The notes: a model not told the origin generated them from the letters alone. A stretch of DNA of 64,000 nt from an uncultured Bacteroidia bacterium (GCA_902784785.1 CACZWF010000003.1:2129-66128); one strand, 5' to 3'; shown: positions 1 to 64,000, counted from the first letter of the stretch. Made by a program: numbers and translations.

Positions 1-13
1 TAAATTTTCACTT

Positions 14-3000
14 ATGAAAAGACTACATTTCAAATCCATCCGAATCCTCTCGCTGCTGCTCTGCGTCTGGGCAGCCTGCCTGCCGTTTTCGTTGCAGGCG
101 GCATCCGGCCAGTCGGTCAGCGGTACGGTAACGGATGCAGCCGGAGAGCCGGTCATCGGCGCTTCCGTGATGATTGGCGGTACGACCCGTGGTGTCGTCA
201 CCGACCTGGATGGCAATTACTCCATCGGTGGATTGGTCGATACCGATGTGCTGGAAGTGAGCAGCATCGGTTTCGCCACGCAGAGCATTCCCGTGAGGGG
301 ACGCAAGCAGGTGAACGTCATTCTTGAAGAGGACACCAACTTCCTCGACGAGGTCGTTGTCGTGGGTTATGGCACCACCACCCGTAAGCACATTGTCTCC
401 TCCATTTCCAGCGTGAACAGCGAGGCCTTGGCCGACCGTCCCGTTGCCAATGTGCAGCAGGCTCTGCAGGGAGCCGCCGCCAACCTGGTTATCCAGACGG
501 GCAGTTTTGACCCGACCAACAGCAGTATGAACATTTCCATCCGTGGCGTCAGCACGATGGGCAACAATACGCCGCTGGTCGTCATAGACGGGGTGCCGCA
601 GGCGGATGCCAGCCGGATGAACGACCTTAACCCCAATGATATCGAGTCTGTCAACATCTTGAAGGATGCCGGTTCCTCTGCTATCTACGGGGCTCGTTCC
701 TCCAATGGCGTCATCCTGATCACCACCAAAACAGGAAAACGTGAGAAGGCTCCCGAGGTGCGCTTCAGCGCCCAGGCCGGCGTGCAGAACCCGCACATTC
801 TCTACAAGCCCGTTCCTTCTTATATGAACGCGATGCTGCGAAATGAATCCCTTGTCAATGTCGGTCTGGACCCCATCTTCACCATCGAAGATATCCAGAG
901 TTTCAAGGAGAACGGCGACTCCAAGCCCTTGGTCGAGCAGGCGATGCGGAATGCCCTTCAACAGAACTACAACCTGAGCATTACCGGCGGTACGGCACAT
1001 ACGACCTATATGATTTCCGGCTCGTTCTTCAACCAGAACTCCAACTACATCGGCCCCCGCTATGGCAATGACCGGTATAATCTTCGTACCGCCGTCACGA
1101 CCGAGTGGGGACGCTTCAAGGTGGGCGCCAATGTGAGTTATACCCGGCAGGAAACCCTTTCCCCTGTGACCAGCGGCCTGTTTTTTGCCGACCTGGTCCG
1201 TTTCCCGACCTATTATTTCCTCCGTACGCAAGGCGAATACAACGGACAGCCCGTTTACTTTGCCAACAACTATAAGTATGGCAATCCCAGTGCCGTGTTG
1301 GCGGAGTTGATTTCGGGCGGTTCCAACAAGTACGACAACGAGTACTTGACCGGTACCTTCAATGCGGATTTTGAAATCATCGAAGGTCTCAAACTTCGGG
1401 CGGTGGTCAGCGCGGAAACCCGCAACGAGCATCGTTTCACCGACAAGCACGCCTACCTGGTCGCCACCGACGACGGTCCCAACTGGTCCAATCCTTCTTC
1501 GGCAGTGCTCGGCGGCAACACCACTACCCCGGCGGGTGACTGGACGGGCCGCAGTACGTATCTCAACACGCAGGTGTTGCTGGATTTCAACCGGACCTTT
1601 GCCCGCGACCATTATGTCAGCGCTTTGCTGGGCTGGTCGCAGGAGTCCAACAAAAATTACTCGACGGGCGTCGACAAGAGTTATCTCAACGATCTCAACC
1701 AGCCCTCTTCGGACACCGTCATCGAGGAGAGCACCTATCTCTCTTCCCAGAACAACAGCGCCTATGCCTTGCGTTCTTTCTTTGGCCGTGCCAGTTACGC
1801 TTATGCGGAAAAATATTATATCGAACTGACGGCCCGCTACGATATGTCGTCCAAGTTCCTCAAGGTTCGCAACGCCGGTTTCTTCCCCGCCATCTCCCTA
1901 GGTTGGCGCGCTTCCGGCGAATCCTTTATGGAAGGCTACCGCAATGCCTGCGGCGATCTGAAAATCCGTGCCTCCTACGGTCTGAACGGTAATCAGCAGG
2001 ATGTGGGTCTGTACGACTTTATGACCACCTATGGCGTCTGGTCCAATGCCTATGCCTTCAACGGAAAGGCGGTCTCCGGACTGATGTTCACGATGGGTAA
2101 CGAGCTGCTGACCTGGGAGAAGGCCCGCACCTTCAATGCCGGTCTGGACGCCTCCTTCTTCAAGAATACCTTGAATCTCAATTTCGACTGGTTCTACAAA
2201 CGCACGTCCGACATCCTGCTCCCGTCCATCGTCACGGGTATGTACGGCGCTAGTATCGCCAAGGAGAACCGCGGTGTGATGGACAACACCGGTTGGGAAC
2301 TGACGATTACCTACGACCTGAACCACGACACCGATTTTCATCACAGTTTCTCCTTCAACCTGGCCGACTCCAAGAACAAGGTTATCAAGTATGGTACTCC
2401 TTCCATTGCCCCCAACGATGGTGTGACAGTCATCACGATGGAGGGACTTCCGCTCAATTCCTACTATGGTTACAAGACGGATGGGTTCTTCTCCACCTAT
2501 GAAGAAATCCTGCATTCTCCCGTTCCCAGCGGCATTGACCGCACCCAGCTCCGTCCCGGCGACGTGAAATATGTGGACATCAACGAAGACGGGGTCATCG
2601 ACGAGAGCGACCGTACCTACCTGGGTTACGGCTTCCCGCGCTACACCTATGGCTTCAGCTACAGTTTCAAGTGGAAGGGAATCGACTTCGGCTTTATGCT
2701 GCAGGGCGTCCTGAAACGCACCAGTGCGGTGCGCGGCGAGCTCTTCGAGCCTTTCCACGTGGATTATGGTACCACGATGTACACCCACCAGATGGATTAC
2801 TGGGCCCCCGACAACACCAATGCCAGATGGCCCCGCCTGACGGCGTATGGCTCCGTGAGCCAGGTGAACAACTGGGGACAGCCCGGTTCGGAACTCAATA
2901 TGCTGGAAGGTGCTTATCTGCGCGTGAAGAACATCCAGATCGGCTATACCTTCCCCAAGGAATGGACCACCAAGTTCTACTGCCAGAGCCTGCGCATCTT

Positions 3001-3157
3001 CTTCGACTGCCAGAATCCGCTCACCCTCACCAAGTACGGATTCGTCGACCCCGAGAGCACGGAATTCGGCAGCAATATGGGACGCGGCGGCGCCAACTCC
3101 ATGCGTAATTATCCGACCCTTCGCTATTTCGGCGGCGGTATCAACATCGTATTTTAA
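14..3157 (+). CDS. susC: SusC/RagA family TonB-dependent outer membrane transporter
   Basis: N-terminal CarboxypepD_reg-like domain (VSGTVTDAAGEPVIGASV), plug motifs (PLVVIDGVP, NPNDIESVNILKDAGSSAIYGARSSNGVILITTK), barrel ending in GINIVF; followed by SusD. Confidence 0.97.
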   Translation: MKRLHFKSIRILSLLLCVWAACLPFSLQAASGQSVSGTVTDAAGEPVIGASVMIGGTTRGVVTDLDGNYSIGGLVDTDVLEVSSIGFATQSIPVRGRKQVNVILEEDTNFLDEVVVVGYGTTTRKHIVSSISSVNSEALADRPVANVQQALQGAAANLVIQTGSFDPTNSSMNISIRGVSTMGNNTPLVVIDGVPQADASRMNDLNPNDIESVNILKDAGSSAIYGARSSNGVILITTKTGKREKAPEVRFSAQAGVQNPHILYKPVPSYMNAMLRNESLVNVGLDPIFTIEDIQSFKENGDSKPLVEQAMRNALQQNYNLSITGGTAHTTYMISGSFFNQNSNYIGPRYGNDRYNLRTAVTTEWGRFKVGANVSYTRQETLSPVTSGLFFADLVRFPTYYFLRTQGEYNGQPVYFANNYKYGNPSAVLAELISGGSNKYDNEYLTGTFNADFEIIEGLKLRAVVSAETRNEHRFTDKHAYLVATDDGPNWSNPSSAVLGGNTTTPAGDWTGRSTYLNTQVLLDFNRTFARDHYVSALLGWSQESNKNYSTGVDKSYLNDLNQPSSDTVIEESTYLSSQNNSAYALRSFFGRASYAYAEKYYIELTARYDMSSKFLKVRNAGFFPAISLGWRASGESFMEGYRNACGDLKIRASYGLNGNQQDVGLYDFMTTYGVWSNAYAFNGKAVSGLMFTMGNELLTWEKARTFNAGLDASFFKNTLNLNFDWFYKRTSDILLPSIVTGMYGASIAKENRGVMDNTGWELTITYDLNHDTDFHHSFSFNLADSKNKVIKYGTPSIAPNDGVTVITMEGLPLNSYYGYKTDGFFSTYEEILHSPVPSGIDRTQLRPGDVKYVDINEDGVIDESDRTYLGYGFPRYTYGFSYSFKWKGIDFGFMLQGVLKRTSAVRGELFEPFHVDYGTTMYTHQMDYWAPDNTNARWPRLTAYGSVSQVNNWGQPGSELNMLEGAYLRVKNIQIGYTFPKEWTTKFYCQSLRIFFDCQNPLTLTKYGFVDPESTEFGSNMGRGGANSMRNYPTLRYFGGGINIVF

Positions 3158-3174
3158 ATTAAGGAGGAAGAAAT

Positions 3175-4830
3175 ATGAAAAAGAATTTTTCCTTTCTGAC
3201 GCTTGCGCTCATCTTCACCGCCTGTGTGGGGCTTGAGCAATATCCGACCAACTCCTTTACGGATGAAACCTACTGGGAGTATGAAGAAAATGTGGATGCC
3301 GCCCTCAACCTGGGTTACAGCCAATGTTGGAACGACGGTCTCTACTGGAACAACAATATGCTTTCGGACGATGTGTATGGAAGCCGGCACAATCCCGACA
3401 ACCTGGCCATCGCCACGGGTCTGGCCAATACCCGCAACGGTCGTTTCTCCAGCGAATGGAACGGCTGCTACCAGGAACTCCGCACGCTTCATACGGCCTT
3501 GGACAATCTCCATCGTATGAAAATCAGCGACGCCAAGAAAGCGCGCTATGAGGCCGAATGGCGCCTGATGCGGGCCTGGACTTACCTGCGCCTCATCACC
3601 TGGTTCGGCGACGTGCCTTTCTTTACCACCAACCCGACCAATGCGGAAACTTTGCTGATGACCCGCAAGAGCGCAGACGAAATCCGTGCCTTCATCCTCG
3701 AAGAACTGGAATTTGCGGCGGGCCGCTTGCCCAAGAACACCCAGATTCCCGCAGCGGAGAATGGTCGTTATACCTGCGGTACCGCCGTGGCCATCAAGGC
3801 ACGCGTGTATTTGCTCAACAACGACTGGGACGGCTGCATCCGTGAGTGCGAGCGCCTGATCAACGGAACGGAGTACGGCAGTTATGCCCTTGCTCCCGAT
3901 TTCGCCGAACTGTTCAGAACCGGTCACTACGGCCCAGAATCCATTATGACCATTGAATTTGCAGCGGACGGCGGCGTGGAGAAAATTGTCCGCGGCTGGG
4001 GCGTCGGCACCTATATCCCCCAATCTATCGGATCGGGCGGTATCGTGAGTTTCTCTCCGACGCAGGAACTGGTGGATTGTTTCCGCAAGACCAACGGCAG
4101 CGTGGCCGCTTCGACCGACTATGCCGACCGCGACAAACGCTTCTATGCCACCTTGGCTTACAACGGATGCCAGATTGAAATCCCGGCCGCCATCAACGCC
4201 AAGGTCATCGGCAGCGAAGGCGTGGGCAAAGGGACCTATACCTGCTGGACCAAACGTGATAACGCGGATTATGCGCGCAGGACCGACCCGGCGTTGATGG
4301 ATGACTACAATGGCAGTCAGGACCGTACTGCGACGGGCTACTATGCGCTCAAAAACTACGTGGCCGAGACCATCGGCCCGGGCAGTTCTTCCTACAAACC
4401 TTTGATGGAATTCCGCTATGCAGACATCCTGCTGATGTATGCCGAATCCCTCTTCGAGAAGAACGCTACCCTCACCACCGCCCAATGGGATGCGACCATC
4501 GGAGCGTTGCGTCATCGTGCGGGATTTGACAATGCCTACTGTGCGATGCCCTCTTCCGGTCTGCGCGAGGCCATCCGTCTGGAGCGCCGCTGCGAGCTGG
4601 CCCTCGAAGGCCGCCGTTGCTATGACCTTCGCCGCTGGGCCTTGCTGGACAATCCTTCCCTGGCCGAGACGGGCGGTTACTACCTGACGACGACCGCCAC
4701 GGGCGCTCCGTTTATGGATGATGGTTCCCCCATCGTCTGCCAGAACCCTTACGCCATCAAGTATTGGTTCCCGATTCCACAGAGTGAACTGGAACAAGTC
4801 CCGCAGTTGGGTCAGAACCCCGGATGGTAA
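3175..4830 (+). CDS. susD: SusD/RagB family surface glycan-binding lipoprotein
   Basis: Lipobox FTAC; SusD motifs (LMRAWTYLRL, FRYADILLMYAE, IRLERRCELALEGRR, PIPQSE..QNPGW). Confidence 0.96.
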   Translation: MKKNFSFLTLALIFTACVGLEQYPTNSFTDETYWEYEENVDAALNLGYSQCWNDGLYWNNNMLSDDVYGSRHNPDNLAIATGLANTRNGRFSSEWNGCYQELRTLHTALDNLHRMKISDAKKARYEAEWRLMRAWTYLRLITWFGDVPFFTTNPTNAETLLMTRKSADEIRAFILEELEFAAGRLPKNTQIPAAENGRYTCGTAVAIKARVYLLNNDWDGCIRECERLINGTEYGSYALAPDFAELFRTGHYGPESIMTIEFAADGGVEKIVRGWGVGTYIPQSIGSGGIVSFSPTQELVDCFRKTNGSVAASTDYADRDKRFYATLAYNGCQIEIPAAINAKVIGSEGVGKGTYTCWTKRDNADYARRTDPALMDDYNGSQDRTATGYYALKNYVAETIGPGSSSYKPLMEFRYADILLMYAESLFEKNATLTTAQWDATIGALRHRAGFDNAYCAMPSSGLREAIRLERRCELALEGRRCYDLRRWALLDNPSLAETGGYYLTTTATGAPFMDDGSPIVCQNPYAIKYWFPIPQSELEQVPQLGQNPGW

Positions 4831-4846
4831 ACCTTAGGAGGATAAA

Positions 4847-5989
4847 ATGATGAAAAAGATATTCTTTATAGCATTGACCCTGATTCTTGCCGCTTCCTGC
4901 CAGAGAGCCGGACGGCAGATCAATGAGAACATCGTGCCCGGTTCCGGACTCTACCTGCCGGTGAACGATGCCTATTATGACCTCTCTACGGGAAAAGCCG
5001 TGAGTTTCGAATGGGGTCCCGCGATGGCGGAAGACAACGGATATGTTTCCTATGAGGTGCTTTTTGACCGTCCCGGCGGTGATTTCTCTTCACCCGTCGG
5101 CCGTGTCGCCGGGCAAATCAACGGTTCCCGCAACTATGTGACGGTTCCGGCCAAGACCCTCAGCAAGATCGCCCGTCTGTCCGGTATCGGCATCTATGCC
5201 GAAGGAACGCTGCAATGGACGGTCCGTGCGTCCAAAGGCGTGGGGGGCGTGGTTTATCCTGGAGCGAGAAAAGTGATGGTCCGGACGATGAATTCGATGG
5301 ACCCGCTGCCCGTTACCGTGGGTGTCAGCGGAGCGGCGGTGGAGGATTCCTACAATATGGCTCCTTCCCGCGGCATCGACAAGAGCGGAGCGCCCGAAGG
5401 CGTATACGAACTCTTCGGCCGGATTGCGGGCGGCAGTACCTTCCAGATCAAGGACAACCTCGACCGTTACTACGTCCTGAATACGGACGGTACGATTCGG
5501 GCCGCTTCGACCGCGACAGACACGCAGATTACGGGCGGCAACGACATCCGTTGGATTCAGTTGGATTTCAGCAGCATGACCTGGTGGGTCAAGAGCGTCG
5601 CCAAAGTGGAGTACTATGCGGCGGCATGGACGGGAACGATGATTACCGACCGCAGGCAGATGACCTACGACGGCAAGGGCGTGTGGAAACTGTTGGATTA
5701 TCCCAACACCGTCTCGCTCAACGAAGCGGGCGACACCCGTCACCGTTTCGACATGACGCTCGCCGACCAAAGCGTCGTCTATCTGGGTACGGAGGCGCCC
5801 CTTGGTACGGATTACACGACCGACTATATGCGCGTTTTCCTCTATACGGACGAGACCATCGGCAGCAAGGATTGGGACAAGACTTACAATTACCTCCCCG
5901 CCGATGCCGGCCGCAAACTGGATATATTCCTTTATATGAATGCAGACAACCCTTCGGGCTCCTGGTGGCACGAATACAATTTCAAATAA
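4847..5989 (+). CDS. SusE-like surface glycan-binding lipoprotein
   Basis: Lipobox AASC; SusE-type N-domain (FEWGPA..VSYEVLFDRPGGDFSSP..WTVRA); C-terminal module with MTYDGKGVWK motif; position after SusD. Confidence 0.8.
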   Translation: MMKKIFFIALTLILAASCQRAGRQINENIVPGSGLYLPVNDAYYDLSTGKAVSFEWGPAMAEDNGYVSYEVLFDRPGGDFSSPVGRVAGQINGSRNYVTVPAKTLSKIARLSGIGIYAEGTLQWTVRASKGVGGVVYPGARKVMVRTMNSMDPLPVTVGVSGAAVEDSYNMAPSRGIDKSGAPEGVYELFGRIAGGSTFQIKDNLDRYYVLNTDGTIRAASTATDTQITGGNDIRWIQLDFSSMTWWVKSVAKVEYYAAAWTGTMITDRRQMTYDGKGVWKLLDYPNTVSLNEAGDTRHRFDMTLADQSVVYLGTEAPLGTDYTTDYMRVFLYTDETIGSKDWDKTYNYLPADAGRKLDIFLYMNADNPSGSWWHEYNFK

Positions 5990-5995
5990 GCCGTT

Positions 5996-7282
5996 ATGAA
6001 AAGATTCAACATACTATCCTTGCTGACGCTTTCTCTGGTGCTCGTCACTTCCTGTGACGATGACTATATGGCCATTACCAACCCGGATGCAGGAAAAGGC
6101 CGCAAGGCCGACGTCGAGACTCGCGAGTACATTCTCCATCCCCTCGACTGGGTCAGTGCGGCGGACAGCATTTCCGCGGCTTTCGTGGAACGTTTCTATT
6201 GCTCGACCGAGCGCCGTGGGGAGATTGACGTATTCTCCTACACTTCCTACAACAACCGCGGGGATAACGGCAGCTGTTACTGGCAGCAGGCCCACGCGAT
6301 GGCCGCGATGGTGGACTGGTACCTGCGTATCAAAGAGTCCAACCCCAACCAGGCGGCTGTCCTGAAAGATTATATGTCCCGCTGGTTCGCCCAAAAGGGC
6401 AACAATTATGCGGCAAGCCGCTTCCGCGGTTCGGCCGGGTTCGGTAACAACTATACCGACGATACCGCCTGGAATGCCCTCGCCTTGCTTCAGATGTATG
6501 AGGCGACCGGCGACCATCGTTATTTCGAGGCGGCCGAGTCGACCTGGAAAGAGTGTATCCGCACCCGTTTCCCCTTGAACGAATATGGCTGGCTGATCTG
6601 GATTCTGGATGCCGCGGAAGCCGGCAAGAGCCAGAAAGAAGCGGACCAGACCCTGGAATGTACCAACGGACCTTCCAGCATCATCGCGTCGATGCTGGCC
6701 CGCTTTGCCAAGGATGCGGGCGACGAAGACGCATACCGGGAATACCTGCAGGAAGCCTACCGCTGCTTTGACCAGAACCTCAGCGTGATGTCTCCGCTGG
6801 GTACCCTCGGCAACGTTCCGTTGAGTTATACGCAGGGTACCTGCATGGAAGCCGGACGTCTGATCTGGCACCTCACCGGTGAGACGGGATATCTCAAGAA
6901 GGCCATTATGGCCGCCCGGGCGCAGATGAGTGAGGAAATGTGCGAAGTGTACAACGGTGAATTCCTGATGCGCAACGAAGGCGCCGACTACAACAACGCC
7001 ATCTTCCACGCCGTCTTTTACCACTGGGCCTCCCGTATGGTGCTGGACCGCGACATTGACGCCGTGGACTCCACGATTCGCAAGGAACTCCAAATTTTCA
7101 TCAAACGTCACTGCTGGTATTATTGGACCCGTGGTGTGGACAAGAAAAACTGGAACGACTCCTATTTCAGCACTTGGAGCTATCGTCCCCGTGCCTTGGG
7201 TTCCGGCGGAGAACTGGGTGCCTATGCCAGCGCCGCCCAGGCGATGGAAGCGATGTGTTTGATTAACGGTGAAAAATTATGA
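5996..7282 (+). CDS. Glycoside hydrolase family 76 endo-alpha-1,6-mannanase lipoprotein
   Basis: Lipobox VTSC; GH76 catalytic di-aspartate (YTDDTAW), CTNGP and SYTQG motifs; PUL context with GH125 and GH92. Confidence 0.88.
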   Translation: MKRFNILSLLTLSLVLVTSCDDDYMAITNPDAGKGRKADVETREYILHPLDWVSAADSISAAFVERFYCSTERRGEIDVFSYTSYNNRGDNGSCYWQQAHAMAAMVDWYLRIKESNPNQAAVLKDYMSRWFAQKGNNYAASRFRGSAGFGNNYTDDTAWNALALLQMYEATGDHRYFEAAESTWKECIRTRFPLNEYGWLIWILDAAEAGKSQKEADQTLECTNGPSSIIASMLARFAKDAGDEDAYREYLQEAYRCFDQNLSVMSPLGTLGNVPLSYTQGTCMEAGRLIWHLTGETGYLKKAIMAARAQMSEEMCEVYNGEFLMRNEGADYNNAIFHAVFYHWASRMVLDRDIDAVDSTIRKELQIFIKRHCWYYWTRGVDKKNWNDSYFSTWSYRPRALGSGGELGAYASAAQAMEAMCLINGEKL

Positions 7283-8463
7283 CGAATATGAAGAAGACAG
7301 GTTTAATTGTTCTGGCGCTGCTCCTGCTGTTGGGCCCCGCCTGTACCAAGAGAACGGTGGATGACACGCCCCTGACGGCTCCCAAGTCTATCGTCTTGCC
7401 GCGCGATGCCTATCCTTTGGACCTGGGCACCGGACAACCTCTGACCCTCGAGTGGGACTACTCCCTGGGCGGAAATGTCCGTTATCAGGTCGTGTTCGAT
7501 AAAGCAAGCGGCGATTTCACCAATCCCATCTATGCCATCCTGAGCGACAACGGCGGCTTCCTGCCTTCCGTGACCATCAGCGCCGCGATGCTCAAAAGCG
7601 TCGCCCGCCTGGCGGGTTGCGAGGTAGGGAAGAGCGTGACCGTACGCTGGACCGTCCGCACCTTCAAGGGGTTGGAATATGTGACCGGCGTACAGGACGG
7701 AGGTCCTCGGACGCTGATTCTCACCCTTCCTTTTGAAGTGGATCCCCTGCCTTTGACGGTGACCCTCAGCGGTACGGCGGTAGAGTCCGGCAGCCGCGAG
7801 ATGGAACACAATCTGGATGTGAGCACGGATGCTTCCGTAGTTATCTCGGAGCGCAGCACCACGGTCTTCGCCTCCTTCATCAATATGACGGACGGAACCC
7901 TGCAACTGACCGATGAGCACCAACGCAAGTTCCGTTTGACGAATGACGGTAAAGTGGCCGCCTTGGAAGGTGACGAGGTTCCCGCCTCGCCCGTCCCTGC
8001 CAATCTGGTTTATCTGACGGTTGATTTTGAGAAACTCGTCTGGAAGGCTGTCCCTGTCAAGAATATCTGGTTCTGGAACCGTCCCTGGGATGTGGACAAC
8101 GCGTATCAGTCGCAGATGATTTACCAAGGAAAGGGGGTATGGAAGGTGACAGTCGATTCCTTCAAAATAGCCCTTGAAAAGAATCCCGGTTACGATTCTC
8201 GTTATCATTTCCGCATCGACTATAACGGCGCGGATACCGACCGCATCGGCCCGGGCAAGAAAGATGTCAATGTCAGCGAAATCGGCTCGGAAGGTTATTA
8301 CAACGCCTACCGCTATTCGGACGCCTATTCCTTTGCCGGCGGAGACCAGTGGGCTTATTCCTGGAAGACGCCCGAAAACGATGACTGGAACAATCATTCC
8401 GTGACCGTCACCCTCACGATGCGGGGTGAGACCTATACCCATTCGATAACCCTTAACAATTGA
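7279..8463 (+). CDS. SusE-like surface glycan-binding lipoprotein (paralog of 4847..5989)
   Basis: Lipobox GPAC; LEWDYS..YQVVFDKASGDFTNP..WTVR domain; C-terminal MIYQGKGVWK module. Confidence 0.8.
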   Translation: MTNMKKTGLIVLALLLLLGPACTKRTVDDTPLTAPKSIVLPRDAYPLDLGTGQPLTLEWDYSLGGNVRYQVVFDKASGDFTNPIYAILSDNGGFLPSVTISAAMLKSVARLAGCEVGKSVTVRWTVRTFKGLEYVTGVQDGGPRTLILTLPFEVDPLPLTVTLSGTAVESGSREMEHNLDVSTDASVVISERSTTVFASFINMTDGTLQLTDEHQRKFRLTNDGKVAALEGDEVPASPVPANLVYLTVDFEKLVWKAVPVKNIWFWNRPWDVDNAYQSQMIYQGKGVWKVTVDSFKIALEKNPGYDSRYHFRIDYNGADTDRIGPGKKDVNVSEIGSEGYYNAYRYSDAYSFAGGDQWAYSWKTPENDDWNNHSVTVTLTMRGETYTHSITLNN

Positions 8464-8472
8464 TAAGAAGAG

Positions 8473-9942
8473 ATGAAAAGGCTGATACTATTGGCTGTGA
8501 TGGCGCTGGCCGCTTCCTGTGGGCAGCCTTGTGGAAAAGATAATCTGGCGGTGGATGTGCCGCAGGCTTTGATTGAGGCCCAAGGGCCGCGTGACTATAC
8601 CTGCCGGCGACCCGCCGAACAGGACCGTTTGTTCACCTCCCGGGCCGTGGAGCAGACCATCGCCCAGGTCCAGTCCCAGTTGACCAATCCGACCCTGGCT
8701 TGGATGTTCGGCAACTGCTTCCCCAACACCTTGGACACCACGGTGCATTTCCGGGAAGACAGCGACGGCTCTCCCGAGACCTTCGTCTATACGGGCGACA
8801 TCCACGCGATGTGGCTGCGTGACTCCGGCGCCCAGGTGTGGCCCTACGTCCGCCTGTGCGGAGAAGACGAGCCCCTGCGCCTGCTGATTGCCGGTGTGAT
8901 TAACCAGCAGTTCAAACTCATCACCTTCGACCCTTATGCCAATGCCTTCAACGACGGGCCTACGGGCGGGGAGTGGATGTCCGACAAGACGGATATGCGT
9001 CCCGAGGTGCACGAGCGTAAATGGGAGATTGATTCCCACTGCTATCCCATCCGCCTGGCCTACGCCTATTGGAAAAAGACGGGGGATGCGAGCGTGTTCG
9101 GCGCTCCTTGGCTGGCCGCCATTCAATTGACGCTCAAAACCTTCAAAGAACAGCAGCGTTTCGATGGTTTCGGCCCCTACACTTTCCAGCGCTGCACCGA
9201 GCGTCAACTCGACACCAAGTGCTGCAACGGCATGGGCGCGCCCGTCAAGCCCTGCGGCCTGATTGCTTCCGCGTTCCGTCCTTCCGACGATGCGACGACC
9301 TACGAATTTCTGATTCCCTCCAACTTCTTTGCCGTGAGCGCTCTGCGCAAGGCGGCCGAGATTTTGGAAACCGTCAACGGGGATGAGGAACTGGCCTCCG
9401 AATGCCGCTCGCTGGCGGACGAGGTGCAGGCTGCCCTGAATCAATACGCGGTCGTGAACCATCCCGTCTGGGGAAAAATCTACGCCTTTGAGGTGGATGG
9501 CTTCGGCAACGCCTTGATGATGGACGATGCCAACGCCCCCAGCCTGCTTTCCCTGCCTTATCTGTGCGATGTGCCCCTCGATGACAAGATTTATCAGAAC
9601 ACCCGCCGCTTTGTCTGGAGCGACAGCAACCCTTATTTCTTCAAGGGAAAAATGGCGGAAGGAATCGGCGGTCCGCACATCGGTTATGATATGGCTTGGC
9701 CGATGAGTCTCATTATGAAGGCCCTCACTTCCACGAAAGACGCTGAAATCAAATCTTGTGTCGAATTGCTGATGCTCACCGACGCCGGAACCGGATTTAT
9801 GCACGAATCGTTCCATGTGGACAACCCGGCCGACTTCACCCGTCCTTGGTTCGCCTGGCAGAACACCCTCTTCGGAGAGTTGATTCTGGACCTGATTGCC
9901 AAAGGAAAACTTGATTTGCTCAACTCCATAACCGTAGAATAA
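8473..9942 (+). CDS. Glycoside hydrolase family 125 exo-alpha-1,6-mannosidase
   Basis: GH125 motifs FPNTLDTT, TGDIHAMWLRDS, ERKWEIDS, MDDANAPSLL, HESF, FTRPWFAWQN. Confidence 0.94.
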   Translation: MKRLILLAVMALAASCGQPCGKDNLAVDVPQALIEAQGPRDYTCRRPAEQDRLFTSRAVEQTIAQVQSQLTNPTLAWMFGNCFPNTLDTTVHFREDSDGSPETFVYTGDIHAMWLRDSGAQVWPYVRLCGEDEPLRLLIAGVINQQFKLITFDPYANAFNDGPTGGEWMSDKTDMRPEVHERKWEIDSHCYPIRLAYAYWKKTGDASVFGAPWLAAIQLTLKTFKEQQRFDGFGPYTFQRCTERQLDTKCCNGMGAPVKPCGLIASAFRPSDDATTYEFLIPSNFFAVSALRKAAEILETVNGDEELASECRSLADEVQAALNQYAVVNHPVWGKIYAFEVDGFGNALMMDDANAPSLLSLPYLCDVPLDDKIYQNTRRFVWSDSNPYFFKGKMAEGIGGPHIGYDMAWPMSLIMKALTSTKDAEIKSCVELLMLTDAGTGFMHESFHVDNPADFTRPWFAWQNTLFGELILDLIAKGKLDLLNSITVE

Positions 9943-9951
9943 TTTTTCCGA

Positions 9952-12900
9952 ATGAACCGTCCGTTTCGTTATTTGATGATTTCCGTATTGCTTCTTCTGG
10001 CTTGCGCCAAGGAGACGGCTCCCGTCGAAGAGTCCTTGCGCCCTGCGTCCGGCTCGTATGAGACGATGATTTTCAAGGCTGATACCGATGAGGGACTCAA
10101 GACGACCTTGGGCTCCGACCGGACCATCCGTTGGCAGTCCTGGGATAAGATTTCGGTCTTCAGCGGACCGAATGCCGCTGGACAGACTTTTACCGTAAAA
10201 TCGTTGGATAACGAGAATAAAACGGCTCATTTCGAGGGTCTGGGACTTCCTGCCGAGCAATACTACGCGCTCTCGCCGGCACAGAACCTGGCCTCCATTT
10301 CCAACGGCATCCTGACCGCCTCGATGCCGCTGGTACAGGGTGTGCTGCAAAACAGTTTCGGAGCTCAGGCCAATCTCTCGGCCGCTCAGTCGGATGGAAT
10401 CTCGGATGTGTTCTATTTCCGGAATGTGGGGGCCATTCTAGCCGTCAAACAGCAGAACAGCGGGGTTGTCGGTATCCGAATCGAAGCGTTGAACAACCAG
10501 AAGATGACCGGTGAGGCGACCATTTCTTTTGATGAAAATAGCCTGCCGTTTGTCGTTCCCACGCAAAACGCCCACGACTATGTGCTGTTGAACGGCGCCT
10601 TCACGGCGGGAGATATCTATTATGCCTCGGTTTTTCCCGGAGATTATACTTCCGGTTTCCGTGTCACTCTCTACCGCCCGGGCAGTTGGGTGTCGTTTAC
10701 GAATTCCACACCCCTGCGTCTGGAGCGCAATCAAAATGTCCTGTTGGCCGAGCTCCCGCTGGTCGCGGAAGAAAAATGGAAGAACTCCGGAACAGTTTCC
10801 CTTGAGGGGAGCGGTCCTGAACAGGGACGCAAATTGGCTTTTGTCGGGAATACGTACGGCGATATGAATATTTCTCGAAATCGCGGTACGCAGATCGAGG
10901 CTTTTGCCCAAGATGAATACAATTATGAAATTTTCACTCGTCTGGAAAAGGGGAAGGCGGTTTATTTCAAAGACGAGCAAAACAAACTTTACACGATTGC
11001 CGACGGATGGGCGTTGCCGATTCAGCGGGTCGAAGAAGCTTGCGCGCCCGGCATTGATGCGGATGGCGTGTATCGCGTGCGTGTGCAACTTCCCTACGGC
11101 AAGGCCTATCTGCAGCCTGTCACCGAGGTGAAATGCAACCGGAGCGGAACCGACATCGCCACCTTGGATTATGTCTCCAATGGTGTATGGACTGCTTCCG
11201 GTGTATCTCTGTCCGGAAGCGAGACACGGTATAAATTCCATTTTACCATTGACGGACAGACACAGGTATATGGGAGAATGGCCAATACGGATGCCACTCC
11301 TACGTCCGAGACAGCCCCTTCCTATTATTATGTGCAGCCGGCCGCTATGGATCAGTGGGAACCTGCTTTCAAGTTCAGCTCCGGCTATGCCAATGTCAGC
11401 AATCGTTACTTTGCTGATTTGACTCTGTCGATGAATGAAGATGCCGGCCATTATACCCATCAATTCATTTTGCTGGACGCGGAAAATCTTCCCGACATCG
11501 AAAATGGCGATGAGATGTTCATCCGGGGCCCCGGCGCGATGGAAGCCGGACAACAACTGGCCTATGTCACGGATGCCTGGCGCAATACCAGCCTGAGCGG
11601 AGCCGGAGAGCCCGCCTCTATCCGCGGCCCCGAGGGCTATAATTACGAGATTTTCACCAAACTGGAAAAAGGCAAGAAATTCTGGTTTGTCGATGAGAAA
11701 AAAGGTTGCAAGTATGCTCCGAATGCGGATGCGACCGCATTGGAACCGGTGGCTTCTCCTTCACAGGTCGCTTACGCCGGCGTGGGCGTGACCGGGGTGT
11801 ACCGCATTCGGATGAACTTCCTCACCGGTGTGTTGAGCATCTTCCGGGTGGACATCGCCAATTTCAAGCAGCCGGCCTCCTCTTATGGGCAGAATATGAC
11901 CTATGCCGGAAACGGTACCTGGCGTCTCGAGCGTTTCGACATCCGTTGGAAGAACCAAAGTTGGAATTCCCACGAAGATCGTTACAAATTCGCCTTGTGG
12001 ATTTCGTACGATGCCAGCGGCCAGCAATATATCAACCAGTGGTTCGATATGGCCAACTTGGTTCCCAACGACCGTCCTTCCACGCGCTCCGACATCGGCA
12101 CGAACTATTTCTATGTGCAGCCTTTCAATACTTCGGATTGGAACGGTTGCTTCAAGTTCCCTGATTATCTTTGTTCCAACCAAGCCGATGTGGCGACGAT
12201 GCGGGCGACGGTCTCCTTGTGTCTGAATCCGGATGCCGGTTGTTATTCCCATTCCTTCACCCAAGAAGAAGCCGTGGATGCCACGCCGGTCTATACGGCC
12301 TTGCAAGCGACTTCCTCGGAAGAATCTTTTGACCTTCATCTGAGTGCCAACGGCACGGTGTTCGAAGGCGTTTCCACCTTCATGCAAGGGGCGAATGTCA
12401 CTTGTGTGGCAACGGACGAGTTGGGTCGTAAAAGCAATGTTTCCTATCCTTCTTCCGTGACCGGCGTCGCCTATATGGTGGTCAGCCGCGATCTGTCTTC
12501 CGCCTCCTTCACGTCGCTGGGCGAACTTCTGGCGGAAGGAAATGCCGTCAACGGGTTCAGTGACCGTTCAGGAGCTACGCTGCCGTATGTGGGCAAGGGC
12601 GTATTCCGCGGGACGAACCTGACTTTTGCCGGCTCTGCGGAAGGAGCGGCCGACGCGATGACGCCGACCTATCCCTTCAGCCGGTACGGACGCGCCCGGT
12701 TTACCTTTATCAAACCCAGCAGCAGTTATAGTCCTCAGTTCCGCCGTTTGGACGGTTCCCGGATGGCGTTGGAAAACAGCGCTTATGGCAATACCTCCGA
12801 GATGCAGATCAATCCCGGTGTCTATGACATCACGGTGGACTTGCGCAATTTTACCCTGCAGATTCTCCCTAAACATAGTTCGCGTCGCCGTATCACGGTG

Positions 12901-13968
12901 ATGGGTTCTTCCGTTCCCACCGGTACGGGCGCGACCGACAACAAGGGCTATATGTATCTCTATGCTCAAAATGCGCTGACTTCCGGCTGGCTCCTTTCCA
13001 ACCGAAGCGTTCCCGGAAACAACACCATCACCTTGACCGAGCGCTATGATGATATTCTGATGGATGCGGGGGAATATGTGGTGTATGCTTTGTCTTTGGG
13101 TAATGAGGGCATTCACGGAGCCGCAGACCAGAATGCAGTCAGCGCGCAGTGGAAAAATAATATGAAACGCTTGATCGAGCGTTCCCGCAAGGAAGGCAGA
13201 AAGGTGGTGGTGACCGCCAACTACGGTCGGGGTGATTTCAACGCATCGGATTATGCACAGGTCAAGGCGGTCAATTTGGAAATTCAGCAGTGGGATGTAC
13301 CTTCGCTCAACCTGCTGGGCTCCGTGGACGACGAGGCGGGTCATTGGCCCTCCGGTTACCAGAACGGCGACGATGTCTCCCATCCCAACGATGCGGGGCA
13401 CGCGGAAATGTCCTATACGCTCGTCCCGTCCCTGTTTGATGCGATGGATGCCGGCAAAGCCCTGCCGACCCGTCAAACGGAGGGCCATTTGGACCTGGGC
13501 AGCCGTTCCCTGCGTTTCACGCCCGAAGCGACCGTCCATCCTTTCACCGTAGCCTGCTATGTGAAGACGACTTCGACCGGAACGATTCTGACGGTCAAGA
13601 CAGCGGATGGGCAGAAAGCCGTTTCTGCGGACAAGGCTTTGGTGGCCGGCGGCCGGCTCAACGACGGCAACTGGCATCTGCTCGCCTTCACCCACTATTA
13701 TGCCCAAGGCGTCTCCGTCTTGTATGTGGATGGCGTGGAGCAAAGCCGTGAGAACGAGCGTCTGGTTCCGCAGAACTTCACGGTTGGCCCTCACGCGAGC
13801 GGCAAGGAACTCTTCTTCTGGCGTTCCGCGATGAACGGTCTGGAAATGCAGGCTCTCGCCGAAGGCAAGATGCTCAAGTCTTCTCTTGAGCTCTACGCGC
13901 CCCTTCTCTCCGGTTCGCTCACCAACCTCGCCCCCTCCACCAACAGTTCCCTGACTTTAGGGGAGTAA
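9952..13968 (+). CDS. Multidomain lipoprotein A: fimbrillin-like head + 2 repeat modules + SusE/F-like domain + SGNH/GDSL esterase + LamG-like domain
   Basis: Lipobox LLAC; fimbrillin-type KTTL..IRWQSWDKISVF; two YNYEIFT..RYKF..VQP..HYTH/CYSH modules; SGNH blocks (VMGSS, PGNN, LGNEG, DDVSHPN); LamG-like DGNWHLLAFT..VLYVDG. Confidence 0.75.
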   Translation: MNRPFRYLMISVLLLLACAKETAPVEESLRPASGSYETMIFKADTDEGLKTTLGSDRTIRWQSWDKISVFSGPNAAGQTFTVKSLDNENKTAHFEGLGLPAEQYYALSPAQNLASISNGILTASMPLVQGVLQNSFGAQANLSAAQSDGISDVFYFRNVGAILAVKQQNSGVVGIRIEALNNQKMTGEATISFDENSLPFVVPTQNAHDYVLLNGAFTAGDIYYASVFPGDYTSGFRVTLYRPGSWVSFTNSTPLRLERNQNVLLAELPLVAEEKWKNSGTVSLEGSGPEQGRKLAFVGNTYGDMNISRNRGTQIEAFAQDEYNYEIFTRLEKGKAVYFKDEQNKLYTIADGWALPIQRVEEACAPGIDADGVYRVRVQLPYGKAYLQPVTEVKCNRSGTDIATLDYVSNGVWTASGVSLSGSETRYKFHFTIDGQTQVYGRMANTDATPTSETAPSYYYVQPAAMDQWEPAFKFSSGYANVSNRYFADLTLSMNEDAGHYTHQFILLDAENLPDIENGDEMFIRGPGAMEAGQQLAYVTDAWRNTSLSGAGEPASIRGPEGYNYEIFTKLEKGKKFWFVDEKKGCKYAPNADATALEPVASPSQVAYAGVGVTGVYRIRMNFLTGVLSIFRVDIANFKQPASSYGQNMTYAGNGTWRLERFDIRWKNQSWNSHEDRYKFALWISYDASGQQYINQWFDMANLVPNDRPSTRSDIGTNYFYVQPFNTSDWNGCFKFPDYLCSNQADVATMRATVSLCLNPDAGCYSHSFTQEEAVDATPVYTALQATSSEESFDLHLSANGTVFEGVSTFMQGANVTCVATDELGRKSNVSYPSSVTGVAYMVVSRDLSSASFTSLGELLAEGNAVNGFSDRSGATLPYVGKGVFRGTNLTFAGSAEGAADAMTPTYPFSRYGRARFTFIKPSSSYSPQFRRLDGSRMALENSAYGNTSEMQINPGVYDITVDLRNFTLQILPKHSSRRRITVMGSSVPTGTGATDNKGYMYLYAQNALTSGWLLSNRSVPGNNTITLTERYDDILMDAGEYVVYALSLGNEGIHGAADQNAVSAQWKNNMKRLIERSRKEGRKVVVTANYGRGDFNASDYAQVKAVNLEIQQWDVPSLNLLGSVDDEAGHWPSGYQNGDDVSHPNDAGHAEMSYTLVPSLFDAMDAGKALPTRQTEGHLDLGSRSLRFTPEATVHPFTVACYVKTTSTGTILTVKTADGQKAVSADKALVAGGRLNDGNWHLLAFTHYYAQGVSVLYVDGVEQSRENERLVPQNFTVGPHASGKELFFWRSAMNGLEMQALAEGKMLKSSLELYAPLLSGSLTNLAPSTNSSLTLGE

Positions 13969-13993
13969 TTATTAGAAGTATTTAAGGGCAAAT

Positions 13994-14024
13994 AAAAAGG
14001 GCTGGCCGGAACGGTCAGCCCTTT
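13994..14024. terminator. Intrinsic terminator hairpin between convergent lipoprotein genes A and B
   Basis: 13-bp stem aaagggctggccg / cggtcagcccttt with one G-T pair and a gaa loop; A/T runs on both sides. Confidence 0.8.
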
Positions 14025-14050
14025 GCTGTGTGTATGGGTGAAGTTCAAGT

Positions 14051-17000
14051 TTAGTTGTTGATGTCGATATGGAAGCGGAACGGCTCGGTATGGAACCAGA
14101 AGGTCACATCTTTGTCCCTCAAAACGTTGTCGCTTTCATGACCCGATGCATCAAGGGGCTTGGCCAGACAGTCATAACGATCCACGCCATAGTCAAAACG
14201 ATAGAGATAAGCATTGTGTGTCGCGCCGTCAATCCATCCCCACTCCCATCCTGCGGAGCAAGTTGTTTTGGGAGATGAAGAGTTATAGTCGGAATTCGTC
14301 AGCATCTTCATGCGGAAACGGTCGTCGTTTCTTCCTTGCGAATCAGACCAAGTCGACCAATTGGTGTTTCTGGCATACCAGTGTCCGTTTCCATTATAGG
14401 TCATATTCATATAATCCCTATCTTGAGCACCCCAATAGTAGGGCTGGTTCCACACCACCATTCCGTAAATTCTTGTCTCTGAACTGCTGGTCCCGGAAGG
14501 ATCGAATACAAAATCATAGATGTTTCCGTTTTCGTTGAAGGAAGTGTAGACTTGTTCCGTAACATTGGCGTCAATTTGTCCGTTGCTGCGTCTTGTATAG
14601 TAGGTCCCGTTGTTGTCTCGAACATAGACGTTGCCGTTATTAAATATACGTATCAGTTCGTAAACACCACTGCTGTAAGACGTGACAGGAGAAGCCTTGG
14701 TTCCGGAAGCGAGATAGCCATAGAGCGCAATTGCTTCGCCTGTTTCTGTCGCGCCGCTGACACTATAGCCGGTCACCGCACCGCTGGGCTTGTCGCTTTC
14801 AATATTGGCGAATTCGTGCGTGTAGTGATTTCCCTCGTTCGTGTTGTTCAGATACAGCAGCAGGTCTGTCCTGTAGCAGTCGCGATATAAATCATCTTTC
14901 AAGGTGCTGGGGAAATTGAAACCCGGGTCCCAGGTGTTGACCTTGCTCGGCTGAACGAAGTAGTCATCCAATGCTGTCCGGTCGGATTTATTATAGTCGT
15001 CTTTAACCTTGTTGCGACCGAAGTGTTGCTCCGTTCCTCCCAATACCACTTTGAAATGATATCTTGTTTCCGCTATCGTCACGTCGTATGAGGAAAACTC
15101 TCTCCATTTGATACGCAGGTTTTTCTTTTGCCAAACTCCTTTGCGGAGATAGGTCAATTCTTCGGTGATATTGCTGTTTCCATAATAATAGTACACGTGA
15201 TCGACCGTGGTGATGTACGCCGCGCCGGAAGGCAGGTCGAGGCGGATACGGTAGATGCCGTCGGCGGGTACGAGATAATCTCCATCCGTCGGACTTATAC
15301 TTTGCGTGGGGGTGTCACCATCTTCATTGAGTGTGAAGTACACATTGTTGGTCCCATAAAAATGAATTTTCTTGCCACCGGTCAGCTGTGTGAAAATTTC
15401 ATAGTTATAAGTTTCATCTTTGAACGTATCGACGTCTCCGGCATTGAGTTCGCCCGTGTTATAATAACTGTCTGAGATATAAGAAACGGCTTGTCCCGCT
15501 TCCGCTGCGCCTTCACCGCCAATGTACAGCGCGTCTCCCACGCTGAATTCAGGAAGATTCTCAGAATCGATTATATCGGTCACCGCATGTGTGTAGTGAT
15601 CCTCATCGTTGTTCATATATAAGGTCAGATTGCAATATATGCGGTCTGTGGTGATGTTTTTGTATGCTTCAGGGAACTTGAAGCCGGGCTCCCATTCATT
15701 GTTGTCTGCCGGCTGAACATAGCCATATTTAGTCATTGTTTCATAGACGGGATAACCGCCTGTGTTGCTCCACCTCCCGTAATATTGTATCGAACTGTCT
15801 CCAAATGTAAATTTGAATTTATACCGATCGTCCCAAGTGGCCGATCCTCTTTTGATTGGCATTTTTTGGATGCCCCAAGTTCCCCTTTGGGTATAGGTCA
15901 GACTGCGTGTTCCCACACCGTTGTGTGAGTATTCCACATTGCTGATTATCTTGATCTCCGCATTCTTGTTGTCCGAATTGATGCGGATTCGATAAATGCC
16001 GTCCGATGCGACGCTATATGAAGCGGCGCTTGCGTTGGCGAGGGCGGTCCAGCTTGTGCCACCTGTCGCCAAGGCAAAAAACTTGTTTCCTGCTTCATTT
16101 TGGAAATAGAAGTTCTGCCCGGCTTTCAGTTTCGTGAAAATCTCGTAGTCATAGGGGTAAGATGCCAATTGGCTGTCCGAATGATTGATGGAAGGGGCCC
16201 AATAATCATCAGACCCGACATAAGCCAATGACTGTCCGGCTTCCGGAGAATTCTGAATGGTGAGTTTTTCGCCGGCATCAATTCCGGGAAGATCCTGTGT
16301 GTCCACTTCGTTTTCAAACGCGTGGGTGTAATGCGCTTTTTCCGCATTCATATAAACCACGAGGTCGGCCAGGTAGCGCTCGTCGTGATCATTGTCAACC
16401 AGCCAGGACGGGAGTTTGAATTTGGAATTCCATTGGTTCGTCACGCAGGGCTGGAGATACCAATAGGTGCTGCCGCTCTCTTTGGTCGGCGCGCTGTCGG
16501 TCGTGTGGCGCGTGCCATATTGTTGGTCATTCCCGCCGATGGTGAAATAGAATTTGTACCGGTTGTCGTAATGTGATTCATCGTTACAATCGCGGCGGAT
16601 GGGCATCCGTTCCCGCTTCCACACACCGCGTCCCGCGTAGGTCAATTCCCGGTTGTTGGCAGTTGACCAGCAATGTTTGTAGTAGGCTGCCGTGACTTTC
16701 TGCACATATGCGTTGCCGGAGGGCAGATTGACGCGGATGCGGTACACACCCGTGCTGGCGACCGTGCCGACCGCCTCGGAAGGGCCGGTGATTTCGCTGA
16801 CGCTGTTGCCGTCCGCACTGACGGAGAAATAATGTCCGCCGCCCCGCAGCCAGTATTTCTTGCCGGCTGTCAACTTGGTGAACCATTCGTAATTGTAGTT
16901 CCCGGTCTGATCGGAGAACGCCGTGGCGTCGCCTCCGCTCTGCTCGGTATAATCCCAATAACCGTCCGCCGCCGTATAGACGCCTTTTTGGCCGGTTTCA

Positions 17001-17881
17001 GTGCCCAAGCCGTCGATGTACATATCCGTGCCGACGACAAAATCCGATCCGGACCATTTGCCGGAACTCTGGGGATTAAAGGGCGTTTTTCCGAAACTTC
17101 TGTATTTGTTGCGTGTGAATGTGGCGGAATTGCTGTTGTTGTACACCGCCTTGTATCCCGGTTTGTAGAACGTCAGGGTGAGACCGCCGGCGTGCGTTCC
17201 CGGAAGAACGACGAAATAGTAGGTGTTGCCTTTTTCAAAATCTCCAGAGAGACGGACGGTGGGGGAGCCGTTGAGGGTGGAAAGTTCGGGCACGCCTTCG
17301 TTGTAGGTGATGTTCACCTGACCGGCGAGCGGTGTGCCGTCCTTGGAGGTGATTTCAATGGCCGTGATGTTGTCATTGTCGGCATCGTCTCCCAAGGTGA
17401 TGCTGACCAGAGAGCCGACATTCTTGAAGTCCAAGCGGCTTCCGCCCGTCTGGGCGATGGAGACATTGGCTTCCGCTCCGAAGGAATTGGCGACGGCGGT
17501 CTGCTCTCCGTCAATGCGCGCGGTGATCACGCCTCCGCTGATGCTGGCCATCTCCTGCACGGGCGACAAAGCATAGTAAGTGTCCGTGACGGCGGCATAT
17601 CCTTGGAAAGTGGCCGACTTGCCGCCTTCCGCCACCTTCTTGACCAGGAATTCGTTGGCGTCCCCGTCTGCGAAAATGGTGATGTTGTCGCTGCTCGACC
17701 AGCGAATGTTCAGTCCTTCCAGCGAGGTTTTCGTGTCCTCGTCCACATTGCCGTCAAAGGTCATCGCCACCTTTTCGCGTAAAACGGATTCTTTTTCCGC
17801 CGTTTCTTTCTGACAGGCAAAGAGCGACAGGCTCAGTGCCGCTAACATTAAAATGCGTACTGTTTTCATCGTCTCTTTCAT
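14051..17881 (-). CDS. Multidomain lipoprotein B: fimbrillin-like head + 3 repeat modules + 1 divergent SusE-like module (start reassigned to 17881 or 17869)
   Basis: Signal MKTVRILMLAALSLSLFAC; DTKTSL..IRWSSSDNITIF; three modules ending HYTH; the last module resembles the C-terminal parts of 4847 and 7279. Confidence 0.8.
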   Translation of the reverse strand: MKETMKTVRILMLAALSLSLFACQKETAEKESVLREKVAMTFDGNVDEDTKTSLEGLNIRWSSSDNITIFADGDANEFLVKKVAEGGKSATFQGYAAVTDTYYALSPVQEMASISGGVITARIDGEQTAVANSFGAEANVSIAQTGGSRLDFKNVGSLVSITLGDDADNDNITAIEITSKDGTPLAGQVNITYNEGVPELSTLNGSPTVRLSGDFEKGNTYYFVVLPGTHAGGLTLTFYKPGYKAVYNNSNSATFTRNKYRSFGKTPFNPQSSGKWSGSDFVVGTDMYIDGLGTETGQKGVYTAADGYWDYTEQSGGDATAFSDQTGNYNYEWFTKLTAGKKYWLRGGGHYFSVSADGNSVSEITGPSEAVGTVASTGVYRIRVNLPSGNAYVQKVTAAYYKHCWSTANNRELTYAGRGVWKRERMPIRRDCNDESHYDNRYKFYFTIGGNDQQYGTRHTTDSAPTKESGSTYWYLQPCVTNQWNSKFKLPSWLVDNDHDERYLADLVVYMNAEKAHYTHAFENEVDTQDLPGIDAGEKLTIQNSPEAGQSLAYVGSDDYWAPSINHSDSQLASYPYDYEIFTKLKAGQNFYFQNEAGNKFFALATGGTSWTALANASAASYSVASDGIYRIRINSDNKNAEIKIISNVEYSHNGVGTRSLTYTQRGTWGIQKMPIKRGSATWDDRYKFKFTFGDSSIQYYGRWSNTGGYPVYETMTKYGYVQPADNNEWEPGFKFPEAYKNITTDRIYCNLTLYMNNDEDHYTHAVTDIIDSENLPEFSVGDALYIGGEGAAEAGQAVSYISDSYYNTGELNAGDVDTFKDETYNYEIFTQLTGGKKIHFYGTNNVYFTLNEDGDTPTQSISPTDGDYLVPADGIYRIRLDLPSGAAYITTVDHVYYYYGNSNITEELTYLRKGVWQKKNLRIKWREFSSYDVTIAETRYHFKVVLGGTEQHFGRNKVKDDYNKSDRTALDDYFVQPSKVNTWDPGFNFPSTLKDDLYRDCYRTDLLLYLNNTNEGNHYTHEFANIESDKPSGAVTGYSVSGATETGEAIALYGYLASGTKASPVTSYSSGVYELIRIFNNGNVYVRDNNGTYYTRRSNGQIDANVTEQVYTSFNENGNIYDFVFDPSGTSSSETRIYGMVVWNQPYYWGAQDRDYMNMTYNGNGHWYARNTNWSTWSDSQGRNDDRFRMKMLTNSDYNSSSPKTTCSAGWEWGWIDGATHNAYLYRFDYGVDRYDCLAKPLDASGHESDNVLRDKDVTFWFHTEPFRFHIDINN

Positions 17882-17882
17882 T

Positions 17883-18020
17883 TTAATCCCAATCATCATA
17901 GTCATCATCCTGCTCATAACCCTCGCTCATGCTCGGGTCGCAGAACACCAGCTCGGCATCCGTGTTCAGTGTGAAGCACCGGGGCTGCTCGTAGCGATTG
18001 AATATTTTTTTGCGTATCAT
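17883..18020 (-). CDS. Small 45-aa peptide MIRKKIFNRYEQPRCFTLNTDAELVFCDPSMSEGYEQDDDYDDWD (not in ORF track)
   Basis: Read manually from the minus strand; stop lies 1 nt before the ATG of gene B; clear paralog at 20499..20651; promoter immediately upstream. Confidence 0.78.
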   Translation of the reverse strand: MIRKKIFNRYEQPRCFTLNTDAELVFCDPSMSEGYEQDDDYDDWD

Positions 18021-18048
18021 CGTTTCTTTTATTCGCATTTTTACGATG

Positions 18049-18103
18049 CAAAGGTATGGAATGGGAGTCTATCCGTAGTACGAAAATATGAAAAAAGAGT
18101 ACG
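18049..18103 (-). promoter_or_regulatory. Promoter -7 box (TACCTTTG) with upstream CGTAC-N16-CGTAC direct repeat (candidate activator site)
   Basis: caaaggta at 18049-18056; gtacg at 18078 and 18099 (21-bp period); identical geometry at 20688-20742. Confidence 0.7.
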
Positions 18104-18124
18104 ATTTTCGGCAATCGTACTCTT
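18091..18124 (-). terminator. Intrinsic terminator of lipoprotein gene C
   Basis: Perfect 12-bp stem aagagtacgatt / aatcgtactctt, 6-nt loop, T-run on the minus strand, ~25 nt after the stop at 18149. Confidence 0.8.
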
Positions 18125-18148
18125 CTTTCCATTCCGTTGGGTCAACGG

Positions 18149-20485
18149 CTATTGCAGCGTGTCTTTCACATCGGTGAAACGATGGGTGTAATGACCGTAG
18201 GTGTCATTCATATAGGCGCTGACTGTGGCGGTATAACGTCCGTTGTGGTCGTCGTCCGTCATCCAGGAACCATAGACGAAGATCTGCTCCCAGTTTTGGC
18301 CCGTATACGGTTGGAGATTCCAATATGAACCATCGTCATCCTGTGCGGGACGGGCGTTGCCTTTGTTGGTCGTGGAGCCGAACACCTGCCATACATCGAT
18401 GCTGTCTCCATTGTGGTCTTTGTTGAACCACATCTTCAAGATATAGCGTCTCAAGTGGGCGTCCCAACTCTCCACACCCCATTCTATGACCTGGTCCTCT
18501 TTGCTCCAGACACCGTTGCCGATGTAATTCAGCGAATAATTGACGCTGTTGTGGTATTGGAGTTCCACTCGGACCTGATCGATGCGGCGGATGCAGCATT
18601 TGCCTGTGGCAAAATTAGCCCGTATGCGCCAGATGCCATCGTTCTTGACCGTATAAGACGCTTTTTTAGGGGCGGCAATTTTCGCCATCGCATTCCCGTC
18701 GGAGACCGGGGCGAAATATTTGCTGCCGTCGGCGGTGGAGAAGTAAATTTTTTCTCCGGCCGTCAGTCGCGTATAGATTTCATAGTCATAGTCGCCAATG
18801 GCGTCGGTGTCGATGTTGGAGGCGTCGCCAAAGTTGTTCATCGCCGTATTATAGTATCCGCTAGCCCCGACATAAACCATCTTTTGCCCGGCCTCGGTGC
18901 TCCCTCCGATGAAGATGTTTTCTCCCGGGGTGATATCGGGCAGGTTTTGGCTGTCGCGTACGTTGGTGATGCTATGCGTGTAATGGCTGTTGCTGTTGTT
19001 CATCGTGACGGTCAGATCGCCGTAATATCGGTCCTCGTCGACCTCGCAAACAGAGGGGAACTTGAAGCAAGGTTCCCAATTGTCGCTGTTGTCACAGGGC
19101 TGGACATAGAAGTAGTCATCGCTCGTCGTTCCGTAGGTGGGGTTGCCTTTGTTGGTGCTCCAACGGCCATAGTAGGCTGTGCTTTCATCCGTAAAATGGA
19201 AGACGAATTTGTAGCGGTTGTTCCAACTTTGGGAATTTCTGCGCATTGACAGGTCCTTGTATTCCCAAACGCCGTTTCCTACATAGTTGAGGTCGGCGCC
19301 CAGCACGGAATACTGAGAGTACGCGAGGCGGGAAATCTGCTGTACGGCAGCGGTGCCGGAAGGCAACACCATACGGATGCGATAGATTCCGTCCGCGGGA
19401 GCGGCGTAATCGGCCTGCGAGTCTTTCTTGATGCCCGCGACCTGCGTTCCTTCCGCATTCAGGGCAAAGAGATAGTTGCCTTCACTCTGGAAATAGAATT
19501 TCTGTCCGGCTGTCAGACGGGTGAAGATTTCATAGTTATACGTACCGTCGTTCAGGTAGTGGTCCGTCGAGGTGTTCCAATAGTCTGCCGGGATGTAAGA
19601 GAGCGCCTGTCCATCTTCGGCGGAATTGCGGATGCGGACGGCGTCGCCCACAGCGAAAGCTTCGTCGGCGCGCCAGTCGCTGTCAGGCACCGTGAAGTCG
19701 GCCAACAGGTAATTGCTGTTGCGGGCGACATCGACGGCTTTGCTGTCGGCATACACGGCTTTGTAACCGTCCTTCTGATAGGTGATGCGGAGGCCGGAAG
19801 CAAAATTGCCGGGGAATACTGTGCAATAGTAGGTTTGTCCCGCTTCGAAGGAACCGGAAAGGGTCACCTTTGTCAGCGCGGAGGTCACCGTCACGCTCGG
19901 TTCGCCGTCGTTGTAGGCGATCTGGGCGGTTCCCGCCAGGGCTTCACCGCCGATGCTTTCCACCGAAATGCCGGTCAGTCCGCTGTTGCGAACCGTAATG
20001 GCCATCAACGCGCCTACATTCTTAAATAAAAGGTTGCTGTCGGAGGACTTGGCCACCGCCAGATTGGTCTTGTCGGCAAAACTGCCGGTAGTTGCCACCT
20101 GCGTGCCCGAGAGCGTAGCCGTGATGACGTCGCCGGAAATGCTCGCGGTATTGGACGCGGGATAGAGGGCGTAATAAGTGTCGAACAGAGTGGAAATACC
20201 GCTGAATGTGACACTGCGGGCATCTTCACTCAGACTCTCCACGGTATATATGGAACCTACACCGGCGGAGAATACGGTGATGTTGTCCGTCATATTCCAG
20301 AGGATATGGTTGTCGGAAGCGAGGGCAGTCCGCGTGCCGGCATCCTCTCCCTGGGCGGTAAAGGTCATTTTTTGCTTGTTCCCCGAGTCGGAAGCAGGAT
20401 TTTCGGGGGCTTCTTTCTGGCAAGCAGCCAGCGTTATCAGCGCCAATGCGCTTACTGTCAGTAGTCTCAAAGTTTTCATAATCAT
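18149..20485 (-). CDS. Multidomain lipoprotein C: fimbrillin-like head + 2 repeat modules (start reassigned to 20485 or 20479)
   Basis: Signal MKTLRLLTVSALALITLAAC; GTRTAL..ILWNMTDNITVF; two YNYEIFT/YDYEIYT..HYTH modules homologous to those of A and B. Confidence 0.8.
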   Translation of the reverse strand: MIMKTLRLLTVSALALITLAACQKEAPENPASDSGNKQKMTFTAQGEDAGTRTALASDNHILWNMTDNITVFSAGVGSIYTVESLSEDARSVTFSGISTLFDTYYALYPASNTASISGDVITATLSGTQVATTGSFADKTNLAVAKSSDSNLLFKNVGALMAITVRNSGLTGISVESIGGEALAGTAQIAYNDGEPSVTVTSALTKVTLSGSFEAGQTYYCTVFPGNFASGLRITYQKDGYKAVYADSKAVDVARNSNYLLADFTVPDSDWRADEAFAVGDAVRIRNSAEDGQALSYIPADYWNTSTDHYLNDGTYNYEIFTRLTAGQKFYFQSEGNYLFALNAEGTQVAGIKKDSQADYAAPADGIYRIRMVLPSGTAAVQQISRLAYSQYSVLGADLNYVGNGVWEYKDLSMRRNSQSWNNRYKFVFHFTDESTAYYGRWSTNKGNPTYGTTSDDYFYVQPCDNSDNWEPCFKFPSVCEVDEDRYYGDLTVTMNNSNSHYTHSITNVRDSQNLPDITPGENIFIGGSTEAGQKMVYVGASGYYNTAMNNFGDASNIDTDAIGDYDYEIYTRLTAGEKIYFSTADGSKYFAPVSDGNAMAKIAAPKKASYTVKNDGIWRIRANFATGKCCIRRIDQVRVELQYHNSVNYSLNYIGNGVWSKEDQVIEWGVESWDAHLRRYILKMWFNKDHNGDSIDVWQVFGSTTNKGNARPAQDDDGSYWNLQPYTGQNWEQIFVYGSWMTDDDHNGRYTATVSAYMNDTYGHYTHRFTDVKDTLQ

Positions 20486-20498
20486 AGAAGATTGATGA

Positions 20499-20651
20499 TT
20501 AAAGATCCGTTTCCCAGCCATTGTCGCTGTCATACTCGATTTGACCGGAAAAAGCCTCCCCGGTGCTGGGGCCGCAGAATACGATTTCCGCCGAGACAGG
20601 CACCAGCCGGCTGACGGGTGTTTCGTACAATTTCATTTTGTCTTTTTTCAT
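20499..20651 (-). CDS. Small 50-aa peptide MKKDKMKLYETPVSRLVPVSAEIVFCGPSTGEAFSGQIEYDSDNGWETDL (not in ORF track)
   Basis: Read manually from the minus strand; paralog of 17883..18020 with YExP, AExVFCxPS and an acidic W-containing tail; lies between promoter and gene C. Confidence 0.78.
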   Translation of the reverse strand: MKKDKMKLYETPVSRLVPVSAEIVFCGPSTGEAFSGQIEYDSDNGWETDL

Positions 20652-20687
20652 ATTGTTTTGAATTTGTTTTGGCATTTTTCAACAATG

Positions 20688-20742
20688 CAAAGTTAGGAAT
20701 ATGCACGCATAATTTTGTACGATTTTATGCTTAATTAGTACG
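20688..20742 (-). promoter_or_regulatory. Promoter -7 box (TAACTTTG) with upstream CGTAC-N16-CGTAC direct repeat (candidate activator site)
   Basis: caaagtta at 20688-20695; gtacg at 20717 and 20738; same 22-bp offset from the -7 box as in the 18049 copy. Confidence 0.7.
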
Positions 20743-20804
20743 CATTCCGGATTTGTGCATACAAGCTATACTTTTTTGATTATCTTTGAAAAACATCAAA
20801 TTTT

Positions 20805-23243
20805 ATGAAAAAATCACTCTTTTTCCTTCCGCTTCTGGCGCTGCTCGCGTGCAGTACGAGCCAGGAAGATTACACCGCGTATGTCAACCCCAATATTGGC
20901 ACCGTGCACAGCCGCTGGTTCGTCTATACGCCGGCCGCGCTGCCCTTTGGCATGGCCAAACTGGGCGCCTCCACCAACGGCACCTATGGCAACAAGGACG
21001 GCTGGGAGGCCGTGGGCTATGAGGATACGCATCGTTCCATCGACGGTTTCCCTTGTTTTCACGAATTCCAGGTCGGTGGTCTGGCGCTGATGCCCGTCTG
21101 CGGACCCGTCAAAACCGTTCCTGGATTGCTGGAAAATCCCGATGAGGGCTGGCGTTCCCGTTTCGAAAAAGCGGACGAAGAAGCCCACCCCGGTTATTAC
21201 AAAGTGGTTTTGAGCGATTATGCGACGAAAGTGGAATTGACCGCTACCAAGCGGGTGGCCTACCAGCGATTCACCTTCGGTGCGGCGCCCTCCGATTCAG
21301 AATCGCAGCCCGCGTTGGATTCGACGGACCGTCATATCCTTATTAATATAGGTACGCGTCAGGGCGAGAGTGGAGCGGTTCGCGACGCGAAGGCCGAGAC
21401 CGACGGCAAGCATCTCTGGGGCTATGTGGTGACCGAGCCCGAATATGTCAAACGCTACCAAAGCGGGGCTTCCGTGTCGATGTTTTTCTATGGAGACCTG
21501 TCGGCGGCCCCTGCGGGTGTGAGCACCTTCACCGTGGGCGGTCCACTGGGAGAAAGTGCGGCGCTGGAGGACAAACTTCCTGTCGCCCAAGGGCCCGGAG
21601 CCGTCCTCTGCCTGGATTATCCCAATCAGGAGCAGGTGACCGTCCGTCTGGGTCTTTCCTATACCTCTGTCGATAACGCGCGCAAGAATTTTGAGACGGA
21701 AGTCTTGGGTTCGGCGGATGCGCTTTCTGCGGAAGCGACCGATGGCTTGTCCTTCGACGAGGTTCGCGATGCGGCGCATCAGATTTGGCAGGACGAACTT
21801 TCCAAACTGGCTGTCAGCGGCGGAACGCAGGAAAACAAAAATAAATTCTACACCGGTCTGTATCACGCCTTGCTGGGCCGTGGCTTGGCCAGCGACTGCA
21901 ACGGGGCCTATCCCCGCAACGACGGAACGATCGGGCAGATTCCTCTGAACGAGGATGGTACGCCGGTTCACAACCACTACAACACCGACGCTATCTGGGG
22001 CGGTTACTGGAACCTCACTCCGCTCTGGGCGCTGGCTTGGCCGGAGTACTACAACGACTGGGTGTCGAGTCAACTGCTGGTCTATCAGGACGCGGGATGG
22101 CTGGGCGACGGTATCGCCTGCAGCCGTTATGTGTCCGGTGTGGGCACCAATATGGTCAGCGTGGCTTTCGCCGGGGCCTACAACAGCGGCATCCGTTCCT
22201 ATGATATCGACAAGATGTACGCGGCGGCCCGCAAGGACAATCTGGAATGGACGGACCGCATCCCGGGCGCCGGAAAAATGGATGTGGAACGCTTCGTCAA
22301 AGACGGCTATGTCCCCTATGTCGACGGCTGGGTGGCGGATTCTAGAGGAGCGACTTTCTCCGTTTCCCATACCCTTGAATATGGTTTCAGCGCCTACGCC
22401 ACGGCCCAAATGGCCAAACAGTTGGGTAAGGAAGACGATTACCGTCAGTTGATGGGTCTTTCCGACGGCTGGGCCAAACTTTTCGACGACGGCTGCAAAA
22501 TGGTCCGTCCGCGTGTGCCCGGTGGCGCTTTTATCGAGCCTTTCGACCCCTTGGAGTCCTGGCGCGGTTTCCAAGAGGGGAATGCGATGCAATATACCTA
22601 CTTTGTGCCGCAGAACCCTGATTCTCTGGTCACCCGGATGGGGGCGGAAGTGTTCAATGAACGCTTGGATTCCATCTTCACCGAGGCCCGCAAGAGCATC
22701 TTCGGCGGCGGCAAGACGGCCTACGCCTTCTCCGGCTTGAGCAGTCCCTACAACCACGGCAACCAGCCCAGTCTCCACATTCCTTGGCTGTTCAATTTCT
22801 CCGGTCAGCCGGCTTTGACCCAGAAATGGGTGCGGCTGATTTGCGAGGAATTCTATGGTACGGACGGGGAACACGGATACGGTTACGGACAGGATGAAGA
22901 CCAGGGCCAACTCGGTTCTTGGTTTGTACTCTCCTCGATGGGGCTGTTCGATGTGCAGGGCGGAGCGCCGGAGCGGCCTACCTACCAATTGGGTAGCCCC
23001 GCTTTCGACAAAATCGTCATTCGCCTGAGCCCCTTCAACGCTTCCGGCAAGACGCTGACCATCCGTACGCACGGCGGCGGGTCCGGTCGCTATTATGTCC
23101 AGTCGGCGAAGTTCAACGGAAAGTCTTTGGACCATTGCTGGCTCTATCGCGACGAAATCTATCAGGGCGGAACGCTCGACCTCGTTCTTTCCGACCAACC
23201 CTCCGACTGCTGGGATGCTTCCGTTCCTCCCGTCTGCCGTTAA
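20805..23243 (+). CDS. Glycoside hydrolase family 92 alpha-mannosidase lipoprotein
   Basis: Lipobox LLAC; GH92 motifs YVNPNIGT, PFGM, FYTGLYH, SHTLEY, FQEGNAMQY, NHGNQP, DEDQGQLGSWFV. Confidence 0.94.
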   Translation: MKKSLFFLPLLALLACSTSQEDYTAYVNPNIGTVHSRWFVYTPAALPFGMAKLGASTNGTYGNKDGWEAVGYEDTHRSIDGFPCFHEFQVGGLALMPVCGPVKTVPGLLENPDEGWRSRFEKADEEAHPGYYKVVLSDYATKVELTATKRVAYQRFTFGAAPSDSESQPALDSTDRHILINIGTRQGESGAVRDAKAETDGKHLWGYVVTEPEYVKRYQSGASVSMFFYGDLSAAPAGVSTFTVGGPLGESAALEDKLPVAQGPGAVLCLDYPNQEQVTVRLGLSYTSVDNARKNFETEVLGSADALSAEATDGLSFDEVRDAAHQIWQDELSKLAVSGGTQENKNKFYTGLYHALLGRGLASDCNGAYPRNDGTIGQIPLNEDGTPVHNHYNTDAIWGGYWNLTPLWALAWPEYYNDWVSSQLLVYQDAGWLGDGIACSRYVSGVGTNMVSVAFAGAYNSGIRSYDIDKMYAAARKDNLEWTDRIPGAGKMDVERFVKDGYVPYVDGWVADSRGATFSVSHTLEYGFSAYATAQMAKQLGKEDDYRQLMGLSDGWAKLFDDGCKMVRPRVPGGAFIEPFDPLESWRGFQEGNAMQYTYFVPQNPDSLVTRMGAEVFNERLDSIFTEARKSIFGGGKTAYAFSGLSSPYNHGNQPSLHIPWLFNFSGQPALTQKWVRLICEEFYGTDGEHGYGYGQDEDQGQLGSWFVLSSMGLFDVQGGAPERPTYQLGSPAFDKIVIRLSPFNASGKTLTIRTHGGGSGRYYVQSAKFNGKSLDHCWLYRDEIYQGGTLDLVLSDQPSDCWDASVPPVCR

Positions 23244-23255
23244 ACAAAATAGTTT

Positions 23256-24968
23256 ATGAGAAAATCCAACTACGATAAATTCCCGGCCACGGCGGTCGAA
23301 GGTCCGCTCTGGATAGGTTGGGAAGCCATTTCCGCCCAATTCGCCTCGCTCAAGCCCGGCATACTTGCCATCGATTGCTATACGGGCGTGTTCGAAGAGG
23401 AAATCATCGAGGGCCTCAAGAACAATTATTCCACCCTGGTCCGTACCCGCGAATTGATGAAATCCGAGGCACAAGTCCGCGAATTGACCGGGCGTTTTAT
23501 GACGGACGATGTGTTGTTCGGCTATGTGTCCCCCTTGCGGCTTAGGGATTTCTTCGATGCCGATAAATTGGCGCAGGCGAAAGCCGACCTGAAGACGAAT
23601 ACGCTCATTGTCGGTCCGGGCGCTGCGATGCTGGCGGGGGAGGATGCCTGCCTGGTGTACGCCGATATGGCCCGCTGGGAGATTCAGCAGCGTTTCCGCG
23701 CCCACCGGGTCTGCGGATTGGGTGTGGACAACCGGAGCGACGCCGTTTCCATTCAATACAAACGGGGTCTGTTCATCGACTGGCGCGCTTTGGATTATTA
23801 TAAGGACGAACTTTTCCCCCGGGTGCAATGGTGGTTGGACACCAACGCCGAGGGAAATCCCAAATTGATTGACGCGGACACTTTCCAACGGGGAATGGCC
23901 TTGACAGCCCGCAAGCCCTTCCGGGTGGTTCCGTTCTTCGACCCGGCTCCCTGGGGCGGTCAATGGATGAAAGAGGTCTGCAACCTTGACAGAAGCGTCA
24001 GCAATTTCGGCTGGTGTTTTGACTGCGTCCCCGAGGAGAACAGCCTGCTGCTGGAAGTTGGGGGAGTGAAAGTGGAATTCCCTTCCCAAGACCTCGTCCT
24101 GCTCCATACCCGCGAATTGCTCGGCGTGCCCGTTGAAGGCCGTTTCGGCAAAGATTTTCCCATCCGCTTCGACTTTTTGGACACGATGGGCGGCGGCAAT
24201 CTGAGTTTACAAGTCCATCCGACCACCCAGTTCATCCGGGAACAATTTGGAATGCCCTACACGCAAGATGAAAGTTACTACTTGCTGGATGCGGACGAGG
24301 GTGCGACCGTGTACCTTGGGGTGAAGAAAAATGTGGACAAGGAGGCGATGCTGTCCGATTTGCGCGCGGCGCAGCGGGGCGAAATCAGTTTCGATGCGGA
24401 AAAATATGTCAACCGCTGGCCGGCCAAGAAGCACGACCATTTCTTGATTCCGGGCGGGACCATCCACTGTTCCGGGGCCAACGCGATGGTCTTGGAAATC
24501 AGTTCGACCCCCAATATCTTCACATTCAAACTCTGGGACTGGAACCGTCTCGGACTGGACGGAAAACCGCGCCCCATCAATGTGGAACGCGGCAGTCACG
24601 TGATTCAATGGGAGCGCGACACCGATTATGCCCGCGAAAACCTGATCAATCATTTCGAGGAGGTGGCTGAGGGCGACGGCTGGAAGGAAATCCGGACAGG
24701 CCTGCATCCCGCTGAATTTATCGAATCCCGTCGGATGGAGTTCACCAAAGCCGCGCCCTTCCATACCCGCGATAGCGTGCAGGTACTCAATCTGGTGGAA
24801 GGGGAGGCCGCCGTGGTGGAGAGTCCGGACGGTGCTTTCCCGCCTTTCGAGGTCCATTACGCCGAGACTTTCATCATACCCGCGTGCCTGAACGCCTTCA
24901 CCATCCGTCCCCTGCGCGAGGGCGAGCGTTGTATGGTGATTCGCGCCTATGTCCGATTTAATCCCTGA
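23256..24968 (+). CDS. Long class I mannose-6-phosphate isomerase-like protein (cupin C-domain plus extra N-terminal domain)
   Basis: PFFDPAPWGGQW, RFDFLDTMGGGNLSLQVHP, YTQDESYY, IPGGTIHC..LEI cupin metal motifs. Confidence 0.85.
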   Translation: MRKSNYDKFPATAVEGPLWIGWEAISAQFASLKPGILAIDCYTGVFEEEIIEGLKNNYSTLVRTRELMKSEAQVRELTGRFMTDDVLFGYVSPLRLRDFFDADKLAQAKADLKTNTLIVGPGAAMLAGEDACLVYADMARWEIQQRFRAHRVCGLGVDNRSDAVSIQYKRGLFIDWRALDYYKDELFPRVQWWLDTNAEGNPKLIDADTFQRGMALTARKPFRVVPFFDPAPWGGQWMKEVCNLDRSVSNFGWCFDCVPEENSLLLEVGGVKVEFPSQDLVLLHTRELLGVPVEGRFGKDFPIRFDFLDTMGGGNLSLQVHPTTQFIREQFGMPYTQDESYYLLDADEGATVYLGVKKNVDKEAMLSDLRAAQRGEISFDAEKYVNRWPAKKHDHFLIPGGTIHCSGANAMVLEISSTPNIFTFKLWDWNRLGLDGKPRPINVERGSHVIQWERDTDYARENLINHFEEVAEGDGWKEIRTGLHPAEFIESRRMEFTKAAPFHTRDSVQVLNLVEGEAAVVESPDGAFPPFEVHYAETFIIPACLNAFTIRPLREGERCMVIRAYVRFNP

Positions 24969-25003
24969 GGCGGCTTAACGGAGGTCGGGAGACTTGCGGC
25001 CGC

Positions 25004-26155
25004 TTACCGGCGTCCGAGCGCGAAGGCGCAATAGAACAGATAGCCCAAACATAAGGAAATGACAGCCAGCGACCCGCTCTGGCTGCCCATCGCCTGCGCC
25101 GCGACACCCATCAGGGGCGGAATCACGGCCCCTCCGCACACGCCTGTAATCATAAATCCGGAGATTTCGTTGCTCTTTTCCGGACGGGCTTTCAGCGCTT
25201 GGGAGAACAAAATGGAGAAGACGCTGGAGCAAAAGAATCCTACGCCGGCGATTCCCGCCAGAATCAGCGGCAGCGAGGGGGCGAAGAACAGCAGGACCAT
25301 CGCTCCGCAGGCGAGAACGATATTCACACGCATATACCTGACATCATTGATTCGGCTCAGCAGGAAGGTTCCCACAAAAGCCCCGATGGTACGGGCGATA
25401 AAATAAATGCTGGCGCCCAGCGAGGCCTTCTCCACCGCCAGACCGCAACGCTCAATCAGCAATTTTGCCGAAACGGTGTTGGTGCCCACATCCACTCCGA
25501 CGATAAAGAAAATTCCCAAAAAGAACAGCAGCACGACCTTGTCCTTGAGCAGGCCGAAGGCCTCTCCGACGGAGGTCCCGCCGGACTGGGCGGGTTCGCG
25601 GGGGATTTCCGTGAGTTCCAGCAGTAGGAAGGAGAGCAAGGTGATGGCCGCGTAGATGGCGAACAAGTATTTCCAATTGCCCAGCATACTCGTGGCCCAC
25701 AGCGCGAGGAAAGGGGCGCAGAAAGACGACAAGGCTTTGATGACCTGACCGCCGGTAAGGCAGGACGACAATTTGTCTCCGCTGACGACATTGGTCAGCA
25801 GGGGATTGAGGGAGACTTGCAGCAAGGTGTTCCCCACGCCCAACAGGATGAAGGCCGCCATCACGGCCGGAAAACTGTAAGAAACAAGCGGAATCAACAT
25901 TCCGAGGCAGGTGACGGCATTGCTGAGTTGGACCATCCGCTTGCGTCCGAAGCGGTTCATCAGCAGGGCGGCGGGGACGGAGAAGAGCAGGAACCAGATG
26001 AATACCATCGAGGGAATGAACCCTGCGACGGTTTCGCTCAAACCAAAATCCTGTTTGACATAACTGGTGGCGATGCCGACCACATCGCAGAAGCCCATGA
26101 CGAAAAAGGTGGCCAGAACGGGGATGAAATTGAAACGGCGGATAAGAGCTTGCAT
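25004..26155 (-). CDS. MFS sugar transporter (fucose/glucose-galactose permease-like); start reassigned to 26155
   Basis: About 12 hydrophobic segments; FFVMGFCDVVG, LLQVSLNPL, GGAVIPPLMG motifs. Confidence 0.88.
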   Translation of the reverse strand: MQALIRRFNFIPVLATFFVMGFCDVVGIATSYVKQDFGLSETVAGFIPSMVFIWFLLFSVPAALLMNRFGRKRMVQLSNAVTCLGMLIPLVSYSFPAVMAAFILLGVGNTLLQVSLNPLLTNVVSGDKLSSCLTGGQVIKALSSFCAPFLALWATSMLGNWKYLFAIYAAITLLSFLLLELTEIPREPAQSGGTSVGEAFGLLKDKVVLLFFLGIFFIVGVDVGTNTVSAKLLIERCGLAVEKASLGASIYFIARTIGAFVGTFLLSRINDVRYMRVNIVLACGAMVLLFFAPSLPLILAGIAGVGFFCSSVFSILFSQALKARPEKSNEISGFMITGVCGGAVIPPLMGVAAQAMGSQSGSLAVISLCLGYLFYCAFALGRR

Positions 26156-26223
26156 AGGCGTTGAAATTGTTGTGCAAGATAGCGAAATTTTAGTATCTTT
26201 GCAAGACTGAAAACGAATTGAAA

Positions 26224-27198
26224 ATGGAAATCTTGAAATTTGCCCCGCTGCTGATGAGCCTGGTCTGGGGCGGCGAGAAAATCGCACCGTACAAGGGCGT
26301 GGAAACCGCTCAGAAAAACATCGGAGAAAGCTGGGAAATCAGCGCAGTTCCGGGCAAGGAAACGCTGGTGTCAGAAGGCCGTTATGCCGGAAGAAGCATC
26401 ACTTCGCTGGCGGAGGAATTCAAAGGCGCTCTGCTGGGAGAAAAGGTCTATGCGGCCACCGGCGCGCAATTCCCACTGTTGATTAAATTCATCGACGCGA
26501 AGGCGGACCTTTCCATTCAGGTGCATCCCAACGACGCGTTGGCGGCGGTTCGTCACAACGGTTCCAAAGGCAAGACCGAAATGTGGTATGTCGTGGACGC
26601 GGACAAGGACGCGCACCTGCTGTCCGGCCTTTCGCAAGCCATCACCCCGGCGGAATACGAACGCAGGGTGGCGGACGACAGCATCACCGAGGTGCTGGCC
26701 CGTTATAATGTGGCTCCCGGCGACGTGTTCTTCCTGCCTGCCGGCCGCATCCACGCGATTTGCTCGGGCTGTTTCATCGCGGAGATTCAGCAGACCTCCG
26801 ACATCACCTACCGCATCTATGACTACGGCCGCCTCGGTCTGGACGGAAAGCCGCGTCAGCTGCATACCGAGCAAGCCAAAGATGCTATCGACTATACGGT
26901 CTATCCGGATTACCGGACGGCTTATGCCCCGGCTTTGAATCAGGAGGTCAAGTTGGTGAGCTGCCCGTATTTCACGACTTCTCTGTGGGACTTGAATCAG
27001 TCAGTTCGCAAGGATTTGAGTGGCTTGGATTCTTTCGTGGTGGTGATGTGTCTGGCCGGCGAGGCGACGCTCGCGACGGAAGAGTCGCAGGTGATCGTCC
27101 GCCAGGGCGAAACGGTCCTCGTGCCCGCCACCGCCCAATTTCTTTCCCTCACCCCCTCCACTCCTTCGGCCAAACTCCTGACCTCTTGTATTGAGTAG
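26224..27198 (+). CDS. manA: Mannose-6-phosphate isomerase, type I
   Basis: VWGGEKI, GESWEIS, FPLLIKFIDA..LSIQVHP, GKTEMWY, PAGRIHA, EIQQTSDITYR. Confidence 0.93.
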   Translation: MEILKFAPLLMSLVWGGEKIAPYKGVETAQKNIGESWEISAVPGKETLVSEGRYAGRSITSLAEEFKGALLGEKVYAATGAQFPLLIKFIDAKADLSIQVHPNDALAAVRHNGSKGKTEMWYVVDADKDAHLLSGLSQAITPAEYERRVADDSITEVLARYNVAPGDVFFLPAGRIHAICSGCFIAEIQQTSDITYRIYDYGRLGLDGKPRQLHTEQAKDAIDYTVYPDYRTAYAPALNQEVKLVSCPYFTTSLWDLNQSVRKDLSGLDSFVVVMCLAGEATLATEESQVIVRQGETVLVPATAQFLSLTPSTPSAKLLTSCIE

Positions 27199-27224
27199 CA
27201 TTTCTGCATCTAACCTGAAAAACA

Positions 27225-27923
27225 ATGCCTGAAGTCTTAAAAATCTTGATTGCGGCGGTATTGCCCGCCTTCGTGCTCATTTATTATATTTATAGGAAAG
27301 ACAAATACCAGCGGGAACCGGTCCGTCAATTGCTGAAAGCCTTTGGCTACGGCATTCTTTCCGTGTTCATCGTGCTTTGGGTTTTTGGCCCCGCCATTTC
27401 AATGGTGACCATTGCGGATCCTACCACGGCTTTCGGCGCTTTTTGGAATGCTTTTCTAACAGCCGGTCTGCCTGAGGAAGTTGCCAAACTCTTCTGTCTC
27501 TGGCTGTTTCTGAGAAAGAATCCTTATTTTGACGAATATATTGACGGCATCGTCTATGCGGTCTGCGTCGGGATGGGGTTCGCCGCATTTGAGAATATAG
27601 GCTATCTCTTTTCCAATGTGGAAGCCTGGCGCGAAATTGGTTTGTTGCGTGCCATCCTGTCCATCCCCGGTCACTTCTTCTTTGCCGTCACAATGGGGTA
27701 TTTCTACTCTAAAGCGGTATTTGGAAACCCCGGCGGCCGCGTGTGGAATTTCGCCCTCGCCCTGCTTGTTCCCGTCCTGCTGCACGGCCTGTTCGACGCT
27801 CTTCTGATGACCTCGGATGCTGTCGGAGGCTCGACTTCCGCCATCGCGCTGTTCGTCGGCCTGTGGTTTTATATGTTCTCCACCAGCAAGAAACGTATTC
27901 GGGAACATTTGGGAAACAGTTGA
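27225..27923 (+). CDS. PrsW family intramembrane metalloprotease
   Basis: PEEVAK, GMGFAAFEN, PGH and LHGLFD motifs in a polytopic membrane protein. Confidence 0.9.
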   Translation: MPEVLKILIAAVLPAFVLIYYIYRKDKYQREPVRQLLKAFGYGILSVFIVLWVFGPAISMVTIADPTTAFGAFWNAFLTAGLPEEVAKLFCLWLFLRKNPYFDEYIDGIVYAVCVGMGFAAFENIGYLFSNVEAWREIGLLRAILSIPGHFFFAVTMGYFYSKAVFGNPGGRVWNFALALLVPVLLHGLFDALLMTSDAVGGSTSAIALFVGLWFYMFSTSKKRIREHLGNS

Positions 27924-27998
27924 AAAAAATTGGCGGAATTTTTAAAAATTTGTATCTTCGCGGATTGTTAGAAACAATCCTCAAAAAGGTTTCGTTTT

Positions 27999-28562
27999 AT
28001 GATAGAAAAAGCCAAAGAATTGATTGAAGGCGCGAAGACCAAAATGGCCGGCGCTGTGCATTTCCTCGAAGAAGATTTGAAAACCTACCGGGCCGGCAAA
28101 GCCAACCCGATGGTGTTCAACAATGTGCTCGTGGATTATTATGGTTCGATGATGCCCATCGCGCAGGTGGCTTCCATCACCGTTCCCGACGCCAAGACCA
28201 TTGCCATCCAGCCGTGGGAAAAGAAGATGATTCCCGTCATCGAGAAAGCCATTATGGACGCCAACATCGGCTTCACCCCGCAGAACAATGGTGAGACCAT
28301 CCGCTGCAATGTTCCGCCCCTCACCGAGGAAAGACGCAAAGAGTTGATCAAGAAAGCCCGTGCGGCTGGAGAGAATGCCAAAGTGGTCGTACGCAATGCC
28401 CGTCGTGACGTGATCGAGGCCCTCAAGAAATTGCAGAAAGAAGGTCTTCCTGAAGATGTCGAAAAAGATCAGGAAGCCGCCGCTCAGAAAGAAACGGACG
28501 CCGCCGTCAAAAAAATTGACGAACTGATTGCTGCCAAAGAAAAAGATATTCTGACGGTATGA
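27999..28562 (+). CDS. frr: Ribosome recycling factor
   Basis: RAGKANP, VDYYG, IQPWEK, PPLTEERRKEL, RNARRD. Confidence 0.97.
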   Translation: MIEKAKELIEGAKTKMAGAVHFLEEDLKTYRAGKANPMVFNNVLVDYYGSMMPIAQVASITVPDAKTIAIQPWEKKMIPVIEKAIMDANIGFTPQNNGETIRCNVPPLTEERRKELIKKARAAGENAKVVVRNARRDVIEALKKLQKEGLPEDVEKDQEAAAQKETDAAVKKIDELIAAKEKDILTV

Positions 28563-29422
28563 GTTCCTGGGGGACGGTCGGTCTGATTGGTACAGGTCTT
28601 ATCGGAGGCTCGATGGCCCTCGATATACGGACTTGCCACTTTGCCGACACGCTTCTCGGAACAGATAAAAACGCTGACAATGCGGCCGCGGCCCTGCGAT
28701 TGGGGATAGTGGACCGCATTGTTTCGTTAGAGGAACTGGTCGCCCAAAGCGATCTCATCCTTCTTTCCATCCCCGCCTCCGCCTCCGCAGCCCTGCTGCC
28801 GGAGATTTTGGACCGCATTGCGGCCAGGGCATCCCTTCCCGTTGTGCTCGACGTGTGCTCCGTCAAGCAGCCTCTCGTCGACGCCGTCCGCAACCACCCC
28901 CTCCGAGGCCGTTTCGTCGCCGGTCATCCGATGTCCGGCACCGAATACTCCGGCCCCCGGGCCGCCCGCAAAGGCCTGTTTGAAGGCAAAGCCGGCATTA
29001 TCTGCGACGCGCAGGATTCCGATGCCGACGCGCTGGCCTGCGTCGAGGCTCTGTACGACGCCCTCAAGATGCGTACCGTGCAGATGAGCGCCGCCCAGCA
29101 CGATATCCACACGGCCTATGTCTCCCACCTGTCCCACGTGATTTCCTTCTCCTTGGCCCTCACGGTCCTCGACAAGGAGAAAGACGACAAGCATATTTTC
29201 GACCTGGCTTCCGGCGGTTTTTCTTCCACCGCACGCCTGGCCAAGAGCAACGCCGATATGTGGGTGCCCATTTTTGAAAACAACCGAGAAAACCTTCTTC
29301 CCGTCATCGACGCGTACAGCGATTATCTCGCCCAGTTCCGTTCCGCCATCGCTTCGGCCAACGGCCCGAAACTCCGCTCGTTGATAGAAGATGCCAACCG
29401 AATCCAAAAAATTATTCAATAA
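28559..29422 (+). CDS. tyrA: Prephenate dehydrogenase
   Basis: GTGLIGGS Rossmann motif, GHPMSGTE, HD..AYVSHLSH, GGFSSTARLAKS. Confidence 0.92.
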   Translation: MSSWGTVGLIGTGLIGGSMALDIRTCHFADTLLGTDKNADNAAAALRLGIVDRIVSLEELVAQSDLILLSIPASASAALLPEILDRIAARASLPVVLDVCSVKQPLVDAVRNHPLRGRFVAGHPMSGTEYSGPRAARKGLFEGKAGIICDAQDSDADALACVEALYDALKMRTVQMSAAQHDIHTAYVSHLSHVISFSLALTVLDKEKDDKHIFDLASGGFSSTARLAKSNADMWVPIFENNRENLLPVIDAYSDYLAQFRSAIASANGPKLRSLIEDANRIQKIIQ

Positions 29423-29423
29423 A

Positions 29424-29966
29424 ATGACTGACAAAGAAAAACTGAAAGCTCATCTGAGAACGATTCCCGATTACCCCATCAAAGGAATTGTCTTTTTTGA
29501 TGTCACCACCTTGTTCAAGGATGCCGAGTGCCTGAAAATCCTCGTGGACGACCTCTACGAACACTACAAAGACAAAGGCATCACCAAGGTCGTGGGTGTG
29601 GAGTCCCGGGGCTACATCGCCGGCGCCGCCCTCGCCTTGCGTCTGGGTGCCGGTTTCATTATGGCCCGCAAGCCGGGCAAACTGCCTGCGGAGAAACTTT
29701 CCGAGTCCTACCAAAAGGAATATGGCAAGGATTCCATCGAGATTCACGCCGACGCCATCACCAATGACGACGTAGTGCTGATTCACGACGACCTGCTCGC
29801 CACCGGCGGCACCGTCTCGGCCACCTACCGCCTAGTCAACCGCTTCCATCCCAAAGCCATCTATATGAGTTTCAATATCGACCTGACGGATGTGCCCAAG
29901 ATCGACATCTATCCCAAGGATGCCGAGACCTACAGCATTCTCAGTCTCACCGAACACGATGCATAA
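29424..29966 (+). CDS. apt: Adenine phosphoribosyltransferase
   Basis: IPDYPIKGIVFFDVT, GVESRG, ARKPGKLP, PRPP loop HDDLLATGGT. Confidence 0.95.
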   Translation: MTDKEKLKAHLRTIPDYPIKGIVFFDVTTLFKDAECLKILVDDLYEHYKDKGITKVVGVESRGYIAGAALALRLGAGFIMARKPGKLPAEKLSESYQKEYGKDSIEIHADAITNDDVVLIHDDLLATGGTVSATYRLVNRFHPKAIYMSFNIDLTDVPKIDIYPKDAETYSILSLTEHDA

Positions 29967-29998
29967 TTTTTTATTAATCCTTAATACTTTTTTTTATT

Positions 29999-30850
29999 AT
30001 GAAAAAAACTATTCTTTCCCTGATTGCGGTTCTTACCCTTTCAGTGTCGGCTTTTGCTGCTGACGGCGAAGCCCCCAAAACCATGTTCAATGGTTCCACC
30101 AACATCCAGTTGTTCTATGACCTCGGCGTAGACCGCAACTATGTGACTACGACCATAGAAGGTTTCTACAGTGATCCTTGGGGAAACACCTTCTTCTTTG
30201 TTGACCATGACTTCCCTGTAAAAGGTGATGCTTCCAAATCTCCGTCGGGTACCTATTGGGAGATTGCCCGTTGCTTGAATTTCTGGCAGAACTCCGCAGT
30301 CAAGGACCTCAGTGTTCAAGTCGAGTATAATGGCGGCGTGTATAATGGTTTTGGAATCAATCACGCGTTCCTCGCCGGTTTGGACTATTTCCTTCACAGC
30401 AGCGACTACAAGAACTGCTTCAACTTTAAACTCCTTTATAAACACATTCTTTATCCGACGGGAAATTGGGGTAAGGTTGATGCTATGGGACTCCCCGTTG
30501 TGGAAGATAACCATCAGACTATGGTCCCTCTCCAGTTTACCTTCGTGTGGGGTATGCAGGATCTCTTCGGTGCTCCGGGCCTTCGCTTCAGCGGTTTCCT
30601 TGATTTCTGGGGTGAAGATCATTTCGTGCATCCAATCAAGAAATTGGATGATGGCACCTGGGGACAATGTGGAGCGGATGAACTCTCCCATTTTGTCCTG
30701 ATTTCCGAGCCTCAGATTTGGTATGCTGTCGGCCAGCACTTTGGTTGCCCGAACCTCAATATCGGTGGTGAGGTCGAACTTGCTTGGAGCTTTGGCGGTA
30801 TCAAGAACTTCATGGCCCGTCCTTGCCTCGGTGTCAAATGGGTATTCTAA
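29999..30850 (+). CDS. DUF5020-family outer membrane protein (Tsx-like nucleoside channel candidate)
   Basis: Signal peptide; NIQLFYD..TTTIE..DPWGNTFFFVD, YWEIAR, SEPQIWY motifs; C-terminal F; lies between apt and an NCS2 permease. Confidence 0.75.
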   Translation: MKKTILSLIAVLTLSVSAFAADGEAPKTMFNGSTNIQLFYDLGVDRNYVTTTIEGFYSDPWGNTFFFVDHDFPVKGDASKSPSGTYWEIARCLNFWQNSAVKDLSVQVEYNGGVYNGFGINHAFLAGLDYFLHSSDYKNCFNFKLLYKHILYPTGNWGKVDAMGLPVVEDNHQTMVPLQFTFVWGMQDLFGAPGLRFSGFLDFWGEDHFVHPIKKLDDGTWGQCGADELSHFVLISEPQIWYAVGQHFGCPNLNIGGEVELAWSFGGIKNFMARPCLGVKWVF

Positions 30851-30875
30851 AACCTAAACCTTTTATAATATTATT

Positions 30876-32321
30876 ATGAACAAATTTCTCGCAAAAGCCT
30901 TTGGCTTTGACCCGATGAAGAACGATATCCGCACCGAGATTATCGCGGGTATCACCACCTTCCTCACGATGGCCTACATCCTGGCCGTCAACCCGATGAT
31001 TTTCGGCGCCCTCGGCACGATGCCCGTCGGTTCCGTTTTCACCGCTACCGCGCTGGCCGCCATCATCGCTACCCTCGTGATGGCCATCTATGCCAAGAAA
31101 CCCTTCGCGCTGGCTCCGGGTATGGGCCTGAACGCCTTCTTCGTCTTTACCGTCTGTTTCGGCATGGGATACCCTTGGCAGTTCGCCCTCACCGCTGTCC
31201 TCATTGAAGGTATCATCTTTATCATCTTGTCCGTCACCAAGGTCCGTTCCTGGATTCTCAACGCCGTTCCCGTGTCATTGAAACACGCCATCGGCGCCGG
31301 TATCGGTCTCTTCATCGCCTTCATCGGCCTGCAGAGCGCCGGCATTATCGTGGACAATCCCGCCACCCTCGTAGGTTTGGGTAAACTCACCGAAGGCAAA
31401 GCCCTTCTGGCCGTCATCGGCTTGGTGATTTCCTGCACCCTCGTGATGTTGCACATCCGCGGCGGTATCCTCCTCGGTATCCTCGCCACGGCCATCATCG
31501 GTATGTTTATCAAGGACCCTGCTACCGGTGCGGCACTCACCCAGTTTACGGGTGTTGTGAAGACCCCCGACAGCGTGGAGCCCATCTTCTGTCAGTTTGT
31601 CGGCTGGGACCAGATTTTCACCATCGATATGGTGGTCGTCGTGTTCACCTTCCTCTTCATCGACATGTTCGATACGATGGGTACGGTGGTCGGCGTGGCT
31701 GCGAAAGCCGGTTTGATCGATGAAAAAGGCAACATCCAGGACGCTGAGAAGGTCTTTATGGCTGATGCGGTCGGTACCGTTTGCGGCGCTTGCCTCGGTA
31801 CCTCCACCACTACGACCTACGTTGAAAGTGCAGCGGGTGTCGGTGCCGGTGGCCGTACGGGTCTCACCGCTTTTGTCGCGGCGATCTGCTTCGTCATCGC
31901 CCTCTTCTTCTCCCCGGTCTTCCTCGCCATCCCCGGCGCCGCTACGGCTCCCTCCCTCATTATCGTGGGTATGATGATGATGAACCCGGTCACGGAAGTC
32001 AACTGGCTCAACTACCGCGAGAGCATCCCTGCTTTCCTCTGCCTCATCCTGATGCCCCTTTCCTACAGCATCTCTGATGGTATCCTCATCGGTGTCATCG
32101 CTTATGTGGTGCTCTATGCCCTCTCCGGCAAGTTCAAAGAAATCAGCCCGATGATGTGGATTCTCGCTGCCCTCTTTATCTGCAAATATGTTTTTCTGGC
32201 TGACCCCGCCGCTTTGAAGAAAGCCCGTGAAGCCAAGGAAGCCGAGCAAGCCGTGGTCGTCGAGGAAGTGGTCGAACAGGAAGTTATCGCTGTTCCCGCC
32301 GACACCCTCGTCGTCGAGTAA
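30876..32321 (+). CDS. NCS2 family (AzgA-like) purine permease
   Basis: TEIIAGITTFLTMAYILAVNP, APGMGLNAFF, DMFDTMGT, TTTYVESAAGVGAGGRTGL. Confidence 0.93.
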   Translation: MNKFLAKAFGFDPMKNDIRTEIIAGITTFLTMAYILAVNPMIFGALGTMPVGSVFTATALAAIIATLVMAIYAKKPFALAPGMGLNAFFVFTVCFGMGYPWQFALTAVLIEGIIFIILSVTKVRSWILNAVPVSLKHAIGAGIGLFIAFIGLQSAGIIVDNPATLVGLGKLTEGKALLAVIGLVISCTLVMLHIRGGILLGILATAIIGMFIKDPATGAALTQFTGVVKTPDSVEPIFCQFVGWDQIFTIDMVVVVFTFLFIDMFDTMGTVVGVAAKAGLIDEKGNIQDAEKVFMADAVGTVCGACLGTSTTTTYVESAAGVGAGGRTGLTAFVAAICFVIALFFSPVFLAIPGAATAPSLIIVGMMMMNPVTEVNWLNYRESIPAFLCLILMPLSYSISDGILIGVIAYVVLYALSGKFKEISPMMWILAALFICKYVFLADPAALKKAREAKEAEQAVVVEEVVEQEVIAVPADTLVVE

Positions 32322-32350
32322 TTGACTTTACAAACTACATACTGATTCCG

Positions 32351-32420
32351 CTGGAGCGACTCTCGTAGCCGCTCCAGTTGTTTTACATTAAGGAGGTCGA
32401 CAAAATAGGTCGGCCTCTTT
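32351..32420 (+). terminator. Two consecutive hairpins downstream of the purine permease
   Basis: ctggagcg/cgctccag stem at 32351-32377; gaggtcgac/gtcggcctc stem at 32393-32417 followed by a T-run. Confidence 0.6.
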
Positions 32421-32534
32421 GACTGTTTTCCAACCTTCGCCCGGTCGGCTGTTGCCTCTTCGAGGACTCCGCTCACATTGCTGTTTGCCCCCCCCGCAAT
32501 ATCCTTGTGTATTTCCCTTCTGCGGCCCCGAGTT

Positions 32535-32614
32535 CTCCCACCATCATTCGCGTCATGCCCGGCCTCGAGCCCTCCCATCATCTTTCGCGTCGTGCCCGGC
32601 CACGACCGGGCATC
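32535..32614. repeat. Tandem ~37-nt duplication ending in a REP-like palindrome (gtgcccggccacgaccgggcat)
   Basis: ctcccaccatcattcgcgtcatgcccggcctcgagc followed by ctcccatcatctttcgcgtcgtgcccggccacgacc and gggcatc. Confidence 0.55.
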
Positions 32615-32857
32615 TGTTGCATTCCTTCTTTTCGTTCCCAGTCTCGGTTCGGAAGGGTAGACCGGCGACACTTTCCCTTCCGTTCTGGTAGACGGTTTTG
32701 TTTATTGAAGATATAGTAGTAACTTTGTCAAGCCGTCCTCTTTGAGGTATGACTGACGACTGGGGATCTGTACATCCCCTTGGCTTTTATTTAGGTGGCA
32801 GAGATGGCTGGGAAGGAAGATGGTTATTTTTGATGAATCTTGTAAGATATTTGAGAT

Positions 32858-33757
32858 ATGACTATAGGAAATATTATTGATGCGTTGGAGCGCTTTTCTC
32901 CCTTGGCGTGGCAGGAAGAGTATGACAACAGCGGCCTGCAGGTCGGACTTTTTGATGAGACGGGCTTGCCGTTGGGACGCGATGCCGTGGTCACGGGTGT
33001 GCTTGTCTGCCTGGACATCACCGAAGCCGTCATCGACGAAGCCGCCGCACGCGGCTGCAACTTGGTCGTCTCGCATCATCCGCTGATTTTCCGTCCGCTC
33101 AAAAATGTCAGCGGCGTCACCTATCAGCAACGTTGCGTCGCCAAAGCCCTGCGCCTCGGCATCGCCCTGTATGCCGCCCACACCAACCTCGACAACGCCC
33201 CCGGCGGCGTCTCCTGGGAAATGGCCTCCCGCCTCGGGCTTCAGGAAGTTCGTCCTCTTGTCCCCCTCGCCGCTGCCCCCGCTTCCGCTACGCCCTCCAC
33301 TTCTACAACCCTCGTTTCCGCTACATCCTCCGCTTCTGCAGCCCCCGCCGCTTGCCCATCGGCCTTTCCCGGCAGCGGCGTGATCGGTGTCTTGCCACAA
33401 CCTGTCCCTGCCGAAGACTTTGTCCGCACCCTCGCGGCCGTATTCAACGCGCCCCACCTCCGCTATTGCCTGCCTTCCAGCCCGCTCATCCGTACCGTGG
33501 CCCTCTGCGGCGGCAGCGGCGGAGAATACATCCCCGACGCCATCGCCGCCGGAGCCGACTGCTATGTCACCGGCGAAATTCGCTACCACGATTACTTCGA
33601 AGCCGAAGGCCGTATGCTCGTCGCCCTCGGCCACTACGAAAGCGAGCAATACACGATGGATTTGCTCTTCCGCAAACTTCATGAAATAATCTCTTCCGAA
33701 CAGAATACCCCTGTCCTCAAGACCACCCTCGACACCAATCCCCTGAAAGGTTTGTAG
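32858..33757 (+). CDS. Nif3-like dinuclear metal center hexameric protein (YbgI/YqfO family)
   Basis: YDNSGLQVG, VSHHPLIF, YAAHTNLD, GGSGG, VTGEIRYHD, LGHYESEQ; contains a low-complexity A/S/T/P insert. Confidence 0.93.
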   Translation: MTIGNIIDALERFSPLAWQEEYDNSGLQVGLFDETGLPLGRDAVVTGVLVCLDITEAVIDEAAARGCNLVVSHHPLIFRPLKNVSGVTYQQRCVAKALRLGIALYAAHTNLDNAPGGVSWEMASRLGLQEVRPLVPLAAAPASATPSTSTTLVSATSSASAAPAACPSAFPGSGVIGVLPQPVPAEDFVRTLAAVFNAPHLRYCLPSSPLIRTVALCGGSGGEYIPDAIAAGADCYVTGEIRYHDYFEAEGRMLVALGHYESEQYTMDLLFRKLHEIISSEQNTPVLKTTLDTNPLKGL

Positions 33758-33777
33758 AATAGTACCTCGAAAGTTGG

Positions 33778-33870
33778 GTGTGCCCGGTCCCCGTCCGGAA
33801 AAGGGGACTGGACACAGTTTTCCGGGGTTTTCGTGCCCGGTCCCCATTCAGAAATAGGGACCGGACACAC
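33778..33870. repeat. Two REP-like imperfect palindromes upstream of the RAYT gene
   Basis: gtgtgcccggtccccgtccggaaaaggggactggacac (33778-33815) and gtgcccggtccccattcagaaatagggaccggacacac (33833-33870). Confidence 0.8.
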
Positions 33871-33991
33871 TTGTAGCGTGTGTCGCCGAATTTCTCTTGC
33901 GAAGAATGAGGATAATCTTACCTTGACATTAAAAGGATATTTAATATCTTTGCACTTGCCGGGCTGAAATTTTTAATCGTATGGGATTATT

Positions 33992-34840
33992 ATGCAATTC
34001 TGGCTTGTAACAACGGATCATCTTACCGATAGATTGTGGTTCAAAGATGATGAGGATTTCAGAACGGGGATGAACATCCCGCCCTTGCTGGCGGCATCTA
34101 TGCCAGTGAACATCCTCTCTTTCATTTTAATGTCTAACCACGTTCATTTCGTTCTTTCTTGTTCACAGCACGATGCAGAAACTTTTATCAATCGCTTCAA
34201 GAAACTGTATTCCCAACGCTATTCCAAGAAGTATGGCTCCCAATCGCTTCTGCTCAATAACGGCATCGATATCCGTGAACTCTTTTTGGACGGGGAGTCC
34301 TTGGAGAAAGGTATCGCCTATGTTCAAATGAATTGCGTCGGAGCCAATATCTCTTTAAATCCGGCGGATTATCCCTGGGGAACCGGGAATGTATTCTTCC
34401 GTATTCAAACCCCCAAGGGAATCTGTGTCGGGGATATGGGTGTCAGAGAGTTGCGACGGTATGTGCACAGCAGATTGTCTCTTCCAGGATCTTATGTGAT
34501 AATTGACGACGGATTTGTTGATCCGGCATCCTATGTCAATGTGGCATTCGTTGAATCTTTATTCCGAACACCGAAGCGGATGAATTATTTCCTTCAAAAT
34601 TCCTCCAAAGCGAAACTTGTCCGTGAGGCTCCGTCTTTTGGTGATCAGATGGTTCTTTCTGGAATGAAAAGCCTGTGCCTATCCCTATTTAGAAAACAGA
34701 ATATTTCCGACCTGCTGGAGTCGGAACTGTCAGAACTTCTGAAACAAATCCGCTATCGTTTTTCGGCAGACCCGGGGCAGATTGCCCGCGTTTCGGGAAT
34801 CTCCTATGAAATGGTCTGCCGTCTTTTAGATTCCATCTGA
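33992..34840 (+). mobile_element. REP-associated tyrosine transposase (RAYT / Y1_Tnp HUH family) with C-terminal HTH-like extension
   Basis: HUH motif FILMSNHVHF, catalytic-Tyr region AYVQMN, DYPWGT; flanked by REP-like palindromes; AT-richer than neighbours. Confidence 0.8.
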
Positions 34841-35090
34841 TCCCCACCATCGGCACCGCCGCCGGGGATATACGCCCTCCGGCGACTACAGATCGGTGGA
34901 GAAGGCTCTCCTCGCTCCCGACCGTTGCCGTTGTCATCCTACTTTTTGTCCACATGACCCGAATCTGTTGCTATAATCAGATTTGTAAAGTCAATAAGAT
35001 GTTATATCTTTGTTGACCTGGAAATCCCGGGTGTACATATTGATATTAACTTTCCGCACTGGCGCCCCTGCGGAGCAAAACACAAAGTTT

Positions 35091-35921
35091 ATGAAAAAAG
35101 TATTACTATTCTTTCTTCTGCCTGTCCTTCTGACTGCTTGTTTGGGGACACATCATTTGACGATTACCCCGTCAGTTTCTTTAAACCAAGGCAATTTTAA
35201 GTATGTGAGACCCGTTTCGGCGAAGGAACAATCTGTTTATATTTTGGGCATAGGAGGTATGTCGAGTGAACAGCAAACTGCAAATGCGTATAACAGTTTA
35301 ATAAAAGAGGCCTGGTTGCGTCCCAATCAAGCGGTCGCCAATGTGTCTTATCGGACTAGCATTCGGCGCTATTTCCCTTTCGGTATTTTCTGTACCGAAG
35401 TAACCACGGTTGCCAGCGGATGGGTCGTCGAATTCTTGCCAGAGTGCTCGGATGGAGTGGTCCAAGCCGGGAATGAGGAAAGAATAGATTCTATTGTTCA
35501 TTCAGAAATTCCCTTGATGGAACCTCAAATCCCTCATGAATCTCCTTCGGCTAATTCTGCGAGCCATCAGATTTACGTGAAAAAAGGGAAAATTAGCGAC
35601 TGGGCACTGATTGAAGCAGAGACTCGAGATAATTATACTGTTGTTACGCTTAATTTAAAATTGAATCAGAAAGGGGCGTTTTGGATTCCTAATTCTGTTT
35701 GTCTGGACTGGGGATCGGGAAAGGCTGCACCAGTCAGGATTAAGATAAAGAATGAAGTCTGGAAAGCAGAGAGGGATGTAGATCTTGATGAAAAGATTAG
35801 TGGAAAATCAGGAGAACAATATCAAGTAACTTTATTTTTTGAAAAACTCCCCGAACAAGTTCAACAATTCAATTTTGTTATACCCGACTTTATCAGTTGG
35901 GAAGGAATCACCGTCAAATAG
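35091..35921 (+). CDS. Uncharacterised lipoprotein (DUF6567-like N-domain)
   Basis: Lipobox LTAC; LNQGNFKYV..YILGIGG..NQAVANV pattern; AT-rich. Confidence 0.65.
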   Translation: MKKVLLFFLLPVLLTACLGTHHLTITPSVSLNQGNFKYVRPVSAKEQSVYILGIGGMSSEQQTANAYNSLIKEAWLRPNQAVANVSYRTSIRRYFPFGIFCTEVTTVASGWVVEFLPECSDGVVQAGNEERIDSIVHSEIPLMEPQIPHESPSANSASHQIYVKKGKISDWALIEAETRDNYTVVTLNLKLNQKGAFWIPNSVCLDWGSGKAAPVRIKIKNEVWKAERDVDLDEKISGKSGEQYQVTLFFEKLPEQVQQFNFVIPDFISWEGITVK

Positions 35922-35940
35922 TCTTCGTTATTCTTGGGCG

Positions 35941-35980
35941 GTGTGCCCGGTCCCCGTCAGGAAATGGGGACTGGACACAC
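35941..35980. repeat. Third REP-like palindrome of the same family
   Basis: gtgtgcccggtccccgtcaggaaatggggactggacacac, near-identical to 33778-33815. Confidence 0.8.
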
Positions 35981-36035
35981 TCATGAGCGGCGAGCCGAGT
36001 TGTGCAGGGCAGGGGCGTAGAGAGGTGAGAAATCC

Positions 36036-37421
36036 CTACAGGTGGAAGCGGACACCGGCTTCGAAGCCGAACATAAAGGGCTGCTTGGTGCGGATGCTCT
36101 TGGGCTGGTTGAGGCCGAAGTAGTATTTGACGTTGGGATCCAGATAGATGCTCACCACCGGGGCCAGCATGAAATCTACGCCCAGACCGGCGCCGGCATT
36201 GAATTGAACGCCTTTGACGGGTTCGTTGTAATTGACCGTGCGGTTGTTCGCCGTCCAAGTGTTGGCGAGGCATTTTTCCACCGTTCCATTGGCATAAACA
36301 TAGAAGTTGATGCGTTTCGTGCGTACGATATGGAAGTAGGCGGTGATAGGAACGCCGATAAACTGCTGGATGTTATAGATGTTGTCATAGTCGGTGCCGG
36401 CATCGAAGGTCCCGTCCGCTTGCAACTGATAGTAGGTGCCAGCAAAATGGCGGGAGAGGCGGGTGTAGTTGAGGCCGATACCCATAGAGAACCGCGGCAG
36501 AATGTCGTAGGTGACATTCAAACCGAAGGTGAGGGGTATGCTGTAGTTGGATTCGCAGTTTTCGTCATCAAAGTAGGAGTGGTCGGGGCGTTTGTCTCCG
36601 GCGACGCCGCTATATCCCGTATATTGTCCGGATTTATTGTTGGTGAAGTTGCTCAGCGCATTGGTGTAAGCTGCCAGGTGGAAGCCGTTGGGCTGATGTT
36701 TGAGCTTCTTGCCAGCTTGTTCCTCCTCCAAATCGGGCAGGTGGTCCCAGTCAATGGGCTGGACTTGGGCTTCTGCCGGCTGGGCTTCGGCTTGGGCGGG
36801 GACCTCCGTGCTCTGGGCTGCGACGCTTTGTGCTACGATGACGCTTTGTGCGGTTTCGGCAAGACCTTCTGCCTCCTCGGAGGTGACGTCACTCTGCTCC
36901 GTACCTTGCTCGGCTGCGATAACAGGGGAAGCCACCGACTTTTGTCGGAGCCCAACGTTTTGAGCAAACATTTCCTTTTGTGTCTGCTCGGGGGTAACGG
37001 TAATGGGTTCGGACTCACCATTCTGAACGAGCGTTTTGTCTTGCGACGATTCCGTTACGACTGTGAGTTGGTCATCCGAGGTCTGTTCCGTTACGACTGC
37101 GAGTTGGTCGTCCGAGGTCTGTTCGGGATTGTTCCAGAGCAGAATGGCGAGCAAAACGGCAGCAGCGACGCCGGCTACGGCAAACCCGGTGCGGCGTACC
37201 CATTTCAGGATAACGGCCCTGCGGGTCGCAGCCCCGGCTTCAGCGGCTTTGGCTTCGATCGTAGCCCCAGTCCCAGCCGTGGCCCCTTCTGCAGCCCCGG
37301 CTCCGGCGGCGAGACGGGTGGCGATAGCCTCCCACGCACCTTCCGGCACGGGCTCTGAAGCCTGACCCAGCAATTGCTGAACCTGCTTGTCAAAGTCTTG
37401 ATATGAATCGTTTTGCTTCAT
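36036..37421 (-). CDS. Putative anti-sigma-like membrane protein with a C-terminal outer-membrane beta-barrel
   Basis: Directly after an ECF sigma; N-terminal P.EGAWEAI motif, one TM segment, long low-complexity linker with a 33-nt tandem repeat, amphipathic barrel strands ending GVRFHL. Confidence 0.6.
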   Translation of the reverse strand: MKQNDSYQDFDKQVQQLLGQASEPVPEGAWEAIATRLAAGAGAAEGATAGTGATIEAKAAEAGAATRRAVILKWVRRTGFAVAGVAAAVLLAILLWNNPEQTSDDQLAVVTEQTSDDQLTVVTESSQDKTLVQNGESEPITVTPEQTQKEMFAQNVGLRQKSVASPVIAAEQGTEQSDVTSEEAEGLAETAQSVIVAQSVAAQSTEVPAQAEAQPAEAQVQPIDWDHLPDLEEEQAGKKLKHQPNGFHLAAYTNALSNFTNNKSGQYTGYSGVAGDKRPDHSYFDDENCESNYSIPLTFGLNVTYDILPRFSMGIGLNYTRLSRHFAGTYYQLQADGTFDAGTDYDNIYNIQQFIGVPITAYFHIVRTKRINFYVYANGTVEKCLANTWTANNRTVNYNEPVKGVQFNAGAGLGVDFMLAPVVSIYLDPNVKYYFGLNQPKSIRTKQPFMFGFEAGVRFHL

Positions 37422-37445
37422 TCTTTCTTTCAAAAATTCTTCTCC

Positions 37446-37985
37446 TCAATGCCTTGCCTTGATTTTCTCCTGCAGCCAAATTCTTGCCCGCGCCAACTGT
37501 GAACGGCTGGTCACCTCGCTGATGCCCAGCGCGTCGGCAATCTCTTTGTGCGAGTAACCTTCCACCACATACATATTGAACACCGTGCGGAAACCGGAAG
37601 GCAGTTGCGCCAGCAAAGTCATCAGTTCCTCGTATCCGATATCCTCCAATGCCGAAGGCAGTTCGGTCAGCATCGCTCGGGCGTCCTCCAAATCATCACT
37701 GATTTTCAGCGCGTCCTTGCGGCGCAGTTCCATCAAGGCAGTATTGACAAAAATCTTTCTGGCCCAGCCTTCGAACGCTCCCTCTCCTTTGTAAGTATCC
37801 AACTTCGAGAAAAGCGTCACAAAGCCGTCCTGCAAGACATCCTCCGCCAATTGCCGGTCTTTACCGCAATAACGAAGACAAAGAGCGAACATTCGCGGTG
37901 CCAGACGCTCGTAGAGCGATTTCTGTGCGAATCGGTCACCCTTCTTGCAGGATTCAACCAAATTATTGATGCTCTTCTCTTCCAT
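37446..37985 (-). CDS. ECF-type RNA polymerase sigma-70 factor
   Basis: AEDVLQDGF, FEGWARKIFVN (region 2); FRTVFNMYVVEGYSHKEIA..SRSQLARAR (region 4). Confidence 0.95.
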   Translation of the reverse strand: MEEKSINNLVESCKKGDRFAQKSLYERLAPRMFALCLRYCGKDRQLAEDVLQDGFVTLFSKLDTYKGEGAFEGWARKIFVNTALMELRRKDALKISDDLEDARAMLTELPSALEDIGYEELMTLLAQLPSGFRTVFNMYVVEGYSHKEIADALGISEVTSRSQLARARIWLQEKIKARH

Positions 37986-38090
37986 TTGGTTGCATAGAAC
38001 ACGCTAAAAATTTCTCTTCCGATGAAGAGGAAACAAAAGTACAAAAAAATTTGCTTTTCTCTCGGCTTGCTCGTAAATTTGTAAGATATA

Positions 38091-39431
38091 ATGAAAAGAA
38101 AGTTCGCATATATTTTTGTCCTCTTCTCCCTGCTGTTCTCCCAGCATCTGGGCGCCCGTCCGGCTGATGACGAACGCCGGGTGATGGTAGGGCTTATCGA
38201 TGCCGTGGACCTGTTTGCCCAAGGAGAATACAAGGAGGCCTCCCGCATTTTTTCCGCGCTGATCCGCCGCTATCCTGAGGATGATGCCCTCAATTATTAT
38301 ATGTCCCTGTGTACGATTGCCGATTACAAAGTCGCCAATGCCGTTTATTTTATAGAAAAGGCCGCCGCGATCGATTCGACCAATTTCATCTATCGCCATC
38401 GGCTCGCGCAAATCTATGCCGTCACCAAGGACTACGACAAAGCCATCGCGCAGTATGAACGCCTGAAGGCCGAGCGTCCCTATCAAACCGAACTGCAGGA
38501 TGAACTCGGTGAGGTCTATCTGCATTCCGGCCGTTTCAACGACTATTATCCCATTGCCTATTCTTATATGGTAGAGGAGGGGCTGAGCGAAGAAGACAAA
38601 TTGCGCTACCTGTCCAGCGTCTTCGGCGATTTGTCCCGCGAAGAATTCCGTTCTAAGCGCCCGTTGGCCGATTCCTTATACTTAAAGTTAACGTACCAAT
38701 ATCCCGAAAGTGCCAACGCGCTTGTCTCCTGGACCAAGGTGCTGGCCTGGCTGGGCGATTGGGAAAATCTTGATCGCTATGCCTCGGAGGGGGTGGCCCG
38801 TTTCCCGCAGGATACCACGCTCTGTCACTACAGCGCGGCTTCCAAATTCTTCCGGAAAGACTATGACGGAGCCGCCAAAATGCTTGAAAAACTCATCGTC
38901 CTGCAAAAAGACGAGCCCAAGAAACAGCTTTCTACTTATAGTTGGCTAGGGGATTCCTATTATAAAGCTGGCCGTAGCGCCCAATGTTTCAAAGCCTACG
39001 ACAAAGCCCTGGCCCTGGATCCGGACAATGTTCCCATTCTCAATAACTACGCCTACTTCCTTTGCCTGCAAAAGAAGAATCTGAAAAAAGCGCTGGCGAT
39101 GAGCGAAAAGACCATTCAGGCCGAGCCGGACAATGTCACCTATCTGGACACCTACGGTTGGATTCTCTACCTGATGGGCAAGCCCGAAGAAGCCCGCTTG
39201 CAATTCAACCACGCCAAACTCTACGGTGGCAACGACCAGGCGGTCATCCTCGACCATTTCGCCACGGTCCTTTATGAACTTGGCGAATATCGTCTGGCAT
39301 ACTCTTATTGGGAGAAATGCAAGTTGAAAATGACGGAAGAAGACAGCGGGGAGGTGAAAGATCTGGAGCAAAAGATAACAGCGGCCAAGGAGGCCATTCA
39401 GAACGGACATGGTAAGAAACTGGGCAAATAG
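38091..39431 (+). CDS. Tetratricopeptide repeat protein
   Basis: Signal peptide; repeated TPR helices; LNNYAYFL, YLDTYGWI motifs. Confidence 0.85.
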   Translation: MKRKFAYIFVLFSLLFSQHLGARPADDERRVMVGLIDAVDLFAQGEYKEASRIFSALIRRYPEDDALNYYMSLCTIADYKVANAVYFIEKAAAIDSTNFIYRHRLAQIYAVTKDYDKAIAQYERLKAERPYQTELQDELGEVYLHSGRFNDYYPIAYSYMVEEGLSEEDKLRYLSSVFGDLSREEFRSKRPLADSLYLKLTYQYPESANALVSWTKVLAWLGDWENLDRYASEGVARFPQDTTLCHYSAASKFFRKDYDGAAKMLEKLIVLQKDEPKKQLSTYSWLGDSYYKAGRSAQCFKAYDKALALDPDNVPILNNYAYFLCLQKKNLKKALAMSEKTIQAEPDNVTYLDTYGWILYLMGKPEEARLQFNHAKLYGGNDQAVILDHFATVLYELGEYRLAYSYWEKCKLKMTEEDSGEVKDLEQKITAAKEAIQNGHGKKLGK

Positions 39432-40617
39432 GCTGGCCGCCGGCGTCTCGGCCTTCCTGTCGGCTTTCTTGCTGGTCCTCCTGGTAGCACTTCCCCTGTC
39501 TGCGCAGGATACTTCGCAGCAGGAGCGCAAAAAGAAAGGTCTTGAGCAAGAAATCAAGATTCTTGAGTCCCAGATTCAGAAAAATGAACTTCAAAGCAAG
39601 GATGCCCTGGAGAAATTCAAATTGACCGGCAAACTTATTTCTTCCCGCAAAGAATTGATTGCCCAGACCAATCGGGAAATCAGCGGACTCGACGGCCAGT
39701 TGACCCAACGCCGCAAGGTCGCCGAGCAGATGCGCCAGCGGGTGGATACTCTTGATAAATATTACTCGCGCCTGCTCTTGAGTGCGTACAAAAGCCGCAA
39801 TATGAGTTCGTGGTACGTCTATATTCTCTCGAGCGAAAGCCTGGGCCAGGCCTACCGTCGATACAATTATTTCAAGAGCCTGTCGGACAATCTCAAAGCC
39901 CAGGCCGTCGAACTCAAGCAGGCCCGCGGCGAGTTGCAGGTGGAAATGGACAGCATCGCCGTGCTCAAGCGTCAGCAACAGGTCCTTCGCGGTGAGCAAC
40001 AGGCCGATCTGGAACGGCTCAAAAAAGAAGAAAGCAGCTACAACAGCCAGATTAAAGCCCTCAATAAAAACAAGAAGAAATATACTGCTGAACTTTCCCG
40101 CAAGCGGAAGGAAGTGGAAAAACTGGACAAGGAAATCGAGCGCATCATCAAAAGTGCGATGGCTCCCTCGTCCGGCAAGAAATCGCCCTCCCAACCCATT
40201 GATTACGTGCTGGACGGAGAATTCTCCAAAAACAAAGGAAAGCTGCCCTGGCCTGTGCAAGGCTCCATTGTGGAAACGTACGGGGAGCATTACCATCCTG
40301 TGTTCAAGAACGTCAAACTTCCCTTTAACAGGGGAGTGAATATTGCCACCAACGAGGGCGCATCCGTCTGTTCCGTATTTGACGGCGTCGTGTCCCAGGT
40401 GGTAATCATTCCCGGCTATAACCTCTGCGTGATGGTGCGACATGGCAACTATTTCACCTTCTACTGCAAACTCAAGAGCGCGCAGGTCAAGTTGGGGGAA
40501 AAAGTCAAGACAGGGCAGGTGCTCGGGACGGTGGACACGTTGTCCGGATCCACCCTCCTGCACTTTGAACTGTGGAAAGAAAATCAACACCAGAACCCCG
40601 AAAATTGGTTAAGATAA
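39409..40617 (+). CDS. Murein hydrolase activator EnvC family / M23 peptidase-domain protein
   Basis: Long coiled coil, then KGKLPWPV and a degenerate LytM domain (VRHGNYFTFY, LHFELW). Confidence 0.88.
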   Translation: MVRNWANRLAAGVSAFLSAFLLVLLVALPLSAQDTSQQERKKKGLEQEIKILESQIQKNELQSKDALEKFKLTGKLISSRKELIAQTNREISGLDGQLTQRRKVAEQMRQRVDTLDKYYSRLLLSAYKSRNMSSWYVYILSSESLGQAYRRYNYFKSLSDNLKAQAVELKQARGELQVEMDSIAVLKRQQQVLRGEQQADLERLKKEESSYNSQIKALNKNKKKYTAELSRKRKEVEKLDKEIERIIKSAMAPSSGKKSPSQPIDYVLDGEFSKNKGKLPWPVQGSIVETYGEHYHPVFKNVKLPFNRGVNIATNEGASVCSVFDGVVSQVVIIPGYNLCVMVRHGNYFTFYCKLKSAQVKLGEKVKTGQVLGTVDTLSGSTLLHFELWKENQHQNPENWLR

Positions 40618-40618
40618 T

Positions 40619-41122
40619 ATGAAAATCAGAGTTTTAGACATTATTGAGCAGACGATGGCCGACGGTCCGGGCCTTCGCACTTCCATCTATTGCGCCGGCT
40701 GTGCGCATCATTGCGAGGGCTGTCACAATCCTCAGTCCTGGGACTTCAAAGGGGGAAAGGAAATGGAAGTGGACGACCTGGTCGACCTGGTGGAAGCCGA
40801 CGAATTCAGCAACGTGACTTTCAGCGGGGGAGACCCCCTCTATCAGGTGGAGGCCTTCACCGAGCTGGCCCGCAAGATCAAGGAGCGTACCGGGAAAAAT
40901 ATCTGGTGCTACACGGGCTTTACTTATGAAGAGGTTCTCGCCGACAAGCGCCTGTCCCAGATTCTGCCTTATATCGACACCTTGGTGGAAGGTCCCTTCG
41001 TGATGGCCTTGCGCGACACCCACCTGCTCTTCCGGGGCAGTTCCAACCAGCGTATCATCCACCTCAAACCGCAGGTAGAAGATGAAATTCCCGGCACCGT
41101 TCCACTGATAAAACCTAGGTAA
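40619..41122 (+). CDS. nrdG: Anaerobic ribonucleoside-triphosphate reductase activating radical SAM protein
   Basis: DGPGLR, CAHHCEGCHNP (CxxxCxxC), SGGDP, RGSSNQR. Confidence 0.93.
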   Translation: MKIRVLDIIEQTMADGPGLRTSIYCAGCAHHCEGCHNPQSWDFKGGKEMEVDDLVDLVEADEFSNVTFSGGDPLYQVEAFTELARKIKERTGKNIWCYTGFTYEEVLADKRLSQILPYIDTLVEGPFVMALRDTHLLFRGSSNQRIIHLKPQVEDEIPGTVPLIKPR

Positions 41123-41176
41123 ATCCAATTTTTTTCCTTACTTTTGTACGAAATAGAAATTTTAATTAAACCTGAT

Positions 41177-42844
41177 ATGAAAAAACATTTGATTCTTATG
41201 GCGGCAGCTTGTCTTTTGATGACAAATGCCTTCGCCCAGCAGTCTGAAGCCCAGAAAAAGGATGAACCCAAATTTGAACTTCAGATAACAGGAGGAAGCG
41301 GTCTCTCCACTTTGCTTTATGACGTTCCCGTTGATGGCCAGTGGATGAAATGGCTGCATCAGACGGATGAGTATCAAGCGGCTCATGTCGATCTGAACGA
41401 TATGAAATGCAGCTCAATTTTGAAATCCGGTTGGAATGCAGGTCTGAACTTCACCTATAACTTTACTCCCAACTGGGGCCTGATGGTCGGCCTGGAAGTC
41501 GCTCATTACCGGGGAGAGATTTTCTCCAAGGAAATGCTCAGCGCCCAGTTTATCAATGTCCCCTTGCTTATCTCCGGGCAGAACCGCGACGGCCTTCTTT
41601 TCAATCGTCTGAGCCGTTTTGACGAGACCCAGAGCGTCTATAACCTTCAGTTGCCCATTATGGTCAAATGGATGCCCGGCGCCGGTGACAAAGTCCGTTT
41701 CTATATCGCGGCCGGTGTAAAACTTGGCTATGGTGTTTCCGCCACATTCAAACAGACAAGCTCCCGTCTGGAATATCTCTATTCCGTTCCCGGCACAGTT
41801 TATCACGAGCAAACGAACGCAGGCAGGCTTCAATTGCCCTTTTCCAGGAATCAATGGACGGCAGCCGGTCACTACCATTATGTGAACCCCGGGGATGTGG
41901 AGGCCATCACGGGAGGAACCAAAACTGTCGAAGATGCGATTCTTGATCCCAGTATGGATGCGCAGGGGAATTTTTCCTTTGGCTTCAACACGGCCGCCGC
42001 TTTGGAATTGGGCGCATATTGGCACGTCAATCATCTCATTCGTCTCTATACGGGTGTATATGCCGATTATGGTTTCTATATCGCTCGCAGTCAGGCTGGC
42101 GCGCTCTATCAGAACGATTTTTCTTGGAATGATAATTGGGAAAATGATTTTCGTCCGTACGATCCGAGCAAGGAAAAAACCGTCAGTATTCTTACGGCCA
42201 ACAATCCCGCCTATGCTCGTCGTCACAACGATGAAAATGATGGAGCTTGGGAAATGTATCGTGAAGAAGGCAATCTGGTGAACAAACTGGCCTATCTTTC
42301 CTGCGGGTTGAAACTCCGCTTGTCCTTCGCGCTGGACAGCAAGCCCGCTCCGGCTCCCCAGCCTGTGGTCCAGTATGTGGAGCGCATTGTGCGGGATACG
42401 GTCAGTGTCGTTAACACGGTTGTTCAGAAAGATACCGTCACCAACACGGTGGTTGTCCGCGATACGGTTACAGTCATCAAGGAAGTCCCTGTGGAAATCC
42501 AGAAGGTGATGACTGACCTGTCCAACTCCCTGTTCGACTCGGGCAAAGCCATCATCAAAGACCAGGCGAAAGGCCCCCTCTACACCGTCGTGATGTGGCT
42601 GAAGGAGAATCCCAACGCCAAGGTGGAAGTGTCCGGCCACACCGATAACGTGGGTGGCGCCGCCTACAACCAAAAACTCTCCGAGGCCCGTGCCAAGGCG
42701 GTCTATGATTACTTCAACGCCAACGGCGTGAACGCCGACCGTCTGTCCTATGCCGGTTACGGTATGGATCGCCCGATCGCCCCGAACGACACGGCGGAAG
42801 GACGTCAGAAGAACCGCCGCGTGGAACTCAACCTGGTAGAATAA
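41177..42844 (+). CDS. OmpA family outer membrane protein
   Basis: Signal peptide, beta-barrel N-part, C-terminal OmpA-C domain (FDSGKA, GHTDNVG, NQKLSEARA, NRRVE). Confidence 0.9.
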   Translation: MKKHLILMAAACLLMTNAFAQQSEAQKKDEPKFELQITGGSGLSTLLYDVPVDGQWMKWLHQTDEYQAAHVDLNDMKCSSILKSGWNAGLNFTYNFTPNWGLMVGLEVAHYRGEIFSKEMLSAQFINVPLLISGQNRDGLLFNRLSRFDETQSVYNLQLPIMVKWMPGAGDKVRFYIAAGVKLGYGVSATFKQTSSRLEYLYSVPGTVYHEQTNAGRLQLPFSRNQWTAAGHYHYVNPGDVEAITGGTKTVEDAILDPSMDAQGNFSFGFNTAAALELGAYWHVNHLIRLYTGVYADYGFYIARSQAGALYQNDFSWNDNWENDFRPYDPSKEKTVSILTANNPAYARRHNDENDGAWEMYREEGNLVNKLAYLSCGLKLRLSFALDSKPAPAPQPVVQYVERIVRDTVSVVNTVVQKDTVTNTVVVRDTVTVIKEVPVEIQKVMTDLSNSLFDSGKAIIKDQAKGPLYTVVMWLKENPNAKVEVSGHTDNVGGAAYNQKLSEARAKAVYDYFNANGVNADRLSYAGYGMDRPIAPNDTAEGRQKNRRVELNLVE

Positions 42845-42845
42845 G

Positions 42846-43346
42846 ATGAAGCGCTGGATGCGACATATTTCCCTGCCTTTGCTGCTGATGGCAGCCTTGT
42901 TATCGGTTGCTTCGTGCGTGGGCGTGAACAACCTGCGGCAAATGAACATCCGTTCCGGGAAGATTGTCAACGTCCAGTTGCCTTCTTTTGGCGAGAGAAC
43001 CCTTGCCGTTACCGTCTTGCTGGATTTGCAGAATCCGGCGGGTTATGTCAAGATGAGCGACATCTCCGGAGTCATTCGTTCCAAAGACCTGACCCTCGGT
43101 ACTTTTACGGCCGATGACTTTTCGATAGATGCTCATAGCGACAAGGAGTATCTGTTCCGTATGCATCTGACACCCGACAGCAGCTTGTCTTTTTTCAGGG
43201 TTCTGGCTTTGTTGAAAGACTTTTCGGTAGATGATTATGTGTTTGATATAGACCTGCGTCTGTCGGGCAGTCCTTCTGCTAAAGGAGCGCGCTTCCAGCT
43301 GAAGAATCAGCCGGTCAGTGTGTTGATTAAGAATATTCGTTCATGA
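42846..43346 (+). CDS. Uncharacterised lipoprotein (LEA_2-like)
   Basis: Lipobox VASC; LQNP..ISG beta-rich pattern. Confidence 0.5.
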   Translation: MKRWMRHISLPLLLMAALLSVASCVGVNNLRQMNIRSGKIVNVQLPSFGERTLAVTVLLDLQNPAGYVKMSDISGVIRSKDLTLGTFTADDFSIDAHSDKEYLFRMHLTPDSSLSFFRVLALLKDFSVDDYVFDIDLRLSGSPSAKGARFQLKNQPVSVLIKNIRS

Positions 43347-43990
43347 TGAAAAAATTGACTACGCATATTGTCGCAGGTTTGATGGGAGTGGTCCTGCTCT
43401 CGTTGCTGACCCTGTCCATGCCCCGTGCCGCCGCCCAGGCTCCGGCCCCGACCGCGTCATTCCCGGCCCCGACCGGGAATCTCGCCGACTCCGTCCGATA
43501 CGAAGTCCACGACTCCTTGGTCTATGTCCTGGTGTCGCGGGTGGATACCAGTCTGGTCGGTTCCAATATTTTCAACATATTGAAAGACGACAGCAACGGT
43601 CGGGCTCCGGTTCAAATCCGGCAGAGCAAGACGGTTGAGGACGCCATGGCCGCTCGGGTTCAGGCGAATAAGGACCGTATTTTCGAAGGTTACCGCGTGC
43701 GTATCTTCTTTAAGGAATCCGCCCGTGCCGAATCAGAGGAAATCCAACGCTCGTTTGCCGTCCGTCATCCCGGTGTCCCAGCCTACCGCAGTTATGCCAA
43801 TCCCTATTTCAAGGTGACGGTAGGGGATTTCCGGACCAAGTCGGAGGCCATGCAACTGATGTCCCGGATTATTTCTGAGTATCCCACCGCTTTCGTCGTC
43901 AAGGAGGCCATTCATTATCCGGTCGTCAACAAGGAGAATACCTATTATATAGATACGGTCAAAGTTTACAAACCGATTGTGAAGGAGTAG
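43343..43990 (+). CDS. SPOR domain-containing protein
   Basis: GYRVRIF..A..Y..PYFKVTVGDFRTKSEA SPOR motif; signal peptide. Confidence 0.85.
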   Translation: MMKKLTTHIVAGLMGVVLLSLLTLSMPRAAAQAPAPTASFPAPTGNLADSVRYEVHDSLVYVLVSRVDTSLVGSNIFNILKDDSNGRAPVQIRQSKTVEDAMAARVQANKDRIFEGYRVRIFFKESARAESEEIQRSFAVRHPGVPAYRSYANPYFKVTVGDFRTKSEAMQLMSRIISEYPTAFVVKEAIHYPVVNKENTYYIDTVKVYKPIVKE

Positions 43991-43994
43991 GACG

Positions 43995-45313
43995 ATGGGT
44001 CAAGGACTTTCATTGGAGCAGAAGTTGCAGCAGCGGCTTTCCCCGTTGCAGGTGCAGACCATCAAGATTCTCCAACTTCCCCAACAGGAGTTGGAGGCTT
44101 TGGTGCGCAAGGAACTCGAAGAGAACCCCGTTCTGGAAGATACGCCGCCCGTCCGTAGTGAAGAGGGAGCCGGCGCCTCCGGGGAGTCCCCCTCTGAAGA
44201 AGCGCCCAAAGATGTTTCTTTGGAAGAGTACAAGGAGGATTCCACCCCCTATTATAAATTATATGTCAATAACCGCGGTCGGGACGAAGACCCCAAAAGG
44301 GAAACCCTGTCCGTCAAGGAGGGTATCACCGAGTCGTTGATGGAGCAGCTGGGCTACAGCGAATTGGACGAGCATCAGTACCGTGTCGCGGCGTTCATTA
44401 TCGGCAGTCTCGACGAAGATGGCTACCTGCGCCGGACCGTGACCAATGTGGTGGACGACCTGGTCTTTCGGGTGGGCCTCGAGACGAATGAAGAAGAAGT
44501 GGAGGCGCTTCTGCACGTGATTCAAGAGTTTGAACCGGCCGGAGTGGGGGCCCGCGACCTGCGCGAGTGCCTGCTGCTGCAATTGAAACGTCGTCCACAG
44601 ACCGAAGATGTCAAACGGGCCACGCTGATTCTGGAAAAATATTTCTACGAGTTTTCCAACCGTCATTACGATAAAATCCTGTCCCGTCTCGGTATTACGC
44701 GGGAACAACTCAAGGATGCGCACGCTGCGATTCTCAAACTCAATCCCCATCCCGGAGGAATCATTGATGACAGTTACAGCTACAAGGCGCAGCAGATTAT
44801 TCCGGATTTTTATCTGACCTACAAAGACGGAAAGTTCGAGTTGGAATCGATTCGGCCAACCTGTTGATTGAAGCCCTCAAGCAGCGTCAGAATACTTTGC
44901 TCAAAACGATGCAGGCCATCATCGACTACCAGCACGACTACTTTATCGACGGGGACGCCAGGCATCTTCGTCCGATGGTGCTCAAGGATATTGCCGACAT
45001 CACGGGCTTCGATATTTCTACGATTTCCCGCGTGGCCAATTCCAAATATATCGAGACGCCTTTCGGGGTTTTCTCCCTCAAATCCTTCTTCTCCGAGGGT
45101 ATGGAAAATAAAGAAGGGGAGGAGATTTCTACCAAAGAAATCAAGCAGGCCCTCCGTCAGTGTGTGGATGAGGAGGATAAGCACAACCCGCTGACCGACG
45201 ATGAACTGGTGGAGAAACTTTCTGCAATGGGGTACAAGGTGGCCCGCAGGACGGTGGCCAAATACCGCGACCAGCTCTCCATTCCAACCGCCCGCCTTCG
45301 CAAGGAGATCTGA
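43995..45313 (+). pseudogene. rpoN: RNA polymerase sigma-54 factor split into 43995..44867 and 44864..45313 by an internal frameshifting deletion
   Basis: N-part: LQQRLSPLQVQ, LEENP, GVGARDLRECLLLQ; C-part: DSANLLIEALKQRQNTL, STISRV..KY and RpoN box ARRTVAKYR; frames switch at ~44846. Confidence 0.85.
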
Positions 45314-46269
45314 TGGCACGGCTCCTGTCTTTTGTCAACCGTTGGATGCTCCCGATTGCGATGTCCGCAGGAGCTTTGCTCTATTTCCTATATCGTTACG
45401 CTTTTCCTTTTTTGCATCCGTATGGACCGCAATTCGCACGCGGGGTGGGATGGCTGCAGCCTCTTTTGATTTTCACGATGCTCTTTATGAGCTTCTCTTG
45501 TATCAAGCCCTCCCAGTTGCGCCCTCATCGCTGGCAGTTCCGTCTGCTGGCGATTCAAGCCCTTGTTTTCGTGGCAGCGGCCCTGATGACCCTGTGGGGG
45601 ACGGAGTCCGGTTCGACGGGTGCTTTGGCGTTGGAGTGCCTGATGATCTGCGCCATTTGTCCGACGGCGGCGGCCGCTCCGATTTTTACCGCCAGAATGG
45701 GCGGCGACATCGCTTCGCTGGCCTCTTATGTCGTGCTGGCCAATCTGCTGACCTCCGTGCTGGTGCCCCTGTTCGTTCCTATCTTGCACCCTTCTGTAGA
45801 AATCTCGTTCTGGGTCGCTTCCGGAATGATTCTGGCCAAGGTCTTCCCCCTTTTGATCGGTCCTTTCCTGGTAGCCTGGCTGGTGCGTCGGGTCTTTCCT
45901 TCCTTTCATAAAATGGTCGTCAAGCATTCGTGGGCGAGCTTCTATGTCTGGGCTTTTTCCCTGATGCTGGCCATCTTGATGTCGGTCCGCTTTCTGTTCG
46001 CCAGTTCGGCCGGCGGACAGGTGATCGGCGTGCTGGCGGCGGTCTCTTTCTTATGCTGTCTGGCCAATTTTGCCATCGGGAGAATTGTGGGGTTGCGCGT
46101 GGGTCGCAGCCGGAAACAGGGGCCGGTGGACGCGGATGGAAATGTCGTGGTCAGCGTCACCCAGTCGATGGGACAGAAGAACACCGTGTTCTCCATTTGG
46201 ATGGGTTCCACCCCTTGCCCCGGAGTTTGGTTCGCTCTAATGCCATCTATTTTGTTCAATAGTGTGTGA
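45313..46269 (+). CDS. Bile acid:sodium symporter family transporter
   Basis: Polytopic; ICPTAAAAPIF..MGGD and GQKNT motifs; 3' end looks atypical. Confidence 0.75.
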   Translation: MARLLSFVNRWMLPIAMSAGALLYFLYRYAFPFLHPYGPQFARGVGWLQPLLIFTMLFMSFSCIKPSQLRPHRWQFRLLAIQALVFVAAALMTLWGTESGSTGALALECLMICAICPTAAAAPIFTARMGGDIASLASYVVLANLLTSVLVPLFVPILHPSVEISFWVASGMILAKVFPLLIGPFLVAWLVRRVFPSFHKMVVKHSWASFYVWAFSLMLAILMSVRFLFASSAGGQVIGVLAAVSFLCCLANFAIGRIVGLRVGRSRKQGPVDADGNVVVSVTQSMGQKNTVFSIWMGSTPCPGVWFALMPSILFNSV

Positions 46270-46332
46270 ATATTTTTCTTATTTTTGTATTCATTTATGT
46301 GTTAGCGCAATTAAAAACTTGAACTTCGTAAA

Positions 46333-47526
46333 ATGAGACTGTTGAACGAGATTTGCGGAAAATACACTTTGCCGCAAGAAACCAAAGCCAGAGGCATCTA
46401 TCCCTACTATACACCCATCGAGTCCGAACAATCCACTGTCGTCAAGATTTACGGCAAGGATGTGTTGATGTTCGGCTCCAACAGTTACCTCGGTCTGTCC
46501 AACGACCCCCGGCTCAAAGAAGCGGCCATCGCCGCCATCAACAAATACGGCACCAGCTGCAGCGGCTCCCGTTTCTTGAACGGAACCCTCGACATTCACG
46601 TCGAACTGGAGGAAAAGCTGGCCAAATTCGTCGGCAAGGACGAGGCGGTGACTTATTCCACCGGTATGCAGGCCAATATGGGTGTGATTTCCTGCCTGGG
46701 CTTCCACGGCGGCACCATTTTGCTGGATGCCCTGGATCACGCCTCCATCATCGACGGCGCCCGTCTGGGCCTGTCCCGTGTGCTGAAATTCAAGCACAAC
46801 GATATGGAGTCGCTGGAGGAGAAATTGAAAGCTTGCGATATCGACAGCCCGAAACTCATCGTCATCGACGGTGTCTATTCGATGGAAGGCGACATTGCTC
46901 CGCTTCCCAAGATCTGCGACCTCTGCGACCAATACAACGCGTCCGTGATGGTGGACGATGCCCATTCCCTCGGCGTGCTTGGCAAGAACGGCCGCGGTAC
47001 GGCCGACCATTTCGGTCTGACCGACCGGGTGGACCTCATTATGGGTACCTTCTCCAAGAGCTTCGGATCCCTGGGCGGTTTCATTGCCGGTGATTCCATC
47101 GTGTTGAACTACCTCAAACACAACTCCCGTCAGTTGATTTTCAGCGCTTCGATGCCCCCTTCCAATGTGGCGGCTGTCAATTGCGCCCTCGATATCATGC
47201 TCAGCGAGCCCGAGCGTATCGAACATCTCTGGGACCTTACCCGCTATGCACAGAAGGCATTCAAGGAAAGAGGTTTCGACACCGGTCACACCCAGTCCCC
47301 GATTATCCCGCTCTTCGTCCGCGACACGATGAAAGCGCTGGCCGTGGTGCACCTTTGCCTCGAAGAGGGCGTGTTCGTGACGCCGGTCATCGCTCCCGCC
47401 GTTCCGCAGGAGGATGTGCTGATTCGCTTTGCCTTGATGGCGACCCACACTTTCGAACAAGTGGATTTCGCGGTGGAGAAAATTGAGAAAGTGTTCCGCA
47501 AACTGGATATTCCTTTCCTGAAATAA
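46333..47526 (+). CDS. spt: Serine palmitoyltransferase (alpha-oxoamine synthase family)
   Basis: GIYPYY..IESEQ, MFGSNSYLGL, GSRFLNGTLDIH, DHASIIDG, DDAH, PLP lysine in GTFSKS; N-terminus matches the Bacteroides SPT type. Confidence 0.85.
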   Translation: MRLLNEICGKYTLPQETKARGIYPYYTPIESEQSTVVKIYGKDVLMFGSNSYLGLSNDPRLKEAAIAAINKYGTSCSGSRFLNGTLDIHVELEEKLAKFVGKDEAVTYSTGMQANMGVISCLGFHGGTILLDALDHASIIDGARLGLSRVLKFKHNDMESLEEKLKACDIDSPKLIVIDGVYSMEGDIAPLPKICDLCDQYNASVMVDDAHSLGVLGKNGRGTADHFGLTDRVDLIMGTFSKSFGSLGGFIAGDSIVLNYLKHNSRQLIFSASMPPSNVAAVNCALDIMLSEPERIEHLWDLTRYAQKAFKERGFDTGHTQSPIIPLFVRDTMKALAVVHLCLEEGVFVTPVIAPAVPQEDVLIRFALMATHTFEQVDFAVEKIEKVFRKLDIPFLK

Positions 47527-47544
47527 TTCCCCAATCTTTCGCCT

Positions 47545-48354
47545 ATGGCTGCTCCGAAAGTCGTAATGATCACAGGCGTCAGTTCCGGCTTCGGCCGGGC
47601 GATGGCCGTTAAATTAGCCTCTCAGGGGCATAAAGTCTATGGCACGGTACGCCGGGAAGTCGAAGCGCTTCCGGGCGTGACCTATGTGCAGGCCGAAGTA
47701 CAGGACGAGGCGTCCGTGGCGGCTGCGGTGGATGCAGTCATTGCCGCGGAAGGCCGTATCGATGTGTTCATCAACAACGCCGGTATGGGTATCGGCGGTC
47801 CCATCGAGTTTACGCCGCTCGAAGATGCCTCCCGTCAGATGGATATTAATTTTATGGGCATGGTGCGTTTCCTGCATTATGTGGTGCCGCAGATGCGCCG
47901 CCAGGGCGGGGGACGGATTCTCTGTTTCAGTTCCATCGGCGGTCTGATGGGTCTGCCTTTCCAGGGTTTTTACAGCGCCAGCAAATTTGCCATCGAGGGC
48001 TATTGCGAGGCGCTTCGGCTGGAATTGCGGGGCAAAAATATCGATGTCATTCTGATTGAACCGGGCGATTTCGCTACGAGCTTTACGGCATCGCGCAAAA
48101 GCACCCTCACCCCCGAAGCCTATACTGCCTATCCGACCTATGCGGAGAGCCTCAAGAGTATCGAGCACGACGAACAGAGCGGTCTGAAGCCGGAATATCT
48201 GGCAGAGAAGGTGGCCCGTATCGTCGCCTGCAAATGCCCGGCCTACCATTATATTATCTCTACGCTGGAGCAACGCTTGTCTGTCACCCTCAAGGCCATT
48301 CTGCCGCAGCGTTGGTTCGCCGCGATTCTGGCTTCCTATTATAAATTGAAATAA
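47545..48354 (+). CDS. Short-chain dehydrogenase/reductase (candidate 3-ketodihydrosphingosine reductase)
   Basis: TGVSSGFG, NNAG, YSASK catalytic motifs; 18 nt after spt. Confidence 0.85.
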   Translation: MAAPKVVMITGVSSGFGRAMAVKLASQGHKVYGTVRREVEALPGVTYVQAEVQDEASVAAAVDAVIAAEGRIDVFINNAGMGIGGPIEFTPLEDASRQMDINFMGMVRFLHYVVPQMRRQGGGRILCFSSIGGLMGLPFQGFYSASKFAIEGYCEALRLELRGKNIDVILIEPGDFATSFTASRKSTLTPEAYTAYPTYAESLKSIEHDEQSGLKPEYLAEKVARIVACKCPAYHYIISTLEQRLSVTLKAILPQRWFAAILASYYKLK

Positions 48355-48405
48355 GATTTTGGCCGTCTGCCGGATGGGAACATCCTGAAAGGCGCGTTTG
48401 GACGA

Positions 48406-49056
48406 ATGATCAAAGCAAAGAGCATAACCAAATCTTTCGGCTCTCTTCAGGTCCTGAAGGGGATTGATTTCTGTGTCTCACAGGGGGAAGTCGTTTCCAT
48501 CATGGGCGCCTCAGGAGCCGGCAAGTCCACCTTCCTGCAAATTCTGGGCACCCTGATGCGCCCCGATGCCGGTTCCCTGCTGATTGATGGCAAGGATGCG
48601 CTGGCGTTGAAGGGCGACCGTCTTTCGGCTTTCCGTGCCCGCCGCATCGGTTTTGTCTTTCAGGCGCACCACCTGCTGCCGGAATTTACCGCCTTGGAAA
48701 ATGTGATGATTCCTGCTTTGATTGCGGGGGAAAAGGATGGATCTGCTCGTGAAAAAGCAGCGGCCTTGCTCGCTGAGGTCGGTCTGGCCGAGCGAGTTTC
48801 CCACAAGCCGTCCCAACTTTCCGGCGGGGAGCAGCAGCGCGTGGCCATCGCCCGTGCGTTGGTCAACAATCCGGCCGTGCTCTATGCCGATGAACCTTCC
48901 GGTAACTTGGACAGCGCCACCAAACAGGAGATTCACAAGCTTTTCTTTGATATGCGCGAGCGTCACGGACAGACGATTGTCATCGTTACCCACGACCCTG
49001 ATCTCGCCGCTCTCTGCGACCGTTCCCTCATGATGCGCGACGGTCGTTTTGAATAA
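48406..49056 (+). CDS. ABC transporter ATP-binding protein (LolD-like)
   Basis: [37 protein letters not shown]. Confidence 0.93.
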
Positions 49057-49062
49057 GCACTT

Positions 49063-49665
49063 TTAGTATAACAGCAGTCCCAACACCGCACCGGAGAGGA
49101 TGAGGAGGATGGGGCTGGTTTTGCGCCAGTAGGAGGCGACGAAGGCCGCCGCCAGCAGAAGCCAGCTTTTGTAGTCGGGGAAGTTCTCGGTGACAAGTTG
49201 GAAGGAGGGGGTTTGGCCGTCCCAGGTGGTGTTGACGATGAGGATGAGGGCGGCGGCACCGATGAGGCCGACGACGCAGGGGCGCAGGTAGTCCATCGTG
49301 CCGGCGTAGAGGCGGCTGTCTTTGAAGCGCAGGTAGAAACGCACGATGAGCAGCATGATCAGGAAGGACGGCAGCACGACGGACAGGGTGGCGACGGCAG
49401 AGCCGCACAGTCCGAGCAGGTGGCTGCCGCTGGCCGTGTAGAGCACATCATAGCCGACGAAGGTGGCGCTGTTGATGCCGATGGGTCCGGGGGTCATCTG
49501 GGAAACGGCGACGATGTCGGTGAAGGTGCTTTCGCTGAGCCACGCGTGTTCGACGACGACCTGGTTCTGAATGAGAGACAGCATCGCGTAACCGCCGCCG
49601 AAGGTGAAGGCGCCGATGACAAAGAAGGTCCAGGCGAGCTGGCCGAGCAACATCAGCGTTTCCAT
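49063..49665 (-). CDS. Chromate transporter, short-chain CHR subunit (start reassigned to 49665)
   Basis: IGAFTFGGGY, SQMTPGPIGINSATFVG. Confidence 0.9.
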   Translation of the reverse strand: METLMLLGQLAWTFFVIGAFTFGGGYAMLSLIQNQVVVEHAWLSESTFTDIVAVSQMTPGPIGINSATFVGYDVLYTASGSHLLGLCGSAVATLSVVLPSFLIMLLIVRFYLRFKDSRLYAGTMDYLRPCVVGLIGAAALILIVNTTWDGQTPSFQLVTENFPDYKSWLLLAAAFVASYWRKTSPILLILSGAVLGLLLY

Positions 49666-50213
49666 TCTTTCCAATAATTTAGGCTGAATCCTATGATCAG
49701 GACGCAGAGGATGATGTAAATGGGTGAAACGTTCAGGAACGCGACCAGCACCAACGAGACGAGAGCCAGCAGCCAGGCCCACCATTTTTTACAGGATTTT
49801 TGGGCCATGCGGACGGTGGGAACGGCAATCAGGGCAATGACGACGGGACGGATGCCCGCGAAGGCCTTGGCGACCCAGGGATTGTCCTTGAAGGCGGTGA
49901 AGAACAGCGCGATGGACAGGATGATCAGAAAGGAGGGGAGTATGCTGCCCAAGGTGGCGGCCACGCTTCCTTTGAAGCCCCGCAGCCGATGTCCGGCGAA
50001 AATGGAAATGTTGACGGCCATAATGCCGGGCGCGCTTTGCGACAGGGCGACGATGTCGGGAAGTTCTTCTTCTGAAATCCAGCCGCGACGGGACATTTCC
50101 GCCTGGATGAGGGGAATCATCGCGTAGCCTCCGCCGATGGTGAAGGCTCCGATTTTGGCGAAAACCGTGAAGATGCGCCACAGGGACGCCCGCTCTGTCG
50201 TTGTTTGTTCCAT
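49653..50213 (-). CDS. Chromate transporter, short-chain CHR subunit (start reassigned to 50213)
   Basis: KIGAFTIGGGYAM, SQSAPGIMAVN. Confidence 0.9.
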   Translation of the reverse strand: MEQTTTERASLWRIFTVFAKIGAFTIGGGYAMIPLIQAEMSRRGWISEEELPDIVALSQSAPGIMAVNISIFAGHRLRGFKGSVAATLGSILPSFLIILSIALFFTAFKDNPWVAKAFAGIRPVVIALIAVPTVRMAQKSCKKWWAWLLALVSLVLVAFLNVSPIYIILCVLIIGFSLNYWKEWKR

Positions 50214-50273
50214 TATTGCAAAGGTAAGCAAAAAATTTGCTTTTCTCTCCATTAGATTTTATCTTTGTAGGTT

Positions 50274-51437
50274 ATGTCAAGCAATGGAAAAATATTGATT
50301 GTGGATGACGAGCGCGCCATCCGCAATTCTTTAAAAGAGATACTCGAAGATGAAGAGTATGAGGTGGAGGTGGCCCCCGACGCTCCTACGGCTTTGCAGA
50401 TGGTGGACGGAGATCATTTTCAGGTGATTCTCTGTGACATCAAGATGCCCGGAATGGACGGGGTGGAGCTGCTTTCCCAATTACACGAGAAAGTGCCCGA
50501 CACGGCGGTCGTGATGATGACCGGTCACGGGGATATCGATACGGCGGTGGACTGCATCCGCAAAGGGGCCTATGATTTTCTGACCAAACCCCTGGATCTC
50601 AACCGCATTTTGATCACCATCAAAAACGCCCTCGACAAGACCCAGTTGGTAGGTGAGACCAAGACCCTCAAGAAAAAAGTCTACAGCGGCGGTGATATGG
50701 TCGGCGAGTCGGAGGGGATGATGGCCCTGCGCGAAATGGTGGACAAAGTGGCCCCGACCGAGGCCCGGGTACTAATCACGGGACAGAACGGAACGGGGAA
50801 GGAACTGGTGGCCCGCAGCCTGCATCAGCGGAGTCTGCGTGCGTCCAAGCCCTATATCGAAGTGAACTGCGCCGCCATTCCTTCCGAATTGATCGAGAGT
50901 GAACTGTTCGGTCATGAAAAAGGTTCTTTTACGTCCGCCATCAAGCAGCATAAGGGCAAGTTCGAGCAGGCCGACGGCGGCACGCTTTTCCTGGATGAAA
51001 TCGGAGATATGTCCTTGGCCGCGCAGGCGAAAGTGCTGCGCGTGCTGCAGGAAAAGAAACTCTCCCGCGTGGGCAGCGACAAGGATATCGAGGTGGATGT
51101 GCGCGTGCTGGCGGCCACCAACAAAGACCTCAAGGCGGAGATTGCCAAGGGGACTTTCCGCGAAGACCTCTACCACCGTCTGAGCGTCATCGTCATCCAC
51201 GTTCCCTCTTTGGACGAGCGCAAGAGCGACATTCCTCTGTTGGTGGAACATTTTATCAACCAGATCGGCCAGGAGACCGGTATGGCCCGCAAGGACATTA
51301 CGCCGGAGGCGATGCAGATGCTGGTGGACAAGTCCTGGACCGGAAACATCCGCGAACTCCGCAATGTGGTGGAGCGCCTGCTGATTCTGGGAGCCCAGCC
51401 CATCAACGCCAATGATGTCAGAAACTACGTATTTTAA
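50274..51437 (+). CDS. NtrC/NtrX-family response regulator with AAA+ domain, no C-terminal HTH
   Basis: Receiver (IVDDE, CDIKMP, KP), Walker A GQNGTGKE, ESELFGHEKGSFTSA, LFLDEI, FREDLYHRL, WTGNIRELRN, then stop. Confidence 0.9.
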   Translation: MSSNGKILIVDDERAIRNSLKEILEDEEYEVEVAPDAPTALQMVDGDHFQVILCDIKMPGMDGVELLSQLHEKVPDTAVVMMTGHGDIDTAVDCIRKGAYDFLTKPLDLNRILITIKNALDKTQLVGETKTLKKKVYSGGDMVGESEGMMALREMVDKVAPTEARVLITGQNGTGKELVARSLHQRSLRASKPYIEVNCAAIPSELIESELFGHEKGSFTSAIKQHKGKFEQADGGTLFLDEIGDMSLAAQAKVLRVLQEKKLSRVGSDKDIEVDVRVLAATNKDLKAEIAKGTFREDLYHRLSVIVIHVPSLDERKSDIPLLVEHFINQIGQETGMARKDITPEAMQMLVDKSWTGNIRELRNVVERLLILGAQPINANDVRNYVF

Positions 51438-51448
51438 AAAATAACGGT

Positions 51449-51736
51449 ATGAAATTCACCCCTTCATTTTTCGGTACGCAGCAACACCGCAAGTTCCACT
51501 ACACGCCGCGTTATTACGACCCGGAGAAAGAGCGTCGCAAGGAAATTTTCGGCGAAGTGGACGGGACCTATGCCAAAGAGGACCACAAGCCGGGCGACTA
51601 CATCCGTCGCAATATGCGCCGGGAGCGCGGCAAGGTGGATATGACGACCACGGCCCAGAAACTCATCGGATGGGTGGGGTTGGGACTCTTTGTCGTCGTC
51701 CTGATTTATATTGTCAAATTCTACGCGATACTGTAG
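51449..51736 (+). CDS. Conserved small membrane protein upstream of mutL
   Basis: RKFHYTPRYYDP motif and a C-terminal TM helix. Confidence 0.65.
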   Translation: MKFTPSFFGTQQHRKFHYTPRYYDPEKERRKEIFGEVDGTYAKEDHKPGDYIRRNMRRERGKVDMTTTAQKLIGWVGLGLFVVVLIYIVKFYAIL

Positions 51737-51739
51737 GCC

Positions 51740-53515
51740 ATGCACGTCAAGATTCTTCCGGACAATCTGGCCAATATGATTGCGGCCGGCGAGGTGGTTC
51801 AGCGCCCCGCTTCGGTTGTCAAAGAGTTGATGGAAAACGCGGTGGATGCCGGCGCGGACAAAATTGACGTCGCCATTGTGGACGGGGGACGTACCCTGAT
51901 CCGGGTGGTGGACAATGGCTGCGGGATGTCTCCCGATGATGCCGTGCTCTGTTTTGAACGCCACGCGACCAGCAAAATTGCGGACGCGGAGGATTTGGAT
52001 AACATCTTGACTTTCGGTTTCCGGGGGGAGGCGTTGGCCAGTATCGCAGCCATTTCGGAGGTGACCCTTCGTACCCGTCGGGAAGAGGATGAAACGGGCT
52101 GTGAAGTTACCTTTGCCGCGTCCAAGCAGACGGGCATTTCGCAGGTGGCCGCGCCCAAGGGTTCGCATTTTGCTGTGCGCAACCTGTTCTATAACGTGCC
52201 TGCCCGCCGCAAATACCTCAAAAGCGACGCCATCGAGTTCAAGCACATCGTCGAGGAATTCCAGCGTGTGGCCCTGACCCGCTGCCAGATCGGTTTCACC
52301 TTGACCCACAATGGTAAAGATGTCTTGATTTTGCAGCCGGTCAGCAGCCTCAAGCAACGCATCAAGGATATTTTCTCTTCGATGATTGCCGGGGATTTGC
52401 TCGACCTTTCTACCCAGACTTCGGTGGTGGTGCTGGGCGGCTATGTGGGCAAGCCGGAGTCGGCGCGCAAAGGCCAGACCTGCCAGTTCTTCTTTGTCAA
52501 CGGCCGGTATTTCCGTAGCGCCTACCTGACCAAAGCCGTGCTCAAGGCGTACGAAGGGCTGATTCCCGAAGGGACGATTCCTTCCTATTTCATTTCGCTG
52601 GAGGTGCCGCCTTACAGCATCGATGTGAATGTTTCACCCACGAAAACGGAGATTAAATTCGAGGAGGACAGCATTATTTTCCAGACCCTGGCGGCGGCGG
52701 TACGCGGCGTGCTCGGGCAGCAGACTTTCTCCGATACCCTCGATTTCGAAGGGTCGAAGGCGACGCAGATTCCCATCACCAGCCGTCCTTTCAATGAATT
52801 CCACCCGATGCGCAGTCCGGACAAGACGCCCGATGAACGCTACAATCCTTTTGAGACGGACGGGTTTCCCAACGAGCCGGATTTTTTCCCGCCTTCCGCC
52901 ACGGTGGAACGGACGCAGGACTATGGCAAGTTGTTCGACGACGCCCCGATGATGAGCGCACCCGCCTTGGTGGTGGGGGACAAGTATATCGTGACAACCC
53001 TTGGCGGCGGTCTGGTATTGATCAATATTTTCCGGGCCCGCTTGCGGATTTTGTTCGAGAAATACCGTTCCATACTCTCGGACCAGGCCCATTGCACGCA
53101 GACCTCCCTGTTCGAGACGACGGTTTTCGTGGGGGTGGAAAACGCTTTGCTGTTTGAAGCAAATGCCGATCTTCTCTCCCGCCTGGGCTTCGATATCCGC
53201 CTCTTTGGCAACGATACGGTCGTGGTCGGGGGCGTGCCCGAAGGCTTTTCCGCCGAAGAGGGGAAGGTGACGCAGATGGTGGCGGATGTCATCGACATTC
53301 TCAAAGACAACACGGTGTCTCTCGAAGAGACGATGATGGACAATCTGGCCTTGGGTTTTGCCCGCAGCGCCGCGTCCGGGACGGTGCATCTGAGCCCGGC
53401 TTCCGCCCAGCGCCTCATCGGCGAATTGTTTGCCTGCACGGACAGCGAGATCACCCCGCAGGGCAAGAGAATCTATGTCCGCATCTCGCAGGAAGAATTG
53501 GATAAAAAGTTTTAG
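51740..53515 (+). CDS. mutL: DNA mismatch repair endonuclease MutL
   Basis: IAAGEVVQRPASVVKELMEN, DNGCGM, RHATSK, GFRGEALASI. Confidence 0.96.
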   Translation: MHVKILPDNLANMIAAGEVVQRPASVVKELMENAVDAGADKIDVAIVDGGRTLIRVVDNGCGMSPDDAVLCFERHATSKIADAEDLDNILTFGFRGEALASIAAISEVTLRTRREEDETGCEVTFAASKQTGISQVAAPKGSHFAVRNLFYNVPARRKYLKSDAIEFKHIVEEFQRVALTRCQIGFTLTHNGKDVLILQPVSSLKQRIKDIFSSMIAGDLLDLSTQTSVVVLGGYVGKPESARKGQTCQFFFVNGRYFRSAYLTKAVLKAYEGLIPEGTIPSYFISLEVPPYSIDVNVSPTKTEIKFEEDSIIFQTLAAAVRGVLGQQTFSDTLDFEGSKATQIPITSRPFNEFHPMRSPDKTPDERYNPFETDGFPNEPDFFPPSATVERTQDYGKLFDDAPMMSAPALVVGDKYIVTTLGGGLVLINIFRARLRILFEKYRSILSDQAHCTQTSLFETTVFVGVENALLFEANADLLSRLGFDIRLFGNDTVVVGGVPEGFSAEEGKVTQMVADVIDILKDNTVSLEETMMDNLALGFARSAASGTVHLSPASAQRLIGELFACTDSEITPQGKRIYVRISQEELDKKF

Positions 53516-53518
53516 TGT

Positions 53519-54208
53519 ATGATTGAATTTCGCAGCAACGGCTGTATGAACAGCGTGCCTCCGGTAACCAAGAATATCATCTTGATTAATTTTTTCGTGT
53601 ATATTTTCACCGAATTGCGGCCTGAATTTATGTACGAGTATTTCTCGCTGTTCTATCCGACTTCGCAATATTTCCACTGGTGGCAGCCGGTCACGCATAT
53701 GTTTATGCACGGAGGGTTCTGGCACATCTTCTTCAATATGTACACGCTCTTCTTGTTTGGTGCCGTATTGGAGCGGACGTGGGGCCCCAGGAAATTCCTG
53801 CTGTTTTACTTCGTCACGGGACTGGGGGCCGCAGGCTTGCACATCGGAGTGCAAGCCCTGCAAGTTGCGCACTTGCAGGCGCAACTTGCCGCCGGCGTTC
53901 CGTCGGCGGCTGCGGCCCTCGGTCACCTCTACGCGATTCCGACCGTCGGTGCCTCCGGTGCCATCTACGGCCTGCTCGTCGGCTATGCCATGCTGTTCCC
54001 CGACAGCCGTCTGACCCTGCTTTTCCCGCCGGTTACCCTGAGCGCCAAATGGATGGTGATTATCTTCATCATCATCGAACTGACGACCGGCGTCTTCGGA
54101 CGAATGACGGATATCGCCCACTTCGCCCACCTCGGCGGCGCTTTGTTCGGCTGGCTGATGATACTCTACTGGAAGAAGAAAGGCAAGATGTACGATTATG
54201 AGCAGTAA
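53519..54208 (+). CDS. Rhomboid family intramembrane serine protease
   Basis: WWQPVTHMFMHG..HIFFNM, GASGAIYG, AHFAHLGG. Confidence 0.94.
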   Translation: MIEFRSNGCMNSVPPVTKNIILINFFVYIFTELRPEFMYEYFSLFYPTSQYFHWWQPVTHMFMHGGFWHIFFNMYTLFLFGAVLERTWGPRKFLLFYFVTGLGAAGLHIGVQALQVAHLQAQLAAGVPSAAAALGHLYAIPTVGASGAIYGLLVGYAMLFPDSRLTLLFPPVTLSAKWMVIIFIIIELTTGVFGRMTDIAHFAHLGGALFGWLMILYWKKKGKMYDYEQ

Positions 54209-55307
54209 GCGTCCGGCTGCGAAAAATCCCCCCAAAAAAGCAAAAAAGAAACTGACGTTCTTCGGGGTGACGGCTCGTCTGGTGATGCTAGTCATCGCCG
54301 GTCTGCTGGCCCTTTCGTACCTGAGCATTCTGGTGTCTCCGGCCTCTCTGTGGGTTCTGTCTATCTTCGGCCTGCTTTTCATTCCGCTGGCGCTGATCGA
54401 TTTTTTCCTGCTCGTCTGGGCCATTTTCCGCCGCTCCTCATCCTTCTGGATTCCCTTGCTGGCCCTCATTCCCTCCTTCTTTTTTATCGGGGAATATGTC
54501 AATTATCACCAGCGCTCAGACGCGGCTCCCGAAGTGAAAATCGTTTCTTACAATGTGGGGCGTTTCGGTGCGGCGCAGGATGGGGTCAAACGCACGGAAG
54601 AAACTTGTCTGAACGAGGTGTTGTCCCGTCTGCAGAAAGAGAAGGCCGATATCATCTGTCTGCAGGAGTTCCGGGTCGGGAGCGTCCAGGATATCAAAGC
54701 CATTTGCAAACGCTTTTTTCCTGATTTCGAGTGTGCCTATTTCGCATTCCCCGGTTCCCGCAGCAAAGTGGGCAATGTCACGCTGAGCCGTTTCCCGATT
54801 CGGTCCCGTTCTTCCCAGACTTTTGAAGAAAGCACCAATCTGGTCCTCTATACGGACATTGATATGGGTCCCCGTCTGATGCGCGTATGCAATTGTCATC
54901 TGGAGAGTTACAGTATCTCGCTCCCAGGTCTGCTCAAACGGGTGGACGACGAAGAGTACTGGAAGGAGACGGGCAAGAAGATGAAGCGTTCCATCACGCG
55001 CCGGCCCCGTCAAGTGGACCAGGTTCTGAAAAATATCGACAACTGCCCGCTGGATTGCATCGTTTGCGGGGACTTCAACGATACTCCGATGTCCCACACC
55101 TATTTTGCCCTGCGCAAAGATATGAAGGACACTTTTACCGAGGCCGGGCGCGGATTCGGGGCGAGTTATTATTTCCTGTGGCCGCTGCTGCGTATCGATT
55201 ATGTCCTGCACGATTCCTCCTTGCAGGCGACTTCGCATCGGAGTCCCCATTGGGGCTGGTCCGACCATTATCCTGTCATTACTGAATTTGTATGGACGAA
55301 GAAATAA
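54198..55307 (+). CDS. Endonuclease/exonuclease/phosphatase family protein with N-terminal TM segments
   Basis: SYNV, ICLQE, CGDFND, RIDY, SDHYP motifs. Confidence 0.9.
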   Translation: MSSKRPAAKNPPKKAKKKLTFFGVTARLVMLVIAGLLALSYLSILVSPASLWVLSIFGLLFIPLALIDFFLLVWAIFRRSSSFWIPLLALIPSFFFIGEYVNYHQRSDAAPEVKIVSYNVGRFGAAQDGVKRTEETCLNEVLSRLQKEKADIICLQEFRVGSVQDIKAICKRFFPDFECAYFAFPGSRSKVGNVTLSRFPIRSRSSQTFEESTNLVLYTDIDMGPRLMRVCNCHLESYSISLPGLLKRVDDEEYWKETGKKMKRSITRRPRQVDQVLKNIDNCPLDCIVCGDFNDTPMSHTYFALRKDMKDTFTEAGRGFGASYYFLWPLLRIDYVLHDSSLQATSHRSPHWGWSDHYPVITEFVWTKK

Positions 55308-55861
55308 AAAAATGTCTGCAAGTGCTCCGTGCCGGCGGGGTGATTCTCTATCCCACAGACACCATCTGGGGGCTCGGCTGTGATGCCTCCAATCCGGAGG
55401 CGGTGGCGCGCATTTTTGCCATCAAGCAGCGGGCGGAAAGCAAGTCGCTGGTGCTGCTGGCGGCGAATGTGGATATGGTGGCTCGTTATGTGCGGGAATT
55501 GCCGCCGATGGCCCTGCAGCTCATCGAGGTCAACGACCGACCGATGACCCTCGTATATCCCCAGGCCGAAGCGGCCTTGCTGGTGCCTGCTGTGATTGCC
55601 GAGGACGGCAGCGTGGGCATACGCATTCCGCAGATGGATTTCTGCCAGAAACTGGTCTTCCGCCTGGGGCATCTGCTGGTTTCCACTTCCGCCAACCGTT
55701 CGGGGGTCCCGGCGCCGCGTTCTTTTGCGGAGATTCCGGCCGAGATCCGGGAGGCGGTGGATTATGTGGTGGACCCCTCGTTGGAAGCGGGTTCTACAGG
55801 CTTGGCTTCACAAATCATCAAAGTGGAAATGGACGGTCGGATTCAGATTATTCGGGGATAA
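55292..55861 (+). CDS. tsaC: L-threonylcarbamoyladenylate synthase (Sua5/YrdC)
   Basis: YPTDTIWGLGCD, KQR, STSAN. Confidence 0.92.
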   Translation: MDEEIKKCLQVLRAGGVILYPTDTIWGLGCDASNPEAVARIFAIKQRAESKSLVLLAANVDMVARYVRELPPMALQLIEVNDRPMTLVYPQAEAALLVPAVIAEDGSVGIRIPQMDFCQKLVFRLGHLLVSTSANRSGVPAPRSFAEIPAEIREAVDYVVDPSLEAGSTGLASQIIKVEMDGRIQIIRG

Positions 55862-55862
55862 T

Positions 55863-56624
55863 ATGGAACTTTTCTACAGCCAGGACATAGACGGAACGCT
55901 GCTGCGGCTCGATGAGGAGGAGACGCGGCATTGCGTCAAGGTGCTTCGGCATCGCACGGGCGAAGAAATTTTTGTCATCGACGGCCAGGGGAGACTGCTC
56001 AAGTGCATTTTGACCTCTACCGCCGGTTCCCGGGCGCAGGCGGAAATCGTGGAGCGCACGCCTTCCTGGGGTTCTCATCCCTATCATCTGACGATGGCCG
56101 TGTGTCCGACCAAGAACAATGAGCGTTTCGAGTGGTTCTTGGAGAAGGCCTGCGAAATCGGGGTGGACCGCATCGTGCCTCTCATCGGGGAACATTCCGA
56201 GCGCAAGGTCTACAAGACCGAACGCGCCCGCAAACTGCTCGTTTCCGCCGCCAAACAATCCCTCAAAGCCGCCGTTCCCGTCATCGACGAGCCCGTCAGC
56301 GTCAAAGCATTTCTGAAAGGCTTTGGTCCGGAGACTACCACTTCAAAGGCTCCGCAGGCGTCCGTCGAGGGCTCGCTCCGCCTGATTGCCTATTGTTTCG
56401 AAGATGAAACAGACCTGCGTCGCTCTATCAACGATGTGCTGGCCGACTTTACCGATATAACCATCATGATCGGTCCCGAAGGCGACTTCTCTCCCGAAGA
56501 AGCCCGCGCCGCCCGCGCCGCCGGCTTCCTGCCCGTCCACTTCGGTCCCTCCCGTATGCGCACCGAAACCGCCGCCCTCTTCGCAGTCAGCGCCGTCTAT
56601 CAACACTTTCTAAAAATTAGATAA
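55863..56624 (+). CDS. rsmE: 16S rRNA m3U1498 methyltransferase (start reassigned to 55863)
   Basis: HCVKVLR, KACEIGV, IGPEGDFS, MRTETAA. Confidence 0.93.
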   Translation: MELFYSQDIDGTLLRLDEEETRHCVKVLRHRTGEEIFVIDGQGRLLKCILTSTAGSRAQAEIVERTPSWGSHPYHLTMAVCPTKNNERFEWFLEKACEIGVDRIVPLIGEHSERKVYKTERARKLLVSAAKQSLKAAVPVIDEPVSVKAFLKGFGPETTTSKAPQASVEGSLRLIAYCFEDETDLRRSINDVLADFTDITIMIGPEGDFSPEEARAARAAGFLPVHFGPSRMRTETAALFAVSAVYQHFLKIR

Positions 56625-56673
56625 TATTTTTTATTTTTAGAATATTTGCTTATCTTTGCAGAAAGATTCAGAA

Positions 56674-56976
56674 ATGAGAGTCATAGCCAAGAAGACTTTG
56701 GTCGCTTTTTATACCAAGCACGCAGATGCACAGACTGCGTTGGAGGAGTGGTACGAAAAAACGGAAAATGCGGAGTGGGAGAATTTTTCCGAACTTCGAA
56801 AGACTTTCAATTCTGTGGACAGTGTGGGAAACAAGCGCTTTATTTTCAATATTAAAGGAAATGACTATAGACTGATTGCTATCGTTCTATTTAAAATAAA
56901 GATGGTGTATATCCGCTTTATTGGCACACATAAAGAGTACGATAAGTTATCAGAAGAGCAAATTAAAAATATCTGA
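56674..56976 (+). CDS. higB: Type II toxin, HigB family
   Basis: MRVIAKKTL..LEEWY..FNIKGNDYRLI..IRFIGTHKEYD. Confidence 0.92.
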   Translation: MRVIAKKTLVAFYTKHADAQTALEEWYEKTENAEWENFSELRKTFNSVDSVGNKRFIFNIKGNDYRLIAIVLFKIKMVYIRFIGTHKEYDKLSEEQIKNI

Positions 56977-56978
56977 AT

Positions 56979-57347
56979 ATGGCAAAGATTGAAACGCAGG
57001 CACAATACGAGGCTACCATGGCCCGCATTGATGAACTTTTGACGCTCGTGGATGAGAACACGCCTCTTGATGACAAGAATAGCGTGGAACTTGTTCTTTT
57101 GTCAAATCTTGTTGCGGATTATGAAGATGTTCATTATCCGATTAAATCGCCTGCGCTCGTTGATGTCTTGAAACTTCGTATGTACGAAATGGGCCTCTCT
57201 CAAGCTGCGCTGGCCGCGCTTTTGGACATGAATCAGTCCAAGATAAGCGAAATTCTTGCGGGAAAGAGCGAGCCTACGCTTAAGCAGGCTCGAAAAATGT
57301 CAACTACATTGCATATTTCCCCCGCCGTCGTTTTGGGAATCAATTAG
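56979..57347 (+). CDS. higA: Type II antitoxin, HigA family (HTH)
   Basis: IETQAQYEA..LSNLVADYE..P and an HTH (LSQAALA..SKISEIL); 2 nt after the toxin. Confidence 0.9.
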   Translation: MAKIETQAQYEATMARIDELLTLVDENTPLDDKNSVELVLLSNLVADYEDVHYPIKSPALVDVLKLRMYEMGLSQAALAALLDMNQSKISEILAGKSEPTLKQARKMSTTLHISPAVVLGIN

Positions 57348-57375
57348 GGTCTGTTCGTCTCAGTTTGGGTAAAAT

Positions 57376-57870
57376 ATGAAAACAATAGGGGTCATATCGG
57401 ATACGCACGGGAGTCTGGACAAGGATATCATGGACTTCCTGGCGCCGGTGGATCAGGTATGGCACGCCGGAGATTTCGGCGGGGGAACGGAGGTGTACAG
57501 CCGCCTGGCGACGCTCAAGGACCTCGTCGGGGTGTACGGAAATGTGGACGGCTACGACCTGCGCGACTACTGCCCCCGCTACCAGTTTTTCGAGTGCGAG
57601 GGGAAGAAGGTGCTGATGACGCATATCGGCGGTTTTCCCGGTCGGTACGACCCCGAGGCCCGGCAGAAGATTCACGTGTATAAGCCCGATATTTTCGTCT
57701 GCGGCCATTCTCACATCCTGCGCGTGATGAACGATACCTATTATAATATGCTCGTCATCAACCCCGGGGCCGCCGGACACCAGGGCTTTCATCTGGTCCG
57801 CACCGCCCTGCGCTTCAAAATCGACGCCGGCAACCTCTCCGATATGGAAGTCTACGAAGCCCCGAAATAG
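57376..57870 (+). CDS. Metallophosphoesterase (YfcE family)
   Basis: SDTHG, HAGD, GNVD, MTH, GHSH, NPG. Confidence 0.92.
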   Translation: MKTIGVISDTHGSLDKDIMDFLAPVDQVWHAGDFGGGTEVYSRLATLKDLVGVYGNVDGYDLRDYCPRYQFFECEGKKVLMTHIGGFPGRYDPEARQKIHVYKPDIFVCGHSHILRVMNDTYYNMLVINPGAAGHQGFHLVRTALRFKIDAGNLSDMEVYEAPK

Positions 57871-58000
57871 AGGAATAAAAAATTGCAAATTCACAAAAAT
57901 TTTGGAAAAAATGTAAAAGTGTCAAAAAAAAGAAAAACTTTTCTTGACATTTCGACTTTTCCCATTCCCATTGTCTATCTTGCGCGCCAAAATTGTGCGT

Positions 58001-58705
58001 ATGGAGACAAAAGAATCATGCAATGTCAATGTGGATGCCCTATTTGAGAGAATTTCAGCTTTAATTGAGGGCGCAAGAAAGATGGTGGCCACTGCGGTGA
58101 GCGTCGCAGAAGTGTATACTAAATATGAAATCGGTCGCTATATTGTCGCGGACGAGCAGAATGGAAAATATAGGGCCGCCTATGGAAAACAAGTTCTGAA
58201 ATGTCTTGCCGATAGATTAAAACGTGAATATGGCAATGGCTGGTCTGAGGATACTCTTGGTCGTTGTCGTAAATTCTTTGAGATATATTCAGAACCTCGG
58301 ATTTCCGCAACGCCGTTGCGGAAATTCAAATCACCCATTCCGAATGTACATAATTTCGTTTTAACATGGAGCCATTATCTCGTGCTGATGCGCGTTGAAA
58401 ATGCAGATGCGCGCAGTTTCTATGAGGTGGAATGTGCTAAACAAAACTGGAGTGTTCGCTGGTTGCAGATGCAGATGTATGTCAATTATTATGACCGCTA
58501 TCAGAAACAAAATTTTGAGAATCCGACAGTTGGAATTCTGCTCTGCAAAGAGAAGAATGATGCGCTTGTAGAGCTGACTCTTCCAAAAGAGTCAAATGTC
58601 TATGCTGCTCAGTATGAGCTATATTTGCCAAACAAGAAAGATTTACAGGCCAGATTGAGGTCTTGGATTGAAGAATTCGAAGACCAGAATGAAGAGAATC
58701 AATAA
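58001..58705 (+). pseudogene. YhcG/DUF1016 (PDDEXK nuclease-like) gene with an apparent in-frame internal deletion
   Basis: DUF1016 N-domain (KYEIGRYIV, AAYGK, LTWSHY, FYE.E..NWSVRWL) joined directly to C-terminal MQMYVNYYDR..ENPTVGILLC; middle part absent. Confidence 0.65.
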
Positions 58706-58879
58706 ATTTCTCTGCCGATGTGTCTCTGGCTTGCTTATAGGGCTTATTCCTATGGATTGCCCCTCGCCGTTATAGGGTCGCGGGTGAGCGGAATGGTGCA
58801 TTGTCGAAAATTGGGGGAAACTGAAAAATTATTTTTATCTTTGTGGGTCAATAAGATAGGAAATTTTAAACAACCCTCT

Positions 58880-59821
58880 ATGAAGACTGTTCTGCACCAC
58901 TTTTTGCACCTTTTCTTGGCTGCCTTCCTTTTTATAGCAGCATTCTCTTTTTCTTCTTGCAGCCGCAAAACTGAAAAAATTTCCGTCGGGCAGGTATTTT
59001 TCGATCAGGAGTATTTTGTGATGAAAGTCGGCGAGAGTGCGGTGCTGACGGCCAGAGTCTTTCCGGATAACGCGGATGACAAATCTTTGATTTGGACCTC
59101 CTCCAACAAAGGTGTCGCCACGGTTGACCAAAATGGAAAAGTGACGGCCGTCTCAGCGGGAACCGAAATCATCACAGCCACGACAAAAGACGGCAGTTGG
59201 CAGTCTGCGAGTTGTTCTGTCGTGGTCATAGACGAGCCTACTGCTGTCGATTTGGGATTAAGTGTCAAGTGGGCTTCTTTCAATCTTGGCGCGTCTGCGG
59301 CTGATGAGTGTGGGTTGTATTATGCTTGGGGCGAGATTGCGCCCAAGTCGAAATACGACTGGTCAACGTATCAATGGAGCAACGGCTCATATACTTCTTT
59401 CATCAAGTACAATACAAGCCGTGATTTTGGCCCTGTTGTCGACAATAAAACTACCCTTGAGCCCGACGATGATGCGGCTCACGTAGTACTCGGCGGCGGT
59501 TGGCGTATGCCGACCATTGAGGATTGGGCGGAATTGTGGTATGGCTGCGATTGGAGTTGGGCTACGCAAAATGGTATGAATGGTTACAAGGTTACGAGCA
59601 AGAAGTCGGGCTACACGGGTAAGTGGATTTTTCTTCCCGCTGCGGGCAGCCGGCTCGACACCCATATCGGCGATGTTGGTTCCTACGGCAATTATTGGTC
59701 TTCTTCTCTCGGTACGGTCGACCCGGACTACGCGCGTTTCGTGTACTTCCATTCCGAAGGTGTCTATTCTACCGGAAAAAGCCGTTGCTTCGGGTACTCT
59801 GTCCGTCCCGTATTAGAATAA
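58880..59821 (+). CDS. Lipoprotein with Ig-like (Big_2) domain and C-terminal DUF1566/CLec-like domain
   Basis: Lipobox FSSC; WTSSNKGVATVDQNGKVTAVSAG; AVDLGLSVKWA..GLYYAWGE..WRMPT..FLPAAG..YWSSS..GYSVRPV. Confidence 0.75.
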   Translation: MKTVLHHFLHLFLAAFLFIAAFSFSSCSRKTEKISVGQVFFDQEYFVMKVGESAVLTARVFPDNADDKSLIWTSSNKGVATVDQNGKVTAVSAGTEIITATTKDGSWQSASCSVVVIDEPTAVDLGLSVKWASFNLGASAADECGLYYAWGEIAPKSKYDWSTYQWSNGSYTSFIKYNTSRDFGPVVDNKTTLEPDDDAAHVVLGGGWRMPTIEDWAELWYGCDWSWATQNGMNGYKVTSKKSGYTGKWIFLPAAGSRLDTHIGDVGSYGNYWSSSLGTVDPDYARFVYFHSEGVYSTGKSRCFGYSVRPVLE

Positions 59822-59884
59822 AGGACGGTCGGGACCAGCGATTGTTGAGTCCCCCGGTTGGGGATTGTGTGAAGTAAATAAAAA

Positions 59885-59986
59885 TTTGCTTTTCTCTCCA
59901 TTTGAATGTATCTTTGCAGAAATTATGGATAAGAATCTTCATAGTAATCGATAACGACAGTTCCCGCTGAGGGAACTGTTTTTTTT
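59885..59986 (+). promoter_or_regulatory. pyrC leader: promoter, 9-codon uORF (59925..59954, MDKNLHSNR) and terminator hairpin (59957-59986)
   Basis: TTTG 59885-88, 20-nt spacer, TATCTTTG 59909-16; stem acagttccc/gggaactgt plus T-run; duplicated at 63032-63132. Confidence 0.78.
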
Positions 59987-59991
59987 ATAAT

Positions 59992-61323
59992 GTGCGTATG
60001 ACCGACACTTGGCTCCTTAAAAATGTGCTTTTTGTTTCGCAAGGACAGGTTTCCCGCGAAGAGGTCTATGTGACGAAGGACGGCGTTTCTTTTCTTGGAG
60101 AAGACGCACTGGCCGTAGGAATCGGGGTCACGCCGTTCGGTGAAGGGGGGATTCTTTTCCCGGATAGCGGAGCTTCCCGTCGCGTGACAGAAATCGATGC
60201 GAGTGGCTGCCTGCTTTGTCCTTCGCTGGCCGATATGCACGTGCATTTCCGCCAGCCGGGCTATGAATACAAAGAGACCATCGCCAGCGGCAGCGCGGCT
60301 GCGGCCCGCGCGGGCTATGGCCTGGTGGCGGCCATGCCCAACCTCAATCCCGTTCCCGATAGTTTGGAAACTTTGGCGTTGGAGCAAGACATCATCGACA
60401 AGGACGCTGTGATTACCGTGTTGCCCTATGCCGCGATTACTAAAGGGCGCAAGGGGCGGGAATTGGTGGATTTGTTCGCCCTCCAAGAACATTGCGTGGC
60501 TTTTTCCGACGATGGAAGTGGGGTGCAGGACGATGCGATGATGGAGAAAGCGATGCGGCTGGCGGCCTTCTATGATTGCATTATCGCGGCCCATTGCGAA
60601 GACAACCGACTGCTCAACGGGGGGTATATCCACGATGGAGCATACGCCCGCGCCCACGGCCACAAAGGCATTTGTTCCGAGAGCGAATGGGGGCAGATTG
60701 CCCGCGACCTCGAACTGGCCGCCAAGACCGGCTGCCGTTACCACGTCTGTCATATTTCCTGCAAGGAAAGCGTGGAGATTATCCGTCAAGCCAAAAAATC
60801 CGGCGTGAAAGTGACTTGCGAGACGGGTCCGCATTATCTGTTGCTCAGCGACAAAGACCTGCAGGAGGACGGACGCTTCAAGATGAATCCGCCCATCCGC
60901 AGCGAAGCGGACCGCGAGGTCCTGCTGGAAGGCTTGGTGGACGGCACGATTGATATCATCGCCACAGACCACGCGCCGCACAGCGCCGAGGAAAAGTCCA
61001 AAGGGCTTGCCGGCAGCGCGATGGGCATCGTGGGCCTGGAAACGGCCTTCCCCTTGCTCTATACCTATTTGGTGGAAAAAGGAATTCTTTCCCTCGAAAG
61101 GCTGGTGGAAGTGATGGCCGAGGCCCCCCGCCGCATCTTCTCGCTGGGTTCGGCCCTCGACGAAGGCTCCTACGCCCTTTTCGACCTTGAAACCCCGTAT
61201 GCGATCGATGCGTCCACCTTTATTTCCAAAGGAAAAGCGACTCCGTTCGACGGCTGGACTGTCAAGGGGAATTGTTTGTTGAATGTCCATAAAAACAAAA
61301 TCGTCTATGGGACGCTTGAATAA
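59992..61323 (+). CDS. pyrC: Dihydroorotase
   Basis: DMHVHFRQPG, MPN, HCED, HVCHIS, ETGPHYL, KMNPP, ATDHAPH. Confidence 0.95.
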   Translation: MRMTDTWLLKNVLFVSQGQVSREEVYVTKDGVSFLGEDALAVGIGVTPFGEGGILFPDSGASRRVTEIDASGCLLCPSLADMHVHFRQPGYEYKETIASGSAAAARAGYGLVAAMPNLNPVPDSLETLALEQDIIDKDAVITVLPYAAITKGRKGRELVDLFALQEHCVAFSDDGSGVQDDAMMEKAMRLAAFYDCIIAAHCEDNRLLNGGYIHDGAYARAHGHKGICSESEWGQIARDLELAAKTGCRYHVCHISCKESVEIIRQAKKSGVKVTCETGPHYLLLSDKDLQEDGRFKMNPPIRSEADREVLLEGLVDGTIDIIATDHAPHSAEEKSKGLAGSAMGIVGLETAFPLLYTYLVEKGILSLERLVEVMAEAPRRIFSLGSALDEGSYALFDLETPYAIDASTFISKGKATPFDGWTVKGNCLLNVHKNKIVYGTLE

Positions 61324-62086
61324 GAGCTTGTTTACGATTGTTTCGCAAGAGGAAGTGGCGCCGCGCTCCTTCCTGCTGCAGTTGGAGGGGGATACCTCCG
61401 CCATTACGGGCAGCGGACAATTCGTGCAGGTGGCGCTCCCGGGACGTTATCTCCGCCGGCCCATCTCCGTCTGCAACATCACCGCCCCGCAGACCCCCGG
61501 CTTGACCAGGCATCTCACGCTTTTGTATAAGATTATGGGCGCCGGTACGGACCAGATGGCGGCGATGCAGCCTGGCGAGCGCCTCGAACTGCTCACCGGC
61601 CTGGGCAACGGCTTCGACACGGGCGCTTGCCGCGAAAAGGCGTTGCTAGTCGGTGGCGGAATGGGCGTAGCTCCTCTATACCTGCTGGCCCAAGAACTGC
61701 TCTCCCAAGGCAAGAAAGTACAGGTCATTCTGGGTTTCAACCAGGCCTCCGAGATCTGTCTGGAAGAAGAATTCCGCGCCCTTGGCGTGGAGGTGCTCAT
61801 CAGCACGGCGGACGGCAGCAGGGGAGTGAAGGGCTTTGTCACGGACGCGATTAAAACGCTCGACATCCCAGAGCCTTGCGCCTACGACTATTTCTACACC
61901 TGTGGACCGATGGTGATGATGAAGGCGGTCTGCGCCCTTTGCCCCACCGACGGCCAGGCCAGTCTGGAAGAACGGATGGGCTGCGGCTTCGGCATCTGCT
62001 ACGGCTGTACCGTCGCCACCCAGGACGGCCCCCGCCGCGTCTGCGCCGACGGCCCCGTCTTCACCAAAACCCAGCTCGGCTGGTAA
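61307..62086 (+). CDS. pyrK: Dihydroorotate dehydrogenase electron transfer subunit
   Basis: GQFV, LRRPIS, GLGNGF, GGGMGVAP, TCGP, LEERMGCGFGICYGC..CADGPVF. Confidence 0.95.
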   Translation: MGRLNKSLFTIVSQEEVAPRSFLLQLEGDTSAITGSGQFVQVALPGRYLRRPISVCNITAPQTPGLTRHLTLLYKIMGAGTDQMAAMQPGERLELLTGLGNGFDTGACREKALLVGGGMGVAPLYLLAQELLSQGKKVQVILGFNQASEICLEEEFRALGVEVLISTADGSRGVKGFVTDAIKTLDIPEPCAYDYFYTCGPMVMMKAVCALCPTDGQASLEERMGCGFGICYGCTVATQDGPRRVCADGPVFTKTQLGW

Positions 62087-62108
62087 GCGCTCAGGGCTCG
62101 TCTTTTTC

Positions 62109-62579
62109 TCAAACGAGCACTTCCCAATTCATCTTTGTTGCAAGAAGTTTCAAAAGCGTAAAGTCGGCGGACGGGATGGAGATTCTGATTTCCTGTTTCT
62201 TCCCGTATTCAACTTCGGGTTCACCCAGCATAGCTGCCGCTCGCGTGGACTGGAATGGGTCGTAGCCCGAGACATAGCGGGAGGTCCCCATCGACCGGCG
62301 ATTCTTTTCCGTATTGAATCGTTTTTGCAAGCCCAGCCAAAAGTCAGCAGAAATGCCCTCCAAAGCAGAGGCCAATTTGTCTGCGACTGCGGGAGTGATA
62401 TTTCGGCTGCCGTGGATAATGGCGCTTAGGTGCGTGGGCTGAAGCCCGGCCATTTTGGCAAATTCTCTTCCGCTGAGGCCTCTGGCAGTCAATTCCTCGC
62501 CTAAAATCTCTCCGGGATGAACGGGGAAAGCCGCTGAACTCCCATTGACAGCGAACATAATTTCATCGTTTGTTTCCAT
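62109..62579 (-). CDS. higA: HigA/VapI family antitoxin with C-terminal extension
   Basis: PVHPGEILGEEL..HTH..R.ITP..A..L..ADFWLGLQ. Confidence 0.88.
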   Translation of the reverse strand: METNDEIMFAVNGSSAAFPVHPGEILGEELTARGLSGREFAKMAGLQPTHLSAIIHGSRNITPAVADKLASALEGISADFWLGLQKRFNTEKNRRSMGTSRYVSGYDPFQSTRAAAMLGEPEVEYGKKQEIRISIPSADFTLLKLLATKMNWEVLV

Positions 62580-62883
62580 AATGCGTATCGTCTATTTCAA
62601 TTAGTTTTACTTCTATACCCTCTTCGTTTTCTGTAAAAATAAGTCTGTGAACAAAAGAATTGGAAAGCCTTACTGAAGAGAATCCGGAATATTCGTGCTT
62701 GAGTTTTTCGTAGTGCAGGCGGCTGAACTTACTTAATTCATTGATGTTAGATACTGCCAACATTGTTTCAATCGCCATAATGTACCCTTTGAGAAGAACG
62801 GGATTTCGAGCGACATCTTTATATCGCTTATTGCTCCCGGTCTTATAAAGCTCCAGCAAGTCTCCCGTCATCTTTACAACCAT
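62563..62883 (-). CDS. higB: HigB/RelE-like 'plasmid maintenance system killer' toxin
   Basis: LELY..YEKLK..SSVRL..RLIF..IEIDDTHY; overlaps the antitoxin start. Confidence 0.82.
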   Translation of the reverse strand: MVVKMTGDLLELYKTGSNKRYKDVARNPVLLKGYIMAIETMLAVSNINELSKFSRLHYEKLKHEYSGFSSVRLSNSFVHRLIFTENEEGIEVKLIEIDDTHYGNKR

Positions 62884-63031
62884 ACCTTTATTATTTGCAA
62901 AGATATGTAAAAAGATAGAATTATCATAATAATTATAATAATTATTTGTGAAATCCGGGTCGAAGCAAACAAGTTTGTTTTGCCCTCGCTAGCTGCGTCG
63001 GTTTCCTTCCGCCTCGGGAATACAAATTTCA

Positions 63032-63132
63032 TTTGCATTTCTCTCAGTTATCGCGTATCTTTGCAGAAATTATGTGTAAGAACCTTCATACTAATCGATA
63101 ACGACAGTTCCCGCCGAGGGAACTGTTTTTTT
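63032..63132 (+). promoter_or_regulatory. pyrD leader: promoter, 9-codon uORF (63072..63101, MCKNLHTNR) and terminator hairpin (63104-63132)
   Basis: TTTG 63032-35, 20-nt spacer, TATCTTTG 63056-63; same stem acagttccc/gggaactgt plus T-run as the pyrC leader. Confidence 0.78.
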
Positions 63133-63150
63133 ATAATGTCGTTTTGTACA

Positions 63151-64000
63151 ATGGATAAGGACCGTCAAAAATGCGACCTGCAGGTGCGGTTGGGGGATTT
63201 GACCCTGAAAAATCCCGTCATTCCCGCCAGCGGAACCTTCGGTTTCGGCTTGGAGATGAAGGAGGTCTTCGACCTGAATCTCTTGGGCGGCATCAGCATG
63301 AAAGGGACGACGCGGGACGCCCGTTTCGGCAATCCTACTCCGCGTATCGCCGAATGCCGCGAAGGAATGATCAATTCGGTGGGCTTGCAGAACCCGGGCA
63401 TCGAGGCGTTGGTCAGCGAAAAGGCGCCGGCTTTGCGGGCGGTGTATGACGGCTGCATCATTGCCAATATCAGCGGCTTTTCCGTGGAGGAATATGTGGA
63501 ATGCTGCCGCCGGGCCGATGCTTGCGCGGCCATCGATATGCTCGAAATCAATGTCTCCTGTCCCAATGTGCACGGCGGGGGAATGGCCTTCGGAACCGAT
63601 CCGGCGATGGCTGCCCAGGTGACTGCCGCCGTCAAACAGGTGACTTCCAAGCCCGTCTATATCAAGTTGAGCCCCAATGTGACGGATATCGTGGCGATGG
63701 CGCGGGCCTGTGAGGAGGCAGGAGCGGATGGTTTGGTACTGATCAATACCCTGCTCGGGATGCGGATCGACATCCGTCGCCGCCAACCCGTGCTGGCCAA
63801 CAAGATGGGCGGCTTTTCCGGTCCGGCCATCTTCCCGCTGGCCCTGCGTATGGTCTATCAGGTGGCTCACACCTGCTCCATTCCGGTCATCGGCTGCGGG
63901 GGCGTGGCGAGCGCGGAAGATGTGATCGAAATGATGATGGCGGGGGCTTCCGCCGTTGAGGTCGGGGCCGAAAACCTCCGTAATCCCTACGCCTGCCGCG
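63151..64000 (+). CDS. pyrD: Dihydroorotate dehydrogenase family 1B catalytic subunit (runs off the window end; not in ORF track)
   Basis: Manual translation from ATG 63151: LKNPVIPASGTFGFG, KGTT, NSVGLQNPG, EINVSCPN, KLSPNV, INTL, GGFSG, IGCGG. Confidence 0.95.
   Translation, partial: MDKDRQKCDLQVRLGDLTLKNPVIPASGTFGFGLEMKEVFDLNLLGGISMKGTTRDARFGNPTPRIAECREGMINSVGLQNPGIEALVSEKAPALRAVYDGCIIANISGFSVEEYVECCRRADACAAIDMLEINVSCPNVHGGGMAFGTDPAMAAQVTAAVKQVTSKPVYIKLSPNVTDIVAMARACEEAGADGLVLINTLLGMRIDIRRRQPVLANKMGGFSGPAIFPLALRMVYQVAHTCSIPVIGCGGVASAEDVIEMMMAGASAVEVGAENLRNPYACR

Follow-up and report, generated by a model that had tools for sequence, protein, structure and literature searches.

Putative mannan-binding lipoproteins on a pilin-fold head in an alpha-mannan utilisation locus of an uncultured Bacteroidales bacterium

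Introduction

Three genes in an alpha-mannan utilisation locus of an uncultured rumen or gut Bacteroidales bacterium, here called A, B and C, encode lipoproteins, presumably exposed at the surface, in which a head resembling a pilin is followed by tandem copies of a module of about 245 amino acids (aa). This raises the question of whether these proteins are carried by a pilus, as the earlier note on this DNA proposed, or act at the cell surface next to the enzymes and transporter of the locus, and what their modules bind. In the case of Bacteroides thetaiotaomicron, mannan polysaccharide utilisation loci (PULs) contain surface glycan-binding proteins (SGBPs) that are uncharacterised (PMC4978465). 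We have analysed the locus within a stretch of 64,000 nucleotides, to which we refer as the window.

Results

Organisation of the locus

The locus opens on the plus strand with a susC-like gene (14..3157) and a susD-like gene (3175..4830), a transporter pair spanning 14..4830, and continues on the same strand with a SusE-like lipoprotein (4847..5989), a GH76 endo-alpha-1,6-mannanase (5996..7282) that is itself a lipoprotein having C-D-D-D after the lipobox, a second SusE-like lipoprotein (7279..8463) and a GH125 exo-alpha-1,6-mannosidase (8473..9942; E 1e-169). Gene A (9952..13968, +; 1338 aa) is the last gene of this susC-susD-susE-GH76-susE-GH125 string, and encodes a lipoprotein with a head, two modules, a region of ~205 aa, an SGNH hydrolase domain and a LamG-like domain. 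Genes B and C lie on the minus strand: B (14051..17881; 1276 aa from M13 of the ORF) encodes a lipoprotein with a head, three modules and one divergent module, and C (18149..20485; 778 aa from M17 of the ORF) one with a head and two modules. As called mechanically, the ORFs of B and C extend upstream to 17917 and 20533, respectively; the starts at 17881 and 20485 agree with the signal peptides and with the N-termini of homologues. The other arm of the locus (20805..27198) contains a GH92 gene (20805..23243, +) and the genes for a 570-aa cytoplasmic PMI-like protein (23256..24968, +), an MFS transporter (25004..26287, -) and a phosphomannose isomerase (26218..27198, +).

The three proteins are paralogues over ~770 aa (identity 33-37%, E 1e-104 to 1e-141). 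Genes of the head-module type co-occur with susC/D, SusE-like, GH76, GH125, GH92, PMI-like and MFS genes in at least 10 loci of rumen Bacteroidales metagenome-assembled genomes (MAGs), and the family is so far confined to MAGs of rumen/gut Bacteroidales and to Ca. Cryptobacteroides. Evidence for expression consists of one metatranscriptome contig of 180 nt.

A conserved small ORF, which the earlier note did not mention, immediately precedes B, C and their relatives; it encodes 42-58 aa with the pattern Y-E-x-P...C..STGE.F...W-acidic. The copy of 51 aa (17883..18038, -) lies 1 nt upstream of the start of B, and the copy of 58 aa (20499..20675, -), of the same family, 13 nt upstream of that of C.

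A head with a pilin fold

The lipoboxes, read from the sequence, are LLLAC18 in A, SLFAC in B (C35, ORF numbering) and TLAAC in C (C38, ORF numbering), and in all three proteins the Cys is directly followed by (A/Q)-K-E, an arrangement that resembles the surface-export signal of Bacteroidota. The heads, each of ~250 aa, share the anchor-strand pattern M-x-F-x-A followed by a Lys or Arg (K/R). In A (aa 19-276; 10006..10779, +), the anchor-strand motif TMIFKA precedes K50 in LKTT; in B (ORF aa 36-291; 17045..17812, -), AMTFDG precedes K63 in TKTS; and in C (ORF aa 39-290; 19664..20419, -), a predicted anchor strand (aa 53-62) is followed by a loop of low pLDDT in which R68 of TRTA is located. 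The K/R is invariant in all 29 aligned heads.

At the sequence level, the heads of A, B and C match no pilin model in Pfam (Mfa_like_1, P_gingi_FimA and similar) and no PDB entry. PF13149 (Mfa_like_1) is matched by 2 of 29 head relatives (E 9.7e-6), and the head relatives P0393 and P0422 carry it as a precomputed annotation. The AF2 model of the C head (pLDDT 91), from which the fold of the A head is also deduced, was compared with the PDB using Foldseek. The best matches were 3UFI (E 2.6e-7) and 4DGU (E 3.4e-5), both with probability 1.00; 3UFI, 4DGU, 4JG5, 3UP6, 3LIU and 3PAY all had probabilities of 0.98-1.00, and the Mfa2 anchor (5NFI) and Mfa4 (5DHM) had probabilities of 0.97 and 0.77, respectively. 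It should be noted that the TM-scores to these pilin-like matches are low (0.3-0.5). According to the model, the head has the two-sandwich fold of type V pilins (FimA/Mfa) with its transthyretin-like arrangement. The ORFs, the lipoboxes and the head model, together with the Mfa2, Mfa4 and Bacteroides pilin-like matches, agree with the earlier note, which had described A, B and C as lipobox genes with an N-terminal fimbrillin-type domain and had pointed out the LKTT, TKTS and TRTA motifs.

Is a pilus involved?

A K/R after the anchor strand is a hallmark of those type V pilin subunits whose lipid anchor is removed by cleavage. A pilus could be the carrier of A, B and C: the loop would be cut at the conserved K/R, the anchor strand would be replaced by the donor strand of a stalk or anchor pilin whose gene lies elsewhere, and the module array, together with the esterase in the case of A, would be placed at the tip of a type V pilus or directly on an anchor pilin. 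Besides the pilin fold, the hallmarks of a pilin precursor (lipobox Cys, anchor strand and K/R loop) are all present, and the K/R, ~30 residues after the Cys, occupies the site of R46, R49, R43 and R54 in FimA, Mfa1, Mfa3 and Mfa4 (PMC5789003, PMC13655056). Since the chain of the head runs on into the modules, no terminal donor strand is available, which is consistent with a tip subunit; tip pilins likewise have no free C-terminal donor strand (PMC13655056), and some are known to bear extra C-terminal ligand-binding domains (bioRxiv 10.1101/2024.11.15.621889). In addition, distant head-only relatives occur together with Mfa_like_1 proteins in clusters of three genes; one of these Mfa_like_1 proteins bears LRR and an M64 peptidase. 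Assembly is thus probable for the wider family.

The gene neighbourhoods argue against this view. A, B and C are not encoded together with genes for stalk or anchor pilins; as the earlier note had already stated for the window, no such gene is present among its ORFs of at least 250 aa up to ~55 kb, and none was found beside close head relatives in the ~15 loci examined, whereas known tip adhesin genes stand downstream of anchor and stalk genes (bioRxiv 10.1101/2024.11.15.621889). Moreover, the payloads include enzymes and SGBP-type modules, and their products must reach SusCD: pilin-like heads also bear enzymes in P0167, which combines Mfa_like_1, SusE, module and GH76, and in the A-like proteins, which bear SGNH. 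The same type of head thus carries GH76 and SGNH esterase domains, enzymes that should work next to SusCD. Finally, no processing protease is known outside Porphyromonas. A pilus as the carrier is possible but unsupported, and we regard the pilus-borne adhesins proposed in the earlier note as unlikely.

The module and the case for mannan binding

The module was detected with a hidden Markov model (HMM), and the regular copies each have E-values of ~1e-94 to 1e-104. The two copies of A are located at aa 277-506 (10780..11469, +; E 5e-94) and aa 511-773 (11482..12270, +; E 1.1e-99). In B, the regular copies span ORF aa 292-539 (16301..17044, -; E 4e-102), 541-784 (15566..16297, -) and 785-1040 (14798..15565, -; E 2.6e-103), and the divergent copy at ORF aa 1041-1288 (14054..14797, -) is matched weakly by the HMM and recognised by hhalign (probability 90.8%, E 1.2e-6). 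The copies of C lie at ORF aa 292-527 (18953..19660, -; E 3e-101) and 528-791 (18161..18952, -; E 1.2e-102). The copy numbers of 2, 3(+1) and 2 are thus those given in the earlier note. Both SusE-like proteins also end in the module: that of 4847..5989 has a Pfam SusE domain at aa 33-126 and a module-like domain at aa 186-368 (nt 5402-5950; E 3e-16), and that of 7279..8463 has them at aa 41-126 and aa 202-391 (nt 7882-8451; E 1.6e-9). The earlier note had recognised that the module is shared with these two proteins; the match, however, spans about three quarters of the module and not its second half alone.

The second copy of B was modelled (pLDDT 93, pTM 0.91), and a structure search with this model gave no significant PDB match (best E 0.02). 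The module has no significant match in Pfam or NCBIfam either. No characterised carbohydrate-binding module (CBM) is matched in sequence or structure, and no characterised homologue was found by sequence, by structure or in the literature. The invariant or near-invariant residues (Y50, Y52, E53, R104, R106, Y136, W142, Q196, W203, N230 and Y236) are mostly aromatic or polar, as expected for a sugar-binding site.

The module is rare, with 310 clusters among 1.84 billion representatives. The top 150 clusters comprise ~90 with SusE_N plus module(s) and ~30 with head plus module(s); 53 of the 61 members scanned carry Pfam SusE, and 7 carry GH76. In the GH76 fusions (at least 7 representatives: P0154, P0180, P0204, P0252, P0167, P0170 and P0232), the module stands before or after the catalytic domain. 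Fusion to a catalytic domain on either side is the classic signature of a CBM, and the module is a discrete unit, predicted to be non-catalytic, within carbohydrate-active enzymes. Furthermore, Pfam SusF_SusE (PF16411) matches its first half in distant members (P0168: 37.9 bits, cut-off 27.5; other members weaker). Given that there is no significant PDB neighbour, the CBM assignment relies on context, on the fusions and on this one above-threshold Pfam link of a distant member. The fusions to GH76 mannanases suggest that the module is new and probably binds mannan, and we consider it a candidate alpha-1,6-mannan-binding module, uncharacterised so far. To our knowledge, no alpha-mannan-specific CBM family attached to GH76 is known, and a literature search also gave none.

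Alternatively, the modules may not bind glycans, but be structural spacers, domains for protein-protein interaction (e.g. docking to SusCD) or an unrecognised catalytic family. The lack of a match to a characterised CBM would be in line with this, and the conserved E, R, H and Q could equally form an active site. However, the tandem repeats and the fusion on either side of GH76 fit a CBM, the module replaces the usual C-terminal binding domains of the SusE-like proteins and has the SusF_SusE link, spacers tend to be shorter and to show less conservation, and tandem catalytic repeats are rare, which together leave this alternative rather improbable.

An esterase-like domain in A

Downstream of its modules, A contains a region (aa 774-983; 12271..12900, +) without a recognisable module (hhalign probability 3%) or Pfam match, followed by an SGNH/GDSL hydrolase domain (aa 984-1151; 12901..13404, +; PF13472, E 2.8e-8, above cut-off). 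Alignment to the 9OTV esterase shows that the motifs GSS, GNE and DDVSH (DxxH) are intact, and hence that the catalytic Ser of block I, the Gly/Asn and the Asp-x-x-His of block V are present. This region is the best-conserved part of A: its identity is 65-76%, whereas heads and modules reach 30-45%. Within the last ~185 aa of A lies a Laminin_G_3 core (aa 1224-1286; 13621..13809, +) with 27.6 bits, at the Pfam cut-off. The earlier note had mentioned neither the hydrolase nor the LamG-like domain.

Discussion

The arrangement of the domains, the paralogy of A, B and C, the fold of the head, the conserved synteny and the fusions of the module to GH76 are observed. Building on these, we think it reasonably likely that the three proteins are PUL-encoded SGBPs and, in the case of A, a tethered esterase, mounted on a pedestal with the pilin fold; that they are exposed at the surface, that they bind mannan, that the head acts as a pedestal and what the esterase acts on are the interpretative parts of this reading. 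The lipidated Cys would anchor each protein, with the ~250-aa head as a membrane-proximal pedestal, and the 2-4 tandem all-beta modules that follow would bind alpha-mannan, most likely its alpha-1,6 backbone or a branched form thereof. B and C would then be multivalent SGBPs that keep mannan or mannoprotein of fungi or yeasts at the cell surface, within reach of the SusCD transporter and the lipoprotein GH76, and the two shorter SusE-like proteins, with one module each, may play a like role nearer the membrane. In the case of A, the pedestal and the two modules would present the esterase and the LamG-like domain to the bound substrate.

A simple model in which the proteins stay lipid-anchored leaves the invariant K/R (29/29) unexplained. 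Cleavage at this residue, located in a low-confidence loop and with no partner pilin gene nearby, might free A, B and C to act off the cell as mannan binders and esterase, either in solution or associated with vesicles, but this is highly improbable, because a cleaved anchor strand normally stays bound until displaced by a donor strand (PMC13655056) and freed multivalent binders without enzymes (B and C) would bring no obvious gain for the cell.

A, B and C can be compared with several known systems. Like the CBMs of CAZy on glycoside hydrolases, the module occurs in tandem, can flank a GH76 catalytic domain on either side and is also present in binding proteins that belong to the same pathway; it differs from them in having no Pfam, NCBIfam or PDB match, and its binding is deduced from context. 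The best structural matches of the head, 3UFI (BACOVA_04980) and 4DGU (BT0320), are 'putative cell adhesion proteins' of the JCSG from Bacteroides, which with 224-278 residues are about as large as the head; they stand alone, and the head shares 11-13% identity with them at TM-scores of about 0.45-0.5.

With the type V tip and accessory pilins (Mfa3-5, FimC-E and the DGR-diversified BfrT and BthT), A, B and C share the lipoprotein precursor, the two-sandwich fold, the anchor strand with the K/R loop, the lack of a terminal donor strand and ligand-binding domains at the C-terminal side. However, genes of the A/B/C type stand in a PUL or alone and not downstream of anchor and stalk genes, and they bear a CBM-like array or an enzyme as payload, whereas that of the tip pilins is a C-type lectin or vWA domain (bioRxiv 10.1101/2024.11.15.621889).

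The SusE/SusF-type SGBPs (SGBP-B class) are likewise PUL-encoded lipoproteins beside susCD with tandem beta-rich C-terminal modules, and Pfam SusF_SusE touches the first half of our module in distant members. In contrast to them, A, B and C have a pilin-fold head instead of the SusE domain (PF14292), which is present in the proteins at 4847 and 7279. Their repeat is ~245 aa long and apparently made of two packed sandwiches, as compared with ~100 aa in the SusE/SusF proteins, it is present in up to four copies, and one paralogue, A, additionally carries an esterase.

Results

Layout of the locus and its predicted substrate

The window opens with a polysaccharide utilisation locus (PUL) of 27 kb. 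Its plus-strand genes encode SusC-like (14..3157) and SusD-like (3175..4830) proteins, SusE-like protein 1 (4847..5989), a GH76 enzyme (5996..7282), SusE-like protein 2 (7279..8463) and a GH125 enzyme (8473..9942; E 1e-169), the last directly followed by gene A (9952..13968). Genes B (14051..17881) and C (18149..20485) are located on the minus strand and face gene A in a convergent layout. Beyond them lie genes for a GH92 enzyme (20805..23243), a 570-aa cytoplasmic protein (23256..24968, plus strand), an MFS transporter (25004..26287, minus strand) and a phosphomannose isomerase (PMI; 26218..27198). The combination of GH76, GH125, GH92 and PMI, which is also that of the MAN-PULs of B. thetaiotaomicron (PMC4978465), defines this, on its annotated gene content, as an alpha-mannan locus. 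In the 570-aa protein, residues 222-458 share 26% identity with the PMI of the window (E 2e-23) and represent a PMI-like cupin, which is preceded by an N-terminal extension of ~220 aa. The protein has no match in Pfam, and it is kept at 69-80% identity, beside the MFS transporter, in all related loci.

Outside the locus, an ORF at 33992-34840 (plus strand) partially matches an IS200-like Y1 transposase (E 1e-5); the GC content falls from ~0.55 to 0.45 around it, and this may be inserted DNA. The GC dips are found at 34-36 kb and 58-60 kb of the window. The sigma-54 gene rpoN (43995-45317, plus strand) appears to be split between two frames. Its activator-interacting and core-binding domains are encoded by an ORF that ends at 44867, and its DNA-binding domain, which includes the RpoN box (ARRTVAKYR), is read in another frame to ~45317; the split is due to a frameshift or to an error in the assembly.

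Domain architecture of A, B and C

The products of genes A, B and C are paralogous across ~770 residues (33-37% identity, E 1e-104 to 1e-141). Each has a lipobox followed by (A/Q)-K-E, an N-terminal domain of ~250 aa (the head) and tandem copies of a ~245-aa module. The repeat profile identified seven strong module copies (E ~1e-94 to 1e-104), at aa 277-506 and 511-773 of A, aa 292-539, 541-784 and 785-1040 of B, and aa 292-527 and 528-791 of C. The last 248 residues of B form a divergent eighth copy (hhalign probability 90.8%), and both SusE-like proteins carry a module at the C-terminal end (E 3e-16 and 1.6e-9), the match spanning about three quarters of its length; in total, the locus encodes ten modules. 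The observation of the earlier note, three pilin-headed lipoproteins with tandem modules, is confirmed, and its divergent module version at the ends of B and the SusE-like proteins was recovered by the profile and hhalign. We take the (A/Q)-K-E motif to resemble the surface-export signal of Bacteroidota lipoproteins (Lauber et al. 2016).

The composition of A given in the earlier note was incomplete. Its modules are followed by ~205 residues without assignment, an SGNH hydrolase that retains its catalytic motifs and a LamG-like domain, the latter two having been overlooked. The SGNH-LamG part (window 12901-13968, plus strand) is 65-76% identical across rumen MAG loci, and the heads and modules of A-type proteins are merely 30-45% identical across the same loci; judged by sequence conservation, the enzyme part is the constrained part of A. 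A third module at aa 774-980 of A was ruled out (hhalign probability 3%). Across 14001-20000 of the window, which holds B and C, the AT skew is strongly negative (~-0.15), fitting minus-strand coding, and the GC content is down to 0.47 at 14-16 kb, over modules 3 and 4 of B.

The module

The model of one module (B residues 541-784; pLDDT 93, pTM 0.91) is almost wholly beta and acts as a single rigid unit. Sequence and profile searches of Pfam, NCBIfam and PDB returned nothing for the module, and neither did a Foldseek search against PDB give a significant match. The best fold match was DUF3823 (4FXT; E 0.02, probability 0.16, TM 0.17-0.20), and we do not assign the module to a known fold.

Searched with a profile, 1.84 billion cluster representatives yielded the module in only 310 proteins (E <=1e-3). 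Among the best 150 of these 310, about 90 combine a SusE N-domain with 1-3 modules and about 30 combine a head with 1-4 modules. A Pfam scan of 61 family members detected a SusE domain in 53 and a GH76 catalytic domain in seven, the module being N-terminal to GH76 (P0154, P0180, P0204), C-terminal to it (P0252) or placed between SusE domains and GH76 (P0167, P0170, P0232). Pfam SusF_SusE matches the first half of the module in some distant members, with 37.9 bits against a cut-off of 27.5 in P0168 and weakly in two others. The tandem copies, the position on either side of GH76 and the replacement of SusE binding domains in mannan loci all indicate that the module behaves as a predicted carbohydrate-binding module (CBM) for alpha-mannan, with which its invariant positions, many of them Tyr, Trp, Arg, Glu, Gln and Asn, agree.

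The head

Searches of Pfam, NCBIfam and PDB with whole proteins, heads and profiles returned no sequence match for the head. An AlphaFold model built from an alignment of 29 heads (pLDDT 91, pTM 0.86) matched, by Foldseek against PDB, first 3UFI (E 2.6e-7) and then 4DGU, 4JG5, 3UP6, 3LIU and 3PAY, all "putative cell adhesion proteins" of Bacteroides or Parabacteroides, of which 3PAY is a putative anchor pilin (PMC5789003). These were followed by the P. gingivalis anchor Mfa2 (5NFI) and accessory pilin Mfa4 (5DHM). The TM-scores are modest (0.3-0.5) and place the membership of the head at the level of the fold; Pfam Mfa_like_1 is matched by two of the 29 head relatives, plus some found later.

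In the model, residues 53-62 of C (KQKMTFTAQG) form the first strand, which is followed by a low-confidence loop and then R68. The pattern M-x-F-x-A ... [TS]-[KR]-[TV]-x-L ... W runs throughout the alignment, and the residue after the loop is K or R in 29/29 heads; the fimbrillin-type head with a K/R motif proposed earlier is supported. With numbering from the probable start codon of each gene, this residue is K50 in A, K51 in B and R50 in C; the known cleavage sites are R46 in FimA, R49 in Mfa1, R43 in Mfa3 and R54 in Mfa4 (PMC5789003, PMC13655056). As in tip and adaptor pilins (PMC13655056), the head lacks a free donor strand at its C-terminus. On the basis of strand, K/R position, lipobox and fold, the modelled head has the sequence and structure hallmarks expected of a cleavable type V pilin precursor.

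Distribution and neighbourhoods

All genome matches of a 6-sequence module alignment were to rumen Bacteroidales MAGs (water buffalo, yak, goat) and Ca. Cryptobacteroides, and the region occurs in sequencing runs of gut and bovine gut metagenomes. The sole RNA evidence found for the locus is a 180-nt contig of a bovine gut metatranscriptome (99% identical, depth 6), corresponding to window 18156-18335, the 3' end of gene C. The homologous loci L001-L013 show conserved synteny of the head-module genes with those for SusC/D, SusE-like protein, GH76, GH125, GH92, the PMI-like 570-aa protein and the MFS transporter; commonly a C-like gene stands ahead of an A-like gene, at times with a third. No stalk or anchor pilin gene is present in these loci or among the window ORFs covered by the scan, up to ~55 kb, and the statement of the earlier note that the window has none holds over that range.

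Heads of the same clade also carry other payloads (GLUG, LRR, Exo_endo_phos, Flg_new), and these are solitary genes amid housekeeping genes. More distant head-only proteins of 304-308 aa are encoded in three-gene clusters of Alistipes (L022/L023 7001-12351; L024 7001-12561), in the order head-only lipoprotein, 1166-1220-aa protein with Mfa_like_1, LRR_5 and Peptidase_M64, and 291-295-aa Mfa_like_1 protein. From these clusters, the wider head family probably includes assembling pilins. The clusters resemble a minimal fimbrial operon that puts a peptidase of the IgA-protease type on display, and the one in L022 has integrase genes on its flanks. In L020/L021 (6188-10385), the gene for a head-only protein (328-331 aa) has the conserved small ORF described below in front of it, and the next gene encodes a secreted protein of 1054 aa in which Pfam recognises no domain; head and payload are apparently divided over two genes here.

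A conserved small ORF upstream of head genes

Absent from the earlier note is a small ORF of 42-58 aa located 1-40 nt upstream of the head genes in all close relatives examined, whatever the payload. It precedes B (17883..18038, minus strand, 51 codons, 1 nt before the ATG) and C (20499..20675, minus strand, 58 codons, 13 nt before); A, directly preceded by the GH125 gene, lacks it. Other copies are found in L001 (9850-9987), L003 (9841-9987 and 16218-16376), L015 (7835-7963), L017 (7825-7983), L019 (6001-6147) and L020 (6001-6162), and no copy was detected ahead of the head-only genes of Alistipes. In an alignment of 17 distinct copies, a Y, a P and a W are invariant within the motif Y-E-x-P ... 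C..STGE.F ... W, which leads into an acidic tail. Pairs of copies encode roughly one in three of the conserved residues with different codons, indicating that the small peptide itself is under selection. Pfam and NCBIfam gave no match; a profile search retrieved 122 further Bacteroidales proteins of 40-73 aa, all of them unnamed or "hypothetical" and without a Pfam domain. The peptide has no signal sequence, and the idea that it supplies a donor strand in trans was therefore set aside.

Discussion

We consider it fairly probable that B and C are multivalent surface glycan-binding proteins (SGBPs) and A a surface-tethered esterase, in which a pilin-fold pedestal bears mannan-binding modules. 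The pilin-fold domain would be membrane-proximal in all three, the modules would be their mannan-binding units, and the proteins would act together with the GH76 lipoprotein and both SusE-like proteins, which have one module each. The ten modules suggest that the locus captures a polymeric or particulate substrate, e.g. yeast or fungal cell-wall mannoprotein.

That A, B and C are instead pilus-tip proteins would agree with the invariant K/R of the heads and the intact precursor architecture, but partner pilin genes are consistently missing and heads carry enzyme payloads, which makes this unlikely. Its fuller version, in which these proteins and the whole head clade with small ORFs are tip subunits cut at the K/R and strand-exchanged onto an anchor or stalk pilin encoded at another site, we hold to be more doubtful. 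If true, the PUL would equip type V pili, or else a minimal pair of anchor and tip, with an esterase and a new family of modules that bind alpha-mannan, tying pilus assembly directly to glycan foraging, and the conserved acidic peptide of 42-58 aa would be a dedicated accessory factor. A non-binding role of the module is improbable, and release of A, B and C after cleavage is very improbable, both being less likely than a pedestal or a pilus tip.

A pedestal built on a pilin fold, as we favour, raises the question of whether such PUL binders and enzymes are attached through their lipid or through strand exchange. The answer matters for our picture of how the glycan-capture layer on the surface of Bacteroidota is put together, and for the roles of the many orphan "fimbrillin-like" genes. 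The module family is well delimited, with 310 clusters, a confident model and no structural neighbours. If it binds alpha-mannan, it would, to our knowledge, be the first family of CBM type devoted to the alpha-mannan of fungi or yeasts, and could guide the annotation of mannan PULs and serve as a reagent to detect mannan. The small upstream ORF represents an unannotated gene family of at least 122 members, tightly coupled to head genes.

The literature searched held nothing relevant on pilin-like SGBPs or alpha-mannan CBMs. PUL-encoded SGBPs are already known, as are pilin N-domains with adhesive payloads; what appears to be undescribed in that literature is the combination of the two within a PUL, together with a rare, confidently folded module, assigned to no family or known structure, that tracks GH76 and mannan loci, and a small ORF coupled to the head genes.

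What the first reader, a model, noticed from the sequence alone, without database searches (positions are those of the whole stretch)
59885..63132. Duplicated micro-uORF plus terminator leader before pyrC and pyrD: candidate UTP-sensing attenuator in Bacteroidales
Seen: a ~90-nt element occurs twice. It has a promoter, an ATG only ~8 nt after the -7 box, a 9-codon ORF (MDKNLHSNR at 59925..59954; MCKNLHTNR at 63072..63101), a stop 2 nt before a perfect 9-bp stem (acagttccc/gggaactgt) and a 7-8 T run, then the pyr gene. Differences spare the reading frame and the stem (one synonymous codon, one conservative, one non-conservative, one loop base). No antiterminator helix is evident and no pyrR is in the window. 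Established: in E. coli rph-pyrE and pyrBI, low UTP slows RNA polymerase so the trailing ribosome masks the terminator. Inference: a minimal, nearly leaderless version of coupling-dependent pyrimidine attenuation, which I do not recognise as described for this phylum.
Basis: partly seen in the sequence, partly recalled or inferred. Interest (0 to 1): 0.75.

Follow-up and report, generated by a model that had tools for sequence, protein, structure and literature searches.

The report
Tiny leader-ORF terminator switch before pyrimidine genes
A 66-nt leader (promoter, 9-codon mini-gene, terminator hairpin butted against its stop codon) sits before both halves of a split pyrimidine-synthesis operon in a ruminant-gut Bacteroidales bacterium; relatives carry the same design, which looks like a stripped-down version of the E. 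coli pyrE/pyrBI ribosome-coupled attenuator and appears undescribed for this phylum.

Summary
Two ~110-nt copies (59884-59993 and 63031-63139) each carry a -33/-7 Bacteroidetes promoter, an ATG 8 nt after the -7 box, 9 codons, TAA, then a 10-bp hairpin and T7-8. The first precedes pyrC-pyrK; the second precedes pyrD(-pyrF-pyrE).

No Rfam, Pfam or NCBIfam family matches.

Copy 2 is a cassette duplication. A higBA-like toxin-antitoxin pair was inserted between pyrK and pyrD, which overlap in relatives. The copies therefore say little on their own.

The weight comes from relatives:
- Species with only 71-72% identical PyrC keep an orthologous leader: 9 codons, stop 1-2 nt before the same hairpin, and a scrambled ORF interior.
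- At least four other Bacteroidales leader families, including Alistipes, have uORFs of 17-45 codons.
- All of these uORFs end between 6 nt before the terminator and 45 nt beyond its start.
- All sit in front of pyrimidine operons.

The geometry matches E. coli rph-pyrE and pyrL. The closest relatives (89-91% PyrC) lack the leader.

Best reading: a ribosome-coupled intrinsic-terminator attenuator, probably sensing UTP.

Translation of the uORF, the start site, termination and the UTP signal are all untested. No RNA data exist for this organism.

Verdict: new variant of a known kind, moderate interest.

The parts
59880..59898 (+). Extended -33 promoter module AAAAATTTGCTTTTCTCTC (TTTG at 59885-59888), copy 1
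   Evidence: Read from sequence. The same module also lies at 38050, 50236 and 63027.
59909..59916 (+). -7 box TATCTTTG (Bacteroidetes TAnnTTTG); predicted start site 59921, giving a 4-nt 5' UTR
   Evidence: The box spans -12 to -5 according to PMC9723704. The start site is inferred, not mapped.
59925..59954 (+). uORF 1: ATG plus 8 codons plus TAA (MDKNLHSNR)
   Evidence: The strain variant C59949T makes codon 9 a TGA stop.
59956..59986 (+). Intrinsic terminator 1: 10-bp stem GACAGTTCCC/GGGAACTGTT, loop GCTGA, T8 at 59979-59986
   Evidence: pair probability 1.0; -15.9 to -16.5 kcal/mol.
59998..61323 (+). pyrC (dihydroorotase)
   Evidence: Pfam DHOase/Amidohydro_1 and NCBIfam dihydroorotase models.
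61283..62086 (+). pyrK (dihydroorotate dehydrogenase B, electron-transfer subunit)
62109..62883 (-). Inserted toxin-antitoxin pair: higA (62109-62579) and a small upstream partner ORF (62563-62883). It splits pyrK from pyrD.
   Evidence: HigA model TIGR02607 at 58.7 bits against a cut-off of 47.7. The partner ORF has no family hit. pyrK and pyrD overlap in L096, L097 and L099.
63027..63063 (+). Promoter of copy 2: -33 TTTG at 63032-63035, -7 box at 63056-63063; predicted start site 63068
63072..63101 (+). uORF 2 (MCKNLHTNR plus TAA)
63103..63132 (+). Intrinsic terminator 2: same stem, loop GCCGA, T7
63151..64000 (+). pyrD (DHOD-B catalytic subunit), cut by the window end. It continues as pyrD-pyrF-pyrE on the same-species contig L090.

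Best explanation
Each copy is a self-contained, regulated promoter cassette for pyrimidine-synthesis genes.

Proposed sequence of events:
1. Transcription starts about 4 nt before the ATG (predicted).
2. RNA polymerase then needs only about 66 nt to reach the end of a strong intrinsic terminator.
3. By default the hairpin forms and a 65-66-nt RNA is released, so the operon is OFF.
4. If a ribosome has loaded on the nearly leaderless 9-codon ORF and reached its stop codon, it covers the 5' arm of the hairpin. The arm begins 1-2 nt after the stop.
5. The hairpin cannot form, and polymerase reads through into pyrC-pyrK (copy 1) or pyrD-pyrF-pyrE (copy 2).

Whether the ribosome arrives in time depends on polymerase speed. 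When UTP is scarce, polymerase lingers on the U-requiring stretch. Here that stretch is essentially the terminator's own run of 7-8 U. The lag gives the ribosome time, so expression rises when pyrimidine nucleotides are low.

This is the logic of E. coli rph-pyrE and pyrBI, reduced to a minimum.

Shown: the anatomy, its conservation, its restriction to pyrimidine operons, and the absence of an alternative RNA fold.

Inferred: the start site, translation of the uORF, termination, and UTP as the signal.
For: 1. Orthologous leaders. L097/L098 and L099 (PyrC 71-72% identical) have the -7 box, 9 nt, ATG, 9 codons (MKSHQSYEK / MKTIQSYEN), TAG, then 1-2 nt and the hairpin (A/G)CAGTTTCC..GGGAACTG with T7.
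   - By my position-wise count of the sequences, the ORF interior is about 29% identical to the window's, which is roughly random.
   - The ATG, the length, the stop (TAA changed to TAG) and the 65-66-nt transcript length are all kept.
2. Hairpin changes among window, L095, L097 and L099 are all transitions in the 5' arm that give G-U pairs. These pair only in RNA of the + strand.
3. Other Bacteroidales leaders before pyrimidine operons have uORFs as follows:
   - 17-18 codons: L021, L023, L074, L002
   - 25-28 codons: L101, L103, L104
   - 33 codons: L069, Alistipes inops/Tidjanibacter
   - 41 codons: L016, L055, L059, of which L016 is named Alistipes sp.
   - 45 codons: L100, running through the terminator
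   Their stops lie from 6 nt before the hairpin to 45 nt beyond its start.
4. Every leader that had both a promoter and a terminator had such a uORF.
5. An architecture scan of 1.37 Mb (both strands) found it only before pyrC or pyrD, apart from one weak hit.
6. Frame is preserved. L074 differs from L021 by an in-frame 3-nt indel, and three strongly diverged Alistipes-type leaders all keep 41 codons. Shuffle p is 0.03-0.07 for the long leaders.
7. The downstream genes are always pyrimidine-synthesis genes: pyrC-carA(-carB), pyrC-pyrK-pyrD, or pyrC-K-D-F-E-B.
8. E. coli comparators fetched here:
   - pyrL has 44 codons and runs through its terminator.
   - The wild-type rph stop lies 5 nt before the pyrE hairpin.
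   - That hairpin is -14.7 kcal/mol with U8.
   - The U fraction of the preceding 30 nt is 0.23, against 0.30 in the window.
9. In E. coli, a stop codon a few nt before a terminator represses termination only when translation is coupled. Terminators in the first ~100 nt normally escape the ribosome unless polymerase pauses (PMC4824070). Moving the rph stop toward the pyrE attenuator loop is reported to be what gives proper regulation of pyrE (PMC2784333).
10. No antiterminator fold exists. The terminator pair probability is 0.99-1.0.
11. The same promoter class drives two ordinary protein genes whose ATG lies 6-9 nt after the -7 box (38091 and 50274). Very short 5' UTRs therefore appear to be translatable here.
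12. After the toxin-antitoxin insertion, the whole cassette was copied in front of pyrD, not just a promoter.
Against: - No transcript, ribosome or termination data exist for this organism. Only DNA metagenomes hold it.
- The 9-codon ORF is not significant on its own (shuffle p 0.35-0.43).
- The short leaders lack the U-rich pre-terminator tract seen in the long ones (U fraction 0.20-0.30 against 0.43-0.60). UTP sensing would have to rest on the terminator's own U run.
- The closest relatives (L091 at 91%, L092-94 at 89%) and L096 (72%) have a plain promoter and no leader. The element is therefore dispensable.
- L095 keeps the hairpin but has no clear promoter or ATG.
- Common strains have C59949T, a stop one codon earlier. 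This is tolerated by the model but shows the peptide end is not conserved.
- Whether Bacteroidales couple transcription and translation tightly is not known to me.
Confidence: 0.6

Rival explanations
1. The terminator is a ribosome-coupled attenuator, but the signal is not UTP. It reports general translation capacity or growth rate, meaning how fast ribosomes load on a new transcript. That would tie nucleotide synthesis to ribosome availability.
For: The short leaders have no U-rich pause tract. The uORFs are A-rich and unstructured, which suits fast loading. The stop-to-hairpin geometry fits any coupling-dependent read-out.
Against: The design is found only before pyrimidine operons. The longer relatives carry conserved U-rich tracts such as TTGTTGTTTTTC just before the terminator. 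The E. coli precedents are UTP-specific.
Confidence: 0.12
2. The hairpin is a constitutive, leaky terminator or insulator, and the small ORF is incidental. The element sets a fixed low expression level or isolates the operon from upstream transcription.
For: A 9-codon ORF arises by chance fairly often (p about 0.4). Close relatives do without the element. L095 keeps the hairpin without a visible uORF.
Against: The promoter lies inside the cassette, upstream of the terminator, so it does not insulate. The ATG, the ORF length and the stop position are kept while the interior is scrambled. All 16 leaders with both a promoter and a terminator have a uORF reaching the hairpin.
Confidence: 0.1
3. 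A trans-acting RNA-binding protein (PyrR-like or unknown), or a small RNA, binds the leader and controls termination. The ORF is not translated.
For: The 3' arm and T run are invariant, and the stem sequence is conserved rather than covarying within the 9-codon family. PyrR does this job in Firmicutes (my knowledge).
Against: The terminator sequences of the other leader families are unrelated. No alternative fold exists for a protein to stabilise. No Rfam PyrR hit. No pyrR in the window or in the operons seen. A caveat: Rfam did not recognise what I took to be PyrR sites in Firmicutes loci either, so that negative result is weak.
Confidence: 0.08
4. The 66-nt product is itself the point: a small RNA acting in trans, or a 9-residue peptide.
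For: A strong promoter plus a strong terminator would make an abundant short RNA. There is a weak resemblance to Bacteroidetes FopS sRNAs (19.2 bits).
Against: The FopS score is far below the cut-off of 56. The resembling stretch is not kept in L097 or L099. The peptide sequence is not conserved, and strains truncate it. The element always sits directly before pyr genes.
Confidence: 0.05
5. The inverted repeat is a DNA operator for a dimeric repressor that acts as a roadblock.
For: It is a perfect 9-10-bp palindrome at +36 to +60, with conserved arm sequence.
Against: It is always followed directly by T7-9. The arm changes give G-U pairs, which are valid only in RNA and break DNA symmetry. Other lineages have unrelated stems with the same T run.
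Confidence: 0.03

Closest known systems
E. coli rph-pyrE attenuator (UTP-modulated, coupling-dependent)
   Same: An upstream ORF stops a few nt before an intrinsic terminator that directly precedes a pyrimidine gene. The wild-type rph stop is 5 nt before the hairpin; here it is 1-2 nt. Hairpin strength and U8 tail are similar, and there is no antiterminator. The U content before the hairpin is also similar, 0.23 against 0.30.
   Different: In E. coli the masking ribosome comes from a full-length gene (rph) and is already coupled. Here it must load de novo on a 9-codon ORF with a predicted 4-nt leader, all within 66 nt of the start. The sequences are not homologous, the phylum differs, and the promoter type differs.
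Enterobacterial pyrBI leader (pyrL)
   Same: A dedicated leader ORF plus a terminator stand before pyrimidine genes. L100 (45 codons, running through the terminator) and the 41-codon Alistipes-type leaders with U-rich tracts mirror the 44-codon pyrL.
   Different: The window's ORF is 9 codons, ends before the hairpin and has no U-rich pause tract. The leader peptides do not match Pfam, including the PyrBI leader family, or NCBIfam. There is no sign of the UTP-sensitive reiterative transcription run at the start.
PyrR-dependent attenuation (Bacillus and other Firmicutes)
   Same: Same pathway and same outcome: a terminator in the leader of pyr operons.
   Different: That mechanism needs a PyrR protein, a binding loop and antiterminator/anti-antiterminator folds. 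None was found here.
Leaderless polycysteine uORF attenuators of mycobacteria (bioRxiv 10.1101/834739, listed)
   Same: A very short ORF at or near the 5' end of the transcript controls the downstream operon.
   Different: Those sense cysteine through runs of Cys codons. Here there are no diagnostic codons, the stop abuts an intrinsic terminator, and the pathway is pyrimidine synthesis.
Amino-acid leader-peptide attenuators in Bacteroidota (Bacteroid-trp, which I recall as Rfam RF01692; Flavobacterium leaders noted in PMC9723704)
   Same: Same phylum, and ribosome-mediated control of a terminator.
   Different: Those use regulatory codon runs and alternative antiterminator hairpins, with the stop placed well before the terminator (more than 20 nt in classical cases, PMC4824070). 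Here there are no regulatory codons and no alternative fold, and the stop touches the hairpin.

Membership tests
rph-pyrE-type coupling attenuator | [quoted passage not shown] | tested here: met
   The stop ends 1 nt before the 10-bp stem (2 nt before the perfect 9-bp stem). pyrC ATG is 11 nt and pyrD ATG 18 nt after the T run. In E. coli the wild-type gap is 5 nt.
rph-pyrE-type coupling attenuator | Read-through depends on translation of the upstream ORF and rises when UTP is low. | not testable with these tools
   No RNA or ribosome data exist for this organism.
pyrBI leader (pyrL) | The leader peptide is homologous to PyrL. | tested here: not met
   Seven leader peptides of 25-41 residues from relatives gave no Pfam or NCBIfam hit at E up to 10. 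The 9-mer is too short to test.
pyrBI leader (pyrL) | U-rich pause tract upstream of the attenuator. | tested here: not met
   U fraction of the last 30 nt is 0.30 in the window and 0.20-0.23 in L097/L099, against 0.43-0.60 in the long Bacteroidales leaders and 0.40 in pyrL.
pyrBI leader (pyrL) | The leader ORF can place a ribosome on the terminator hairpin. | tested here: met
   Geometry as above. L100 even reads through the hairpin as pyrL does.
PyrR-binding attenuator | PyrR binding loop (I recall this as Rfam RF00515) and alternative antiterminator folds. | tested here: inconclusive
   No Rfam hit in the window or in 13 loci, and no alternative fold. However, Rfam also failed on the Firmicutes leaders I used as a positive control.
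PyrR-binding attenuator | A pyrR gene in or near the operon. | tested here: not met
   The only PRTase in the window is apt (NCBIfam NF002636, 194 bits). Operons in L090, L096, L097 and L099 contain pyrC, K, D, F, E and B only. The rest of the genome was not seen.
Classical leader-peptide attenuator (trpL type, Bacteroid-trp) | Runs of regulatory codons, plus an antiterminator that competes with the terminator. | tested here: not met
   No repeated codon occurs in MDKNLHSNR or its orthologues. No competing helix was found. No Rfam hit.
FopS sRNA family (RF04319) | Score at or above the family's gathering threshold. | tested here: not met
   19.2 bits against 56. Much of the match is the terminator hairpin and U tail.

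The most novel reading that the evidence does not exclude
A minimal, portable pyrimidine-responsive expression cassette of about 110 bp. A near-leaderless 9-codon ORF delivers the ribosome, and the terminator's own U run is the only UTP sensor, with no pause tract, no antiterminator and no protein. This would show that kinetic transcription-translation coupling can be read out within the first 66 nt of a transcript, in a phylum that lacks Shine-Dalgarno initiation. It would also show that such cassettes are copied to re-regulate operon fragments after mobile-element insertions. The family would span uORFs from 9 to 45 codons across Bacteroidales.
Probability: 0.4. Interest if true: 0.7.

Novelty: new variant of a known kind. 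Interest (0 to 1): 0.55.

Why it matters
To my knowledge, pyrimidine-operon control in Bacteroidota is undescribed. My four full-text searches aimed at it found nothing.

If the reading is right, three things follow:
- The gut's dominant Gram-negative order uses the enterobacterial 'repression without repressors' logic, arrived at independently.
- It uses it in a form small enough (66 nt) to test what is minimally required for ribosome-polymerase coupling in an organism without Shine-Dalgarno sequences.
- It would supply a compact, native, uracil-responsive expression part for Bacteroides engineering.

The comparison set also gives a natural series for dissecting which features matter: 9-, 17-, 25-, 33-, 41- and 45-codon leaders, natural deletions (L091, L092, L096) and a natural duplication.

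Tried and rejected
- **Hairpin pattern scan of genome contigs.** It returned only chance terminators in Firmicutes (L081-L089).
- **First exact look-up of the window PyrC.** It failed; the later look-up of P0001 worked.
- **RNA evidence.**
  - Only DNA metagenomes from bovine and goat gut hold the window.
  - For the Alistipes-type locus L059, shallow metatranscriptome contigs show only that leader and pyrC lie on one RNA contig starting between 2436 and 2478. The predicted start is 2460.
  - Other runs behaved like DNA.
- **T-run length comparison.** Attenuators averaged 7.4 and other predicted terminators 5.0. I rejected this because most of the 'other' predictions are false positives inside genes.
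- **Rfam positive control for PyrR** on Firmicutes leaders failed.
- **FopS resemblance** rejected.
- **Per-leader shuffle test** is not significant for the 9-codon leaders.
- **Reiterative transcription or start-site switching** was considered and rejected. The predicted initial sequences AAUUAUG (window) and AGAAUAUG (L097/L099) have no homopolymer run of 3 or more, and they differ between the two.
- **Formal pair counting on alignment A2** was not run. MAFFT mis-registered the 5' arm by one column, so the pairs were read by hand.


Full report
**1. What is there**

The window comes from an uncultured Bacteroidales bacterium of the ruminant gut.
- GC is about 0.55.
- It is held only by bovine and goat gut DNA metagenomes.
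- Its PyrC relatives are named 'Bacteroidales bacterium'.

Two copies of a roughly 110-nt element lie at 59884-59993 and 63031-63139. Each copy has, in order:
- a Bacteroidetes -33 TTTG and a -7 TATCTTTG box
- an ATG 8 nt after the box
- eight further codons and TAA
- 1 nt, then a 10-bp hairpin GACAGTTCCC/GGGAACTGTT (about -16 kcal/mol, pair probability 1.0)
- a run of 8 or 7 T

The -7 box spans -12 to -5 in this phylum (PMC9723704). The predicted start sites are therefore 59921 and 63068. The predicted 5' UTR is 4 nt and the terminated RNA is 65-66 nt.

**2. Context**

The gene order is: copy 1, pyrC, pyrK, then a higA antitoxin gene and a small partner ORF on the other strand, then copy 2 and pyrD.

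A same-species contig (L090) shows pyrD-pyrF-pyrE following. In relatives L096, L097 and L099 the operon is unbroken: pyrC-pyrK-pyrD-pyrF-pyrE-pyrB directly after a Metallophos_2 gene, with pyrK and pyrD overlapping. Metagenome contigs of other relatives also join pyrK straight to pyrD.

So a toxin-antitoxin insertion split the operon, and the whole promoter-leader cassette was copied in front of the orphaned half. The two copies are therefore not independent witnesses. The 'sparing' pattern of their 5 substitutions carries little statistical weight. What it does show is that a complete cassette was retained rather than a bare promoter.

**3. Known families**

- The Rfam gathering scan of the window gave 0 hits, as did a scan of 13 related loci.
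- The permissive scan gives only chance-level matches. The best Bacteroidetes one is FopS, at 19.2 bits against a cut-off of 56, and much of that match is the terminator hairpin and U tail.
- Leader peptides of relatives match nothing in Pfam or NCBIfam.
- No pyrR is in the window. The only PRTase is apt.
- My intended positive control for PyrR sites in Firmicutes loci was not recognised by Rfam either. That negative result is therefore weak.

**4. Orthologues of the 9-codon leader**

A protein search gave a graded series of PyrC relatives, and their contigs were fetched.

| Locus | PyrC identity | Leader |
|---|---|---|
| L097/L098 | 71% | TATATTTG, 9 nt, ATG AAG AGC CAT CAA TCA TAC GAA AAA TAG, 1 nt, ACAGTTTCC TGCAAA GGGAACTGT, T7 |
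| L099 | 72% | same design, ORF MKTIQSYEN |
| L095 | 76% | homologous hairpin, but no clear promoter or ATG |
| L091 | 91% | none: a plain promoter a few nt before pyrC |
| L092-94 | 89% | none: a plain promoter a few nt before pyrC |
| L096 | 72% | none: a plain promoter a few nt before pyrC |

By my position-wise count of the sequences, the interior of the L097 ORF matches the window's at 7 of 24 positions. That is about what chance gives for this composition. Yet the ATG, the 9-codon length, the presence of a stop (TAA changed to TAG), its distance from the hairpin and the 65-66-nt transcript length are all kept.

The three stem changes across the family are all transitions in the 5' arm that create G-U pairs. 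This is expected for an RNA hairpin on this strand and not for a DNA palindrome.

L091 looks like a clean deletion from just after the -7 box to the T run. The element is thus older than the window species but has been lost repeatedly.

Common strains of the window species carry C59949T, which turns codon 9 into TGA. The T runs also vary by one.

**5. The same design elsewhere in Bacteroidales**

Eighty loci were fetched with PyrC. Most have sigma-70-type promoters and Shine-Dalgarno sites and look like Firmicutes (my reading). Every locus with a Bacteroidetes promoter and a terminator before pyrC also has a uORF that reaches the terminator. So does every later look-up of that kind.

| Loci | uORF length | Position of the stop | 5' UTR (predicted) |
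|---|---|---|---|
| L021, L023, L074 | 17-18 codons | 3 nt before the hairpin | 4-5 nt |
| L002 | 18 codons | in the loop | 15 nt |
| L101 | 25 codons | 6 nt before the hairpin | 5 nt |
| L103 | 28 codons | overlaps the first stem bases | 11 nt |
| L104 | 27 codons | in the loop | 5 nt |
| L100 | 45 codons | runs through the terminator, ends at the pyrC start | 7 nt |
| L069 (Alistipes inops/Tidjanibacter) | 33 codons | overlaps the stem | 23 nt |
| L016, L055, L059 (L016 named Alistipes sp.) | 41 codons each | 4-5 nt before the hairpin | 14-16 nt |

Further points:
- The downstream genes are always pyrimidine genes: pyrC-carA(-carB) or pyrC-pyrK-pyrD.
- A mechanical scan for 'a -7 box, an ATG within 22 nt, an ORF of up to 60 codons, and a stop at a terminator' over 1.37 Mb (both strands) found the design only before pyrC or pyrD, plus one weak hit.
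- L074 differs from L021 by an in-frame 3-nt indel.
- The three Alistipes-type leaders are strongly diverged yet keep exactly 41 codons.
- Shuffle tests give p of 0.03-0.07 for the long leaders, 0.15-0.26 for the middle ones and about 0.4 for the 9-codon ones. The case therefore rests on recurrence across families, not on any one short leader.
- The long leaders have U-rich tracts before the terminator (U fraction 0.43-0.60; conserved TTGTTGTTTTTC). The short ones do not (0.20-0.30).

**6. Comparison with E. coli, using sequence fetched here**

- pyrL has 44 codons and reads through its terminator, as L100 does.
- The wild-type rph frame ends in TGA 5 nt before the pyrE hairpin, which is -14.7 kcal/mol with U8.
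- The U fraction of the 30 nt before that hairpin is 0.23.

The window element therefore resembles the pyrE attenuator most, including the lack of a long U-rich tract.

Two papers supply the functional background:
- PMC4824070 shows that in E. coli a stop codon a few nt before a terminator suppresses termination only when translation is coupled. It also shows that terminators within the first ~100 nt normally escape the ribosome unless polymerase is paused.
- PMC2784333 summarises earlier work in which moving the rph stop closer to the attenuator loop is what gives proper regulation of pyrE by uracil.

**7. Mechanism proposed**

By default, polymerase outruns the ribosome over 66 nt and terminates. 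When UTP is low, polymerase is slow on the U run that ends the terminator. The ribosome then finishes nine codons, sits on the stop and covers the 5' arm, and polymerase reads through.

Low UTP alone would be expected to favour termination, not relieve it. That is why a ribosome is needed to invert the response (established reasoning for pyrBI and pyrE; my knowledge).

Very short 5' UTRs seem usable in this organism. The same extended promoter module (AAAAATTTGCTTTTCTCTC) precedes two ordinary genes whose ATG lies 6 and 9 nt after the -7 box.

Shown here: the anatomy, its conservation, its pathway specificity and the absence of an alternative fold. Inferred: the start site, translation, termination and the signal.

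**8. Verdict**

- The duplication is a cassette copy after an operon split.
- The element is dispensable in close relatives.
- The 9-codon form is one end of a family that runs up to pyrL-like 45-codon leaders.

I found no description of pyrimidine attenuation in Bacteroidota in four full-text searches aimed at it. That is not proof of absence.

I rate it a new variant of a known kind, with interest 0.55.

Noticed in passing
window 38050-38093, 50236-50276, 59880-59927, 63027-63074: The extended promoter module AAAAATTTGC(T/A)TTTCTCTC occurs four times. Each time a TAnnTTTG box follows, with an ATG only 6-9 nt after it. Two of the four are ordinary genes: a TPR protein at 38091 and a sigma-54-dependent response regulator at 50274. 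This looks like a repeated promoter class that gives near-leaderless mRNAs.
   Followed up: partly
window 62109-62883 (- strand): A HigA antitoxin gene (TIGR02607) and a 106-aa partner ORF with no family hit are inserted between pyrK and pyrD. Those two genes overlap in relatives L096, L097 and L099.
   Followed up: yes
window 56656-57347 and 57944-59821: There are two more insertions relative to L097 and L099, where the RNA methyltransferase, Metallophos_2 and pyrC genes are adjacent. One is a second toxin-antitoxin-like pair: a 106-aa ORF plus an HTH_3 protein. The other is a DUF1016/YhcG nuclease gene plus a Big_2 lipoprotein gene in a low-GC stretch (0.46). The block looks like an insertion hot spot.
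   Followed up: partly
window 59949: The strain polymorphism C>T in three metagenomes turns uORF codon 9 (CGA) into TGA, giving TGA TAA. T-run lengths vary by one in both copies (59979, 63125).
   Followed up: yes
window 43995-45313: The sigma-54 gene appears split. The activator-interacting and core-binding domains end at 44867, and the DNA-binding domain restarts at 44909 from profile position 30. This could be a frameshift, a pseudogene or an assembly error.
   Followed up: partly
window 14-24968: A polysaccharide-utilisation locus with SusC/SusD/SusE-like genes and GH76, GH125 and GH92 enzymes. This gene set suggests alpha-mannan use.
   Followed up: no
L101 1400-1425, L104 1470-1495, L100 60-80: Inside the 25-45-codon uORFs there is a small hairpin with one compensatory pair (C-G changed to U-A): GCCGGCATGGCCGGT, CATCGGTGGGACCGATG and TCGGCGGAGCCGA. 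A U-rich tract follows it. This is a candidate pause hairpin that would synchronise ribosome and polymerase.
   Followed up: partly
L016 3975-3994 versus E. coli L107 ~800-830 (- strand): The terminator arms of the Alistipes-type pyrC leader (GGGCGACT..GGTCGCCT) are nearly identical to those of the E. coli pyrE attenuator (AGGCGACT..AGTCGCCT). This is probably coincidence or convergence.
   Followed up: no
window 59923-59948; L097 4903-4927: UAUG at the start codon can pair with a CAUA kept about 11-12 nt downstream in all four 9-codon leaders. This would be a weak hairpin that sequesters the AUG. It is predicted for window copies 1 and 2 and for L097, but not for L099.
   Followed up: partly
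L095 206-297: The homologous terminator hairpin is retained before pyrC, but without a recognisable promoter or ATG. It follows a small Cys-rich ORF, so it may be a degenerate leader now serving as that gene's terminator.
   Followed up: partly
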